Translations under genes and position numbers: made by a program
Shown here: piece by piece, positions 1 through 64,000 of the stretch
Layout of the letters: each line of letters opens with the position of its first letter
Position numbering within the stretch: the first letter of the stretch is position 1
The notes under the pieces: generated by a model
Seen by the model: only the letters and a program-made list of their open reading frames with translations
Told to the model about the DNA's origin: nothing
Databases searched by the model: none
From: Hemiscyllium ocellatum
Lineage: Eukaryota
Direction of reading: 5' to 3'
NCBI RefSeq assembly: GCF_020745735.1
Contig: NC_083419.1
Location: forward strand, 55,152,135-55,216,134
DNA: 64,000 bases

Positions 1-91
1 GTAAATTCAAATAAACCTGTTGGACTATAACCTGATATCGTCTGACTTCTGACTTTGTCCCCGCCAGTCCAACACTGGCACCTCCACATCA
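1..91 (+). mobile_element. Penelope-like element terminal (pLTR tail) fragment, 'aaataaacctgttggactataacc' family
   Basis: Matches the reverse complement of 63225-63320 and 8688-8755; the latter carries a hammerhead core. Confidence 0.6.
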
Positions 92-694
92 CCGTCTTTA
101 AGTAGAAGAGAATGAGCATTTTATACTACATAGATTAAAGTCTTCAAAACAAGGAAATAGAATGATGTTTTATATTTACAGTAATCAAAAAAACTCTTTC
201 AGGTAAAGAGATTACAGCAGCATTGAGATACTGCAGAATTTAAAAGCTTTAAAGTAAAAATTTTTTAAAATCACATTTGAAAGTTATTGCTGGAGAAAAC
301 ATATTACCTACAAGATTTAACATCAGACTTTGGTAAACTAAAACAGAGGGACACAAGATTGGACTTTTCTCAGAGAAAAAAGATCTTCAGATATAAAATT
401 ACTTCAAACTTAATTACTAAATCTCAGGCTAAACAAATACATATACTACTGTCTTCAACAGGACCTCTGTCTGATGTTGTAAATCACCAAAACATTATCA
501 TATTATACTTTTGAAGAGGTTAACCAGCTTCTGACAATTACTTCAATCTCATAACAAATAAAATTCTTAAAAGTGCAAGATTTATTGAGAGTTCAACATC
601 CAAGGAAATCCATAAATTCATTAGTAATCTCAACAGGATAGTGTAAAACTGTGACCCTGAAATCACAAAACAAGACTGACAAAATTATTTAACA

Positions 695-920
695 ATAAAA
701 ACAAAGAACTGCGGATGCTGGAAATCTGAAACAAACTAAATTCCTAAAGAAGCTCAGAAGGTCTGGCAGTATCTGTGGACAGAAAGCACAGTTAATGGGT
801 TGGGTATAGTGACAATCTTTCAGATTGTGGTTGGGAAAACTTAAAAAAAGGTCTTGAGAGGAGTAACTGGACTCTAAACATTGCTGGCAGACTTGCTGAG
901 TTTCTCCATCAATTGCTTAA
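695..920. mobile_element. Decayed palindromic Penelope-derived terminal element (older family)
   Basis: ctcagaaggtctggcag arm and inverted ggcagacttgctgagtttctcc arm; same family as 2025-2122 and 14728-14958. Confidence 0.55.
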
Positions 921-1199
921 GACAAAATCATTTTTTGGAAACACTAAGGAGTCTTTGTCGGATTTAATGCAGTCCAAAGAAGATTGAACTTTGGCAAAAG
1001 CTATTCAGATTGTGATGGAAGCAGAAACCTGGTAGAATTTGATTTGATTTATTGTTGTCACATGTATCTAAGTGCAGTGAGCAGTTTTGTTTTGTGTGCA
1101 GTACAGGCAGATCACAGGCATTTAGACAGAGTAAAGTATACAAGGTGACAGCTGCACAGGAGTGCACAAAAACAAGGTCAACATTAAATTTAAAATTAC

Positions 1200-2013
1200 T
1201 AAGGAGAATTGAAGTTTAAAAGTGTGGATTTGACCTAAGAAATAAGAATAAGATCTGCTGTAGTGAGCTCGCAAAGAGTCACTTGGTGTTGGCACCACCT
1301 TGGAGAAAAATCTGGAGAGGACAAGCTTATCAAAAGGAGAGCAACAGTGCTTCATAAAGATCACCACTCTCAAGATAAATGCAACAAACCAACATAAGGA
1401 GTAGGCCAAACAGCATACCAAGAGAAACAAAATAAGCTTCCAAAGCATAAGCAATATCCAGTTATTATGAAAAAAATGCTTTATCTGTAAAACTATAGGT
1501 CACTGCCAGAGGACATGCAGAAGTAAAACACAGTTTCAGACTAGGGAAAAAAGTCAAATGTTTACAAAGATGTGATAGAACTGCCATCATCAAAAGAGAT
1601 GCCCAATACATTTCTAGGGGAAATTGGTGCTCCAACTGACTTGAGTTTGACAGGAGCTGTTTACATCATTGGACATTATTTTTAAGCTGGATACAGGTGC
1701 AAGTGTCACTGTTTTCTCAGATCAAAAACCAGGCTCAGGGAACCAAACATTTTACCTGAGAATGGTAAACTGGTCCAGGTGACATAACTTTCAAGGTTAA
1801 AAGATATATTATAAGAAACTCTGCAATACAATCAGCATAAGAGCATTGGGAATGTATATGTGATCTCAATGTTGAGTATTCATTTTTCAGCATCCACACC
1901 TGTCTAGATCTTAGCATCTTTGAGAAGGCAAGTATTCAAGTATTTCCAAGAGACAGCAAACAGGTCAAGAGAAACTATGTTTTACCAAGTCTATTCAAGG
2001 ACAAAGAAGTGAG
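1200..2013 (+). pseudogene. Decayed Gypsy/Ty3-type LTR retrotransposon gag-protease remnant
   Basis: CCHC knuckle CFICKTIGHCQRTC at 1477-1518 and aspartic protease motif FKLDTGASVTV at 1681-1713 in the same frame, separated by stops; limits approximate. Confidence 0.75.
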
Positions 2014-2024
2014 AGAATAACTGG

Positions 2025-2122
2025 AACAAAACCAATTGCTGGCAAAAACTCAGTAGGTCTGGCAGCATCTATGGGAAGAAAGCAGTGTTAACGTTTCAAG
2101 TCCAGTGACTCTTCTTCAGACC
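2025..2122 (-). mobile_element. Short Penelope-derived insertion with hammerhead-like core (CTGAAGA-agagtc-actg-gactt-GAAACGTT)
   Basis: 11-bp TSD agaataactgg at 2014-2024 and 2123-2133; core on the minus strand. Confidence 0.65.
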
Positions 2123-4164
2123 AGAATAACTGGTTCACCAACAAATTGTTGTCAGGGGCAAGTGGTAGAAGTTTCTTTGGATTTCTTAGACTTATAGCAG
2201 AGCCCAAAAGAAAAAACGATCTATTGAGATGACCTATATTAGTTTAGGGGAATTGTTTAATGCTGTCAACAAAGAAGGAAATCTGTGCACATCAAGGAAA
2301 GTCAGAAATATTTTCTATTTCTATCATTGCTGAAGAATCTTCAGGTGACAGAAAACAGCAGAATGTGAGCAGAAGCAAATAATGCCAACAGAAATGAGCA
2401 TTATGACCCTTTGAGCTCATTAAGGTATCGTGAATTGAAGAAATTCAGACACAAAACCATTTGCAGAACAAATCACTCCAACAGATTTAAATGTGTTGCC
2501 TCATTAGCTGACATCAAAAGCTCAAGAGAAATAATTCATTTTTTGTCTTCCAAAGCAACATTATCTTACTGTCACTGAAACTTCTAAGTTAAGGAGCTAC
2601 TCCCCAGTACCAAGACTGAGGGTTGAAAGGTGACTGGTAGAATAGCAAGAGGGCAAATGAGGATATCCAATCTAATCAGGCTGAAGTAAAGAATTTCCGT
2701 TCTTCAACACAGCTAATTTAGAATATTACACAAAATGGAGAATAGCTACATACAATTATGAAAGCCATGCAAACATCCACAGATACTGCACACAGACACA
2801 CTGAACCTACCTGGTTCAGAAATTGAGGATATTGCAAAGAAGAAAGTTCTTGTTTTCACGTGTCCATTCAAATATAAGCATTTTTCTTTATTTTTAAATT
2901 TGATAAAATGTTTTAATTCCTATAAAGTTGCCTCTCTGGAACTGAAAATTTACTTCATTTTGTTTTATTGTTCATTTTAAAACATTAATAATATATCTCT
3001 TTGACTGCCTTTTATCTCCATCAATCCTATCTATTTTTCCCTCTCTTTATTTTAGTTTCTGAGCAATATTTAATTGGATTAAATAACCCAACTCCAAGTG
3101 ATTCTTTAATCTGACTATCTGAGTGATCATATTGCTAACACTGTTCACACTGTTGATAACTCCCACGTTCACTGTAGTGGAGCCACACTGAAGCAAGAAC
3201 CTGATAACACTAAGTTGTCATGCGAAATCCCACAGAATATTTCAAGTGGCTCTACGAATGATGAGTGCCTTTGCTGCTGACCATAAAATCAATGCATTAT
3301 CTGCGCAAGTACATTGAATTTCTCCAATTACAAGTGGAAAATAAGGATCATTAATGCTGGATAAACAACTTGAGTATAATGGTGCACGCCAGGATTATTG
3401 TGTAACAGCCAGCAGTTTGAGGCAAGGAGGGGATACCCCTGTGAGGTGTAAAACACAAGACTCAGCTTTTTGAAAATGACAGCTACCCTTCCAACTCTTC
3501 GCACATTTCAAGAAATTGCTGTACTTGCACATTAACTGGCAATTAAGCTCAAACCAGAACACCACGTTACAGACGGCACGTTATGGAGCTCTATTACTGA
3601 AGAGATTCACATTTCTACAATAACAATCAACCACTCCAGTCAGAAAGCAGAAGGTAAACTGCAAACTTTCACTATTAGAAGTAGTAATTGAGATTTTTTA
3701 AAAAAGTTTAATCTTGTTTTCTTAATTTTCAAATTTGAATCCTGGTTTTTTCCCCCCACTTTCTTGTCTCATTTTCTCTCTTGATTAGCCTTCCTTTCCA
3801 TTCTTTTATTTTGCTTTCTGTACCCAACTTGACACATTGACCCTCTTTCCTTCTCCATAATTCTTTCATTTTCTTTTCAATCCTCCAATCTCAGTGAGTG
3901 TGGGAGACAGCCCGTTGATTCAGATGTTCACATCAATATTCAATGTCCATTGCCCTCCCTGAATCACGATCACTGCTCCTGGTAAACTGCCCATGGTAGT
4001 TAAGATGGGATTGTGGCAACCTTCTGCACAATCTCTGTCTCACTCAGTCACACAAAAAGAATGTCGCAAAGTGCCACATATCAAAAAAGATAGTTGCATA
4101 CAACAGAAATTTTACAGCCAAAATCAGCTTAACTGTAGCGCACTTCCAGCAATTCACTTCAACA

Positions 4165-4352
4165 CGTGTGGAATGAACCTCTGAGGAAGTGGTGGATGTT
4201 ACAATGTTTAAAACATTGTTGGGTAAAAACATGAAGGAAAAGGTTGGGAGGGATATGGACCAGGAGCAGGCAGGTGCGACTAGTCTAGTTTGGGATTACG
4301 TTCAGCATGGACTGGTTGGACCAAAGGGTCTGTTTCCGTGCCGTATGACTAT
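4165..4352 (+). mobile_element. CR1 (HER1-like) LINE 3' end fragment
   Basis: tggaatgaac..gaggaagtggtg..gggtctgtttccgtgccgtatgact tail shared with other copies in the window. Confidence 0.75.
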
Positions 4353-4419
4353 ATAATAGGTTGATTGAAAAATTAAGGGCATAACTGAACCAAAGGGAAA
4401 AACAAGCAAAACAAGAGCA

Positions 4420-5060
4420 AACAACATGGCCTGTCAAGCTTCTACCACCATTCAATGCAATTTTTGGCTGATCTTTGTCTTTAATTCCATGTTCCCACCT
4501 GTTCTCAATATCCCTTCAATCCCTGAGACGTCTGAACTACTTTCTCAGCCTTAAGTTATTCAATGATCTACAATGCATTGAGGAAACAATTCTAAATGAC
4601 TCTCAATCACTCAAATGAAGAAATTTCTCAGCTCAATCATAAATAATTTGCAGCTTATACTTATACTGAGCCTGATACACTAGACTTCCGAATCAAAGGA
4701 AACTTCTCTGTGCCTAACTTGCTAAGGTGTTTCAGAATCTTATTCGTATCAATATTCCTTGCTTCATTTTTCTCAAAAGCAAAGTTTTTGGGCTCAATTT
4801 ACTCCGTTTCTCATCATAAGGCATATCCTTCAACCCAGGTGTATAGCCTTCCTAAAACATGGAGACCAGAATAGCACATAGTATTTCAGATGTAATTTTA
4901 CCATAGCCCTATACAATTATAGCAAGACTTCTCTTCCCATAAACTAGTTCTCTGGCAATCAAGGCCAATATGTAACATGCCTCTCTGACACCCTGCTCTG
5001 AAAACCTTCAGCCGATGCTTAAAATGACTCATTACCTTTTTAGAGCTATAGTGATTTGCA
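4420..5060 (-). mobile_element. Old CR1-type LINE 3' fragment
   Basis: Degenerate similarity to 7725-8350 (ggagaccagaatagcaca). Confidence 0.5.
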
Positions 5061-5565
5061 AAGTTCCTCAGATACGCACGCAGAGGAAAAGCTAAATTCA
5101 CCATCAAAAACCAAGTGTTCCTAACAGACTCAAGTTACAATAACAAAGAAGAATGGAAGGGAACACCAAAATTTAGACGGATTTACAATCTATTCCAATT
5201 AACGTGTCACTTCTTTGGCACAAAACAAACTAATTATCCAATACCTAATTAGCCAACGTGGTTACAAAGAAGTTTAAACCATCCAATCATTTGATTGGAC
5301 TCACTTCAAGAGAAGACAGCACCTACATGTCATGCTCAGAGTTCAGATGGAAAATTTTTTTTAAAAAAAGCTTTTTACTAATTCAGATTTCCTCCAAGAA
5401 TCATTCATGCTTGCTAAACTTCCATGAGTCACAGGACTTGAATCTGAATGAGTGTTATGAGCACTTTGGTTGTTCACCAGGCGTAACGAAGTGTAGATAC
5501 CATTCTGCTATAAAAATGGTGGACAGAATTTGAAGAAACAATTCAAAAGGTTCAACAAAAAGTAG

Positions 5566-6020
5566 AGGAGAGAGTGAGGACTGGAGAGCAGATGCTGGAG
5601 ATTAGAGTCAAGATTAGAGTGGTGCTGGAAAAGCACAGCAGGTCAGGGCAGCATCTGAGGAGAATCACTACTGAGAAGAAGCAGACTCTACCACAGCCAT
5701 ATCTCCTTCCTCAGAGTTCTCCTCCTCTCTCTACAAGGATCTCTGTGAGTCTCTCTCTCTCACTGCAGACCCCAGGTCATCTCCTCTGCCCTAAAACTCT
5801 TCAGCCACATCCTGAAGCAGACTCGCACCATAGCCAATCTCCTTCCTCAGCCTTCAACACCTCCCCCAGCCCCACCCCACCCCTTCCCATTTTTCTCTCC
5901 AACCCCCTTGGCTCACAAGCCTCATTCCTGATGAAGGGCTTTTGTTCGAAACGTCAAATCTCCTGCCCCTCGGATGCTGCCTGACCTGCTGTGCTTTTCC
6001 AGCACCACACTCACGACTCA
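5566..6020 (+). mobile_element. Internally deleted Penelope-like element with inverted termini and hammerhead
   Basis: Inverted arms 5610-5662 and 5960-6015; hammerhead motif at 5924-5959; internal duplicated ORF-like segment. Confidence 0.7.
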
Positions 6021-6803
6021 ATAAAAGTACAGTGCATAGAATAACTCAGAGAGAAAGATCCAAATAATGGCTTTCTAAGGAGGCTAAGGATACCATTAAT
6101 TTGGAGGACTGCAGTATTTTCACAAGCAATTAATGAATGCTAAAAGTTAATTAAAAAGAATAAACCAGCCGTGCAATGTAACAGAAAAATCAAAGAGTGA
6201 GGAAATGAGACATTGAACAGAGTTTGTCGCTGTCTTCACTGTAGCAGGTATAAATTACACAATAGAAATAGAAGATGATATAAGACGAATAAGAGTGAGA
6301 AAAGTGAGAAATAAATATCAGCAGAGCCACTCGAGGCTCTAGGAACTAAAATCTAATAAATCCAGAGGATCCTGAAAGAAACAGTTGCAGAGGTGATGGA
6401 TGCACAGGCTATGATCTTACAAAATTCCCTCGATTCTACAATGTCCAGCCGACTGGAAGGGGTGAATGAGAAAACAAGAAAAATACACACCAAGTAAGTC
6501 TGACCCCAGTCATTAAGGAAGTGCTAGAATCTATTATTAAGGAAATCCTAACAACGCACTTACAAAACCATAGCATGAAATCAATGTGGATTTATGTAAG
6601 GAAAATAGTATTTGAAAAAACTCAGCCTCTAACTAGTATAATAAATAAATAGGAACCAGTAGATGTAGAACATTTGGATTTCCAAAATACATTCAATAAG
6701 TTGCCATACAAAACATTAATACATCAGATAATAGCTTATGGAACTGGGAGTCATATTTAGCATGGATAGAGGATTAAATAACTGCCAGGATGCGCAGAAT
6801 AGT

Positions 6804-7529
6804 TTAGGGTGTAGGTTTGCTCGCAGTCCGCAGATTCCTCAAGAAGAAACCATGACAAGCAGTAACCCTAACCACCTTACCATACATCAAAGAAGTTTCA
6901 GAAATGACAGCCAGACTACTAAGACCCCTCGGAATCCTAGTAGCACACAAACCCACCAACACCCTCAAACAAAAACTAACAAACTTAAAAGACCCAGTAC
7001 ATCCCATGGACAAAATCAACTTCGTCTACAAAATTCCATGCAAGGACGCCACAAACACTACATAGGACAAACAGGAAGAAAGTTAGCCACCAGGATACAC
7101 GAACACCAGCTAGCCACAAAAAGACACGACCCTCTCTCCCTCGTAGCCCTACACACGGAGGAAAAAAAAAGCACCATTGCGACTGGGACAACACTTCTAT
7201 CCTGAGACAGGCTAAGCAAAGGCATACCAGAGAACTCCTCGAGGCCTGGCACTCCAATCACAATGCCACAAACAAACACATAGATCTAGATACCATCCAT
7301 CAACCCCTCAGAAAATGAACAGGAAATGACATCACCACAAACCCCAGGAATCCCATCCAGGAAAAAGATATAAATAGAAAGCAGGAGACAACAGCTTCGC
7401 TTCACTTGGAGGTCGCCACTGATGATGTTACCTAGCCAGGTAATGAAACGTCTGGATATCAAACCTACAGCTCAGTGAGCAAACCTACACCCTAAACCTC
7501 AACCTGAGCTACAAACCTTCACAAACCTT
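6804..7529 (+). mobile_element. 5'-truncated Penelope-like retroelement with GIY-YIG endonuclease remnant
   Basis: VYKIPCKD..HYIGQTGRKLATRIHEH at about 7024-7110; short inverted terminus 6802-6823 vs 7478-7498; TSD gcagaatagt at 6794-6803 and 7530-7539. Confidence 0.9.
7416..7455 (+). ncRNA. Minimal type I hammerhead ribozyme in Penelope pLTR
   Basis: CCA-CTGATGA-t-gttacc(tagcca)ggtaat-GAAAC-GTC-TGG: stem I CCA/TGG, paired stem II, palindromic ACGT in place of stem III. Confidence 0.8.
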
Positions 7530-8353
7530 GCAGAATAGTGGATAAAAATGTTTATTCCATTTGGCAGACTATGATTATTACAATGCTGCAATGATCAATG
7601 CTAGAATCTCAGTTATTTACAAGTTGTATGCATGCCTTTTAGACAAATGATCCCAAGAGTAACGTAGCTTGCTTTGCTGACATTGGAAAGCTAGATGGGA
7701 ATGTAAGCTATGAGGAGGACGCATAGTTTCATAATAATAGGAGTAGGCTGTTTGGTCCATCAAGCCTGTTCCACCATTCTTTAAGATCATGGCTGATCTA
7801 TCCATCATCCCAGCTCCTCCTACCTGCCTTATCCCCATAACCCTCAATTCCCCTACCATGCAAAAACACATCCAACTGTGTCTTGAATGTATTTAATGAA
7901 GCTACCTCTACTGCTTCCTTGGGCAGAGAATTCCATAGATTCACTATTCTCTGGGAAAAGCATTCCTCCTCATCTCTGTCCTAAATCTACTCCCCTTTAT
8001 CTTGAAGCCATGTCCTCTAGTCCTAGTCTTACCCACCAGCAGAAACGGCTTGCCTGCCTCTATCTTATCTATCCCTTTTGTAATTTTACACGTTTCTATA
8101 AGATCCCCTCTCATTCTTCTAAATTCTAGCGAGTACAGTCCCAGATAGCTGAACCACTCCTCATCGGTTAACCCTCTCACCTCCAGAATCAATCTGGTGA
8201 ATCTCCTCTGCATCGTCTCCAAGCAAGTATATCCTTCCTCAAGTAAGGAGACCACAACTGCGCACGATACTCCAGATCCGGCCTCGCCAACACCCTATAC
8301 AATTGCAGCAGAACCTCCCTGCTCTTAAATTCAATCCCTCTAGCAATGAAGCC

Positions 8354-8672
8354 GATTAGATTAGATTAGTTTCCCTACTGTGTGGAAACAGGCCCTTCGG
8401 CTGAACCAGTCCACACTGACCCTCGGAAGAGTAACCCACCCAGACCCACTTCCCTCTGACTAATGCACCTAGCACTATGGGCAATTGAGCATGACCAATT
8501 CACCTGACCCGCATATCTGTGTGACTGTGGGAGGCAGCCGGAGCACCCAGAGGAAACCCACGCAGACACAGGGAGAATGCGCAAACTCCACACAAATGCC
8601 CAAGGCTGGAATCGAAACTAGGACCCTGGTGCTGTGAGGCAGCAATGCTAACCATTGAACCACTGTGCCGCC
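8354..8672 (-). mobile_element. HE1 / V-SINE
   Basis: tRNA-like head, V-domain gggtttcctctgggtgctccgg, (TAATC)n tail. Confidence 0.9.
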
Positions 8673-8687
8673 ACGATATTTAGTTTA

Positions 8688-8755
8688 AAATCAGTTATAG
8701 TCAACAGGTTTATTTGGAAGCACTAGCTTTCGGAGTATTGCTCTTCATCAGGTGT
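8688..8755 (-). mobile_element. Penelope-derived tail with hammerhead (CAC-CTGATGA..GAAA-GCTA-GTG)
   Basis: TSD tatttagttta at 8677-8687 and 8756-8766; stem I CAC/GTG; palindromic AGCT. Confidence 0.7.
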
Positions 8756-9809
8756 TATTTAGTTTACTTTCCTGATTACCTGTTGCAACGTTTAGCAATT
8801 CATGTACGAGCACTACAGCATACTGCAAAATTTTACCATTTAAATAATATTTTGACCTATTGCTTTTACTTCCGAAGTGGATAACCTCACATTAACCAAC
8901 ATGGTACTCCATTGGCCAGACCCTTGCCCACTCACTTAGCCTATTCGAGTCTGCCTACAGACGCTCCACATCCTCTAAACAGACACAAGGAGGCTTCAAA
9001 GAAATATAGACAGGTTAAAATGAGTGGGTTAACAACATGGCACGAGGAGAATAATGAGGGGAAGTCTGAAGTTATTCACTTTGATTTTCAAAGTAGAAAT
9101 GCAGCATTTTTTTAAAAGCACAAAATGTCAATGTTTCTAAAAGGAAAGCATACTCGTACAACAAACATTAAAGTTAATGTGCAGAGACAGGCAAAAAAGT
9201 GGGAAAACAAATTGAAATATTGTGGGACCAGACTACGAGAATAAAGAAGTTTGCACTATTGCACATAACGTTGGTGAAGCCACACCTGGGACACTGTCTC
9301 CACATTTACTTGCATGTTCCATACTTGTACTCAAGGCAGTAAATGAAAAATATAATAGATTAGTCCTCAGGATGAGGGGCGTCTCCTAGGATGAGAGGCT
9401 GAGCAAATTGGATCTATAGTCTCTACCATTCAGAAGAATGCAGGTTAATCTCATTGAAACATTCATGAAGGGAATGAAGAGCTTTGTCTTAGGCACAGTG
9501 AGTCTAAAACAAGCAGGCAGATTTTCAGGATAACAGGATGTTCATTTAGGACTGGGATTAGGAGTAATTTCTTCACCCCAAGGGAGGTAGTTTTTTTTTT
9601 AATTAATTTTCTACCTGAGGGTACCGGATGCACCATGCTTGAATAGATACAAGGCTGAGATAGAAAGATTTTGAGCCCTCAGGGCATCACAGGATATGGG
9701 GCACAGGTAGAAAGGTGGAGTTGAAGCCCGAGATCATTCATGATCAGGGGATATACGGTTTTCTCTTGCTCCAAATTCCTTCTTCTTGAAATCATCAACA
9801 TACACTAAC

Positions 9810-10190
9810 TTTCTTTAATTTATTTACAGGACACAGACACCGCTAGCCAGGTCAACATTTCTTACCCATCCAATTATCCTGAGAAGGTGGTGCTGAGCCA
9901 CCATCTGTTGCAACTGGAAAAGGTTTGATATAACTGAGCATTCCCAGTCCAGGACAGACAGCAGCCAAGTGTCAATTACTTCAGTATATTATCAAAATCA
10001 TAGTGATTATACCAGAGGTTTCCTTTCTTACTAGGCATGAGTGAATTAGTTCTTCTTTTGACTGACAGTTTAACCTTCACTTTTACTGATGCCAGCTTTT
10101 TATATCTTTAGAACGGATTTCAAATTCTGGAATTGCAATTCAGAGATTTAAACTCATGTTTTCTACATTATTAGTCTGGGTGTATAACCG
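9810..10190 (-). mobile_element. Decayed second SINE family / LINE-tail element
   Basis: Degenerate reverse-complement similarity to 53125-53482. Confidence 0.4.
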
Positions 10191-10866
10191 CAACATGTGT
10201 ATGTTTCACAATATGCTTTCAAACCGTATATGTTTTCAAATTCCAACTTCCTCACCTCGAGTAACATTCACTACCACCCCTAGTATCTCAGCTATTGTCT
10301 TTTAACCATTTCTATTCAATATAATTTACATAAATTGTATTTGGAGAAAGCATCTTAAGATAAATTTGAAATGAAAGAATCTTTAAATCATGTTGTCGGA
10401 TTCCCGTTGTAATTCACACAGTTTGACTTTATCACACATTTACCATTCCACTTTAGTAAAATTATTGGGAGAATGATGCAACAATATTATCATTTCATAT
10501 TTATCAACTACCCCACCGACACCTTCTACCCTTTCATCGTTGCAAAATAAAGTAATAGTTGAAGGTGTAATGATAAATGTTGTTTCTCAATATTTCATGC
10601 CACTCATCACTGCACAGTTAATCATGTAAGTGGTATGAGTATCCAGAAAGTGATCTATTTGAACAGCTTGTTTCTCATCAATACAGGTATTTCTTTACCA
10701 AAAATATTTTTTAAATAGTCAGATTGCATGCTGTAGACATCTTATTTGAATTATTATAGATGCTGCAACTGAACTTAGATCTCAGTTGTGATAAGCTTAT
10801 TAGAATAGTTCACTCAAATCTAAATCAAGTCTTCGTTTTACATCTTCCACCTAGCAATACTGAGAT

Positions 10867-11087
10867 ATAAGTTTAGAGTGATGCTGGAAAAGCACAGCAG
10901 GTCAGGCAGCATCTAAGGAGCAGGAAATTCGATGTTTCAGGCAAAAGCTCTTCATCAGGAATGAGGAAGGGCTTTTCTCAGAATCGTCAATTTTCCTGCT
11001 CCTCATATGCTGCCTGACCTGCTGTGCTTTTCCAGCATCACTCTAATCTTGACTCTGATCTCCAGCATCTGCAGTCCTCACTTTCGC
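10867..11087. mobile_element. Palindromic Penelope-derived hammerhead element
   Basis: Inverted arms; 13-bp TSD gcaatactgagat at 10854-10866 and 11088-11100. Confidence 0.85.
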
Positions 11088-11225
11088 GCAATACTGAGAT
11101 GCAACTCCAGTCATCTACAGCTCCATCTCTGCAGAAAATTATCATGTAACATACTTATAACTTATTGTACCCAATTGACCCAGCTATTTCTCTCTGTACA
11201 TGAAGTAATTAAGTGGCAATAACTT

Positions 11226-11425
11226 AAAATTTTGGCAAGTTATGAAGCAAAACAATCACAACGTACTTTGAGATCAAATTAGCAAAAGTGGAATTTCTAA
11301 GCTGGCCATTTGTTGAGATTCTGAAATATTAAAAAGGTTCATCAATCCTGATTTGTAATTATTTAAAACTAGCAAATGTGCAAGGTCTTTTAAATAAAAT
11401 TCCTTCCACTTCTTCATTAACCACA
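11226..11425 (+). repeat. ~200 bp direct repeat, copy 1
   Basis: Collinear, moderately diverged match to 12487-12686. Confidence 0.85.
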
Positions 11426-11569
11426 ATGAACAATGCATTGTCCAGCTTCTCCAGTCTGCAAATTACCAGACAACGAACCTTCTTTGTCATGAAATAAACA
11501 GACAGAATTTGAGAGACTGGTAATAGATAGTACTCATACCACCACCATGCCTGACCCAGGACAATGTGA

Positions 11570-11798
11570 ATCAAGACTAGAGTGGTGCTGGAAAAGCACA
11601 GCAGGTCAGGCAGCATCCGACAAGCAGGAAAATTGACGTTTCGGGCAGGAGCCCTTCATCAGGAGCCCATTCCTGATGAAGGACATTTGCCCGAAATGTT
11701 GATTTTCCTGCTCCTCGGATGCTGCCTGACCTGCTGTGCTTTTCCAGCACCACTCTAGTCTTGACTCTAATCTCCAGCAACTGCAGTCCTCACTTTCG
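11570..11798. mobile_element. Palindromic Penelope-derived hammerhead element
   Basis: Near-perfect inverted arms centred at about 11667; TSD cccagRacaatgtga at 11555-11569 and 11799-11813. Confidence 0.85.
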
Positions 11799-12126
11799 CC
11801 CAGAACAATGTGAGACAATCTACCTCACACAGATACAAAATGTTCAAGATGATAAGGAGTAAAGGAAAGATGAGTGATTCCCCTGTACGTTTAGAAAATC
11901 ACATTAGCATTGCAAAAAAAACACATGATACAAAAGTGGTCCACAAAAGCAGAGTCAGAATAGCAGGCCAGTTTTTGAAAACACCACTCAGACCAAAATA
12001 AGGAGAAAAGGCTATCCTTGTACAACATTGTTCAAGGAAACAGCAATAAGTGGAAAATAAAAATTATGGGGCCATTTAGCTCATCTAACATAAAGCCAGG
12101 AATGAAGACATCAACTTCATATTAAC

Positions 12127-12318
12127 CAGCATCTGAGGAGCAGAAGAATCGACATTTCGGGCATAAGCCTTTCATCAGGAATGATGAATCAATCCTGATG
12201 AAGGGTTTACACCCAAAACGTCGATTCTTCTGTTCCTCAGATGCTGCCTGACCTGCTGTGCCTTTCCATCAACACACTCTCGATCTGATCTCCAGCATCT
12301 GCAGTCCTCACTTTCTCT
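12127..12318. mobile_element. Palindromic Penelope-derived hammerhead element
   Basis: Inverted arms around 12185; TSD-like aagccaggaaYga at about 12093 and 12323. Confidence 0.8.
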
Positions 12319-12486
12319 ATATAAGCCAGGAACGACTAAACTTGTCAGCTGCATCAGGATGAGGATCAGCAGTCTTCCAGGTAGACTTTCTTCAGTGGAC
12401 TGGGGATAATTTAGGCTGACACAATATAGCATAGGTTGCAGGACACTATTCGACAATAAATTTTCAATTCTTCTGCTTCAAACAAA

Positions 12487-12686
12487 AAAATGTTGCCAAG
12501 TCATGAAGCAAAACATTCACAACTTGCTTTGAGGTCAAATTAGCATTAGTGAAATTTCTAAGCTAGCCATTTGTTCAGAGCCTGAAATATTCAAAGGTTA
12601 ATCAATACTGAATTGTAATTATTTAAAACTGACAGGTGTGCAAGATTCTTTTAAATAAAACTCCTTCCACTTATTCATTAGTCACA
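12487..12686 (+). repeat. ~200 bp direct repeat, copy 2
   Basis: Matches 11226-11425. Confidence 0.85.
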
Positions 12687-12999
12687 GAAATTTGACGTCT
12701 TTAAATGCCAGGAAAGCCAAGTATAACGCTTCTAAAACTCATAAACAGGATAAAAAAAGCTGAGTTACAGAAAAAGGTTCAGGATGACTACTGCTTAATA
12801 CATCTGCGGAAACTGTAGTTATTACAGCATTGGTAAGTTACCCTGATTAAAGTGATGAGAGTTTTGAAGTAAAGGAGTCTCTTGTATTTGATTATATCAA
12901 GGTAAACCCCAGCATGGATCTTACCAATGAACAAAAATGAAATATTCCTGATGTATTTTTAAGTAAATGGCTATCACTTTATTTATTGTTCAATTGTTA

Positions 13000-14030
13000 G
13001 CCACTTTGAGCTGTGGGTCATTTTCTGCTTTATAACCGCTACCAAAATGAGGAAAGCAACCGCGTTGTCGATTTGTTAAGCAAAATCCTGACTCAGAAAG
13101 CGTGCACGTTCCTCCCTTCACTATCTTGACTATTAAAACTGATGAGTGCAGAGATACCGGGTCAACTATCCGTGCTGTAGAATAAAGATGAAACAAAAAC
13201 AAGCAGAGTAACCTCACTCTGGGCTCATGTCCATGTGCTTGCCAAGAACCATCGCTTTCCGCTCTCTCTCTCTCTCTCGGCACGTTTCTTTCCGAATGCG
13301 ATGTTAATAGGACGCAGATTCCCTCCACTTACAGGGACAGTGCTATCCCTGGGACTTCACTCCCTGTCACAGGGGGAATAACCAGGGCCGCCTTACTGCA
13401 GACGCTGGTGTCAGCCAGCGTGGTTCTACGTTAAAGTTTAGCGTGGTGCTGTTTACACATGTCCTGTAGCTCTCTGCCTACACAGAGAGTAACTGCAGCC
13501 CGTGTGTGCATTTTACCCGCTGTGTATATAGGTAAAGCTGATCCAGTTTCAGCTGTAATTTCCAAGCACAGTGCATGTTTTGTACTGATTCAATCCTTCC
13601 CCTTCCCGAGTCCCTACTGACTGATTAGCACCAATCCCCAGTTAGGACTCAGCGCAGTTAGCCTTGCACTGGATATCCACTAACTTTTTTTCTCTCTCTC
13701 TTTGCAAACACTTCCCGTTGCACATATTCCTTTTCGTCATTTGCACAGTATTTTCCCTTTTCCTTTGTGTCTCAGGCTCGTCGGCGAACGCGGGTCTTTA
13801 ACCAGGCTTCTGGGAAACAATAAAAGCGAAACCGAGAGCTCATCCCCACCCTCCACCCCACACACACTCCTGCAATATTGTGGGACTCACCCGCCTGGGT
13901 TCCTGTCTTAAGCAGCCGCTTTCCAAGCGGGGGAGGGAGGGGGGTGGAAAGGGAACCCGGAAGCGATCAGTTCATTCAGAGTCAGACACGTGTTTTTGCA
14001 GTAAGAGGAGGGAGCTGAGATGTGAGAGCT
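13000..14030 (-). promoter_or_regulatory. Candidate promoter / gene 5' region
   Basis: Repeat-free, locally CpG/GC-enriched, G-tract at 13928-13950, minus-strand splice signals at 13890, 13810 and 13217. Confidence 0.5.
13218..13252 (-). CDS. Candidate first coding segment (MVLGKHMDMSP + GA), gene not identified
   Basis: ATG in strong Kozak context (aaagcgATGG) followed 35 nt later by donor GA|gtgagg; no downstream exon found in the window. Confidence 0.3.
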
Positions 14031-14034
14031 GTCT

Positions 14035-14610
14035 GAAACTGCATGGGAGAGACACAGAGTGTGCTAAATTATTCTGTAGAGTCAGAAGTGCTCTGAATTA
14101 CTGCACTGGAGAGACACAGAGTGTGCTAAATTATTCTGTAGAGACAGAACTGCTCTGAATTACTGCACTGGAGAGACACAGTGTGCTAAATTATTCTGGA
14201 GAGTTGAAACTGCTCTGAATTACTGCACTGGAAAGACACACTGCTAAATTATTCTGTAGAGACAGAAGTGCTCTGAATTACTGCACTGGAGAGACACAGA
14301 GTGTGCTAAATTATTCTGTAGAGACAGAACTGCTCTGAATTACTGCACTGGAGAGACACAGTGTGCTAAATTATTCTGGAGAGTTGAAACTGCTCTGAAT
14401 TACTGCACTGGAAAGACACACTGCTAAATTATTCTGTAGAGACAGAAGTGCTCTGAATTACTGCGCTGGAGACAGCGTGCTAAATGATTATGTAAAGACA
14501 GAACTATGATTTACTGCACTGGAGAGGCAGGGAACGTACTAATTGTCTCTGTAAACGGACAGAAAAAATGCTCTGAATTACTACACTGCAGAGACAAACT
14601 GTGTTAAAGT
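14035..14610. repeat. Minisatellite, ~58-62 bp unit, with an exact 180-bp higher-order duplication
   Basis: 14101-14280 is identical to 14281-14460; unit gagagacacagagtgtgctaaattattctgtagagacagaactgctctgaattactgcactg. Confidence 0.95.
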
Positions 14611-14727
14611 ACTCTGCAAATGGAGACCCGGAGCTGTACTAGCCTGCAATGCAGTAGGGTGACTGTACAGAGCTCGGATCCTAATGTGCAATGGGGAGAC
14701 TGACCTATTCTAAACTGAAAGACTATT

Positions 14728-14958
14728 AAAATAAAACAAAGTGCAGATCTGAAACAAACAAAAACAGAAATTGCTGGAGTAACAGATGGCCTGGCATCAT
14801 TCATGGAAAAAAAAGGTTAATGTTTTGAGTCCAGTAATCCTTCTTTTCAGAACGGCGTTCTAATGAACGTTAGACTCGGTATTTAAACACTAACCCGTTT
14901 CTCTCTTCACAGATGATTCCAGACCTGCTGAGTTTCTCCAACAATTCCTGTTTTTGCT
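14728..14958. mobile_element. Decayed palindromic Penelope-derived element (older family)
   Basis: aaaacagaaattgctggag arm vs ctccaacaattcctgttttt arm. Confidence 0.6.
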
Positions 14959-15170
14959 CATGAAGATTGCTTTTCTGTATTTTTGGATTGAGGATCTGGA
15001 GGAGAACGGTTTTAAATAATCTTAAGAGCAAGCAACCTGGTACTCATTATAGGTAGTGTTTACACAGTTTACCCTTTATCATTTACACTATACCTCCTGC
15101 AAATAATTGACAGGATCTGAAGCAGGGAGGTTCCAAGAAGCCACATTTTGATCAGCAAAGAGATCATCTT

Positions 15171-15304
15171 CAAGAGTGGTGTTGGAAAAGCACAGCAGGT
15201 CAGGCAACATTCAAGGAGCAGGAGAATCAATGTTTTGGGCAAGAACCTTTCATCAGGAATGATGATCATCTGGAATCCTGATGCGATCATCAGGAATGAT
15301 TGGC
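15171..15304 (-). mobile_element. Penelope-derived hammerhead element with scrambled junction
   Basis: TSD caaaRagatcatctt at 15156-15170 and 15305-15319; repeated catcaggaatgat pieces. Confidence 0.75.
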
Positions 15305-15764
15305 CAAAAAGATCATCTTGTCAACCATAGCAGACAGGGACTGCTGAACTGCCTGACTATGTTTTCTCTTTGCCCTGAACACCTGTGTTTCTTTGTGTCT
15401 ATATGTTTGTGTGAAGATGGTGAGTTTAAAAGGGGGTTTAGAGTTTTAACTAGTAGTTATATGTCAACAGCCAATAATGCAGACCTCACTTTTTACTCTA
15501 ACCGTAACTAGAGTTAATTTATTTGTGATAAGTGGACATTCTTGTTTGGTACAGACACCTTGTCCATGCTTTCCAGCAATCTGGGTCTAAAAGACAGCTA
15601 CATTGGGGAAGTCTCCATACTTTAGAGAATCTTTAACCTTTGTGACAACTTAGAATAATGGTGTTTGATTTTTAGCATGCTACCCCAATTAATTATAACA
15701 CCCTGCCAAGACCTGGTATAGCCTACTCTACAATGAAGAAACAGAGCGCATTTCCAACCTCTTG

Positions 15765-16170
15765 AGCAGTGGGGAAATTGACAGCAGCTCTGACCAACTG
15801 TGCGATAGCTAGACAACTGCTCTGACCTGTGCAATAGGGAGGCAAAGAGCTATTCTAACCTACTTTGCAATGGGAGACATGGAGTTGCGTTAACCTACTC
15901 TGTATTGTGGAGATAGAGAGCTACTCTAACTTACTCTGTGCTTGGGAGACAGAGAGCTACTGTAACCTACTCTCTGCTGGGGAGACAGAGAGCTACTGTA
16001 ACCTACTCTACTGGGGAGACAGAGAGCCACTCTAACCTACTCTGTACTGGGGAGACAGAGAGCTACTGTAACTTACTCTGTATTGTGGAGACAGAGAGCT
16101 ACTGTAACCTACTTTGTATTGGGGAGACAGAGGGCCACTGTAACCTCCTCTGTATTGAGAGATGGAGAGT
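15765..16170. repeat. ~33 bp minisatellite
   Basis: Unit ggagacagagagctactgtaacctactctgtattg, about 10-12 degenerate copies. Confidence 0.9.
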
Positions 16171-16199
16171 TCCATTAAGCTGATCTGAAGTGTTCCAAT

Positions 16200-16690
16200 C
16201 AGAAACAGTAGGAAGAGACCCTTTGTAAATTGACCAGTATGAACAGGAGAAATATAAATGGTTGGGTTTTTTTTATCAGTTGCATTGATTCCTGGGCTGT
16301 CTTATAAGGAAAGATTGTTTAGCATAATGAAAGGTAATCTCACTGAAATATATACAATTTTCAGTGTGGATGCCGAGAGGCTGCTTTCCTTGATAAGAGA
16401 GTCTAGAACTTGAGATCATCTTCTCAAGACGAACACTCAGCCATTTTGCATTGAGATGAGAAGAATTCTTATTCATTGAGAATTGTAAATCACTGGAATA
16501 TTTTTGCTGAAAGGACAATGGATGTTTAGTCAAATGAATAAAATTGAAGACTAACATTGTTAAGAGTTTTATGCGCTTAGAAATATAGGGACAGGGTGAG
16601 GAATTGGCGTCAGTGTTGAAGCTCAGCTGGGATTTTTAATGGGTGCAGGCTTAGAAGGTAAAATGACCTAATCGTGCTCCTATATCTTAC
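16200..16690 (+). mobile_element. Old CR1 3' fragment
   Basis: gagtctagaact..gagatgagaagaattc..tggaat pattern of CR1 3' ends. Confidence 0.5.
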
Positions 16691-16935
16691 ATTCTGACTA
16701 TGAATCATGGAATCTCAGAGCATTTGTGAAGATCATTTGATCCATTATGTCTGTACTGTCACTATAAAATAACTAATCAATTAGATCCACTCCACAGCTC
16801 TGCAACTTCTTTTCCTTTTCAGTATCTACCCAAATCTAAAAGCTTGAAATGATCTAGATTTTCCAAGGGTAATGACATGGATAACATTGCTCATGATACC
16901 ATGGAATAAGTTGGATGGCAACCTCTAGAGTACTC

Positions 16936-17075
16936 AAATAAAAGCAAAATACTGCAGATGCTAGAAATCTGAAATAAAAACAGAAAGCGCTGGAGAAACG
17001 CAGAAGGCCTGACAACATCTTTGGAGACAGAAACAGCCGATGTTCCAAATGCAACACAACTCTTCTTCAGAACTT
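16936..17075 (-). mobile_element. Penelope-derived terminal fragment (older family)
   Basis: atactgcagatgctagaaatctgaaataaaaacagaaa..cttcttcagaac. Confidence 0.6.
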
Positions 17076-17509
17076 AAAGGAATGGAAATGGCAGTTGTTA
17101 TACTGTTGACAGAGGCTGAGGAGGAGTGAGCAGACCAGATAGTAAGTTTGACCAGAGCAAAACACAAAACAGTTGCTAATGGTGATAAGGAAAAAAAAAC
17201 TTTAAAGTAGGCATAAATTAATAGTTGTGCCCCTCAGTAAAAAAACATACTTATCCTGCCTGTTCAGAATAAAGTAGTGCAGGTACATGCAGAATATGAT
17301 CAGAAATTATTCCTGTGAAATATTACCTTTAACTCTGAACGTTGAACAAATTTGGAGCCCCAATTTTGCAGAATTTATTAATATTGGAGACTTTAATTTT
17401 TTGTGCTTTTCTTATTCAGTCTCGATTAAATGAGATTGAAAACTGTCTTTAATGGCATGTTTATATTGCACTTTCATTAAATGATTATATCCGTTTATAT
17501 TTTATAGTT

Positions 17510-17855
17510 GGGGTGGCAAGGTGGCTCAGTGGTTAGCACTGCTCCCTCACAGAACTAGGGACCTAAGTTCAGTTCCAGCCTTGGGTGACTGTCTGTATGG
17601 AGTTTACATATTCTCCCTTTATCTACGTGGGTTTCCTCCCAGTGCTCCAGTTTCCTCCCAAAATCAAAACATGTGCAGGTTGGGTGAATTGGCCATGCTA
17701 AATTGCGCATTGTGTTCAGGGATGTGTAGGTTAGGTGCATTGGTCAGGGGTGAATGTAGGATAATAGGATAGGGTGACTTACTCTTTTTGAATTGGTGTG
17801 AAATAGTTGGGCCAAAGGGTCTGTTTCCACACTGTAAGGATTCTATGATTCTAAT
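17510..17855 (+). mobile_element. HE1 / V-SINE
   Basis: tRNA head, V-domain and CR1-derived tail. Confidence 0.9.
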
Positions 17856-18119
17856 TACACTCTGAAAGGTGTTGTGTAAGATGCTAGCTTTGAAAGGATT
17901 AATACTGAGGAATGCATTAAGTATCAACAATATGATCATGTCATAGAAACTTGGGCAGGGGGAATAGATTGACCCTATAGGACACCTTCATTGGCCAAGT
18001 ATCAATGTTAGTGTATCAATGTATCTAGTTGCTATCATGCAAATAACTACATCTTGAGGGCTCTTGCGGTGCAGGGTTAATGTTCTTACCTCGAGGCCAG
18101 AAAGACCAATGTACCCCTC

Positions 18120-18590
18120 CTATGATGTGGTGTCTAGATCTCCTCACAGGAAGGATATCATTAGATTGGAAAGGTGCAGAATATATTTACAAGTATGTTA
18201 CTGAGACTGGAGGGTTTATGTTAGAAAGAGAGGCTGGATAGGTGAGGACTTTTTTCACTGGAGAGTAGGAGGTTGAGAGGTGACCTTATAGGGTTTATAA
18301 AATCATAAGATACGCAGCAAAGGTCCTTTCCCAAGGGTCGGGGAGTTCAAAACCCGAAGGCATAATTTTAAGGTGAGAGGAGAAAGACTTAAAAGGGACT
18401 TGCGTGGCAATGTTTTCACGCAGAGGTAGTTCGTATAAACTGCCAGAAAAAGTGATAGATGCACTTGGACAGATACATGAATAAGAAAGGTTTAGAGGGA
18501 TATAGGCTAAACAGAAGCAAATGGGACTAGTTTAGTTTTGGGAAACTTGGTTCCAAAGGTTGTTTCCATGCAGTATCATTCGATGAGTTA
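18120..18590 (+). mobile_element. CR1 (HER1-like) 3' fragment
   Basis: RRLRGDL motif (aggaggttgagaggtgacctt) and 3' UTR. Confidence 0.8.
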
Positions 18591-18599
18591 AAGTTGGGT

Positions 18600-19330
18600 C
18601 TAATCATGGTTTCATATAACTGCATCGTAACTTGCGCATCCTTGTACTCTGGTCGACTATATACAAAGGCCAGCTCTGTCTTCTTGATTATTTTCTCGTT
18701 TGATGTTTTAAAGATCTATGCACCTGAATCTCCAAATCTGTTGGACATTAACTATATTTAGCTTCACACCATCTAAAAAAACTCTCTGATCTATCTTCAT
18801 TTTTGGACCATAATGGATAACCTCACACTGGCTTATATTTGACTCCATCTGCCATAGTGTTGCCTATTCACTTAGCCTACCAATGTCCCTTTGTAATTTT
18901 ATGCTATCATCTGCACTGTCAACAATGCTGCCTAACTTTGTGTCTTCAGCAAATTTGAAAATATGACTTTCCCTGCCATTATTTGAGTCATTCATAACAA
19001 ATGTGAATAATTCCGGCCTGAATACAGATCCTTGTGGGACACCCATGGTCACATCCTCCAATGTGAGTACCTACACAATATCCCCATTTTCTGCCTCCCA
19101 CTACTCAACCAATTTCCCAGCTTTATCGGTAATATTTCCCTCAGTTCCATGGGCTTCTACCTTACTAACAGTCTCTTACATGGGACTTCATAAAATGCCT
19201 TCTGGAAGTCCGTAGAAACAATATTCATTGGCATTCCCCTCTCTACTGCCATAGTCACCTCTGCAAAAAATTCAATGAGATTTGTCAGGCATGGCCATGA
19301 ATCCATGCTGGCTGTCACTGATTTACTGAA
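18600..19330 (-). mobile_element. CR1 RT fragment
   Basis: ORFs with GVPQGSV..KFAEDTKLG and CLTNLIEFF..DFQKAF. Confidence 0.85.
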
Positions 19331-19550
19331 AAATTTCAAGGTGTTCAGTTCCTCCAAGGTACCCGAAAAAGACAGAAACTACAATTCATAGCAATCCAGC
19401 ATTTAAAATGCAGAAAAGGTGGCAAAACTTTATTAAGATTACAGGCAGTGGGACTTGTTCAGGAAATATCTATAAAGCAATAGGGATTTCAACTGTGTCA
19501 ACCAATGTTCTATAAAGTTGGAACAAGACTTCCTTGTTTTTGTATTTTAT

Positions 19551-19647
19551 CTGAAAATGTGTTGCTGGTTAAAGCACAGCAGGTCAGGCAGCATCCAAGG
19601 AACAGGAAATTCGACGTTTCGGGCCAGAGCCCTTCATCAGGAATGTA
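19551..19647 (-). mobile_element. Penelope-derived hammerhead element (single arm)
   Basis: TSD ttttgtattttat at 19538-19550 and 19648-19660; intact motif at 19609-19644. Confidence 0.85.
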
Positions 19648-20079
19648 TTTTGTATTTTATGCCTTGGCTAATGAGGACAAGTATCCTGTATGCCTTCTTC
19701 ATCACTGTCTACCTGTGCTGACACTTTCAGGGATCTATGGACTTGCATGCCAAGGTTTCTTTGTTCCTCTGCACTCCCCAGGGACCCACCACATTGTGAA
19801 AATCTTTCCTTATTAAGAGAGGAACACCTTCTAGCATCTGAGAGCAGGGGAGTGTGGGGAGAGCAAGTCCAACACAGAAAAGGTCAACCTTGTGAAGACT
19901 GTGAGCCCAGCACGGGTAAGCACTTAAAAAGGGCTACAATGATGAACGTTTAACTTTATTTCTTTACTTTTCTAATTTGTATCCAAAGTTTTGTACCTGG
20001 GTACCTTTGTACTGAAGATGGTACCAGGAATGGTGACGTGGTGCACTTTCACTGTGGTCCTGTATCCCTGTAGAGTCAG

Positions 20080-21870
20080 AGAGTCATAGAGATGTACAGC
20101 ATGGAAACAGTCCTTGCAGTTCAACTCATTCATTACGACCAGATATCCCAACCCAATCAGTCCCACTTGCCAGCACCCGGCACATACCCCCCCAAAACCC
20201 TTCCTTTTAATATACCCATCCAAATGTCTTTTAAATATTGTAATTGTACTAGCCTCTACCACTTCCACCACTTCCTCTAGCAGCTCATTCCATACACTTA
20301 TCACCGTCTGCATGAAAAAGTTGCCCCTTAGATCTCTTTTATATCTTTCCCCTCTCACCCTAAATCTATGTCCTCTAGTTCTGGACTCCCCCACCTGAGA
20401 GAAAAGACTTTGTCTATTTATCCTATTCATGCCCCTCATAATTTTGTAAACCTCTATAAGGTCACCCCTCAGCCTCCGACACTCCAGTGAAAACACCCCT
20501 AGCTTATTCAACCTCTCCCTGTAGCTCAAATCCTCCAACCCTGGTAACATCCTTGTAAATCTTTTCTGAACCCTTTCAAGTTTCACAACATCTTTCCGAT
20601 AGGAAGGAGACCAGAATTGCACGCAATATTCCAACAGTGGCCTAACCAATGTCCTGTAGAGCCGCAACATGATCTCCCAACTCCTGTACTCGATACTCTG
20701 ACCAATAAAGGAAAGCATGCCAAACACCTTCTTCACTATCCCATCTAGCTGTGACTCCATTTTCAAGGAGCTATGAACCTGCACTCCAAGGTCTCTTTGT
20801 TCAGCAACACTCCCTGGTTCCTTACCATTAAGTGTATAAGTCCTACAAAGATTTGCTTTCCCAAAATGCAGCACCTCGCATTTATCTAAATTAAACTCCA
20901 TCTGCCACTTCTCAGCCCATTGGCCCATCTGATCAAGATCCCATTGTAATCTGAGGTAGCCTTCTTCACTGTCCATTTCACCTCCAACCTTGGCGTCATC
21001 TGCAAACTTACTAACTATACCTCTTATGCTCCCATCCAAATCATTTATATAATGATTTATATAATTATATTATTATATACTCATTTATATAATGAGTGCC
21101 ACCGATCCTTGTGGCACTCCAATGGTCACAGGCTGCCAGCCTGAAAAATAAATCCCCACCACCACCCTCTGTCTTCTGCCTTTGAGCCAGTTCTGTATCC
21201 AAAAGTCTACATCTCCCTGTATTCCATGAAATCTCACCTTGCTAATCAGTACCCCACGGGGAACCTTGTCGCACGTCTTACTGAAGTCCATATAGATCAC
21301 ATCTACCGCTCTGCCCTCATCAATCCTCTTTGTTACTTCTTCAAAAGCTCAAGTTTGTGAGACATAATTTCCCATGCACAAAGCCATGTTGACTATCCCT
21401 AATCAGTCCTTGCCCTTCCAAATATATGTACATCCTGTCCCTCAGGATTCCCTCCAACAACCTGCCCACCACCAACGTCAGACTCACTGGTCTATAGTTC
21501 CCTTACCACCTTTCTTAGACAGTGGCACCAACCTCCAGTTTTCCGGCACCTCACCTATGACTATCGATGATACAGTTATGTTAGTAAGAGGCCCAGCAAT
21601 GACTTCCTTAGCTTCCCAGAGTTCTAGGGTACACCTGATTAGGTCCTGGGGATTTATCCACTTTTATGAGTTTCAAGACATCCAGCACTTCCTCCTCTGT
21701 AATATGGGCATTTTTCAAGATGTCACCATCTATTTTGCCACTTTGTATCTTCCATTTCTACAGTAAATACCGATGCAAAATACTCGTTTAGTATCTCCCC
21801 CATTTTCTGCAGCTCCACACAAAGGCAGCCTTGGTAGTCTTTGAGGGGCCCCGTTCTTTCCCCAGTTAAC
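20080..21870 (-). mobile_element. CR1 (HER1-like) LINE, 3' ~1.8 kb with RT
   Basis: 355-aa ORF SKFADDAKVGG..LEYCVQFWSP; GVPQGS upstream. Confidence 0.95.
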
Positions 21871-21899
21871 CTTTTGTCCTTTGTACGTGACAATAAAAT

Positions 21900-22745
21900 C
21901 TAATTTGAATTCCATTCTAATTTATTAGACCTCCAAAGATGCATCACCTCAACCTTATCAGGATTAAATTCTATCTGTTGTTGCTGTGCCCAATTTATCA
22001 GTGGATCAATATCTGACTGTAGCTTGAGACCATCCTCCTCACTATCAAAACCTATTTAATTATACTTTTTACATTCACATCCAAGCCATTAATGTACATA
22101 ACAAACAAGGGTCCCAACATTGATCCTTGGGGTACATCTCTGGTCACAGGCTTCCAATCACAGAAACAACCCTCCACCATTACCCTTTGTCTCCTATTTG
22201 TAAGCCAGTTCTGAATCCAGTTGTCTTGAAGCCCATGTGCTCTTACCTTTTGGACCAGCCTTCCATGTGGAACCTTGTGAAAGGCTTTATTATAGTCCAT
22301 GTAAAGCACATCAACTGCACTACCCTTACCAATATATTTTGTCACCTTCTCATAAAACCTTATAAAATTAATTAGACAAGATCTCCCTCCAACAAATCTG
22401 TGCTGACTATCCCTGAATGATTCCTGCCTTTCCAAGTATAGATTAAACATATCCCTCAGAAATGTTTGCAATTATTTTCCTACCACTCTCTGAGACTAAC
22501 TGGTCTGTAATTACTTGGCTTTCCTTGCTGTCCTTCTTGAACAACGTAACCCACATTAGCTACCCTGCAGTCATCTGGTGCTTTACATAGGGCCAATGAA
22601 GTATTAAAAATCCCCGCCAAGGCACCAGCAATCTCCTCCCTTGCCTCCAATAGCAGCCTGGGATACATCTCATCAGGCCCTTGGGATTTCTGCACCTTCA
22701 CGGCTGCTAAAGCATATAATACCTCCTACTTATTAATCTTAACAT
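21900..22745 (-). mobile_element. Second CR1 RT fragment, host of the younger copy
   Basis: KSQGPDEMYPRLL, NYRPVSL, KAFHKVPHGRL, VPQGSMLGP. Confidence 0.9.
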
Positions 22746-23279
22746 ACCCTAGAACCATCCCAACCAAGACCAACCCTATAAGTAGAAACAGATTGTCTTT
22801 GAACAGGGTGCCACTGATAAGCTCTGTGAATAGGATAAGTGGACTGATCAATACAGGAAAGTTAAAACTAATTCAGAATTTAACTATTTAAGCAAACATA
22901 ATATTGTTGTGTGGAGAGTGACCACTTGAATGGAATAGTTGTGTCAAATGGCCCATTTCATAGAATCCCCACAGTGTGGAAACAGGCCATTTGGCCCAAC
23001 AAGTCATTTATAATCCTACAGAATCAAGTGTGCATTAGATTAACCTTTCAAGGGCACTTTGTTTTTCAACAATTGCTCATCGATTCACTTGTATATTTTT
23101 CACCAAGTAGAATAAATTTACCCAACGTTTCTGGGAAGGGGAGCAATAAGTTCGTGAGGTTGTAGCACAGTTTCCATTCCCACCTGAAGTCAGGTGACGT
23201 GCTGCAGCAACAGGAACTGTCAGAGTTACGGCCAGTGACTGCAGGAGGTTAATGTTGTTGCCAAAGGAAAGACTTGGAG

Positions 23280-23585
23280 CAATTCATTCACAGACATGGG
23301 TGTTACTAGCTGGCCCAACATTTATTGCCCAGACGGCAGTTCAGACACAACCACATTGCCATGGACTTGATGTACCATTTCGACCAGATTTCCTTCCCTA
23401 AACGACATTAGTGAACTGATGTTATTTGACAACAATTGACAGTGGTTAAATGGCTGTCATTGGCTAGCTGTTTATTCCAGACTTTTTATTGAACATAAAG
23501 TTCCCCATCTGTCGCACCGGGATTTGAACATTAGACTGGGACTTCAGAATTACTAATCCAGTAACATTACTATGATGTCATGACT
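23280..23585 (-). mobile_element. Second SINE family (tRNA-like head, LINE-type tail)
   Basis: Similar to 53125-53482; duplicated at about 36855-37160. Confidence 0.6.
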
Positions 23586-24144
23586 ACCCACAATATCCCC
23601 TTCTTGCTAAAGGACCCCCCAGCAAATGATGTTGATGAGCTGTAGAGAGGGACAGATTTCTGGATGAATGAAGTTGGAAGGTGATCTGTCAAACTCCACT
23701 GATGAGACATTTGGTAATGTGCAAATGTTGGATTTCAGCTGGTCTATTTCTTTACCTGCTGGCATCAAGAAAAGTGAAATACGGTACATTGTCTATCTCT
23801 GAAAGAAAAACAGAAAATACTGTGAATAGTCAGTAGGTCAGACTGTGTTGTGGAGAGAGAAAAACAGAGTTGAGGTTCCAGATCGCTGATCTTTCACCAG
23901 AACCTCTTCCCATGTGCATTAGAGCCATTGGCTGCCAGCATTACCCTGTGTCAGGACTAAACATCGGTTTCTGTTATCCTCTTTCCCCAACAGTGAAAGC
24001 GAGAGATTATTCTGAAGAAACTAGGAATGAACAATAAATGATCAGGTGAATAAAAAAATCATAGGATATTTCCAGCCTAATGGCCACTAAAGGGTTACTG
24101 AATCTCCGAATAGTAATCTATTCTTTATGTTACAATGTCTCATC

Positions 24145-24321
24145 GGGGCAGCATGGTGGCTCAGTGGTTAGCACTGCAACCTCACAGCGCCAGTGACCCT
24201 GGTTCAATTCCCAACTTGGGCGACAGTCTTTCTGGAGTTTGCATATTCTCCCTGTGTCTGTGCAGGTTTCTTCCCACAATCCAAAAGATGTGCACGTTAG
24301 GTGAATTGGCCATGCTAAATT
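24145..24321 (+). mobile_element. HE1 SINE 5' half, fused to a CR1 3' end (24322-24480)
   Basis: SINE stops at gctaaatt and continues tgcaacgtttagtaggcattt (CR1). Confidence 0.85.
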
Positions 24322-25139
24322 TGCAACGTTTAGTAGGCATTTAGATAAGTACATGAATAAGAAGTTTTTTAAGAGGTATGGACCAGCTGCAGGAAGCTGG
24401 GACTTCTTTAGTTTGAGATTATGGTCAGCATGGACTGATTGAACCAAAGGGTCTATTGTTGTGCTGTACAAATCAATGCCTCTACTTCATTGAAATGCAA
24501 GGTGGTATGAAGCTAGAGATCATTTGTGCCAAGTTATTTTAGGATAAAACTGTCACTAAACTGAAACTCCTTTCCCTTACATTAAAACATTTCTCTGCTG
24601 AATCTGAAATTGAGTTTTGTGGGAAGGACCTCAATGGAATTTTCTTGGTTTTTAGGTTAGTGTAAAAAAAGTGGCCTAAGGACCTTTAGTTTCGTCCAAA
24701 CTCTATCCACCCAAAGCAAAGTAAAGTTTGCTACCAAGTCTACTGGCATAGGGCATCAGGCAACAGACATGTAATGAATTTGGTAGAACAGGACAATGTG
24801 TTATATAGCTGAAGTATTCCAGTGTTTTGAAATCTAATTAAAGTTTTGATGGTGTTGAGTAGGAATATGTACACTTGACCCAGAAAGGTTGTTCGACATT
24901 CATCACTTTGTATAAGCTTGGTGTACATTCAGAAATTTCAGAGATTAGAAGGGTGAAGAGGGGGCAGGGAAATGGCCCAAAGAAACAATCTGTATAAATC
25001 TGTACAATTTTCACATTTTTTTATTACATGCATGAACACCATGTTGATAAGGTCTGTTATGTACCAGGCCAGACACCCCCTCAAAGCAATTCAAGAAAGT
25101 AGCCCAGTCTCTACCTTTGCTAGTTGTTTTAAGCAGGTG

Positions 25140-25959
25140 TGTGGGGAAGAAAATAAACCACTCTGCATGCCCACTACTTGTTCACAAAAACCATGTCTGC
25201 TCTTAGCTAAACAGAATCTACCCATAATACTTCAACTTGACCACAACCAGCTCAGGAACTAAACAGCAAAACAAGACATTACCTAAACAGTTCCCAGACT
25301 GAAGGAATACACTTCTTAGACGGTCTGACAACAGACTTCCTGCCTCACAATAGCATCACTGCTCCTGCAGCCCCAAGGACATCCTCAGTCTCCTCAGGTA
25401 CTGAAGCCCCAGGAAGCCTACCCAGGCTGAGTGCCACCCAGATACCTGATAGGAATGCACACCACCCTGCAGACCGATTGAAACCAGGATACTGGACAAT
25501 AGTGTCGATGGTTTGATCAAGAGCCCTTCGAAACGTCGACTCTCCTGCTCCTCAGATGCTGCCTGACCTGCTGTGCTTTCCCAGCATCACACTCTCAACT
25601 CTAATCTCCAGAATCTGCAGTCCTCACTTCGCCTATTAGACATTAGCACCTGCTCTAGCAGAGGAATGGAACCACCAGTTACAATTATTACCAGATTGCT
25701 ACTACTGGACAACTGATTGTTTTGCATTGAATGTAATTTAATTTATATTGTCCTGTAATTAACACTACACTACTGTAACACACTGTAACTCTGAAAAGAC
25801 TGCCTGTATCTGCAGCTCAGGGAAACTGTGCAGAGTGTCTGTTCTGTACTAGTCCTGTCAAATTCTCTTTCCCACGATATTGTGAGAAATAAACCAGTAT
25901 TCATCAGTTTCACAAGATCTGTGTGTGGCCTCCATTTGTAATTGAACGATTCTCCGACA
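25140..25959 (+). mobile_element. Solo LTR (inner)
   Basis: TGTGGGGAA..TTCTCCGACA terminal inverted repeat, 5-bp TSD aggtg, AATAAA at about 25888. Confidence 0.8.
25529..25636 (+). mobile_element. Penelope-derived tail inside the inner LTR
   Basis: cgaaacgtcgactctcctgctcctcagatgctgcctgacc. Confidence 0.8.
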
Positions 25960-27571
25960 AGGTGTAACACAGATATTCCGGGAGGGATGCAGCTGCTCAA
26001 ACCACTTAGTTTTAAACAAAACAGAATTTATTTACAAGGTTACTGAAAGAAACATGAACAAAAGAGAACAGAATACCGAATAACTTATCTGAAAACCCAA
26101 AAGATTATCCCAATTTACCGATGCTGTTCCAAATATTTGCGACAATCCCCATAAACACCCCTTGTGTAAAATCAAGCACAGGGTCTTACAGGAGAGATCT
26201 CAGAGGGAGAGAGAGAGAGTACCAGTCTGGACCTGCTTCTTTAGGTCCAGCAGCGTCTTCAGCTCTACTGTACGAAAACCAAACTAAACCAGAGAAAGGC
26301 TGTGCTGGGAGCACTGGCCGCTCCCCTTTCATTATACAAGTGTTTTTATTTAAAACTTGAAAGCCTTTTTCACTGAGGCAGTATCTGTTAGCTATAGTCA
26401 AACTGGCCCTAAAACCCAGCCAAGCCCAGACTGTTAGGAGTCCTTCTCTTTTACGACCTCTCTGAAAAAGAAGCCAAGGACAACATAACCTTGTTAAAGG
26501 AGTAGCATCATTACAGGTCATCAGGGACTACCTGAGATCTTCCAGCAATCAGAACCTTACTGCCTGCACAATCTTGGTCAAAGATTGAGTACCAGTTTAT
26601 AGAAAATAATGCGTGAGATCAGTTTGAAGATATCGTCATTTGAGAGTAGCTGCTAACCATTTGAAACAGTTAACAAATGTGTTTGCGTTTATCACCAAAT
26701 GTTCAGGATTTTGTTCTATAAAACCAAATTGTGACATGTGCATGGTTTGGGATCTGTTTCAGAGTATTTTGTTAACATATATGATGTTTCAACTCCACTT
26801 CCTGTTTGGTATACAGTGGTATTTGACACATATATATGACAATTGTGTTAATTGTTCAAGATTAATTATTGTGGGTTTCCTACTAATTGTCAACTACTAT
26901 TGATTCAGTCTGATGTATTGATGCAGTCTTGAGCAATAGAATCATTCTATAAGCATTATATCAGAATTTAAATACAATCAACATGTCATACTCTCTAGAA
27001 TGACTCAAAATTACGAGCTGTTTAATCTCAGTTTATACTGTCTCCTATAGTTCTGAATGTAACATAAAGTTATTTTGTGCACATCTAATGTAACTCTGAG
27101 AAACAGCCTACCATCTCAGAATCTCCTTCCTCCTGCAAACTGTAATCTGAGAAAGATGTTAACTCCTAGCCTTAGTAGTTTGTGCTTTACCACTGGGGAT
27201 AAATGTCCCCTCATTGGAGTTGAAGTTACCTTAAAGGACAAAGTTCTAAAAAGGGCTATCTCCTTAACAGTAACATTTCTTACCATTATCAAACTATTGC
27301 AGGCACACCAGCCCTCAATTTCCCATATATTCCGTTTATCAAGCTTTTAATATGAGACAGTGAGCATGCAAGTAGAGTGAGCAATTATGAAAGGAAATAG
27401 CACTTTGGACTTTGACGCAAGGGGACTGAGGTACAAGCGTAAGCATTTGTACAACCATAAAGGGCTTTGGTGGGACTACAACTGAAACACTGTGCAAAGT
27501 TTTGATTTTAAAATCAACTTAAGAGTATACTTGCATTGGACGTGATGCAGCAACAATTCCTTGAATGGCCT

Positions 27572-27915
27572 GGGGTGGCACAGTGGCTCAGTGGCTAGTA
27601 CTGCTGCCTCACCAGTGCCAGAGACCCAGGTTCGATTCCAGCCTTGGGCGACTCTCTGAGTAGACTTTGCATATTCTCCCTGTGTCTGTGTGGGTTTCCT
27701 CTGGGCGCTCCGGTTTCCTCCCACAGTCCAAAGATGTGCAGGTTAGGTGAATTGGCCATGCTAAATTGCCCATAGTGTTCGGGGATGGGTGGATTAGTCA
27801 GGGGTAAATGTAGAGAAAGATAGTAGGGGATGGGTCTTGGGTGGTTTACTGTTGGGAGGGTCAGTGTAGACTTGTTGGGCCAAATGGCTTGTTTCCATAC
27901 TGTTGTGATGCTATG
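27572..27915 (+). mobile_element. HE1 / V-SINE inserted in an old CR1 fragment (about 27370-28180)
   Basis: Full head, V-domain and tail. Confidence 0.9.
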
Positions 27916-28209
27916 AAACGGTTGTCCTGAGTAAACTGAGCCTATACATTCTGACTTTCAGAGGAACGAAAAGTAACCTCCTTGATAAATAATAGATTCT
28001 GAATGGAGTTGACAAGTTAGACATTGAGGTTGTGTCACTGGCTGAGAAATGTCAAGTATGGGGATCAATCTGAGAATAATGGGTTAACCACTTAAGAGCT
28101 GAGATGAGGTGAAAATTCTTTAGTCACTCAGTTATGAATCTTTACCTGAGAGGGCTATGGGTTTTCTTAAAAATTATCTAGTGAATATTGGCGTGCCTGA
28201 TTGGCTAAC

Positions 28210-29150
28210 TTTTATTGCGTATCACAAGAAGGTGGTGGTGAGCTGCTTCCTTGAACCCCTGCAGTCCACAAGCTGGAGGTAGATCCACAACGCCCTGAGG
28301 GAGGTACTATAGGATTTTGACCCAGTGACAGTGAATGAATGGTGATACATTTCCAAGTCAGGATGATGAGTGGCATGGAGGGGAACTTGCAGGTCATAGT
28401 GTTCCTATGTATCTGCTGCCCTTGTCCTTAGAGATGGAAGTGATAATTAGTTTCAAAGGTACTGAATAAGGATGTATGGTGAAATGCTGCAGTGCATCTT
28501 GTAGGTAGTGTATACTGCTGCTACAAAATAGAAAATGGAAACGTGTGGGTGTGGTGCCAATCAAGCGGGCAGCTTTGTCCTGGATGGTGTCAAGCTTCTT
28601 GACTATTGTTGGAGCTGCACCCACCAGGCAAGTGGAGCATGGTTCCACCTTGGGCCTTGTAGATAATGGACAGGCTTTGGGGAATTATTCTTAGCCCCTG
28701 GCCTGCTCTTGTAGCCACTGTGTTTATGTGGTGAGTTCAGTTGAGTTTCTGGTCAATGGTAATGCCCAGGATGTTGATAGTGGGGGATTCAGTGATGGTA
28801 ACACTGTCAAAGGAATGTTAAGAGACAGGGGTTAGATGTTGTCTTACTGGAAATGGTCATTGCCTGACCTTTATGTGGCACAGATGTTACTTGCCACTTG
28901 TCAGCACAAGCCTCGATATTATCCAGATCTTGTTGTGTTTGAACATGGACTGCTTCAGTATATGACGAGTCGCAAATGGTGTTGAACACTGTGCAATGAT
29001 CTGTGAACATCCCTTATGCCAGGTATGACTCTCACCAGCAGAGAGCTTGCCCTGTGAAACTCCTTGATTCCAGTTTTGCTAGGGGTCCTTGACGCTACAC
29101 TCAGTTGAATGCTGTTTTGATGTCAAGGGCTGTCACTCCTCATTGACCTT
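28210..29150 (-). mobile_element. CR1/L2-group LINE 3' portion
   Basis: MFTDHCTVF (~FADD), KLDTIQDKAARLIG; related copy at 55735-56460. Confidence 0.75.
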
Positions 29151-30089
29151 GAGTCACCTTTTGAACTTCTGCAGTCTACATGGTCAAGATACTTCCACAG
29201 TACTATTGGGGAGGCAGTTCCACCTGTGGCTGTGATAGGGACCAGCTATCTATTCTAAGTCAGGATGGTGAGTAATTTGAGGAAAGTGCATTTTGTGGTG
29301 TTCCCAATACCTGCTACACTTGCTCGGTAAATGGGGGTTTGGAAGGTATTAGTGAAGAAAGCTGCAAGGCTGCTGCATTGAACAAGATCACAACATTGAC
29401 CCGAAATCAAACATTAGACCTATTCCAGAAATCATCTCCAAGAATCATATAACTGTGTGGTTATTGGGTTCAACAGCCGAGTACAGTAGGACAGATTTAT
29501 GTTTACACAAGCTTAATGTCAGAGCCTGTTATATTCTGATTTTCATTTACTTGTGTAAATACAATGGATGTAGGGAACTAGTTGAAGCAAATGAATATGA
29601 AACAGGCATATATATTCCACTGCTCAGTTTGAACTTCGCACTTCCAAAATCCAAATGCTGGAGCGAAAACATAATTCTGGTTTGAAAATTGCTGATTTAA
29701 ACTGTGATCGCTGCTCTCAATTGTCAGCATGGGTAAGTCACAATTTAAATACTGCCTGAAGGAGCTACGTCATGCACATACGCAGACAAATGCAACATTA
29801 CAGTTAGAGATGGGAGCACTATCCATACAACTGTGATTTAAGTTAATGAAGTTGTCAGACCATGATTTAAACTATACAACTCAAAACAATCTTAATCTTA
29901 CTGGGAGATTCTTGTACTCAATAATTCTCCAGATATTATTGCGTTTTGAACATGGACTGCTTCGAAGCTAACTAAAAGCTGCTCAAAAATGTATTGCAAA
30001 ACATGGGAAATATTTAAATGTAAATAGTGAAATATATTACAACCTTTTGATGATCCTGTTTTCAATAATGTCCCAAACTGCAATGGTGT

Positions 30090-30470
30090 TCAGGACCTGA
30101 TTTTACTGTAAGTAGCTTGGCCTGTGGATATCGGTGTTATGTGACTTACCAACAGGAAAGTAATACAGAGAATAATTTGGGAGCGTCCAGCCTGCAGAAT
30201 ATATGAATGGCATTAACACAGATTCAAGCGCCATGTGAAAATTACACAGAATGATTGATGTTACCAGAAAAAGACAGCCTAATTGGATTCAGGACATGCT
30301 AAGAGAAAATGGGATATTAAAAAAGATGATAAAAGACTGGATGAAAGGAAAAATGAGGGGTTCGGAAATCAAAGATGCTTTTGGACAGCTGAATAATGGG
30401 AGAGCAGATGGAATATTGAAGAGAGCAGCAGAAGAGGGTAACTTAGACAGGGGAAATTTGAGGCGGGGCC
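30090..30470 (+). mobile_element. RTE-clade LINE C-terminal remnant
   Basis: RKRQPNWIQDMLRENGILKKMIKDWMKGKMRG..LKRAAEE resembles the RTE ORF end. Confidence 0.55.
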
Positions 30471-30576
30471 TAATGTTAGCCTTAGAGTTAGTGGTGATGA
30501 CAGTGCAGTGCCCTGGTAGTATTTGTATCAGTGTACTGTACTTTGGATCAGAATAACTATCTCATACTCTCCTTAT

Positions 30577-30708
30577 TGGTGAATTGGCCATGCTAAATTT
30601 CCCATAGTGTTGGGTGCATTAGTCAGAGGGAAATTTGGAAGGGCGGTGTGAACTGGTTGGGGCCGAAGGGCCTATTTCCACACTGTAGGGAATCTAATCT
30701 AATCTAAT
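30577..30708 (+). mobile_element. HE1 SINE 3' fragment
   Basis: ggtgaattggccatgctaaatt..(aatct)n. Confidence 0.85.
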
Positions 30709-30830
30709 CTTATGGAAGTTCCTAGCGTAGAGACACAGAGATGCACACTGTGGAAACAGACCCTTTGTTCCAGCTCATCCATGCTGACCAGATATCCTGA
30801 ACTAATCTTGCCAGCATTTGGCCCATATCC

Positions 30831-31063
30831 GGGTAAAAAATGAGGTCTGCAGATGCTGGAGATCACAGTTGAAAATGTGTTGCTGGTTAAAGCACAGCAG
30901 GTTAGGTAGCATCCAAGGAATAGGAAATTCAACGTTTCGGGCATAAGCCCTTCATCAGGAATCCTATCATTCCTGATGAAGGGCTTATGCCCGAAACGTC
31001 GAATTTCCTATTCCTTGGATGCTACCTAACATGCTGTGCTTTAACCAGCAACACATTTTCAAC
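30831..31063. mobile_element. Young palindromic Penelope-derived element with two opposed hammerheads
   Basis: ~100-bp arms nearly perfectly inverted; TSD tttgRcccatWtcc at 30817-30830 and 31064-31077. Confidence 0.9.
30969..31004 (+). ncRNA. Minimal type I hammerhead ribozyme
   Basis: ATTC-CTGATGA-a-GGGC(ttat)GCCC-GAAAC-GTC-GAAT; predicted cleavage after 31000. Confidence 0.8.
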
Positions 31064-32329
31064 TTTGACCCATTTCCCTCCAGACCCTTCCTATTCATAT
31101 ACCCATCCAGAGGCTTTTTAAATGTTGTCATTCTACCAGCCTCACCATTTCCTCTGGCAGCTCATTCCTTACACGCACCACCCACTGTGAGAAAAAGTTG
31201 TCCCTCAGGTCCCCTTTAAATCTTACTCCTCTCAGCTTCAACCTATGCCCTCTAATTTTGGACTCCTCCACCCTGGGAAAAAGACCTTGGCCTTTCATCC
31301 TATCCCTGTCCCTTATGATTTTATAAATTTCTGTGTAAGTTCAGCCTCCGATGCTCCAGGGAAAATAGCCCCAGTTTATTCAGCCTCTCTCTATAATTCA
31401 AGCCCTCCAACTCTGGCAACAACCCCATAAATCTTTTCTGAACCCTTTCAAGCTTAATAACATCTTTTCTATAATAGGGACACTAGAACTGATTGCAGTA
31501 TTCCAAAAGTGGCTTAATCAACATCCTGTACTGCTGCAACATGACCATCAGGCAGCTGCAGATTGGCCTGATGGTGGGGGCAGAAAACCCGACCTTTTGT
31601 TAAAATACGTTATCTGAGAGCCTTATTGGTTTGCATCTGCCAGCATGGCTCCTGCTGGTCTCATTGCAGAAAGGAGGGGGAATTCACCTTGTAATTGTAC
31701 TGTCAAAAGAACAGAGTTAAACTGAAAGGACAGAGATGAGAATTTTTTAAAGAAGTACAATTACCACAGACTTTTCTCTTAAGAGTGCCTTATTTCTAAA
31801 AAAAGGTTCCATCCTCCTTTGAGCTATTACACAAAATGAAACAAGAATCACAGATAATGAAGCTTGTTATCTTGTTCTCTGAACCTAACCATGTTGATTA
31901 CGTGTTATAGCTTATTATTCACACCACCGTATCTAATATTACAAAGACTATTTGGTGATCAGTAAATGTTAGAAGCAAGATAATGATAAGTACAACAGGA
32001 TTCCAGTTAAATGATAAGCTGATTCATGCGCTGAGTTCAGGTAATGTGTCACTTTCCAGATTATTTCAACTCAGTCATATATTGATGAGATAAAAAAAAC
32101 TTAATGTTTAGTTTTGTCATATTTGTAAGGCAAAAATGGAGGCAATCTGCTGGTTAACCATCAATTCCGCAAACTTTTCGTTGGTTAGAAAGTATTATGT
32201 CGCTACTTGCGAAAGTCAACACTGTTACTTGGTGCTAGTACCATCTTAAACTAGTGAATATGAGAAGAGTTGCACTAAGTTCCACATTCCAACCCCCAAC
32301 TCCAGAAAAGCATGCAGAACTTACCCCAG

Positions 32330-34620
32330 CAAATGAGAGGTTCGATGTCATGGAGGATCTCCAGGGCATGAAGAGCCAATGAGCCTCACTCTTTCCCTCG
32401 GAGGCCTCCAAGATAATCTTCTGGTCTGGGGTCTGCTCCATGGAGCAAGATGAGATGTGCACGTGTTCCTTCTTCTAGAAGGTGTAGATGGCTCGGTAAT
32501 GTCACCTCAGTCTGACATCCTGAGGACCAGCAAATCCTTTGATGTCAGTCTGGATGACACACAGCCCACAGACAGTGCGGCCTCCCAGTTGTTCCTGTCC
32601 TCTATTATGGAGATCTTATACAATAGCATACAGGAGCTGCTGAACCAGCCGCTATTTGTGGATGAACTGACCAGGGTCTTCGAGTCCGTAGAAAAGAATA
32701 AAACCCCAGGAACAGATGGCTTACTGGCTGAGTTGTGTTCGGCTCTATGGGGCTGGATTGGCAGGACCTGCTGGAGGTGTACGACAGTATGCTTCTGGCA
32801 GGGAGCATGTGAGAATCCATGAGGAAAGGTTGCATCATCCTCATCTACAGGCGGAAGGGGGCAAGGGAGGAATTTAGAAATTGGTGACCAATCTCACTGT
32901 TAAATGTGGATTACTGAATCCTGTCTGAGATCATTACCAGCCAGGTCAGGAGAGCTCTGGGATTGGTGATCCATTCCGACCAAACCTGTGCTGTACTGGG
33001 CAGGACGATCTCTGAGAGTCTCACGCTCCTCAGGGATACGATCGCCTACATGCAAGACAGCGGGCTGGATGCCTGCCTCATCAGCCTGGACCAGGAGAAG
33101 GCTTTTGACAGGATATCGCACACCTACATGTGGGACACACTCTCCAAAGTGGAGTTTGGGGAGGGAATCTGCAATTGGATCTGATTGCTCTACACCAACA
33201 TCATTAGTGCAATCACAATCAGTGGGTGGGAATCAGAAAGCTTCCCGATTAGATCCAGAGTCAGAGCTGAAAATGTGTTGCTGGTTAAAGCACAGCAGGT
33301 TAGGCAGCATCCAAGGAACAGGAAATTCGACGTTTCGGGCCAGAGCCCTTCATCAGGAATTAGATCCAGAGTCAGGCAGGGCTGTCCACTCTCTCTTGCC
33401 TGTGTGTGTGCGTTGTATAGAGCCTTTTGCTAAGTTCATCAGGAAGGATGTGGGCCTGAGAAGGAGTGGAGGTTTGAGGGTCAAAGCCCTGCAGGATGAC
33501 ATTGCTGTTTTCTGCTCGGATCCACTGTCACAGCCTCATGAACATCTGCAACCAATTTGAACTGGCTTCGGGAGCCAAGGTAAATCAAGGCAAGAGCAAG
33601 GCCATGTTCTTTGGCGATTGGGCCAACTGATCCTTTATCCTCTTCACCGTCAGGACAGATTACCTGAAGATGCTGGATATTTGGTGCGGAGAGGCAGGGT
33701 CATGCACAAAATCTTCGGAGGAGCACATCGCCAAAGTAAGGCAGCAACTGGGCTTATGGGAGACTGCTCTCTCTCCATTGCGGTAAAACCCTGGTCAACA
33801 GTGTTGCTGTATGTCGCGTACGTCTGGCCTGTTCCCTGGGCCAGCACCACTGCAGTCACCCAAGCCACCTTCCATCATCTGGAGATCTAAGATCGACTGA
33901 GTCCACAGGGATACCTAATACAAAGCTCTGGATAATTTGGAGAAGGGGGAGAGGGTGGACCTACCCTCATTCCGATGGCCATCTTTTTTGTGTGACTGCA
34001 TCAAGCTGTGCGCAGTTCCTTGATATGCAAACACCAAGTGTTAGTACAGACTGAGACTTTACCTGTCCCTGGTGTTATGAAGGATGAGTCTGGCTTTGTT
34101 ACTATGGAATTCAACTGAGTATTGCAGACTGGCATGTCCGAAGGTCCAGTTCTATATGCTGAAGGGTGCTTTAAAGCTTGGAGCAGCTGCTGCTAAGGTG
34201 CACTGGCGAAAGGCGACTGAGTAAGTGCCTTTCTGGCCATCCACCATGAGGCCTTCCCTTTGTAAAGAAGGTCCGGAGAGAGACGTAGTGGTTTTTGTTG
34301 AGGTTTGTCCTCAGCAGCTCCGTGGCAGGCCTCTGTGCTCTACAGTCTGTTCCCTGGGATATACACTCCGACAAACATCGATTGCGCCTGGAGGACCATC
34401 AACTAAGTAAAGGATGTTCTTTGGTCTGCCAAAACTGTTTGGCCTTCCACAGCAAGGACCTGACCTTGATGGAGTGTTGCAGACTAGCAGATTCCAAGGT
34501 CCACGACTACTGAGGGATGCACCAAAGTTTGGGGCAGCTTCCACCAGGGCACAGTGGCGAAAGACCACCATCTGACCGCCATCTTTAGTAACTGGCCATG
34601 AAGGCCTGTTAAATTCTAAG
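32330..34620 (+). mobile_element. Tx1/L1-clade non-LTR retrotransposon ORF2 remnant
   Basis: KTPGTDGLLAE, PISLLNVDY, VIHSDQTCAV..ISLDQEKAFDRISH, VRQGCPLS; many stops and frameshifts. Confidence 0.9.
33265..33358 (-). mobile_element. Penelope-derived hammerhead element inserted in the Tx1 RT
   Basis: 17-bp TSD attagatccagagtcag at 33248-33264 and 33359-33375; intact motif at 33325-33360. Confidence 0.9.
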
Positions 34621-34689
34621 ACACCGTCGTTGCCTGAATGGGAATGTTAATAGCTTTCTTTCATGATTAAATAATGTTAATTTTTTGTT

Positions 34690-35001
34690 ATTAGATTAGA
34701 TTACTTACAGTGTGGAAACAGGTCCTTCGGCCCAACAAGTCCACCCCAACCAGCCAAAGCGCAACCCACCCACACCTCTACATTTAACCCTTACCTAACA
34801 CTACAGGCAATTTAGCATGGCCAATTCACCTGACCCACACATCTTTGGACTTGGGAGGAAACCGGAGCACCCGGAGGAAACCCACGCAGACACGGGGAGA
34901 ACATGCAAACTCCACACAGTCAGTCGCCTGAGGCGGGAATTGAACCCGGGTCTCAGGAGCTGTGAGGCAGCAGTGCTAACCACTGTGCCACCTTGCCGCC
35001 C
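34690..35001 (-). mobile_element. HE1 / V-SINE (young)
   Basis: Full length, (TAATC)n tail. Confidence 0.92.
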
Positions 35002-35102
35002 ACCACTACGTCTCTCTCCGGACCTTCTTTACAAAGGAAAGGCCTCATGGTGGTTGGCCAGAAAGGCACTTACTCAGTTGCCTTTCGCCAGTGCACCTTA
35101 GC
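35002..35102 (-). repeat. 101-bp inverted copy of 34192-34292
   Basis: Reverse complement matches with 3 mismatches by eye. Confidence 0.9.
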
Positions 35103-35885
35103 GCCCACCGCTCCCTCCCCATTGATGCTGCTTGGCCTGCTGTGATCTCCAGCATTTTTTGTTTTCACTACAGTTTTCAGCATTTCCAGTAATTTCATCC
35201 TATTTCTTTTTTTCAATGTTCTGCTCCAGTATGTGTGAGCATTCCTCTAACCAACGCATCCTGCTATTGGATTATGCTCTCTCATTACTTCTCGGATCCT
35301 ACTTTACGGTCACCGTATTTTTCCCATATGTTACAAAAATACTGGGGCTATTCACGTTGCGAACTTTCCTCACTCAGCTTTCTCAGTATGTCATTTCGCA
35401 CCTTCCTCTTCTTCCCTCATCAAGCACATGGATTTACACCAACAAGACGTTCACTTGTTGCTACCTCTCTCAAACTCGTTATTGGCTCTGCAGGAATCCT
35501 GCCTGTGCCCTTCTGCTATTGTGTGCACTTAGCCCAGCCCTCACTTCATAATGAAGGTTAAAACTTCCATCTCCAATTCTTTTACTGACATGAAAAATGA
35601 ACAATTGGCTGACCAAAATTATGTAAGAAAATATTAGAAAGGAGATATTTTAAAGAACTGTGGGTCAAAGGTAAAGCCAGTTGATGTTGAAAGTTGATGA
35701 TCAGGCCTGGACTATGTCTATACCCTGACGTGAGGATCAAACTCATAAGCTTCTGATTCAGAGGTGAGGGCCACCAACTGATTCAGGTGGACACCTTAGA
35801 ATATTCACTTTGATCCTTGCTTGCTGTATTACCAAAGCCAAATACTCATGGTCAGATTGGATGATTCTCTTATCCTTCAGTAACA

Positions 35886-36293
35886 TTAGATCAGATTCCC
35901 TACAGTATGGAAACAGGCCCTTCGGCCCAACAAGTCTACATAGACCCTCTGAAGAGTAACCCACGCACTCATTCCTGATGAAGGGCTTGTGCCCGAAACA
36001 TCGAATTTCCTGTTCCTTGGATGCTGCCTGACCTGCTGCGCTTTTCCAGCACTGATCTCCAGCATCTGCAGACCTCACTTTTCCCTCTATATTTACCCCT
36101 GACTAACACAATGGGCAATTTAGCATGGCCAATTCACCTAACGTGCACATCTTTTAGATTGTGGGAAGAAACCTGCACAGACACAGGGAGAATATGCAAA
36201 CTCCAGAAAGACTGTCGCCCAAGGTGGGAATTGAACCAGGGTCACTGGCGCTGTGAGGTTGCAGTGCTAACCACTGAGCCACCATGCTGCCCC
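35886..36293 (-). mobile_element. HE1 SINE interrupted by a hammerhead element (about 35968-36082)
   Basis: Head at 36293, tail at 35886; attcctgatgaagggcttgtgcccgaaacatcgaat at 35971-36006. Confidence 0.85.
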
Positions 36294-38564
36294 GATGAGA
36301 CATTGTAACATAAATAATAGATTACTATTCGGAGATTCAGTAACCCTTTAGTGGCCATTAGGCTGGAAATATCCTATAATTTTTTTATTCACCTGATCAT
36401 TTATTGTTCATTCCTAGTTTCTTCAGAATAATCTCTCGCTTTCACTGTTGGGGAAAGAGGATAACAGAAACCGATGTTTAATCCTGACACAGGATAATGC
36501 TGGCAGCCAATGGCTCTAATGCACATGGGAAGAGGTTCTGGTGAAAGATCAGTGATCTGGAACCTCAACACTGTTTTTCTCTCTCCACAAACACAGTCTG
36601 ACCTACTGACTATTCACAGTATTTTCTGTTTTTCTTTCAGAGATAGACAATGTACCGTATTTCACTTTTCTTGATGCCAGCAGGTAAAGAAATAGACCAG
36701 CTGAAATCCAACATTTGCACATTACCAAATGTCTCATCAGTGGAGTTTGACAGATCACCTTCCAACTTCATTCATCCAGACGTCTGTCCCTCTCTACAGC
36801 TCATCAACATCATTTGCTGGGGGGTCCTTTAGCAAGAAGGGGATATTGTGGGTAGTCATGACATCATAGTAATGTTACTGGATTAGTAATTCTGAAGTCC
36901 CAGTCTAATGTTCAAATCCCGGTGCGACAGATGGGGAACTTTACGTTCAATAAAAAGTCTGGAATAAACAGCTAGCCAATGACAGCCATTTAACCACTGT
37001 CAATTGTTGTCAAATAACATCAGTTCACTAATGTCGTTTAGGGAAGGAAATCTGGTCGAAATGGTACATCAAGTCCATGGCAATGTGGTCGTGTCTGAAC
37101 TGCCGTCTGGGCAATAAATGTTGGGCCAGCTAGTAACACCCATGTCTGTGAATGAATTGCTCCAAGTCTTTCCTTTGGCAACAACACTAACCTCCTGCAG
37201 TCACTGGCCGTAACTCTGACAGTTCGTGTTGCTGCAGCACGTCACCTGACCTCAGGTGGGAATGGAAACTGTGCTACAACCTCACGAACTTATTGCTCCC
37301 CTTCCCAGAAACGTTGGGTAAATTTATTCTACTTGGAGAAAAATATACAAGTGAATTGATGAGCAATTGTTGAAAAACAAAGTGCCCTTGAAAGGTTAAT
37401 CTAATGCACACTTGATTCTGTAGGATTATAAATGACTTGTTGGGCCAAATGGCCTGTTTCCACACTGTGGAGATTCTATGAAATGAGCCATTTGACACAA
37501 CTATTCCATTCAAGTGGTCACTCTCCACACAACAATATTATGTTTGCTTAAATAGTTAAATTCTGAATTAATTTTAACTTTCCTATATTGATCAGTCCAC
37601 TTATCCTATTCACAGAGATTATCAGTGGCACTCTGTTCAAAGACAATCTGTTCCTACTTATAGGGTTGGTCTTGGTTGGGATGGTTTTAGGGTATGTTAA
37701 GATTAATAAGTAGGAGGTATTATATGCTTTAGCAGCCGTGAAGGTGCAGAAATCCCAAGGGCCTGATGAGATGTATCCCAGGCTGCTGTTGGAGGCAAGG
37801 GAGGAGATTGCTGGTGCCTTGGCGGGGATATTTAATACTTCATTGGCCCTACGTAAAGCACCAGATGACTGCAGGGTAGCTAATGTGGGTTACGTTGTTC
37901 AAGAAGGACAGCAAGGAAAGCCAAGTAATTACAGACCAGTTAGTCTCAGAGAGTGGTAGGAAAATAATTGCAAACATTTCTGAGGGATATGTTTAATCTA
38001 TACTTGGAAAGGCAGGAATCATTCAGGGATAGTCAGCGCAGATTTGTTGGAGGGAGATCTTGTCTAATTAATTTTATAAGGTTTTATGAGAAGGTGACAA
38101 AATATATTGGTAAGGGTAGTGCAGTTGATGTGCTTTACATGGACTACAATAAAGCCTTTCACAAGGTTCCACATGGAAGGCTGGTCCAAAAGGTAAGAGC
38201 ACATGGGCTTCAAGACAAATGGATTCAGAACTGGCTTACAAATAGGAGACAAAGGGTAATGGTGGAGGGTTGTTTCTGTGATTGGAAGCCTGTGACCAGC
38301 GATGTACCCCAAGGATCAATGTTGGGACCCTTGTTTGTTATGTACATTAATGGCTTGGATGTGAATGTAAAAAGTATAATTAAATAGATTTTGATAGTGA
38401 GGAGGATGGTCTCAAGCTACAGTCAGATATTGATCCACTGATAAATTGGGCACAGCAACAACAGATAGAATTTAATCCTGATAAGGTTGAGGTGATGCAT
38501 CTTTGGAGGTCTAATAAATTAGAATGGAATTCAAATTAGATTTTATTGTCACGTACAAAGGACA

Positions 38565-40311
38565 AAAGGTTAACTGGGGAAAGAATGGGGCCCCTCAAAG
38601 ACCATTAAGGCTGCCTTTGTGTGGAGCTGCAGAAAATGGGGGAGATACTAAACGAGTATTTTGCATCGGTATTTACTGTAGAAATGGAAGATACAAAGTA
38701 GCAAAATAGATGGTGACATCTTGAAAAATGCGCATATTACAGAGGAGGAAGTGCTGGATGTCTTGAAACTCATAAAAGTGGATAAATCCCCAGGACCCAA
38801 TCAGGTGTACCCTAGAACTCTGGGAAGCTAAGGAAGTCATTGCTGGGCCTCTTACTAACATAACTGTATCATCGATAGTCATAGGTGAGATGCCGGAAAA
38901 CTGGAGGTTGGTGCCACTGTCTAAGAAAGGTGGTAAGGGAACTATAGACCAGTGAGTCTGGCGTTGGTGGTGGGCAGGTTGTTGGAGGGAATCCTGAGGG
39001 ACAGGATGTACATATATTTGGAAAGGCAAAGACTGATTAGGGATAGTCAACATGGCTTTGTGCATGGGAAATTATGTCTCACAAACTTGAGCTTTTGAAG
39101 AAGTAACAAAGAGGATTGATGAGGACAGAGCGGTAGATGTGATCTATATGGACTTCGGTAAGGCATTCGACAAGGTTCCCCGTGGGGTACTGATTAGCAA
39201 GGTGAAATTTCACGGAATACAGGGAGATGTAGACTTTTGGATACAGAACTGGCTCAAAGGCAGAAGACAGAGGGTGGTGGTGGGGATTTATTTTTCAGGC
39301 TGGCAGCCTGTGACCAGTGGAGTGCCACAAGGATCGGTGCTGGGTCCACTACTTTTTATCATTTATATAAATGATTTGGATGGGAGCATAAGAGGTATAG
39401 TTAGTAAGTTTGCAGATGACACCAAGATTGGAGGTGAAATGGACAGTGAAGAAGGCTACCTCAGATTACAATGGGATCTTGATCAGATGGGCCAATGGGC
39501 TGAGAAGTGGCAGATGGAGTTTAATTTAGATAAATGCGAAGTGCTGCATTTTGGGAAAGCAAATCTTTGCAGGACTTATACACTTTATGGTAAGGAACTA
39601 GGGAGTGTTGCTGAACAAAGACACCTTGGAGTGTAGGTTCATAGCTCCTTGAAAATGGAGTCACAGCTAGATGGGATAGTGAAGAAGGCATTTGGCATGC
39701 TTTCCTTTATTGGTCAGAGTATTGAGTACAGGAGTTGGGAGATCATGTTGCGGCTGTAACAGGACATTGGTTAGGCCACTGTTGGAATATTGCGTGCAAT
39801 TCTGGTCTCCTTCCTATCGGAAAGATGTTGTGAAACTTGAAAGGGTTCAGAAAAGATTTACAAGGATGTTACCAGGGTTGGAGGATTTGAGCTACAGGGA
39901 GAGGTTGAATAAGCTAGGGTTGTTTTCACTCGAGTGTCGGAGGCTGAGGGGTGACCTTATAGAGGTTTACAAAATTATGAGGGGCATGGATAGGATAAAT
40001 AGACAAAGTCTTTTCTCTCGGGTGTGGGAGTCCAGAGCTAGAGGACATAGGTTTAGGGTGAGAGGGGAAAGATATAAAAGAGATCTAAGGGGCAACTTTT
40101 TCATGCAGACGGTGGTAAGTGTATGGAATGAGCTGCTAGAGGAAGTGGTGGAAGTGGTAGAGGCTAGTACAATTGCAACATTTATATTAAAAGGAAGGGT
40201 TTGGTGGGGGGTATGTGCCGGGTGCTGGCAAGTGGGACTGATTGGGTTGGGATATCTGGTCGTAATGAATGAGTTGAACTGCAAGGACTGTTTCCATGCT
40301 GTACATCTCTA
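38565..40311 (+). mobile_element. CR1 (HER1-like) LINE, duplicate of 20080-21870
   Basis: ORFs 39139-39636 and 39692-40399 with RT motifs. Confidence 0.95.
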
Positions 40312-40314
40312 TTT

Positions 40315-40633
40315 AGGGGGCGGCACGGTGGCACAGTGGTTAGCACTGCTGCCTCACAGCGCCGGAGACCTGGGTTCAATTCCTGACTCAGGCGACTGAC
40401 TGTGTGGAGTTTGCACGTTCTCCCCGTGTCTGCGTGGGTTTCCTCCGGGTGCTCCGGTTTCCTCCCACAGTCCAAAGATGTGCAGGTTAAGTGAACTGGC
40501 CAGGACAAATTGCTCGTAGTGTTAGGTAAAGGGGTAATGTAGGGGTATGGGTGGGTTGCGCTTCAGCGGGTCGGTGTGGACTTGTTGGGCCGAAGGGCCT
40601 GTTTCCACACTGTAAATCTAATCTAAAAAAAAA
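40315..40633 (+). mobile_element. HE1 / V-SINE (young), absent from the left arm
   Basis: Inserted in ctctat|gactct; empty site at about 20086. Confidence 0.95.
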
Positions 40634-41075
40634 TGACTCTATGACTCTACAGGGATACAGGACTACAGTGAAAGTGCACCACGTCACCATTCCTGGTACC
40701 ATCTTCAGTACAAAGGTACCCAGGTACAAAACTTTGGATACAAATTAGAAAAGTAAAGAAATAAAGTTAAACGTTCATCATTGTAGCCCTTTTTAAGTGC
40801 TTACCCGTGCTGGGCTCACAGTCTTCACAAGGTTGACCTTTTCTGTGTTGGACTTGCTCTCCCCACACTCCCCTGCTCTCAGATGCTAGAAGGTGTTCCT
40901 CTCTTAATAAGGAAAGATTTTCACAATGTGGTGGGTCCCTGGGGAGTGCAGAGGAACAAACAAACCTTGGCATACAAGTCCATAGATCCCTGAAAGTGTC
41001 AGCACAGATAGACAGTGATGAAGAAGGCATACAGGATACTTGTCCTCATTAGCCAAGGCATAAAATACAAAATAC

Positions 41076-41170
41076 ATTCCTGATGAAGGGCTTATGCCCG
41101 AAACGTCGAATTTCCTATTCCTTGGATGCTGCCTGACCTGCTGTGCTTTAACCAGCAACACATTTTCAAC
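41076..41170 (+). mobile_element. Penelope-derived hammerhead element at the duplication boundary
   Basis: Intact motif at 41076-41111. Confidence 0.85.
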
Positions 41171-42618
41171 AATGAATCTACCACCCTCACTCTCATAATA
41201 GCTGAGTAACACTTCCTTTGGTCAACACAAATACTGTATCAGACCAGGATTCTCTCCATAAGGTCCAAGTACCTCACCTGCATCTCTGAGCTGAACACCA
41301 TTACTGATTTCCAGGATGTGTTTTCTTGTTTTGTTTGTCTGTATTAAATAGGCATTTGATGTTTATATCTGGTTCTTTCAATATCCAAGGGTTGACAAAT
41401 GCAATAACTATTCAAGCCAACTGCAGCATCACTTGATATGGAGAGCTATACGAGGTGATGGCTCTGAAAGGTTTAATGTTGAAGTTACAGTACCTCGACC
41501 CAACCTGTTGATGTTATACAGTCTGGGGTGGTAACCTGGAATTCTCCTCTTTCTTTTGGGAAGGAGCAGATGAATCTGTACTCGTTCCTTAATATCCTGT
41601 AACTACAGCTGACCAAATATAATTGTACTATCATGTAAGAAACTCTCTTGTTATCAAAAAACAGGGCCTTCCGTGGATACTTCATGTTGGTATTTTCTCT
41701 GCCATTAATCATTAGCTAGACCCCAGGCATAGCAAAAGTGAAGGAGGATTAGTGGCAGCAAATGGCCTCAAACAACTCTCACCTGGTGCCACATAATGTC
41801 ATAGGTGGTAAACACCACGGGATACCATGAGTAGTCATCTGGGAAAATACTACTTAGAGACTCCTAGTAAGGAGCTCTGACTGTGTTTTGAGCTGAATTA
41901 AGTGTGGACAGCTCATAGAAAATAGTTTTCCTTCTCAGAACCCCATATTCCTTTATGATCTCCAAGATATGTCAAACCATTACAATCGGGAGAAAACGTT
42001 ACAAAAACTGTTTTCAGACAGTGGAATATTTCAGCCCAGTAAATGTTGAATAACAATTTTCTTCAAGCTTTCGAGACAAAATAAATGGTTATTCATTTGC
42101 TGTCACGTACCCTGAGGATGTTTCTTTCTCACATCTCCCACATACTCTCACACGTGGAAAGATTACACACAGATGAAGCTATTATACCGTTACAGAATGT
42201 AATGATCACCATTTCTTCTGAGGCAAGCCTGAAGTTCCTTATTCAGAGATCTTATTTTACAGTTGAAGGGTTCTCAGCAGCCTTTGAGATTTCTTGTAGC
42301 TGTATTTTGAAACTCTCGATTCTCAGCTGAATTTAAAGTTGGAATGAGGTTTGAAGTCCTTTTCTCTGTTTGGTTCTTGATCTTTGAAAAGGTATTGGTT
42401 GCAATAATTTGGTTACAATGCTTGGATGACCTCCAGCCGGTTTGATAGCTTTCTGATGGAATTCTATCTGCAAAAGCACTTATAGTTGTTTTTTAACTGA
42501 TCAGCAATATACCTTCCTTATCATCTGATCCGTAGAAGTTCGAAGTGTTTTTTTTTCCTGTCTTATTCTTTAACATTTTGAGATACAACCTGTCTAGTTT
42601 GGATGAGGAAAACCATCA

Positions 42619-42963
42619 TAATAGAATCCCTACAGTGTGGAAACAGGTCTTTTGGCCCAACATGTCCATGCCAACCTTCTGAACGGTAACCCATCCAGAC
42701 CCATTCCCCTACCCTATAATCCAATATTTACCCCTGACTAATTCGCCTAACCTACAAATCCACAAACACTATGGGCAATTTAGCATGGCCAAGCCAACTA
42801 TTGTGCTTATCCTTGGACTGTAGGAGGAAACCAGAGCAAACCCACACTGACATAGGGAGAATGTGCAAAATCCACACAGATAGTTACCCGAGGCTGGAAT
42901 CAAACCCAGGTCCCTGGCACTGTGAGGCAACAGTGTTAACCACTGAGCCATCATGCTGTCCCA
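42619..42963 (-). mobile_element. HE1 / V-SINE
   Basis: Full length. Confidence 0.9.
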
Positions 42964-45461
42964 AATAGATGGTCAAGTTAATCTCCCAGATCTAAATCCT
43001 TAAGTTTGGAAAAGGTTACCCTTTCAGCTCCATTCACAGAAACACTGCAGACCTTATAAACCCTAGCCTTTACTGTGGATCTGTCCTTTCTTGCCTTGCA
43101 AAATAAGTGTTGCACTCTCCCCCTCTCCAACCCTAGTAAAGACCTTACCCTATCCTCTTCAATCTAATGCTCACATTTAACCTCAAATATGATACAATCA
43201 TCTTCAGCTGTTTCCTCAATGACCTTTCCTCCATCACAAGATCAGAGATGGAGACATTTGCTTATGATTACACAATGTTCAGCACCACTCACTACTCCTG
43301 AGATCCTGAATCAGCTGGTCTCCTGATGCAGAAAGAATGAACGCTGTCCAGGCTTGGGGCTGGTCAGAGGCATCAGCTTCATGAATTCTCCTTCCCCATT
43401 CTCTCTCAGCTAATCCCTCTACATCCCAAATGGGACTCTCAGCTCCTTTCCTCGTCCTCTATTGCACCATTGCCAAGTTTATCTCTTTTTCTTCGACCCC
43501 TTCTTTTCATTTTCATATTTCCATTAGCATACCTCTTCCTTAATTGGCAGTTCTGTCTTTACTACAATCCAATGCTCCAGTCATACAGTTGTCATTTGTA
43601 GTGAATTCTGCCGTGCTTTCACACCTTCTCTATGCCATATATACTTACTCCCTCAGTGGAGAACTTTTCTAATCAGACCCATTCTGATCTAAGTATAGTC
43701 GCCAATGCATTCTGGTGGTGTTACAGTGAGTTACTAGACTGGCATGAGATCCCAGCTGCATTGTCAGAAGTGCACAACAAAGGCAGAGGCTTGAACAGGA
43801 ATAGGAACACCTCCAGCCACATCTCTTAATCAGCAACACGACCAACAATGGATCAAAGGCTGCAAAGAGAACACGCTCTGTGTAATGCCCTCTACTAATC
43901 TAAAACTGGATTCCATCATGTACTTTGGTGCTTACCAAAGACTGCCAGGCAACCTAATCAACAAAGCCAGTAACAGTGTGTATGCTTATCATCATTCTTT
44001 TGTTTGTGATCCTGATCTGAGTCCTCTCCAGCAGAACTCATCAACAACTTCACCTTCATGTGCACTGGTAAGTAAGTTCTCCTTTCTTCCTAAGCCTGTC
44101 ATACCTGGATGACTGATCAAGTGCTGATTTCAACTTTCTATTGTCTTCACAAAGTGCCTGTATCTGAACTGGTGGCTGTGGTTGTCTGCTCAAGTGCTAT
44201 GATCTCTTCATTTACTCTTCCAGCTTTCTCTCCATATGTTTCTGGGGGTATGTGAAATCAGACTTTCAGAATGGTACGGTTGGTTTGTTGGACTAAGCGT
44301 GGGATAGAAAGCCAGATGTGCATGGCCACCTAATTGGAAATGTGCTCACCATACCAGATAGTTTGTTCAGTGGTGGTTGAAATTGATAAGGCGCGTAAGT
44401 CTGGAATATGCCAACATTTTTAACATCTTCAGATATACGAGTGGTCATGGAGTCTGTCACAGCAAGCCTTATACAACTTATTCACCCACAACAGTTCTGC
44501 TCTGCTCTCTTCTATTGTGTGTGACCTTGTCCTGCAAAGGAGAGGGCAGAATGTCAGTGACTGTGTCACTCTATCCTTGGTTTATGTGGATACTATAGCT
44601 AGAGCTATGTGGAATCAGTGAGAGGTAAGGCTGTCAGTATTGTGCTTGATGGTAGTTGAGGGCAAAGTGGCATACCTGGATATTAGATTTGAGTGCTGAG
44701 TACCTGGGCTTGCTGTTGGCTAAGTGATGGTGGGTGTGGTGCACTGAACAATGCAAAAGTTAGTGAAGTAATTGTTCGGACATGTCATGCATTCAGGAAC
44801 CTTGACCACTCCTTTAAATCATTAGACATTTTGTGGTATTGCTGCTGGTTTCATGGTTCGGAGAGTTGGCTCCATGCTCAGTCTCCTCGGAGGGTTTTCT
44901 TTAATGGGCTTCCTTTAAGGGGCAGCTGGGGGATTTTCACTCCTTCTCCTGTCCCCTGCCCTCTCTTCAAATGCCAATATTTTTGCAGCCATCGCCTCCA
45001 AACCCCTCTGTGCCTTGCCATTCAGTTTTCAATCCACAGCAGCAATAATGTTTAGTGCAGCGAGACTGTTTTCAGGAAGGAACTGAACCACATGATCTCA
45101 GGGAGCATGCTGTTTGCCCCTCCCATTGGACAGTTGGCAATGCAAAAAGGAAGCCAACACCTTGTAACCTATTGGCCTCACAATGTCATGAGGCAAATGA
45201 GAAGCCAGCAGCAATTTTGCACACTGAATTAGCATGGTCAGCTCATGATTCATGAACCGTGCATCGAAAGAAATGAGGCAAGCCTACTTTTAATCCTTCG
45301 GCACAAATGGTTCAGAGCTCTGAAACTGGAGTAGTTATTATATCCAGCAAAATAAAGACCCCGTTAGTTTCTTTAAGGGCCTGCAGTCATGATGATTGAC
45401 GTTGATTTCTCAAAGCCCTCTGCTGTTCCTAAGCAGGTCGGGTGAGTGCCTGTGGGTTATG

Positions 45462-45584
45462 CCTGAAGAAGGGCTCATGCCCGAAACGTCGATTCTCCTG
45501 CTCCTTGGATGCTGCCTGACCTGCTGCGCTTTTCCAGCAACACATTTTCAGCTCTGATCTCCAGCATCTGCAGTCCTCACTTTC
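45462..45584 (+). mobile_element. Penelope-derived hammerhead element (CTGAAGA variant)
   Basis: Degenerate TSD gcctgtNgNttatg at 45448-45461 and 45585-45598. Confidence 0.8.
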
Positions 45585-46386
45585 GCCTGTCGATTATGGT
45601 AAACCAAGTTGCACCATAAATTGGAGACAAAGGTTTTATTCCGGACATAGGCCTAAGGCAATTGTATATGTATCTGGAACCAAGCAGGAAATTTGTGCAG
45701 GAAACATTTTGGGGACATGCATCTTCTACATAAACCTATTTCCTCATGGAATATTAGAATGCTCTTGAAGATTGGTGTTGATTTCACAGATTGAGTTATT
45801 GGTTAAAACTAATTGTGATGTTATAAAGAATGATGTCATCTCATTTAGTTCTTGTGTAGATTTATTTATTTGCTGTAATTGGCTGACTATAAAGCTATTT
45901 ATTCAGCAATCTTGATTACATTTTTAATCCTCTAAGTCCAAAGCCGAGATTGTATTGCAACATATGCGTATGCTGATGACACATATCTCGGCAACATATA
46001 GATCTTTGCAAATCTTGCACAATCATGGCCACAGCATAATTTATTGTTACTTTCCAGTGAACTCATTTGATCACAAGATGGCATCAAGATACAATCTCCG
46101 TTTCCATTGAACTTTATGTAGATTTGTGCCCAACTGCAATCTGTAACTTTGTGAACTTGCATAACCCGCATCATGTCACATTGATCAAACCAAGGGATCA
46201 TCACCAGTTTAATAAAAGTTGTAGAAAGCAATAGCCAGAGCAGTAATAGGCATACCTAGAGATCAGATGGCAACCTGGTTAAGCTCAGAGGATGATATTG
46301 GTCTGAGCTCAGTGCTGATGATGCCACGGGACAATTCAGATCCCAGAATCAAACCTGTCTTAATAGATCGTATTTGAGTGAATGGT

Positions 46387-46506
46387 GGCTTATACCCAAA
46401 ACATCAATTCTCCTGCTCCTCAGATGCTGCCTGCCCTGCTGTGCTTTTCCAGCACCACACTCTGAACATTGATTTCCAGCATCTGCAGTCCTCGCGCTCT
46501 CCTAGT
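46387..46506 (+). mobile_element. Penelope-derived tail, decayed
   Basis: ctcctgctcctcagatgctgcctg..gcatctgcagtcctc. Confidence 0.75.
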
Positions 46507-47971
46507 TGATAGATTTTATGTTTACTTTCATTTTAGTTAATGCAATGGTCAGTCATTGGCACGAGCAAAAGAATAAATGAATAAAACAAGTTAAATATAA
46601 AAGTTCTTAAAAATTTAAAATAAAATTTTATGCTCATTAAACCCAGCCCAAGTCTTGGTTCCCATATCTAGTTGACTGCAGGACAGCGCTGATCAGATTC
46701 GCAGTCCGGGTGAAATATTCAGAGGTTGTAGAGTTTGCTCCTGTCCCTGCAAGTGAACATTTTACCAAATCATTATTTACATCACTACAGATGATAAATG
46801 GCGATTGAGTTGCGTTTGGCATGGAATAATTTGAAAACAAAAATCTTGAGGTTTACAGAACACTGTTTACATGTCAAATTGTCTTTGCCTTGCTCCTACT
46901 ATTTTATTGTGTGTGCAGAATAGCATCAAACTGAAAAGTGAATACCGAGCGATCAACAGCATTGTTTGATTTGCTCTTAGGTAAATTCTCCAAGTTTGTT
47001 TAGCAGGGGGATAATCCAATGTTTCAGATTAGTATTAAACAGCGACTGAGTTAATCTCTATACATAGAGACATGACAGATATGTAAATTTACATAAATCC
47101 ATTAAATCATGTTTTCCCAAATGCATATTTCATACACATTGGAAATGAAGGCTTTTTCTGCAAGCAAATTTGTTAATTTGTGTTCAATAGAAATGCATAT
47201 TAATCAGTCACAAATAAGTTACATATTACCATGTTTGTATTAATCCTTGGAGGACCAAATTGTGTTAGATATAATTAGCTAAGAAAAAGTAAATGAAGGA
47301 ACAAAGTTTCATTTGTTCTGTTGCGAGTCAATGTGATCTCTGCTTGCGTACAAGATTAGGTCTTCTACCAGGAAGCCATTAACTTTCTAAAAGCTTTTAG
47401 TCAGAGTGTCAGCAATTGATTTGATCGGAGAGGGACCTTCTAAATGTTTTCTCTCTGAAGACGTTAGGAGTGGTTCTCATGTATTGCTTCAATGTTAAGC
47501 CATAAAGGCACGAGTCACATTATGGTATTTTCCGGACAACTCCAGGCAGTAAGGAAACTGTCTGCATTGAATCACTTCAAAACACTATTTTTCCTAAATA
47601 TACTTGATCAGTAAGGAAAGAATTGGACTTTTGTCAAAAGCTTTGAGCAGAGAAAGACCTGTTAGTTTTGAGTCAGAGAGGGGGTCTGACTGGGAAGGGT
47701 TTTCTATATTCACTCAGGAAACAGCAAATTGGCCTTTCTCAGCAAGTTCCCTGGCAATGAAATGATTCAAGCTGTTGAGTCAGAGACTTTTCTAACTGAA
47801 GGATCAATACGGTCAAAATGAAACATTAATTAACTTTCTCTCTCCAGAGATGCTGTCTGGCCTCTGAAGAATTTCTAGCATTGTCTGTTTCTATTTCTTC
47901 CCTGTCCCTCTGTCTTAGTTCTTGAGATCCTTATCAAGACCCATCATTTAAAACCCAAGTACCCTTCTTTA

Positions 47972-48320
47972 GCTCGGTGGCTAACATTGCTGTCTCACAG
48001 CACCAGGGACTCAGGTTCAATTCCAGCCCTGGGTGAGTGTCTGTGCTGAGTTTACACATTCTCCCTGTGTTTGTGTGGATGTCCTCCAGGTGCTCTGGTT
48101 TCCTCCCACAACCCAAAGATGGGTAAATTAGGTGGATTGGCCTTGCTAAATTGCCCATTGTCTCCAGGGATGTGCAGGCTAGAGGGATTAGCCATGGAAA
48201 ACCCAGGGTTACAAGGATAGGGTAGGCGAATGGGTCTGGGTGGGATGCTCTTTGGAGGCTTGGTGTGGACTCAGTGGGCCAAATGGCCTGCTTCCACACA
48301 GTAGGGATGCTGTGATTCTT
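47972..48320 (+). mobile_element. HE1 / V-SINE
   Basis: Head, V-domain and tail. Confidence 0.88.
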
Positions 48321-49059
48321 ATAACCACTTTCTGTAACTTGCTTGTGTGCATTTTGTATCTGATTGTGGCTCTTGAAGCTACTTTCCATAAGTAAAAATG
48401 TACTATGTAAATGATAGTTAAATTAAATGGTGTTACATCCTCCAAACTTCCATCATATGACATATTATCTGGAAGCCACTTAAACAACAAAAGGAATTGT
48501 CTAACTATATTTTGTCTTCTTTCCGCCCACTTGCTCAGAAATCTGAACTTCCTGCCCAAAGTATGAGAACACAGATTCAATCATGGCTTTCAAAAGTGAC
48601 TTGGTTCGTGTTATTAAAAACATGTAAGACTTTGTGGAAAAGGCAGGGGAAATGAAAGTATGGTAGTTGCCTGTGCAGATATGATGGGCCTAATGTCCAC
48701 CTCTGTGCCATAATTAATCCATGATCTTCATTAGGCAAAGGCCACATGGGTTTGAGTTCTGGTTTGGACGATTAGGGGAACAGTAGGTACCAACCTCTCC
48801 TTCTGAGTGATATAGTGAATAAGACAATCTTGTTTAATATATGTGAATGAATGTTTCCATCTTGTGCTCGATATCAGTGGCTTTATCAGTTGCAGTTGGA
48901 AAGTTGCAATCCAATCATTACAACCAAGCTCTATAATTAGGAATATGCTCTGTCTCAACATTTTCCACTGTCAGTGACCTCGAGAGTCCTTTGCTCATCA
49001 GGTGTATGGTAAATTTTTACTCCTGATATGATGGAAAGATGGAACATTATAGCTTTGTG

Positions 49060-49627
49060 GACAATTCATATACATTTCAAGAAGGTAGCCTAGACCCTAG
49101 CCTTTTCTTATTTTAAAGGCAGATGTGAAGTGGATATTCCAGGAGTGATGCAGCTGGTCGAACCACAATATTTTAAGCAGAACAGAATTTATTTAAACGC
49201 AACAGTTGAAACACAAAGAAAACAATACAGATTATAGAATAACTTAACTATTTGAAAACTCAACCAACTCAATAGCACAATTTAACTAATGAGGTGTTCG
49301 AATTCCTGTAACATCCCATAAGCACATGTCTTGACAAAAGGCAAATTCAAGCTCAGGTTCTTATAAGCATGAGAGATTTCAGAGAGAGAAGCCAGTCAGG
49401 AATCATCTGCTGAAGCATCGAACCTCTTCATTGCAGCAGCTTCTGTGCCAGTTCCCAGCAACATCTTTGCCACAATTAAACCAAACTAGAAAAGAACCTG
49501 AACTGGGAGAACTGGCCACACTCCTGCCATTGTTAAACTAGGACATTTCAATACCTCTGACCTTATGGCCTCTCTTAAAAAAAACCCTAAGGACAAATAG
49601 CCCTTGTTAAAGTGACAGCATCGTCAC
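49060..49627. mobile_element. Solo LTR, same family as the outer LTR at 25055-26515
   Basis: Shared gatattcc..gatgcagctg..cagaatttattta..ccttgttaaag..gcatc; followed by (CA)n at 49629-49652. Confidence 0.7.
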
Positions 49628-51547
49628 TACACACACACACACACACACACACTTCCCAGCCAATAACACAAATCAGTATTGCAAATATTGTTTTTCCATC
49701 TGTGATTTATTTTAAATCCCCCATTCACCCCATCCAGTATACTTCTGCCCTTTAAAATTTGCCAATAAACATTTGATATACAGTTGTGCATCATCTATCC
49801 ATAAGGGTGGTTGATTTTTCAATACTAAAAAGAGATCAACAACATCGAAATGCCTCATTTATCACTGCAGTAAAGGTAAAGATTAGTGCAGCATTGATGA
49901 TGTGTCATGGAGCAAGAATAAATAAGTAGTCTTTTATGTTGTTTTGACAAAGATGAGAAAAAATATGCATGAAGAGAAATTCCCTGTGTTATTTTTGTCA
50001 GCATCACAGGACCAAAACATGGCCAAACTTGACATGATGTGACATTAACAGGCATCAGAATTACAACTTTAAAAAGTTGTAATTGAAAAGGAAGAATAAA
50101 AGATTTTAAGGCAACCTTCAGTTGCAGGACAAGTGCTCACCAAACGCTAATGATATAAACTGAATGATAAATAAAAAATAATGCAAAATGAAACAAGAAT
50201 GTCAAACTCTACTGCACAAAACAGCAGGTTGAGGGCACTGCAATAGGATTACAGCAACCTTCAAAATATATTCAGGCAAAGAAACTGCAATAAGGTGAAA
50301 AGAGAAGAATAATCATGGAAGACAAAGTCAAAGCTCAAATGTACACAGGGTTGAAATTTAGTATCAATTAAACAGTTATTGTCATAAATTATTCTCCAGC
50401 CTTAACAAACACCTATCATGGAAGAAGGTGTTAATAGCTATCATCCATTGTAGAATAAATGGTTCATATTTTCTGCTGTTGAAGTTCCTGGTGCATCCGA
50501 GGTCAGATCATTCACATAATGAGAGATATAATGAACAATATCCTTGCCTCCATTGATGATCCCAACTAGAGTGAAGTTTGGAAAATGGCTGCATGTGTCT
50601 CAAGTGGTACTATAATCAGTCTGAGAAGTTACAGCTTAAAAGAGAGTTCTCAAGTGCTTTTCATGATTGTTGTAATGGCTTCCAAAGCTGATGTGATGAA
50701 AGAAGTTGGATTTATTCAATGTTTTTAAATTACCTCCGGGTATTGCAAACCAATTGATAACAAATAAAGTATTTTTGAAGTATTATCACTGTTATAACAT
50801 CATGATGGGTTAATACAAAGAATTTTATGTTCCCATAGGATTGAAGTATATCTCGCTTTTGTGATACACAGGTTCTGAATCTGGTTACTAAGTGCACTGC
50901 TCTGTCCTCTTGGGAAACACAGTGTAGTATCTTCATTTAATGTCCCCTTTTCATACATAATGTGATTGAATTTGTACCAATTATCAGTGAGAGTTTTGAA
51001 AGAGGCAGTGATGCTGAAGCTTGATGCTTGCTCAAGGGATAGTTCTGCCAAGTTAGTTAAATTGTCTGCAGATCAAACTGTAGCAGATGGTATAGTTATG
51101 TAATAATCAGTCTGTTGAAGCAGGACTGTATATAGGTAAACTCATGATAAGTGATGTGTGCAAACTAAATACCTCAGGTTTTATGGCATCTGCTTTTGTT
51201 GTGCCCTTAGGAACTTGTCTTCCCCATTTAAATCATGCCTATCATTGGAATCCCTTGGAGAATTCCATCACAGGAACATAAGAAATGTTGATGCAAAAGA
51301 CCACGGTCCATCATGATCACTTTATACCTGACACTGTTAGTCATCTGATAATTGAGATATTGACTAACTGTAGCGATCAATTAATTATTCCATCATAGAT
51401 CTATATTTAGGGTGAGGAAAATCTCAATGGGTGAAGAGCTTTAAGGATCATGAGGTAGATTGTGATTTTGAGCAACTGTGCAAGCAATTGGTAAACCCGC
51501 AGTTTGTCTTCATGTCTCCTGAAATAAAAAATGGGGAGAGATATACA

Positions 51548-52156
51548 ACTAGGAGTTGGGAGATCATGCTGCGGCTCCACATGATATTCGTTCATCCACT
51601 ATTGGAGTATTGCATGCAATTCTGATCTACCTCGTATAACAAGGATGTTGTGAAACTTGAAAGGGATCAGAAAAGATTTATAAGGATGTTGCCAGGATTG
51701 GAGGGTTTGAGCTATAGGGAGAGGCTGAAAAAGCTGGGACTGTTTTCTCTGGAGCATCGGAGGCTGAGGGATGACCTTACTGAAGTTTAGAAAATCATGA
51801 GAGGGCTGGAAAGGATAAAAAGGCAAGGTCTTTTCCCTGGTGTGGGGAGTCCAAAGCTAGAGGGCATTGGTTAAGGTGAGTGAGGAAAGATATAAAAGGA
51901 ACCTAAGGGGCAACGTTTTTCACACAGAAGGTGGTGTGTGTATGGAATGAACTGCCAGAGGAAGTGGTGGAAGCTGGTACGAATAGAAGATTTAAAAGGC
52001 ATCTGGATGGGTATATCAATAGGAAGAGTTTAGAGGGTTTTGGGCCAAGTGCTGGCAAAAGGGACCAGATTAGGTTAGGATATCTGGTCGGCATGGACGA
52101 GTTGGACCGAAGGGTCTGTTTCCGTGCTGTATATCTCTGCTACTCTAAGACTCTAT
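51548..52156 (+). mobile_element. CR1 (HER1-like) 3' fragment
   Basis: RSWEIMLRL..PLLEYCMQF, VWNELPEEVVEAG. Confidence 0.9.
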
Positions 52157-53124
52157 AGCTTGCTATCTCCCAACATATGCAATCAAACAAGATGAAGAAG
52201 ACAGGGAGATTTACGGAATGGATTTTAGATGCTATGAAAACTTTCAGGTGACCACAAAGAGATTTTAAGCTACAGCATCCGTTTGATCGTCATTTGATAT
52301 CATGCCTTTGGAAAAGAGTTGAAACCAATGATTGGAATGGCTTGCTAGAGGATTGTTTAAGAACCAAAAGTCACTTAAAATGCCAGTTCACCAAGAATTG
52401 GCAATAAATTTTGATGGCTTCTAACAGCAACCAACTGAACAGGAGTTAACATGGTATTGTTGTCAATTTCATGTGCCGTTAATGGAATACTCACCACCCC
52501 ATGTTCATTGCTGCTGAAGTTATGAAGAGACTATTTGAAATATTTTGGGAGACTTTCTGGAACACTTTACCAAGACTTCACCATCACTTCTGTATCTTAC
52601 CGAGTGCTCTATAAGAGTCACTCAGAAAAAAAATCCTTAACCCTAGCCCTCTTACTAAAGATGACCTTTGATCTAGATGATGAATTAGAGGATACAAGGC
52701 CCAGCAGAACAGCACCAGCTGCTACAGAATAGCATTGCTGGTTCCCTTTATGACAGTACTTATGATTATAATGGCGCCAAACAGTTTCTCACTTTGGAAC
52801 AACTTTGCTTGTTTGACTACCTACTTGCTGAATTTTCTACTGGAACTGGATTCTTCCAAGAACAAACACACCGATTCCATTTCAGAGGCAATATGAGTAG
52901 TTATTCTTCAATCCTGCAAAACTACATAACTGCCTCAGTCAAATATTTGATTACAAACCTATTCCTAAAGATGATTCCCTTCTGATATTCCTTCATCAAA
53001 ATTATAAGTTTAGAACTAAACAGTCCAGAAGAGACTCAGATAACTCTCTTGTCCTCAATCCTGAAGAGTATATAAAGTTCTTTTAAGCTGCACAAATGAT
53101 CACTTTTTGTTATAAGTGTAGTAA

Positions 53125-53482
53125 ACAATGGCCCAGTGCTATTATTGCTAGATTATTAATCAAGAAATTCAGGTAGTGTTCTGAGAACCTGAGTTTGAAA
53201 GCCAATGTGACAGATGGTAGAATTTGAACTGAATTTAAAAAATAATCTGGAATTAAGGGTCTAATGATGACCAAGAAATATTGCCGATTGTCAAAAAAAC
53301 CCATCTAGTTCACTAATATCCTTTAGAGAAGGAAACTGCCATCCTCACCTGGTCTGACCTTTATGTGATTCTAGACCCACAGCAATGTGGTTGACTCTTA
53401 ACTGCCCTCTGGGATATAAGGAACGGACAATAAATGCTGGCTTAGCCAATGATGCCCACATCCCGTTAATGGATTAAAAAAA
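53125..53482 (+). mobile_element. Second SINE family (tRNA-like head, LINE-type tail)
   Basis: gttcactaatatcctttagagaaggaaa..ataaatgctggc..gcccacatccc..A-tail; several copies in the window. Confidence 0.65.
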
Positions 53483-55414
53483 GAAGCTTCCATTTATTTT
53501 AACAAAGCTAAATTAACTTGGTGTGCTTTGTGCAAATTATTCTCGCATAATCTGATATTACATTGCATGAAAGATTTTCAAATACATTTTTATTTGTCAT
53601 TATTGTTCTGTAAAGCAATTTAAAAGTAATGCTATGTAAAGTGGTACATAAATTTTACAACACAAATTTGTTTGAACTTTATCAAATGCAAAATGAAATA
53701 TATCAAGTCAATGTCTTTAATCTCTTCCCTGCATGTAAAAATCGACAAGGCATTGCTCATTTATTATGCACATTGGTATGGATGTTGTTTATAGTCATGC
53801 ATTATACATGAATGCTACAATGAGTAAACATGAAGGAAAAGCATAGGCTAATATTTCTTTCAGTTTAAAAATAGTGGCCAATAAATTTTTCTTTAATAAT
53901 CAGACTTTACCTACTGACAAAATGGGGGTCATGGAAACTATTTGAAGGTGTAGCAATGTGCAACAGTGATTCTGAGTCAGAGGGTCTATAAAATTGTTGT
54001 TTAAGCAGGTTTGAGTTAATTATGAATAGCCATGATCATGCTTAACTAATCAAACTGAGTTTTTTTTTGCTGAAGTAATGGAGAAGATTGGTGAAGTGAA
54101 TGCTGTCAATATTAGACACTTAAAACCATTTAGACAAAAAAAAACAGAGGCTGAGTGTGGATCTGATTATGCAACACAAAGATAAACTTGCAGGTTCCTG
54201 CCACTAATACCCATTTATCCAGTTGTTTTAACCTTAATGAAAAAAAAAACAAATCTGTAAAGCTTCTGATAGCCAACACATTAACCTGTTTGCCAAAAAT
54301 TAGTTAGATGAAATTAAACAGAGAGCATCCTTTATAACATGGGATACTTATTTCTCAATACTTCAGTCTCAAGTAAAAGTCGTAACTGATGTCCTCTGCT
54401 GACTGATTCCACTGTAACTTATATATCAGCCGAGAGTATCTCTGCATTGACTTCCCTTCATGCCTTAAGCCATTATCTCCAGAGGCCCCACAAATATCCA
54501 TTCATTCCATTTTTCTTAGTTTTCTGCTTACACTGCTGTGCAATATTATCTCAAGTTAGTTGCCAGTTGAGTGGAGGACTTGTAGGACAGTAAATAGGAT
54601 CCTTACCTCTGAAGCTTTCTGTTGGATTCCCATTGCGGGACATGTCTTTGGAAGGTGTTTCTAAACAGATTGATTTGTCAGCCTACAACTCATTCTAATA
54701 CACCAATTACAGGCAGCAATAAGAGAAGAGAACCCCGGTCAACCATGTTTCATTCAAAGTGATATCCCTCAAACTACAGCCTCGAACCTCTCATTAGTGA
54801 TGGAAAAATACTGTGGAAAGCAGACATAATGATTGTCTGCCTCATGCATGTCGAGATGTCAGAGTATTCTAAGCCTTAGTCCATTTGTCCCATTATTGAG
54901 GATTCTTTCCCTAATATCGTGAAAGCCTTCACAATGTTTGGGAATTGTCTCCCTTTGAGTGGGTTTCTTTTCCCATTGTTGAGAGCTTGTACCTATTTTA
55001 TACGCTTTTAATGCATCTTTCCTTAGCCTTGAGCTTTCCTAATTATTGGAGGGAATTATTTCTCAGTTCTTGAGGATGTTGTTTCACCATTTTTATGTTT
55101 GCGATGTAGCATTTTTTATGCTAATGAGTGAGTCGGTGGGCTATGTCAGAGGACAGTTTATGAGTCAGCCAGGTTGGAGTGTGTGGTATTGCATGCAAGC
55201 CAGAGAAGATCAGGATGGCAGATTTTCATCCTCTCGGGAGGATTAGTGAACCAGATGGGGTTTTACAGCAAACTGGTAGTTTCATGTTGCTGGTGTGCTA
55301 CTTGACCATGTCTGAGGATCATTAATCTTGGCCCCTACTTTGCTAACGGTATCACCATGCTCCAATTCCTGTGGTGAAGTGACAGTGACTACTCTTGGCG
55401 GTCAATGTACATGT

Positions 55415-55733
55415 AGAATTAGAATTAAAATTAGAATTTCCACAGTGTGGAAACAGCCCTTCAGCCCAACAAGTCCACACTGACCCTCCGAAGAGTAACC
55501 CACCCAGACCCCATTCTCCTACCCTATATTTTACTCCTTCCCTATAAGCAATTTGTCATGGCCAATTCACCTGACCTGCACATCTTTGGATTGTGGGAGG
55601 AAACCGGAGCAGCCAAAGGAAACCCACGCAGACACGGGGAGAATGTGCAAATTCCACACATACAATCGCCCGAGGCTGGAATTGAACCCGGGTCCCTGGC
55701 GCTGTGAGGTAGCAGTTCTAACCAGTGCTGCCC
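55415..55733 (-). mobile_element. HE1 / V-SINE
   Basis: Full length. Confidence 0.9.
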
Positions 55734-55734
55734 C

Positions 55735-56460
55735 ATTTGGTCAAGTCTAGCATCAAAGAGCCCTTCATACCCAGTACCAAGGAAGATGGTTGTGCTTATT
55801 GAAAACCATTCATTCAGACATAGGACATCATTACCTTCAGGTAGTGTCTTAAACTTAATCATCTTCTGTTGCTTCATTGATGACCTTTCCTCCTTTATAA
55901 GGTCAGAGGTGGGGATGCCATCAATAATTACACCACATTCAGTATGATTCACAGTTCCTCAGTCACTAAAGCATTCCATGTCTAAATGCACCAAGACCAA
56001 GATAACATCTATGCTTGAGCTGATAATTGGCAAGTAACATTCGCATCACAAGAATTCTGGGCAACAATCATCTTCAACTAAAAAGATTCTTTTCTTGGCA
56101 TTCAATGGGATCACTACCTCTGGAGAACAATTAACATATCCAGGAAGCTACTACTGATGAGGACCAGAACTGGGCCAGCTGTGTAAATCCAGTGGCTGCA
56201 GAGTCAGGTCAGTTGCTGGGAATTCAGTGCAAAGTGACTCACTTCCTGACACCTGAAAGAACATTCCTAATCTACAAGGCAGAAATCAAGGGTATGATGA
56301 AATATATCCCAATCGCTTGGATGAGACAACATACAAGAAGTCTGATGTCATCCAGAAGAAAAGCAGACTGCGTGATTGCATCTCATTCACCACTTTCAAC
56401 ATTTACTCCTTCACCGCTCATGTAAAGTGGAAGCAATGAGTACCATCTCCACCCTGCACA
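55735..56460 (+). mobile_element. CR1/L2-group LINE fragment
   Basis: Same family as 28210-29150. Confidence 0.65.
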
Positions 56461-56583
56461 CTCAGCAGTTGGATCCTAGGAATTAAATGATATCCACTCA
56501 GAGTCTAGCTGGAGATTGTAGTGAGAAGCCCTGACCACAAACAGAAGTAGTACAGAATAAGTGATTGGCTCAGACAAAATGAG

Positions 56584-56796
56584 CTGAAAATGTGTTGCTG
56601 GTTAAAGCACAGCAGGTTAGGCAGCATCCAAGGAATAGGAAATTCGACGTTTCGGGCACATGCCCTTCATCAGGAATCTGTGCAGTGAGAGAAAGACTCA
56701 CTGAGATCCTTGTAGAGGGAGGAAGAGAGCTTCTTCAAGGAAGGCATCCTTGCAAGAGGATTCGCAGTAGGTTAAAATCTTTGGGTAAAAATGAGG
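56584..56796 (-). mobile_element. Penelope-derived hammerhead element with extra internal segment
   Basis: 14-bp TSD tcagacaaaatgag at 56570-56583 and 56797-56810; intact motif at 56642-56677. Confidence 0.85.
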
Positions 56797-57390
56797 TCAG
56801 ACAAAATGAGGTCCTGCTTCTTTGACTGATGTCAAAACACTGATCCATATAGCCCAGCATTGGTCCCCATTTGTTGTTATGGTTAGCTGTACCCTTTGTA
56901 ACGTGGCACTGTTGAGTAAACCAGAAACGATTCCAGAGGAATGTAGACAGCACCATCATCCTCACCAAGGAGGGGGAGAGGGGAGGTGGAGGAGGGGGAG
57001 GAGGTGCATTATGATGAACTATAGAGCTCTTAGCCAGTGATGCCCTCTACTGCCTCATTCAAGCACATGACTACAATATCACCAGATTTCCAATGCAAAC
57101 CCTTCTCCTCTACACCCACCAACCCCCACCCTCCTCCCACAGTCACCCAACATCTATCACCTTCATGCCCGTTGTCCTTATTAAGATGGCTCATTCCCCT
57201 CCCTGGAATGAAGCTGACGACAGTAACTGAGGATCCAACATGATATGACAATGCATATCTCATAAAATTATGATTTAACTTAAATAAAGAGAATTAATAT
57301 TTCAATGACACAATAATAAGCATCAAAATAATTCCTTTGGTGCAACTTAGGCCTTTTCCTCATCTGTTTTCTATTAAGCATGGCCTTACA

Positions 57391-60300
57391 CTAAGTCTGC
57401 GGTAGTTAGTAGAGCGGGTTCTTTCTTGATTATATGTTTTATTGAGATATATCTCTTGATTAAACTTAAAATATAAGCCATAATATTAATTTAACCTGGA
57501 GCAGTGTTTTGTCGAGGAATAAGACAGTGTTATTTTCTGGGTCTGTAGATTGTGAAGGAGCAAAAATGGCTTTTGGAAGAGTGATATGCTCTTCTTGCCA
57601 GGTGGGGGAGTTTAGGGAGAGTTTACAGGTTACTGAGGATTATATCTGCAATAAATGCTGTTGGTTGCGAATCCAATCGTATCGAATGGATCGGTTGGAG
57701 AGACAGTTAGAGGCAATGAGGAATTTACAAGAACAAGGGGATGTGATGGACAGCAGTTATAGGAAGGGGGAAAAACCACAAATATAGTCACATAGATGGG
57801 TTAACTCCAGGAAAGGTAAGAGAGGTAGGCAGGTAGTGAAGGAGTCTTCTGTGGCTATACCCATTTCAAGTAAGTATACTGTTTTGGAAAATATGGGGGA
57901 CGATGGATTCTCAGGGGAACGTAGCATGAACAGCCAACTTTTTGGTATTGAGACTGGCTCTAATGCAATGAGGGTACGTCGGGTTCCAAGAAATCAATTG
58001 TGTTAAGGGACTCTTAGTCTGAGGTAAAGACAGACGTTTCTGTGGCCAGCAGTGAAAAAGCAGAATGGTGTATTGTTTCCCTGGCATCAGGATCAAGGAT
58101 GTCTCAGAGAGGGTGCAGAATGATCTTAAGGGAGAGAGGGGCCAACAGGAAGTCATTGTCCACATTGGAACCAACGACATAGGAGGGGAAAAGGTTGAGA
58201 TTCTGAAGGAAGATTACAGAGAGGTGGCACGAATTTAAAAAGGAGGTCTTCGAGAGTAGTGATATCTGATTACTCCCGGTGCTACGAGCTAGCGAGGACA
58301 GGAATAAGAGGATAGAGCAGATGAATGCATGGCTGAGGAGCTGGTATATGGGAGAAGGATTCACATTTTTGGATCATTGGAATCTCTTTTGGGGTAGAAG
58401 TGACCTATACAAGAAGGACAGATTGGACCTAAATTGGAAGAGTACTAAGACACCGTCAGGGAGATTTGCTGGAACTGCTCGGGAGATTTTAATTAGTAAG
58501 GTGGGTGTTGGGACCCTGGGAGTTACTGAAGATATAGATCAATTTAAGACTGGTACAGTTGAGAAAAGAAGCAAGTCAAGCAGTCAGGGCAAGCAGGGAC
58601 AAAGCAGAGAACAAGGCAGGACTGATAAATTAAACAGCATTTATTTCAATGCAAGGGGCATAACAGGGAAGGCAGATGACTCAGGGCATGGTTAGGAACA
58701 TGAGACTGGGATATCAAAGCAATTACAGAAACATGGTTCAGGGATGGATGGGACTGGCAGCTTAATATTCCAGTTAACAGATGCTACAGGAGGGTCAGAA
58801 AGGGAGGCAAGAGAGGAGGGGGAGTGGCGTTTGGTTAAGAGATAGCATTACAGCTGTACTGAGGGAGGATATTCTCGGAAATGCATCCACGGAAGTTATT
58901 TGCGTTGAACTGAGAAATAAGAAAGGTATGATCACTTTACTGAGATTGTATTATAGACCCCCTAATACTCAGCGTGAAATTGAGAAAGAAATTTGTAAGG
59001 GGATCTCAGTTATCTGTAGGAATAATAGGGTGGTTATGGTAGGGGATTTTAATTTTGCAAACATAGACTGGGACTGCCATAGTGTTAAGGGTTTAGATGA
59101 AGAGGAATTTGTTAAGTGTGTACAAGAAAATTTTCTGATTCAGCATGTGGATGTACCTACTGGAAAAGGTGCAAAACTAGACCTACTCTTGGGAAATAAG
59201 TCAGGGCAGGTGACGGAGGTGTCAGTGGGGGAGCACTTTGGGGACAGCAACCATAATTCTATTTGTTTTAAAATAGTGATGGAAAAGGATAGACCAGATC
59301 TAAAAGTTAAAGTTCTACTTTGGAGAAAGGCCAATTTTGACAGTAATAGGCAAGAACTTTCAAAAGCTGACTGGGGGAAAATATTCACAGGTAAAGGGAC
59401 AGCTGGAGAATGGAAAGCCTTCAGAAATCAGATAACGAGAATCCAGAGAAAGTATATTCCTGTTAGCATGAAAGGGAAGGCTGGTAGATTAGATTAGATT
59501 AGATTAGATTAGATTAGATTAGATTAGATTAGATTAGATTACTTACAGTGTGGAAGCAGGCCCTTCGGCCCAACAAGTCCACACTGACCCGCCGAAGCGC
59601 AACCCACCCATACCCCTACATTTACCCCTTATCTAACACTACGGGCAATTTAGCATGGCCAATTCATCTGACCCGCACATCTTTGGAGTGTGGGAGGAAA
59701 CCGGAGCACCGGGAGGAAACCCAGGAAATGTTGGATGACTAAAGAAATTGAGGGTTTGGTTAAGAAAAAGAAGGAAGCATATGTCAGATATGGATAGGAT
59801 AGATCGAGTGAATCTTTAGAAGAGAATAAAGGCAGTAGGAGTATTCTTAAGAGGGAAATCAGGAGGGCAAAAAGGAGACGTGAGATAGCTTTGGCAAATA
59901 GAGTTAAGGAGAATCCAAAGGCTTTTTACAAATATATTAAGGACAAAGGGTAACTAGGGAGAGAATAGGCCCCTCAAAGATCAGCAAGGTGGCGTTTGTG
60001 TGGAGCCACAGAAAGTGGGGGAGATACTAAATGAGTATTTTGCATCAGTATTTACTATGGAAAAGGATATGGACAATATAGAATGTAGGGAAATAGATGG
60101 TGACATCTTGAAAAAGTGTTCATATTACAGAGGAGCAAGTGCTGGATGTCTTGAAACACATAAAAGTGGATAAATCGTCAGGACCTGATCAGGTGTATCC
60201 GAGAACTCTGTGGGTGGCTAGGGAAGTGATTGCTGGACCTCTTACTGAAATTTTTGTATCATCAATAATCACAGGTGAGGTGCCACAAGACTGGAGGTTG

Positions 60301-60956
60301 GCTGACGTGGTGACACTGTTTAAGAAGGGTGGTAAAGACAAGCCAGGGAAGCAGGAACCAGTGAGCCTGACGTTGTTGGGCAAGTTATTGAAGGGAATCC
60401 TGAGGGACAGGATGTACATGTATTTGGAAAGGCAAGGACTGATTAGGGATAGTCAACATGGCTTTGTGCATAGGAAATCATGTCTCACAAACTTGATTGA
60501 GTTTTTTGAAGAAATAACAAAGAGGATTGATGAGGGTAGATTGGTAGATGTGATCTACATGGAGTTCAGTAAGGCGTTCGACAAGGTTCCCCATGGGAGA
60601 CTGGTTAGCAAGGTTAGATCTCACGGAATACAGAGAGAACTAGCCTTTTGGATGCAGAAATGGCTCAAAGGTAGAAGGCAGGGTGGTGGTGGAGGGTTGT
60701 TTTTCAAACTGGAGGCCTATGACCAGTGGAGTACCACAAGGATCAGTGATGGATCCACTTCTTTTCATCAATTATAGAAATGATTTGGATGTGAGCATAA
60801 GAGGTAAAGTTAGTAAGTTTGCAATTACACCAAAATTGGAGGTGTAATGGACAGCGAAGAAGGTTACCTCAGATTACAACAGGATCTTGATGAGATGGGC
60901 CAATGGGCTGAGAAGTGGCAGATGGAGTATAATTCAGACAAATGCGAGGTGCTCAG
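57391..60956 (+). mobile_element. CR1 (HER1-like) LINE, 5' UTR to mid-RT, 3'-truncated
   Basis: ORF1 from 57566 (CxxC..CxxC finger; SGNH esterase blocks GDS, VHIGTND), APE (YFNARG, YRPPN, VGDFN, LDLLL), RT at 60139-60956. Confidence 0.95.
59487..59723 (-). mobile_element. 5'-truncated HE1 SINE with expanded (TTAGA)n tail, inside the CR1
   Basis: About 11 TTAGA units at 59487-59541. Confidence 0.9.
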
Positions 60957-60959
60957 ATT

Positions 60960-62700
60960 CTCCAGGAGGTTTTTTGGTGGTCGTCATCAGTACAAATGTC
61001 TGAGAGTATTAGAGATGGACACCTCCATTCTCCTTGTGAGGGTGCACATTGTGCCTGGAAACTCTGTCAAAATCTTATATTTCCCAGTGATGTTCCGACA
61101 AATACCCCTTCGGCGTGTGACTAGAGACTCAGAGCTGTGTCCAGCTGCAATGAACTTGAAATATTCTGTTCCCTTTGGGAATGTTCCACTGCTGTTCTTA
61201 TCTCCAGCCTGGGGTGGGGTAGCCTTTCCACACCTTACCTCCAGCCTGTGGATCTTTTACTGGCACCTTCAATTACTCTGTCACTGCTACCATTTTGTTA
61301 ATTCTTCAATGGAGAGCATTCATTTCCTGACCAAGTGCCTTATCATGCTTACCTTCCTTGATTGGAGACAAAGTCCAGAAATTGGCAATCCAATTACCCT
61401 CTGTTGGAACAAAAGGAATCTCTTGGACAGATGACATTGATCACCATTCACAATGATGTGCACCCAATTTAGTTGACTTCAAAAATGGTGCCAATTCTTA
61501 GGAAATCTCTTTCACATGTTCAAGATAACCAGTATGAAAACTAACAATTTCAGTGACTGAAATTGAGCTTGGAATAATAGGTGAACTGAATCAATGCTGA
61601 AAATACTTTTAAGCTTTTTTTCAACTGCTCAGTCATTATTTGTAGATATTCTGTACAGAGGTCCTAAAACGTGGATAGTTAGAATATGGATGGATATCAC
61701 TGTTCTTTCTTTCCCATAGAAAATCCATCCAAGTTTAAAACAAAACTTGCATTTTCAAATGTCTTTCATGGTTCTAGATGCCCCAAAGCATTCAGAACCT
61801 AAGCACCTTTGAACTGTGGTTACTACATCAATGTAGAATCAACATGTGGAAATCCTCAATGCCCACTCAGTCTTGATGCAATTTCCAACTCTAGGTAGAA
61901 CACCAGCTCAATGAGAGGGAAATGTAACGCGTACATCCAAGGAGTTAAAGTCCCAACGTTAACCAGTTAGCCTCAAAAGATTTTTTTTGTGGCAGTGATC
62001 GAAGTGAAGACATAGATTGGTGGGGAGAGTAATGATGAATGAATCATTTGCACATTTTGGTCACGGTGCTTGTGACAGTTACTGAATTCAGGTTGCTGGG
62101 TGTGATTTAATTTGAATGATGTGTCACTTGCCTCTTGCTGATGATAAGCTGATCCATCTGCCTCAGGACTGAAAATTGTTTTTGGTTTCTGTATTTTCAG
62201 TGGCACTTGATCCAATCAGCACTGCCACTTTGGATGGTAATTGCTTGAACCACATTTGACTTTTCTTTTAACTTCTGGATTGATGATGCCTTTCTGAAAC
62301 TGTCATTTGAGAAATGCTGCTTTCGCAACATTCTTTACTCCCAAGTGGAGCTCTTTCTGAACAGTGAGTGGATGCAGAGTGTTTTTGTATCTGGTGTTCA
62401 GTTGGGGTCAAGGTGCCTGCAAGGAAGGGCAACTAGTTGATCCCTCCTATACCTGAAAGAACCATTTTGTTGAGTTCAAGGTGAAAATTATTTGTTCTTT
62501 TGCGAGAGTGATTTCAGGAACTTCTCAACATTGTAATACGTGAGCAAGCTGTCTGAAAGACTCCGGAAATGACCCGCTGTGATTAATGTCTTGACAACTT
62601 GGGCCACAATATCTCAGCAACAACCATTCTCAGCTTTATCCTTTTTTCCTTCTTGAATAACTTATTGCTATCAATAATTTTCATTTATGAAAGCCAATTT
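60960..62700 (-). pseudogene. Highly decayed Gypsy-type pol (integrase) remnant
   Basis: Weak motif traces on the minus strand (FQKGIINP, H..CHKHRDQNV, VKDP..W); limits approximate. Confidence 0.35.
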
Positions 62701-62827
62701 TTCTCTCTTTTTCTGAGGTGCATGTGTGTGTTTTGGTAATATTTCGAGGGATAAACATTTATATTTCCACATTCCTGGTTGTATATCACCTACGTATTTG
62801 CATTTTCATTGAGTAAGTTTGTTTTAT

Positions 62828-63200
62828 AGAGTCATACAGCATGGAAACACACCATTCAGTCTGACTCATCAAAGCCAAGGAAGCTTCCCAAACTAAACTA
62901 GTCCCATTTGCATGTATTTGGCCCATATCCTTCTAAACCTTTCCTATTCACATACCTGTCCAAATGTCTCTTAAATGTTATAACCATACCTGCATCTACC
63001 ACTTCCTCTAGCAGTTCATTCTACATACAAACCACCCTCTGTGTGAAAATGTTGCCTCTCAGCTGCCTTTCAAATCTTTCACCTCACCTTAAAAAGATGT
63101 CCTCTAGTTTTGAACTCCCCTACCCTAGGCTAAAGATCTTTGCAATTCACCTTACCCCGTGCCTTGCATAATTTTATAAACCTCCTTAAAGTCACCCCTC
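62828..63200 (-). mobile_element. CR1 3' fragment
   Basis: gagtcatacagcatggaaac tail; aagtcacccctc. Confidence 0.85.
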
Positions 63201-63224
63201 TTTCCGCAGAAAACTGATTGATAG

Positions 63225-63347
63225 ATGTGATTTGGAGATGGTGGTGTTGGACTGGGGTATACAAAATTAAAAATCACACAACACCAGGTTATAGTCCAAC
63301 AGGTTTGTTTGGAAGCACTTAACCTAATGTTGTATGATTTTTAACAT
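63225..63347 (-). mobile_element. Penelope-derived tail (family of 1-91) with short inverted piece
   Basis: aaaatcacacaacaccaggttatagtccaacaggttt followed by inverted aacctaatgttgtatgattttt. Confidence 0.65.
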
Positions 63348-63819
63348 TGATAGCTCTTTGTTATTTAAAGCTTGATATAAGTTAAGGTACTTAATTGGCC
63401 ATCTTGTAAAAATATTTTCATTTTATGCTGTAACCCATGGAGGAGTGGGACTTGCAACACTGTACTCCATCAGCCTCACTTATAACACATCAGAAATGTT
63501 CATGTTTGTGGTGGTATAAACATATTTGCTGTAAATTTCAGCTGCACTGGACCCTTTTTTGGGGCATTTTGGCTGGCTTTTGTGGTCCAACTTAGACTTG
63601 GATACTGCGTGATGTCTGATGGAAGTCACGCTGGTCACCATATTGGAAAGGCCTGCAGTGGGCACCCACAGTATGTTACACTGATTTAATACTAGGTGTG
63701 CCATTTGAGAGCTCAAAACTGCAGCTGATGCCTTCAATTGATCACGAACAACGTATCCAGTTGTAGTACATATGGTGTTTGTGGGTAAAAGGATACTGCT
63801 AACAAATCTTTTTCTATAG

Positions 63820-64000
63820 TGGGTGGCACGGTGGCACGGTGGTTAGTACTGCTGTCTCACAGCGTCTGAGACCCGGGTTCAATTCCCGACTCAGGCGACT
63901 GACTGTGTGGAGTTTGCACATTCTCCCCGTGTCTGCGTGGGTTTCCTCCGGGTGCTCCGGTTTCCTCCCACAGTCCAAAGATGTGCGGGTCAGGTGAATT
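63820..64000 (+). mobile_element. HE1 / V-SINE, cut by the window end
   Basis: Young consensus-like head and V-domain. Confidence 0.92.

Follow-up and report, generated by a model that had tools for sequence, protein, structure and literature searches.

An inverted duplication of a non-coding transposon mosaic in Hemiscyllium ocellatum, and the retroelement stubs at its outer ends

A stretch of 64,000 nucleotides from Hemiscyllium ocellatum (assembly GCF_020745735.1, contig NC_083419.1, positions 55,152,135 to 55,216,134; hereafter the window) carries one segment, D, twice, in opposite orientations on either side of a spacer, X, and between two flanks, A and C. How does such a pair arise: which arm is the original, were the new joins made with or without homology, and was the spacer turned around in the same event that copied the segment? 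An earlier note had read the arm ends as the trace of one event that duplicated D and inverted X, and we take up this reading here end by end.

Two arms and their content

A repeat search and self-BLAST both recovered the inverted pair (19552-24321 against 41168-36117) with exactly the ends given in the earlier note, and, together with global alignment, they bear out a 4.8 kb inverted duplication around an 11.8 kb spacer. Over 4,725 aligned columns, the arms differ by 93 mismatches (65 transitions, 28 transversions) and eight indels, that is p = 1.97% or a K2P distance of 2.0% (98.0% identity), the longest tract of identity being 296 nt; only a few bases beyond either arm end, identity is already down at background level. 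Similarity of this order (98% over 4.7 kb) is far more than chance could produce, and the window holds no runs of N. The largest indel is a SINE of 322 bp present in the right arm only (40313-40634), whose empty site in the left arm is 20085/20086; this insertion postdates the duplication and, with the divergence of about 2%, makes up the changes since then.

D is the only two-copy segment in the window, the spacer and both flanks occurring once, and the left arm is itself a mosaic of a retroelement stub (e1), an old LINE fragment, a LINE (LINE-a), the reverse-transcriptase (RT) fragment of another (LINE-b), low-copy DNA and the head of a SINE (Table 1). The LINEs had been labelled CR1: that they are LINEs with a reverse transcriptase holds, given RVT_1 matches (a non-LTR-type RT domain) at E = 2.7e-21 and 7.6e-11 and nearest Atlas clusters that are reverse-transcriptase clusters, and these searches go no further than that. 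The 8-mer repeat at the LINE 3' terminus (ATGACTCT/CTGACTCT) presumably recalls CR1. In neither arms nor spacer did we recognise a gene, exon or regulatory element, and we therefore regard the locus as a neutral scar; the spacer open reading frames had no Pfam match, and an Rfam search of the window returned no family at the gathering score, neither a tRNA nor a hammerhead. One open reading frame in the spacer (32457-32822) resembles, by eye, the N-terminus of a LINE reverse transcriptase.

Table 1. Features of the inverted pair and its ends, in positions of the window
Feature	Position	Strand	Remarks
Target-site duplication of e1, outer copy (TTTTGTATTTTAT)	19538-19550	+	13 nt; outside the arm
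Left arm (D)	19552-24321	+	repeat search, self-BLAST, global alignment
Stub e1	19552-19645	+	94 nt, 5'-truncated, Penelope-type; hammerhead motif; subfamily AACAGG/CCAGAG
Target-site duplication of e1, inner copy (TTTTGTATTTTAT)	19648-19660		inside left arm
LINE-a (left arm)	3' end about 20070	-	RT
LINE-b RT fragment	22048-22744		within left arm
Low-copy DNA	23006-24140		within left arm
SINE head, 3'-truncated	24141-24321	+	all SINE alignments in left arm end at 24321
Spacer (X)	24322-36116		11,795 bp, TE-rich
Old LINE tail	24322-24483	+	last ~170 nt; adjoins truncated SINE
Full SINE across right inner boundary (36117)	35886-36293	-	unbroken; tail at about 35886
Penelope-type stub nested in that SINE	35970-36083		34 nt from breakpoint
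Right arm, inverted copy of D	36117-41168	-	5,052 nt, longer by one extra SINE
tRNA-headed SINE	40313-40634	+	right arm only; inside LINE-a terminal repeats
Hybrid stub	41075-41194	-	e1-like tail + TA + target duplication; core letters of other subfamily

Four ends and the ancestral order

The left outer end is native, because the 13-nt target-site duplication of e1 straddles it and because an old LINE reads straight through the empty site that is obtained by excising the stub, flank A and the first part of the arm aligning to it in one order (score 59, against a shuffle maximum of 15). The left inner end is secondary, since the cut SINE abuts an unrelated LINE tail and since a 3' truncation of this kind is not made by retrotransposition. 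Sequence common to both sides of this join (24321|24322) amounts to at most 4-6 nt (AAATT), which is microhomology or none, an estimate read from the alignment of the LINE family in place of the ancestral sequence. On the right, the inner end is native, because SINE alignments cross 36117 uninterrupted and run on to the tail of the element. At these three ends, the earlier note had claimed just this: native outside and chimeric inside on the left, native inside on the right.

Given a single ancestral copy, this split in nativity forces the net change from A-D-X-C to A-D-inv(X)-inv(D)-C, the order proposed at the outset. The ancestor had one D beside flank A, joined to it through e1 and its target duplication and continuing through the SINE into X. 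Because the anatomy of the junctions, and not an outgroup comparison, implies it, we infer that X is now reversed with respect to its orientation in that ancestor. The mirror-image history, in which the right arm would be native outside and the left arm the copy, was rejected: it makes coincidences of both the 13-nt duplication and the LINE colinearity.

The right outer end had been called novel. It is derived, the outer copy of the target duplication being missing from the right outer flank, but it is probably not a plain novel join. Homology to the stub family extends past the arm end, to 41188-41201, and the right stub has a 5' extension of 26 nt (41169-41194) which is without counterpart in e1 and matches long copies of the family in their 5' portion; only about 2% of random segments of the window score as high in the anchored alignment (p about 0.02, only modestly significant), while the left flank has a typical score. 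In addition, the left and right stubs differ at four sites out of 94, including three in a row, with letters of the other subfamily in the core of the right stub (41093-41095 and 41117), and every state occurs in other copies of the family. On the strength of the extension and of these four subfamily-diagnostic differences, the right arm would join flank C through homology to an inverted stub already resident there, and not by a blunt novel join, the switch falling within 41075-41092; ectopic gene conversion could also be the source of the stub differences. A join that sits in register inside a Penelope-type stub with its own extension and subfamily letters is unlike end joining, an argument of moderate strength. 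One junction is then found inside a pre-existing inverted repeat pair, the hybrid stub (41075-41194) and the intact e1, a second stub (e2) presumably having been resident in the ancestor. The left stub shows no recombination, and the exchange would therefore have been non-reciprocal. A target duplication of e2 between the sequences from 41195 and from 24322 onwards was sought by eye and none was seen, and X may have run right up to e2 or some DNA may be missing between them; a continuation of the LINE tail in flank C, which would have proved the ancestral adjacency of X and C, was also sought (41195-42600, both strands) and no LINE similarity was found.

The label Penelope-type, used here for the stubs, leans on PMC4209133 and is putative. 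On the antisense strand of the element, the core boxes of a hammerhead (CUGAUGA ... GAAA) can be read as cctgatgaag ... cgaaac at 41080-41105 and such boxes are present in all copies of the stub family; the hammerhead covariance models of Rfam have no match in 40950-41300 even at E <= 10.

How the second arm may have been made

Taken together, the best explanation of the locus, to which we assign a probability of about 0.6, is a lineage-specific inverted duplication of a non-coding transposon mosaic that was primed by homology at the stubs. A DNA end at or next to e2, at the border of X and C, would pair with the oppositely oriented e1 about 21 kb away through their 94 nt of homology and switch within the last ~18 nt; synthesis would then copy D in reverse onto the C side, leaving the hybrid stub, and the other new join, 24321|24322, would be sealed with little or no homology (for the MMBIR model, see PMC2621351). 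A pairing of one junction in inverted repeats with one microhomology junction has precedent in PMC11293582 and 10.1101/2023.10.02.560172. X could have been reversed during the replicative copying itself, if two template switches took in both D and X; otherwise only D would have been copied into the break and the identical 4.8 kb arms would have flipped the spacer later by NAHR; the junction sequences cannot tell the two routes apart.

This second route, in which D alone was copied beside e2 and the spacer was inverted afterwards an odd number of times, is a tentative possibility whose weight is a share of that given to homology-primed copying and is not to be added to it: the first step is common to both, although what follows contradicts a single event. 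It needs two events; it requires just 4.8 kb of synthesis and no loss of DNA. Crossing over within the arms would transfer the chimeric inner join to the left arm from the right one, and the observed pattern is of this form. The arms, identical at birth, still match at 98% over 4.7 kb, with up to 296 bp of unbroken identity; comparable human inverted duplications toggle recurrently (10.1101/2021.12.20.472354). The arms described here, inverted, of kilobase length and above 95% identity, form a pair of the NAHR-prone kind, and recurrent flipping of the spacer is plausible; if the spacer was reversed in this way, both orientations may still segregate. For the same reason, that NAHR between the arms could flip X, its orientation today is no proof that X was inverted when D was duplicated, and the one-event reading proposed earlier does not stand on it.

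A staggered-break inversion of the isochromatid or chromatid type, with paired breaks 4.8 kb apart around D and one at X|C followed by fill-in and homology-free joining, would do everything in one step, and we consider it unlikely. It predicts the layout A-D-inv(X)-inv(D)-C exactly, one-sided duplications are common among the Drosophila cases (12 of 18; PMC1885836), and at most 4-6 nt are shared at the left inner join. But a blunt join could have met the homologous base of a stub at the right outer end only by chance; moreover, the published duplications reach about 1.9 kb at most, with a median of 321 bp, against 4.8 kb here, and the authors of the model concede the difficulty of unwinding long stretches (PMC1885836). 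The hybrid stub thus favours homology-primed replicative copying over staggered breaks. Of the two mechanisms that the earlier note had offered, template switching or staggered breaks, the layout fits, but the second is argued against by the probable homology join in the stub.

That the arrangement is an assembly artefact, a single D having been placed twice or a copy from elsewhere misjoined, is very improbable, even though none of the four junctions lies within a read or contig, which leaves the arrangement resting on the assembly. Logan contigs are short and are interrupted at the SINE, LINE and stub repeats; none spans 19552, 24321 or their partners; likewise, no run is listed for the junction words at 24288-24355, where just two words were sampled and runs hold ~70% of the words of the arm. 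Against an artefact, the arms differ at 93 sites and by eight indels, including a whole SINE, and right-arm letters occur in two independent samples of the same species from different studies, where they account for eight of the eight listed non-reference letters at arm-difference sites. The depth of long contigs in the arms is also raised over the flanks, about 2x in one sample (X1) and about 1.5x in the other (X21), contig depth being a weak measure of copy number. Both arms are thus present in reads. Finally, the left inner join has no common repeat at which an assembler could mis-overlap, and the overlap at the right outer end is only 94 nt. Contig joints such as 19645->24151 were set aside, as their depth of tens to hundreds marks repeat adjacencies elsewhere and not this locus, and so was a joint in X21 (24321->19551) whose 17-nt linker is absent from the window and belongs to another locus. 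That a large composite mobile element inserted twice independently, as might be suggested by the small retroelement stub at whose end each arm starts, has a negligible probability: the arm is pieced together from old elements unrelated to one another and from low-copy DNA, it breaks off within a SINE, it shares the old LINE with flank A in colinear order over its outer part, and depth outside known repeats is at the single- to double-copy level.

The duplication looks lineage-specific and two sister species (B and C) look single-copy, because their long-contig depth is about 1x (again a weak measure of copy number) and because they are about 4% divergent from the left arm while the arms differ from each other by 2%; the duplication would thus be about half as old as the split from these species.

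Related rearrangements and significance

The locus resembles the inversions of Ranz et al. 2007 (PMC1885836) in that an inverted segment is bracketed by inverted copies of a formerly single-copy sequence and that just one breakpoint contributed the duplication, which holds for 12 of their 18 cases. It differs in arm length (4.8 kb versus at most about 1.9 kb), in that one join lies inside an inverted repeat pair instead of being homology-free, in being non-coding, and in that the inversion is deduced here from the junctions and not from an outgroup. The structure operates like the class of DUP-TRP/INV-DUP rearrangements made by inverted-repeat-mediated template switching or BIR (PMC11293582, PMC4352052), with two junctions in cis, one in inverted repeats and one with little or no homology, and a non-reciprocal exchange that yields an inverted extra copy. 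It is not a member, because only D is doubled and there is no inverted triplicated segment; there are no flanking direct duplications either, the spacer is copy-neutral, the homology is that of 94-nt stubs and not of kilobase low-copy repeats, and the event is evolutionary, apparently present in both sampled individuals, in contrast with patient rearrangements. The inverted duplications of Hermetz et al. 2014 (PMC3907307) also have a single-copy spacer and priming by short inverted homology near a break, but they are large and terminal, pass through a dicentric intermediate and have a deletion next to them, whereas this one is interstitial and small and keeps both flanks. Human recurrent inversions (10.1101/2021.12.20.472354) share the kilobase inverted arms of about 98% identity and the short spacer; here the arms are shorter than most, and one orientation is observed, from a single assembly.

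The locus is thus a real but ordinary rearrangement scar of non-coding DNA, of a known kind and in itself of little consequence. It is nevertheless a clean and datable vertebrate example of how an inverted repeat pair is built around a flipped segment, and a candidate micro-inversion that may flip recurrently and be polymorphic. If the hybrid-stub join is right, a pair of 94-nt retroelement stubs is enough homology to prime such copying. That the very abundant Penelope-type stubs of this genome, often arranged as fold-backs, systematically prime fold-back or template-switch copying, and so seed inverted duplications and small inversions genome-wide, is a speculation that we consider doubtful; a second stub being 34 nt from the other breakpoint, it would extend to stubs that stall synthesis as well. 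Should other inverted duplications in this genome bear the same signature, the expansion of Penelope-type elements in sharks would be tied to structural instability.

Arms, spacer and their contents

One dominant inverted pair emerges from a repeat search and self-BLAST of the window, and a global alignment of the arms, extended 400 nt into their flanks at either end, sets its limits sharply: identity per 100 columns rises from background to 96-100% exactly at 19552/41168 and falls back to background exactly after 24321/36117. The earlier note's description of a 4.8 kb inverted duplication (D) with these limits is correct. Over 4,725 aligned columns the arms show 93 mismatches (65 transitions and 28 transversions; 19 in CpG context), a divergence of p = 1.97% (K2P 2.0%), together with eight indels, the largest being a 322-bp tRNA-headed SINE present in the right arm only (left-arm empty site 20085/20086). 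This SINE, which has a tRNA-like head, a LINE-like tail and no clear target duplication, is 89% identical to a copy at 34682-35001; its insertion, into the 8-mer repeats that end a LINE, postdates the duplication, so its family was still active after the rearrangement. There is no N anywhere in the window.

Features of the inverted duplication and its surroundings, in window positions
Feature	Position	Strand	Remark
Left arm	19552-24321	+	
Right arm	36117-41168	-	
Spacer (X)	24322-36116		11,795 bp; further LINE, SINE and stub copies
Stub at arm start (e1)	19552-19645		94 nt; very abundant, putatively Penelope-type family, hammerhead boxes
Old LINE piece			within arm, after stub
Younger LINE		-	RVT_1 matches; two 8-mer repeats at its end, about 20070
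Second reverse-transcriptase fragment	22048-22744		
Low-copy DNA			about 1.1 kb, within arm
SINE head	24141-24321		
SINE of right arm only	40313-40634	+	
Nested stub	35970-36083	-	114-nt long form; 34 nt inside X from arm boundary 36117
Spacer segment with ORF	32457-33900	+	higher G+C (0.47-0.49)
LINE reverse-transcriptase fragment	18706-19322		just left of arm; diverged, 57-59% identical to 20761-21403
Internal tandem-like repeats (self-BLAST)	14025-14616; 15846-16169		offsets about 60-300 nt and about 35-70 nt
Tail-to-tail inverted pairs of stubs from the e1 family	10871-11048; 11575-11760; 12090-12282; 30870-31061		

Because the arm is a mosaic and ends within a SINE, it cannot be one large mobile element that inserted on two occasions. 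The LINEs had been labelled 'CR1'; what the RVT_1 matches verify (E = 2.7e-21 for the right-arm ORF of the younger LINE) is a LINE with reverse transcriptase, and nothing beyond that. The spacer ORF resembles a LINE reverse-transcriptase N-terminus (...KTPGTDGLLAEL...) and has no match in Pfam. Neither the arms and spacer nor the remainder of the window yielded a recognisable gene.

Anatomy of the four junctions

At the left outer end, TTTTGTATTTTAT stands on both sides of e1 (19538-19550 and 19648-19660), and removing the stub and one repeat copy in silico leaves the left flank and the arm start colinear with LINE 20628-20815 across the join (score 59 vs a shuffle maximum of 15), so this end is native, e1 having inserted in 5'-truncated form into an old LINE. 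The diverged fragment at 18706-19322 lacks colinearity with the LINE piece that e1 interrupts. By alignment the right inner end is native too: at least eight other SINE copies align straight across 36117, and the SINE reaches its LINE-like tail at about 35886 with the nested stub as its sole interruption. That stub and the probable hybrid stub of the right outer end have the same orientation; given 20 copies of the hammerhead-motif family in 64 kb, the chance of one lying 34 nt from a breakpoint is about 5%, and it may be a chance neighbour or a stalling site. At the left inner end all SINE alignments stop at 24321; the sequence from 24322 is the final ~170 nt of an old, unrelated plus-strand LINE (score 45 vs a shuffle maximum of 17), with at most 4-6 nt (AAATT) common to both sides as judged from the family alignment. 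Since a SINE without its 3' half cannot come from retrotransposition, this join is secondary. The earlier note had taken the left outer and right inner ends as native and the left inner end as a SINE fused to a LINE tail, and all three readings hold.

The right outer end keeps the inner target-duplication copy and 'TA' beside the stub tail; the outer copy is absent there, and this join too is secondary. Likeness to other stub copies extends beyond the arm end, to 41188-41201. In the 20-copy family alignment the long members start GAAAGTGAGGACTGCAGATGCTGGAGATCAGAGT upstream of the core, and the right-arm stub carries GAGAGTGAGG-GTGGTAGATTCATTGT in register with this 5' part (41169-41194), where the left stub has unrelated LINE sequence. 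Against seven long members, 41169-41194 has an end-anchored score of 4.0 (left flank -3.4); segments drawn at random from the window, real stubs among them, average -1.6 and attain 4.0 in 2% of cases. Of the 94 stub positions, 4 are different between left and right, including three neighbouring ones (CAG vs ATA in the loop; C vs T); the left-stub states are common to the copy at 33268 and the right-stub states to the copies at 30870 and 31061, a pattern that independent point mutation is unlikely to have produced. Together, the homology past the arm end, the in-register 5' part and the subfamily states point to a longer resident stub (e2) in the right flank, opposite in orientation to e1. We consider it quite likely that the D copy was joined to that flank by pairing of e1 with e2, the switch falling in the last ~18 identical bases (41075-41092); the right outer end would then probably be a homologous join. 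Alternatively, the right stub may have undergone ectopic gene conversion, the likeness of the flank being due to chance. Under pairing of e1 with e2, the exchange was non-reciprocal because the left stub is unrecombined; this marks copying, by break-induced or template-switch synthesis, and not crossing-over.

Copy number and age in public reads

Four runs were searched over 19200-25199, two from the source species (species A; different studies) and one each from two sister species (B and C). At the listed arm-difference sites, all eight non-reference letters of the two species A runs (8/8) are the right-arm letter, so both arm sequences exist in two independent samples.

Depth of long contigs by run
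Run	Species	Arms	Flank and spacer
X1	A	12.7-16	flank 7.5, spacer 5.8
X21	A	39.5-52.8	flank 32.1, spacer 25
X5	B	14.4-16.7 (one 141-nt contig 23.5)	flank 15.2, spacer 13.4-19.3
X8	C	8-11	flank / spacer entry 12.3

By contig depth, which is not copy number, D seems to be present twice in species A and once in B and C; all four runs consist of short Logan contigs that break in repeats and bridge no junction. A look-up of junction words listed no run, and with just 2 words sampled it is uninformative. Over the same contigs the left arm is about 4% diverged from B and C, vs 2% between arms overall (1.2% in 23390-24172), and at many sites both arms have a common letter that is different in B and C. 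The duplication thus postdates the species split and, assuming equal rates and no gene conversion, is roughly half as old. By the outgroup letters, derived changes lie on both arms. A species B contig extends 92 nt past 19537, where species A contigs end inside the high-copy stub, a hint that species B lacks the e1 insertion. In run X21, a SINE piece whose end corresponds to 24321 is joined to the stub start (19551) through 17 letters at a contig depth of about 124; the linker is absent from the window, and the joint presumably derives from another repeat-rich locus.

Origin of the inverted arrangement

Given one ancestral D, the four junctions imply the order left flank-D-X-right flank, with X reversed relative to today, and hence a net inversion of the spacer. 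The earlier note had proposed this inversion, through two template switches or staggered breaks; its junction logic is sound, the staggered-break mechanism is disfavoured, and a two-step history also fits. One junction within an inverted repeat pair and one with microhomology, both in cis, would suit inverted-repeat-mediated template switching. In a single event, synthesis would have switched from D at 24321 to the far end of X on the other strand and then from e1 to e2, DNA between X and e2 being possibly lost, possibly kept. In the two-step history, a break beside e2 would have let the right-flank end invade e1 and copy 4.8 kb of D, the copy being sealed to the end of an unchanged X; a later crossover between the then-identical arms (NAHR) would have flipped X, so that the chimeric inner join now lies at the left arm. 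These two histories fit equally well and jointly receive a probability of roughly 0.6, a figure within which the two-step history by itself is a tentative reading. Such inverted arms are expected to toggle (10.1101/2021.12.20.472354), so the present orientation of X says little about the first product.

Inversion through staggered breaks predicts the correct layout, and its duplications are often one-sided (Ranz et al., 2007, PMC1885836); however, it calls for homology-free joins, in contrast to the in-register hybrid stub, and documented duplications reach about 1.9 kb at most (PMC1885836). We regard it as unlikely. An assembly artefact, set beside the two samples that carry both arm sequences, is scarcely credible, and the remaining probability belongs to histories not listed here.

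Inverted-repeat-mediated template switching is described for human DUP-TRP/INV-DUP rearrangements (PMC11293582, PMC4352052, 10.1101/2023.10.02.560172), and the same junction pattern for the MMBIR model (PMC2621351). The locus shares with that human class one inverted-repeat-pair junction and one microhomology junction in cis; in contrast to the class, it has no triplication and its spacer is copy-neutral, so that it works like these rearrangements and is not a member. Inverted segments enclosed by an inverted duplication are already known, and what this one adds is small: a pair of 94-nt retroelement stubs probably served as homology for the join. The structure is non-coding and probably neutral.
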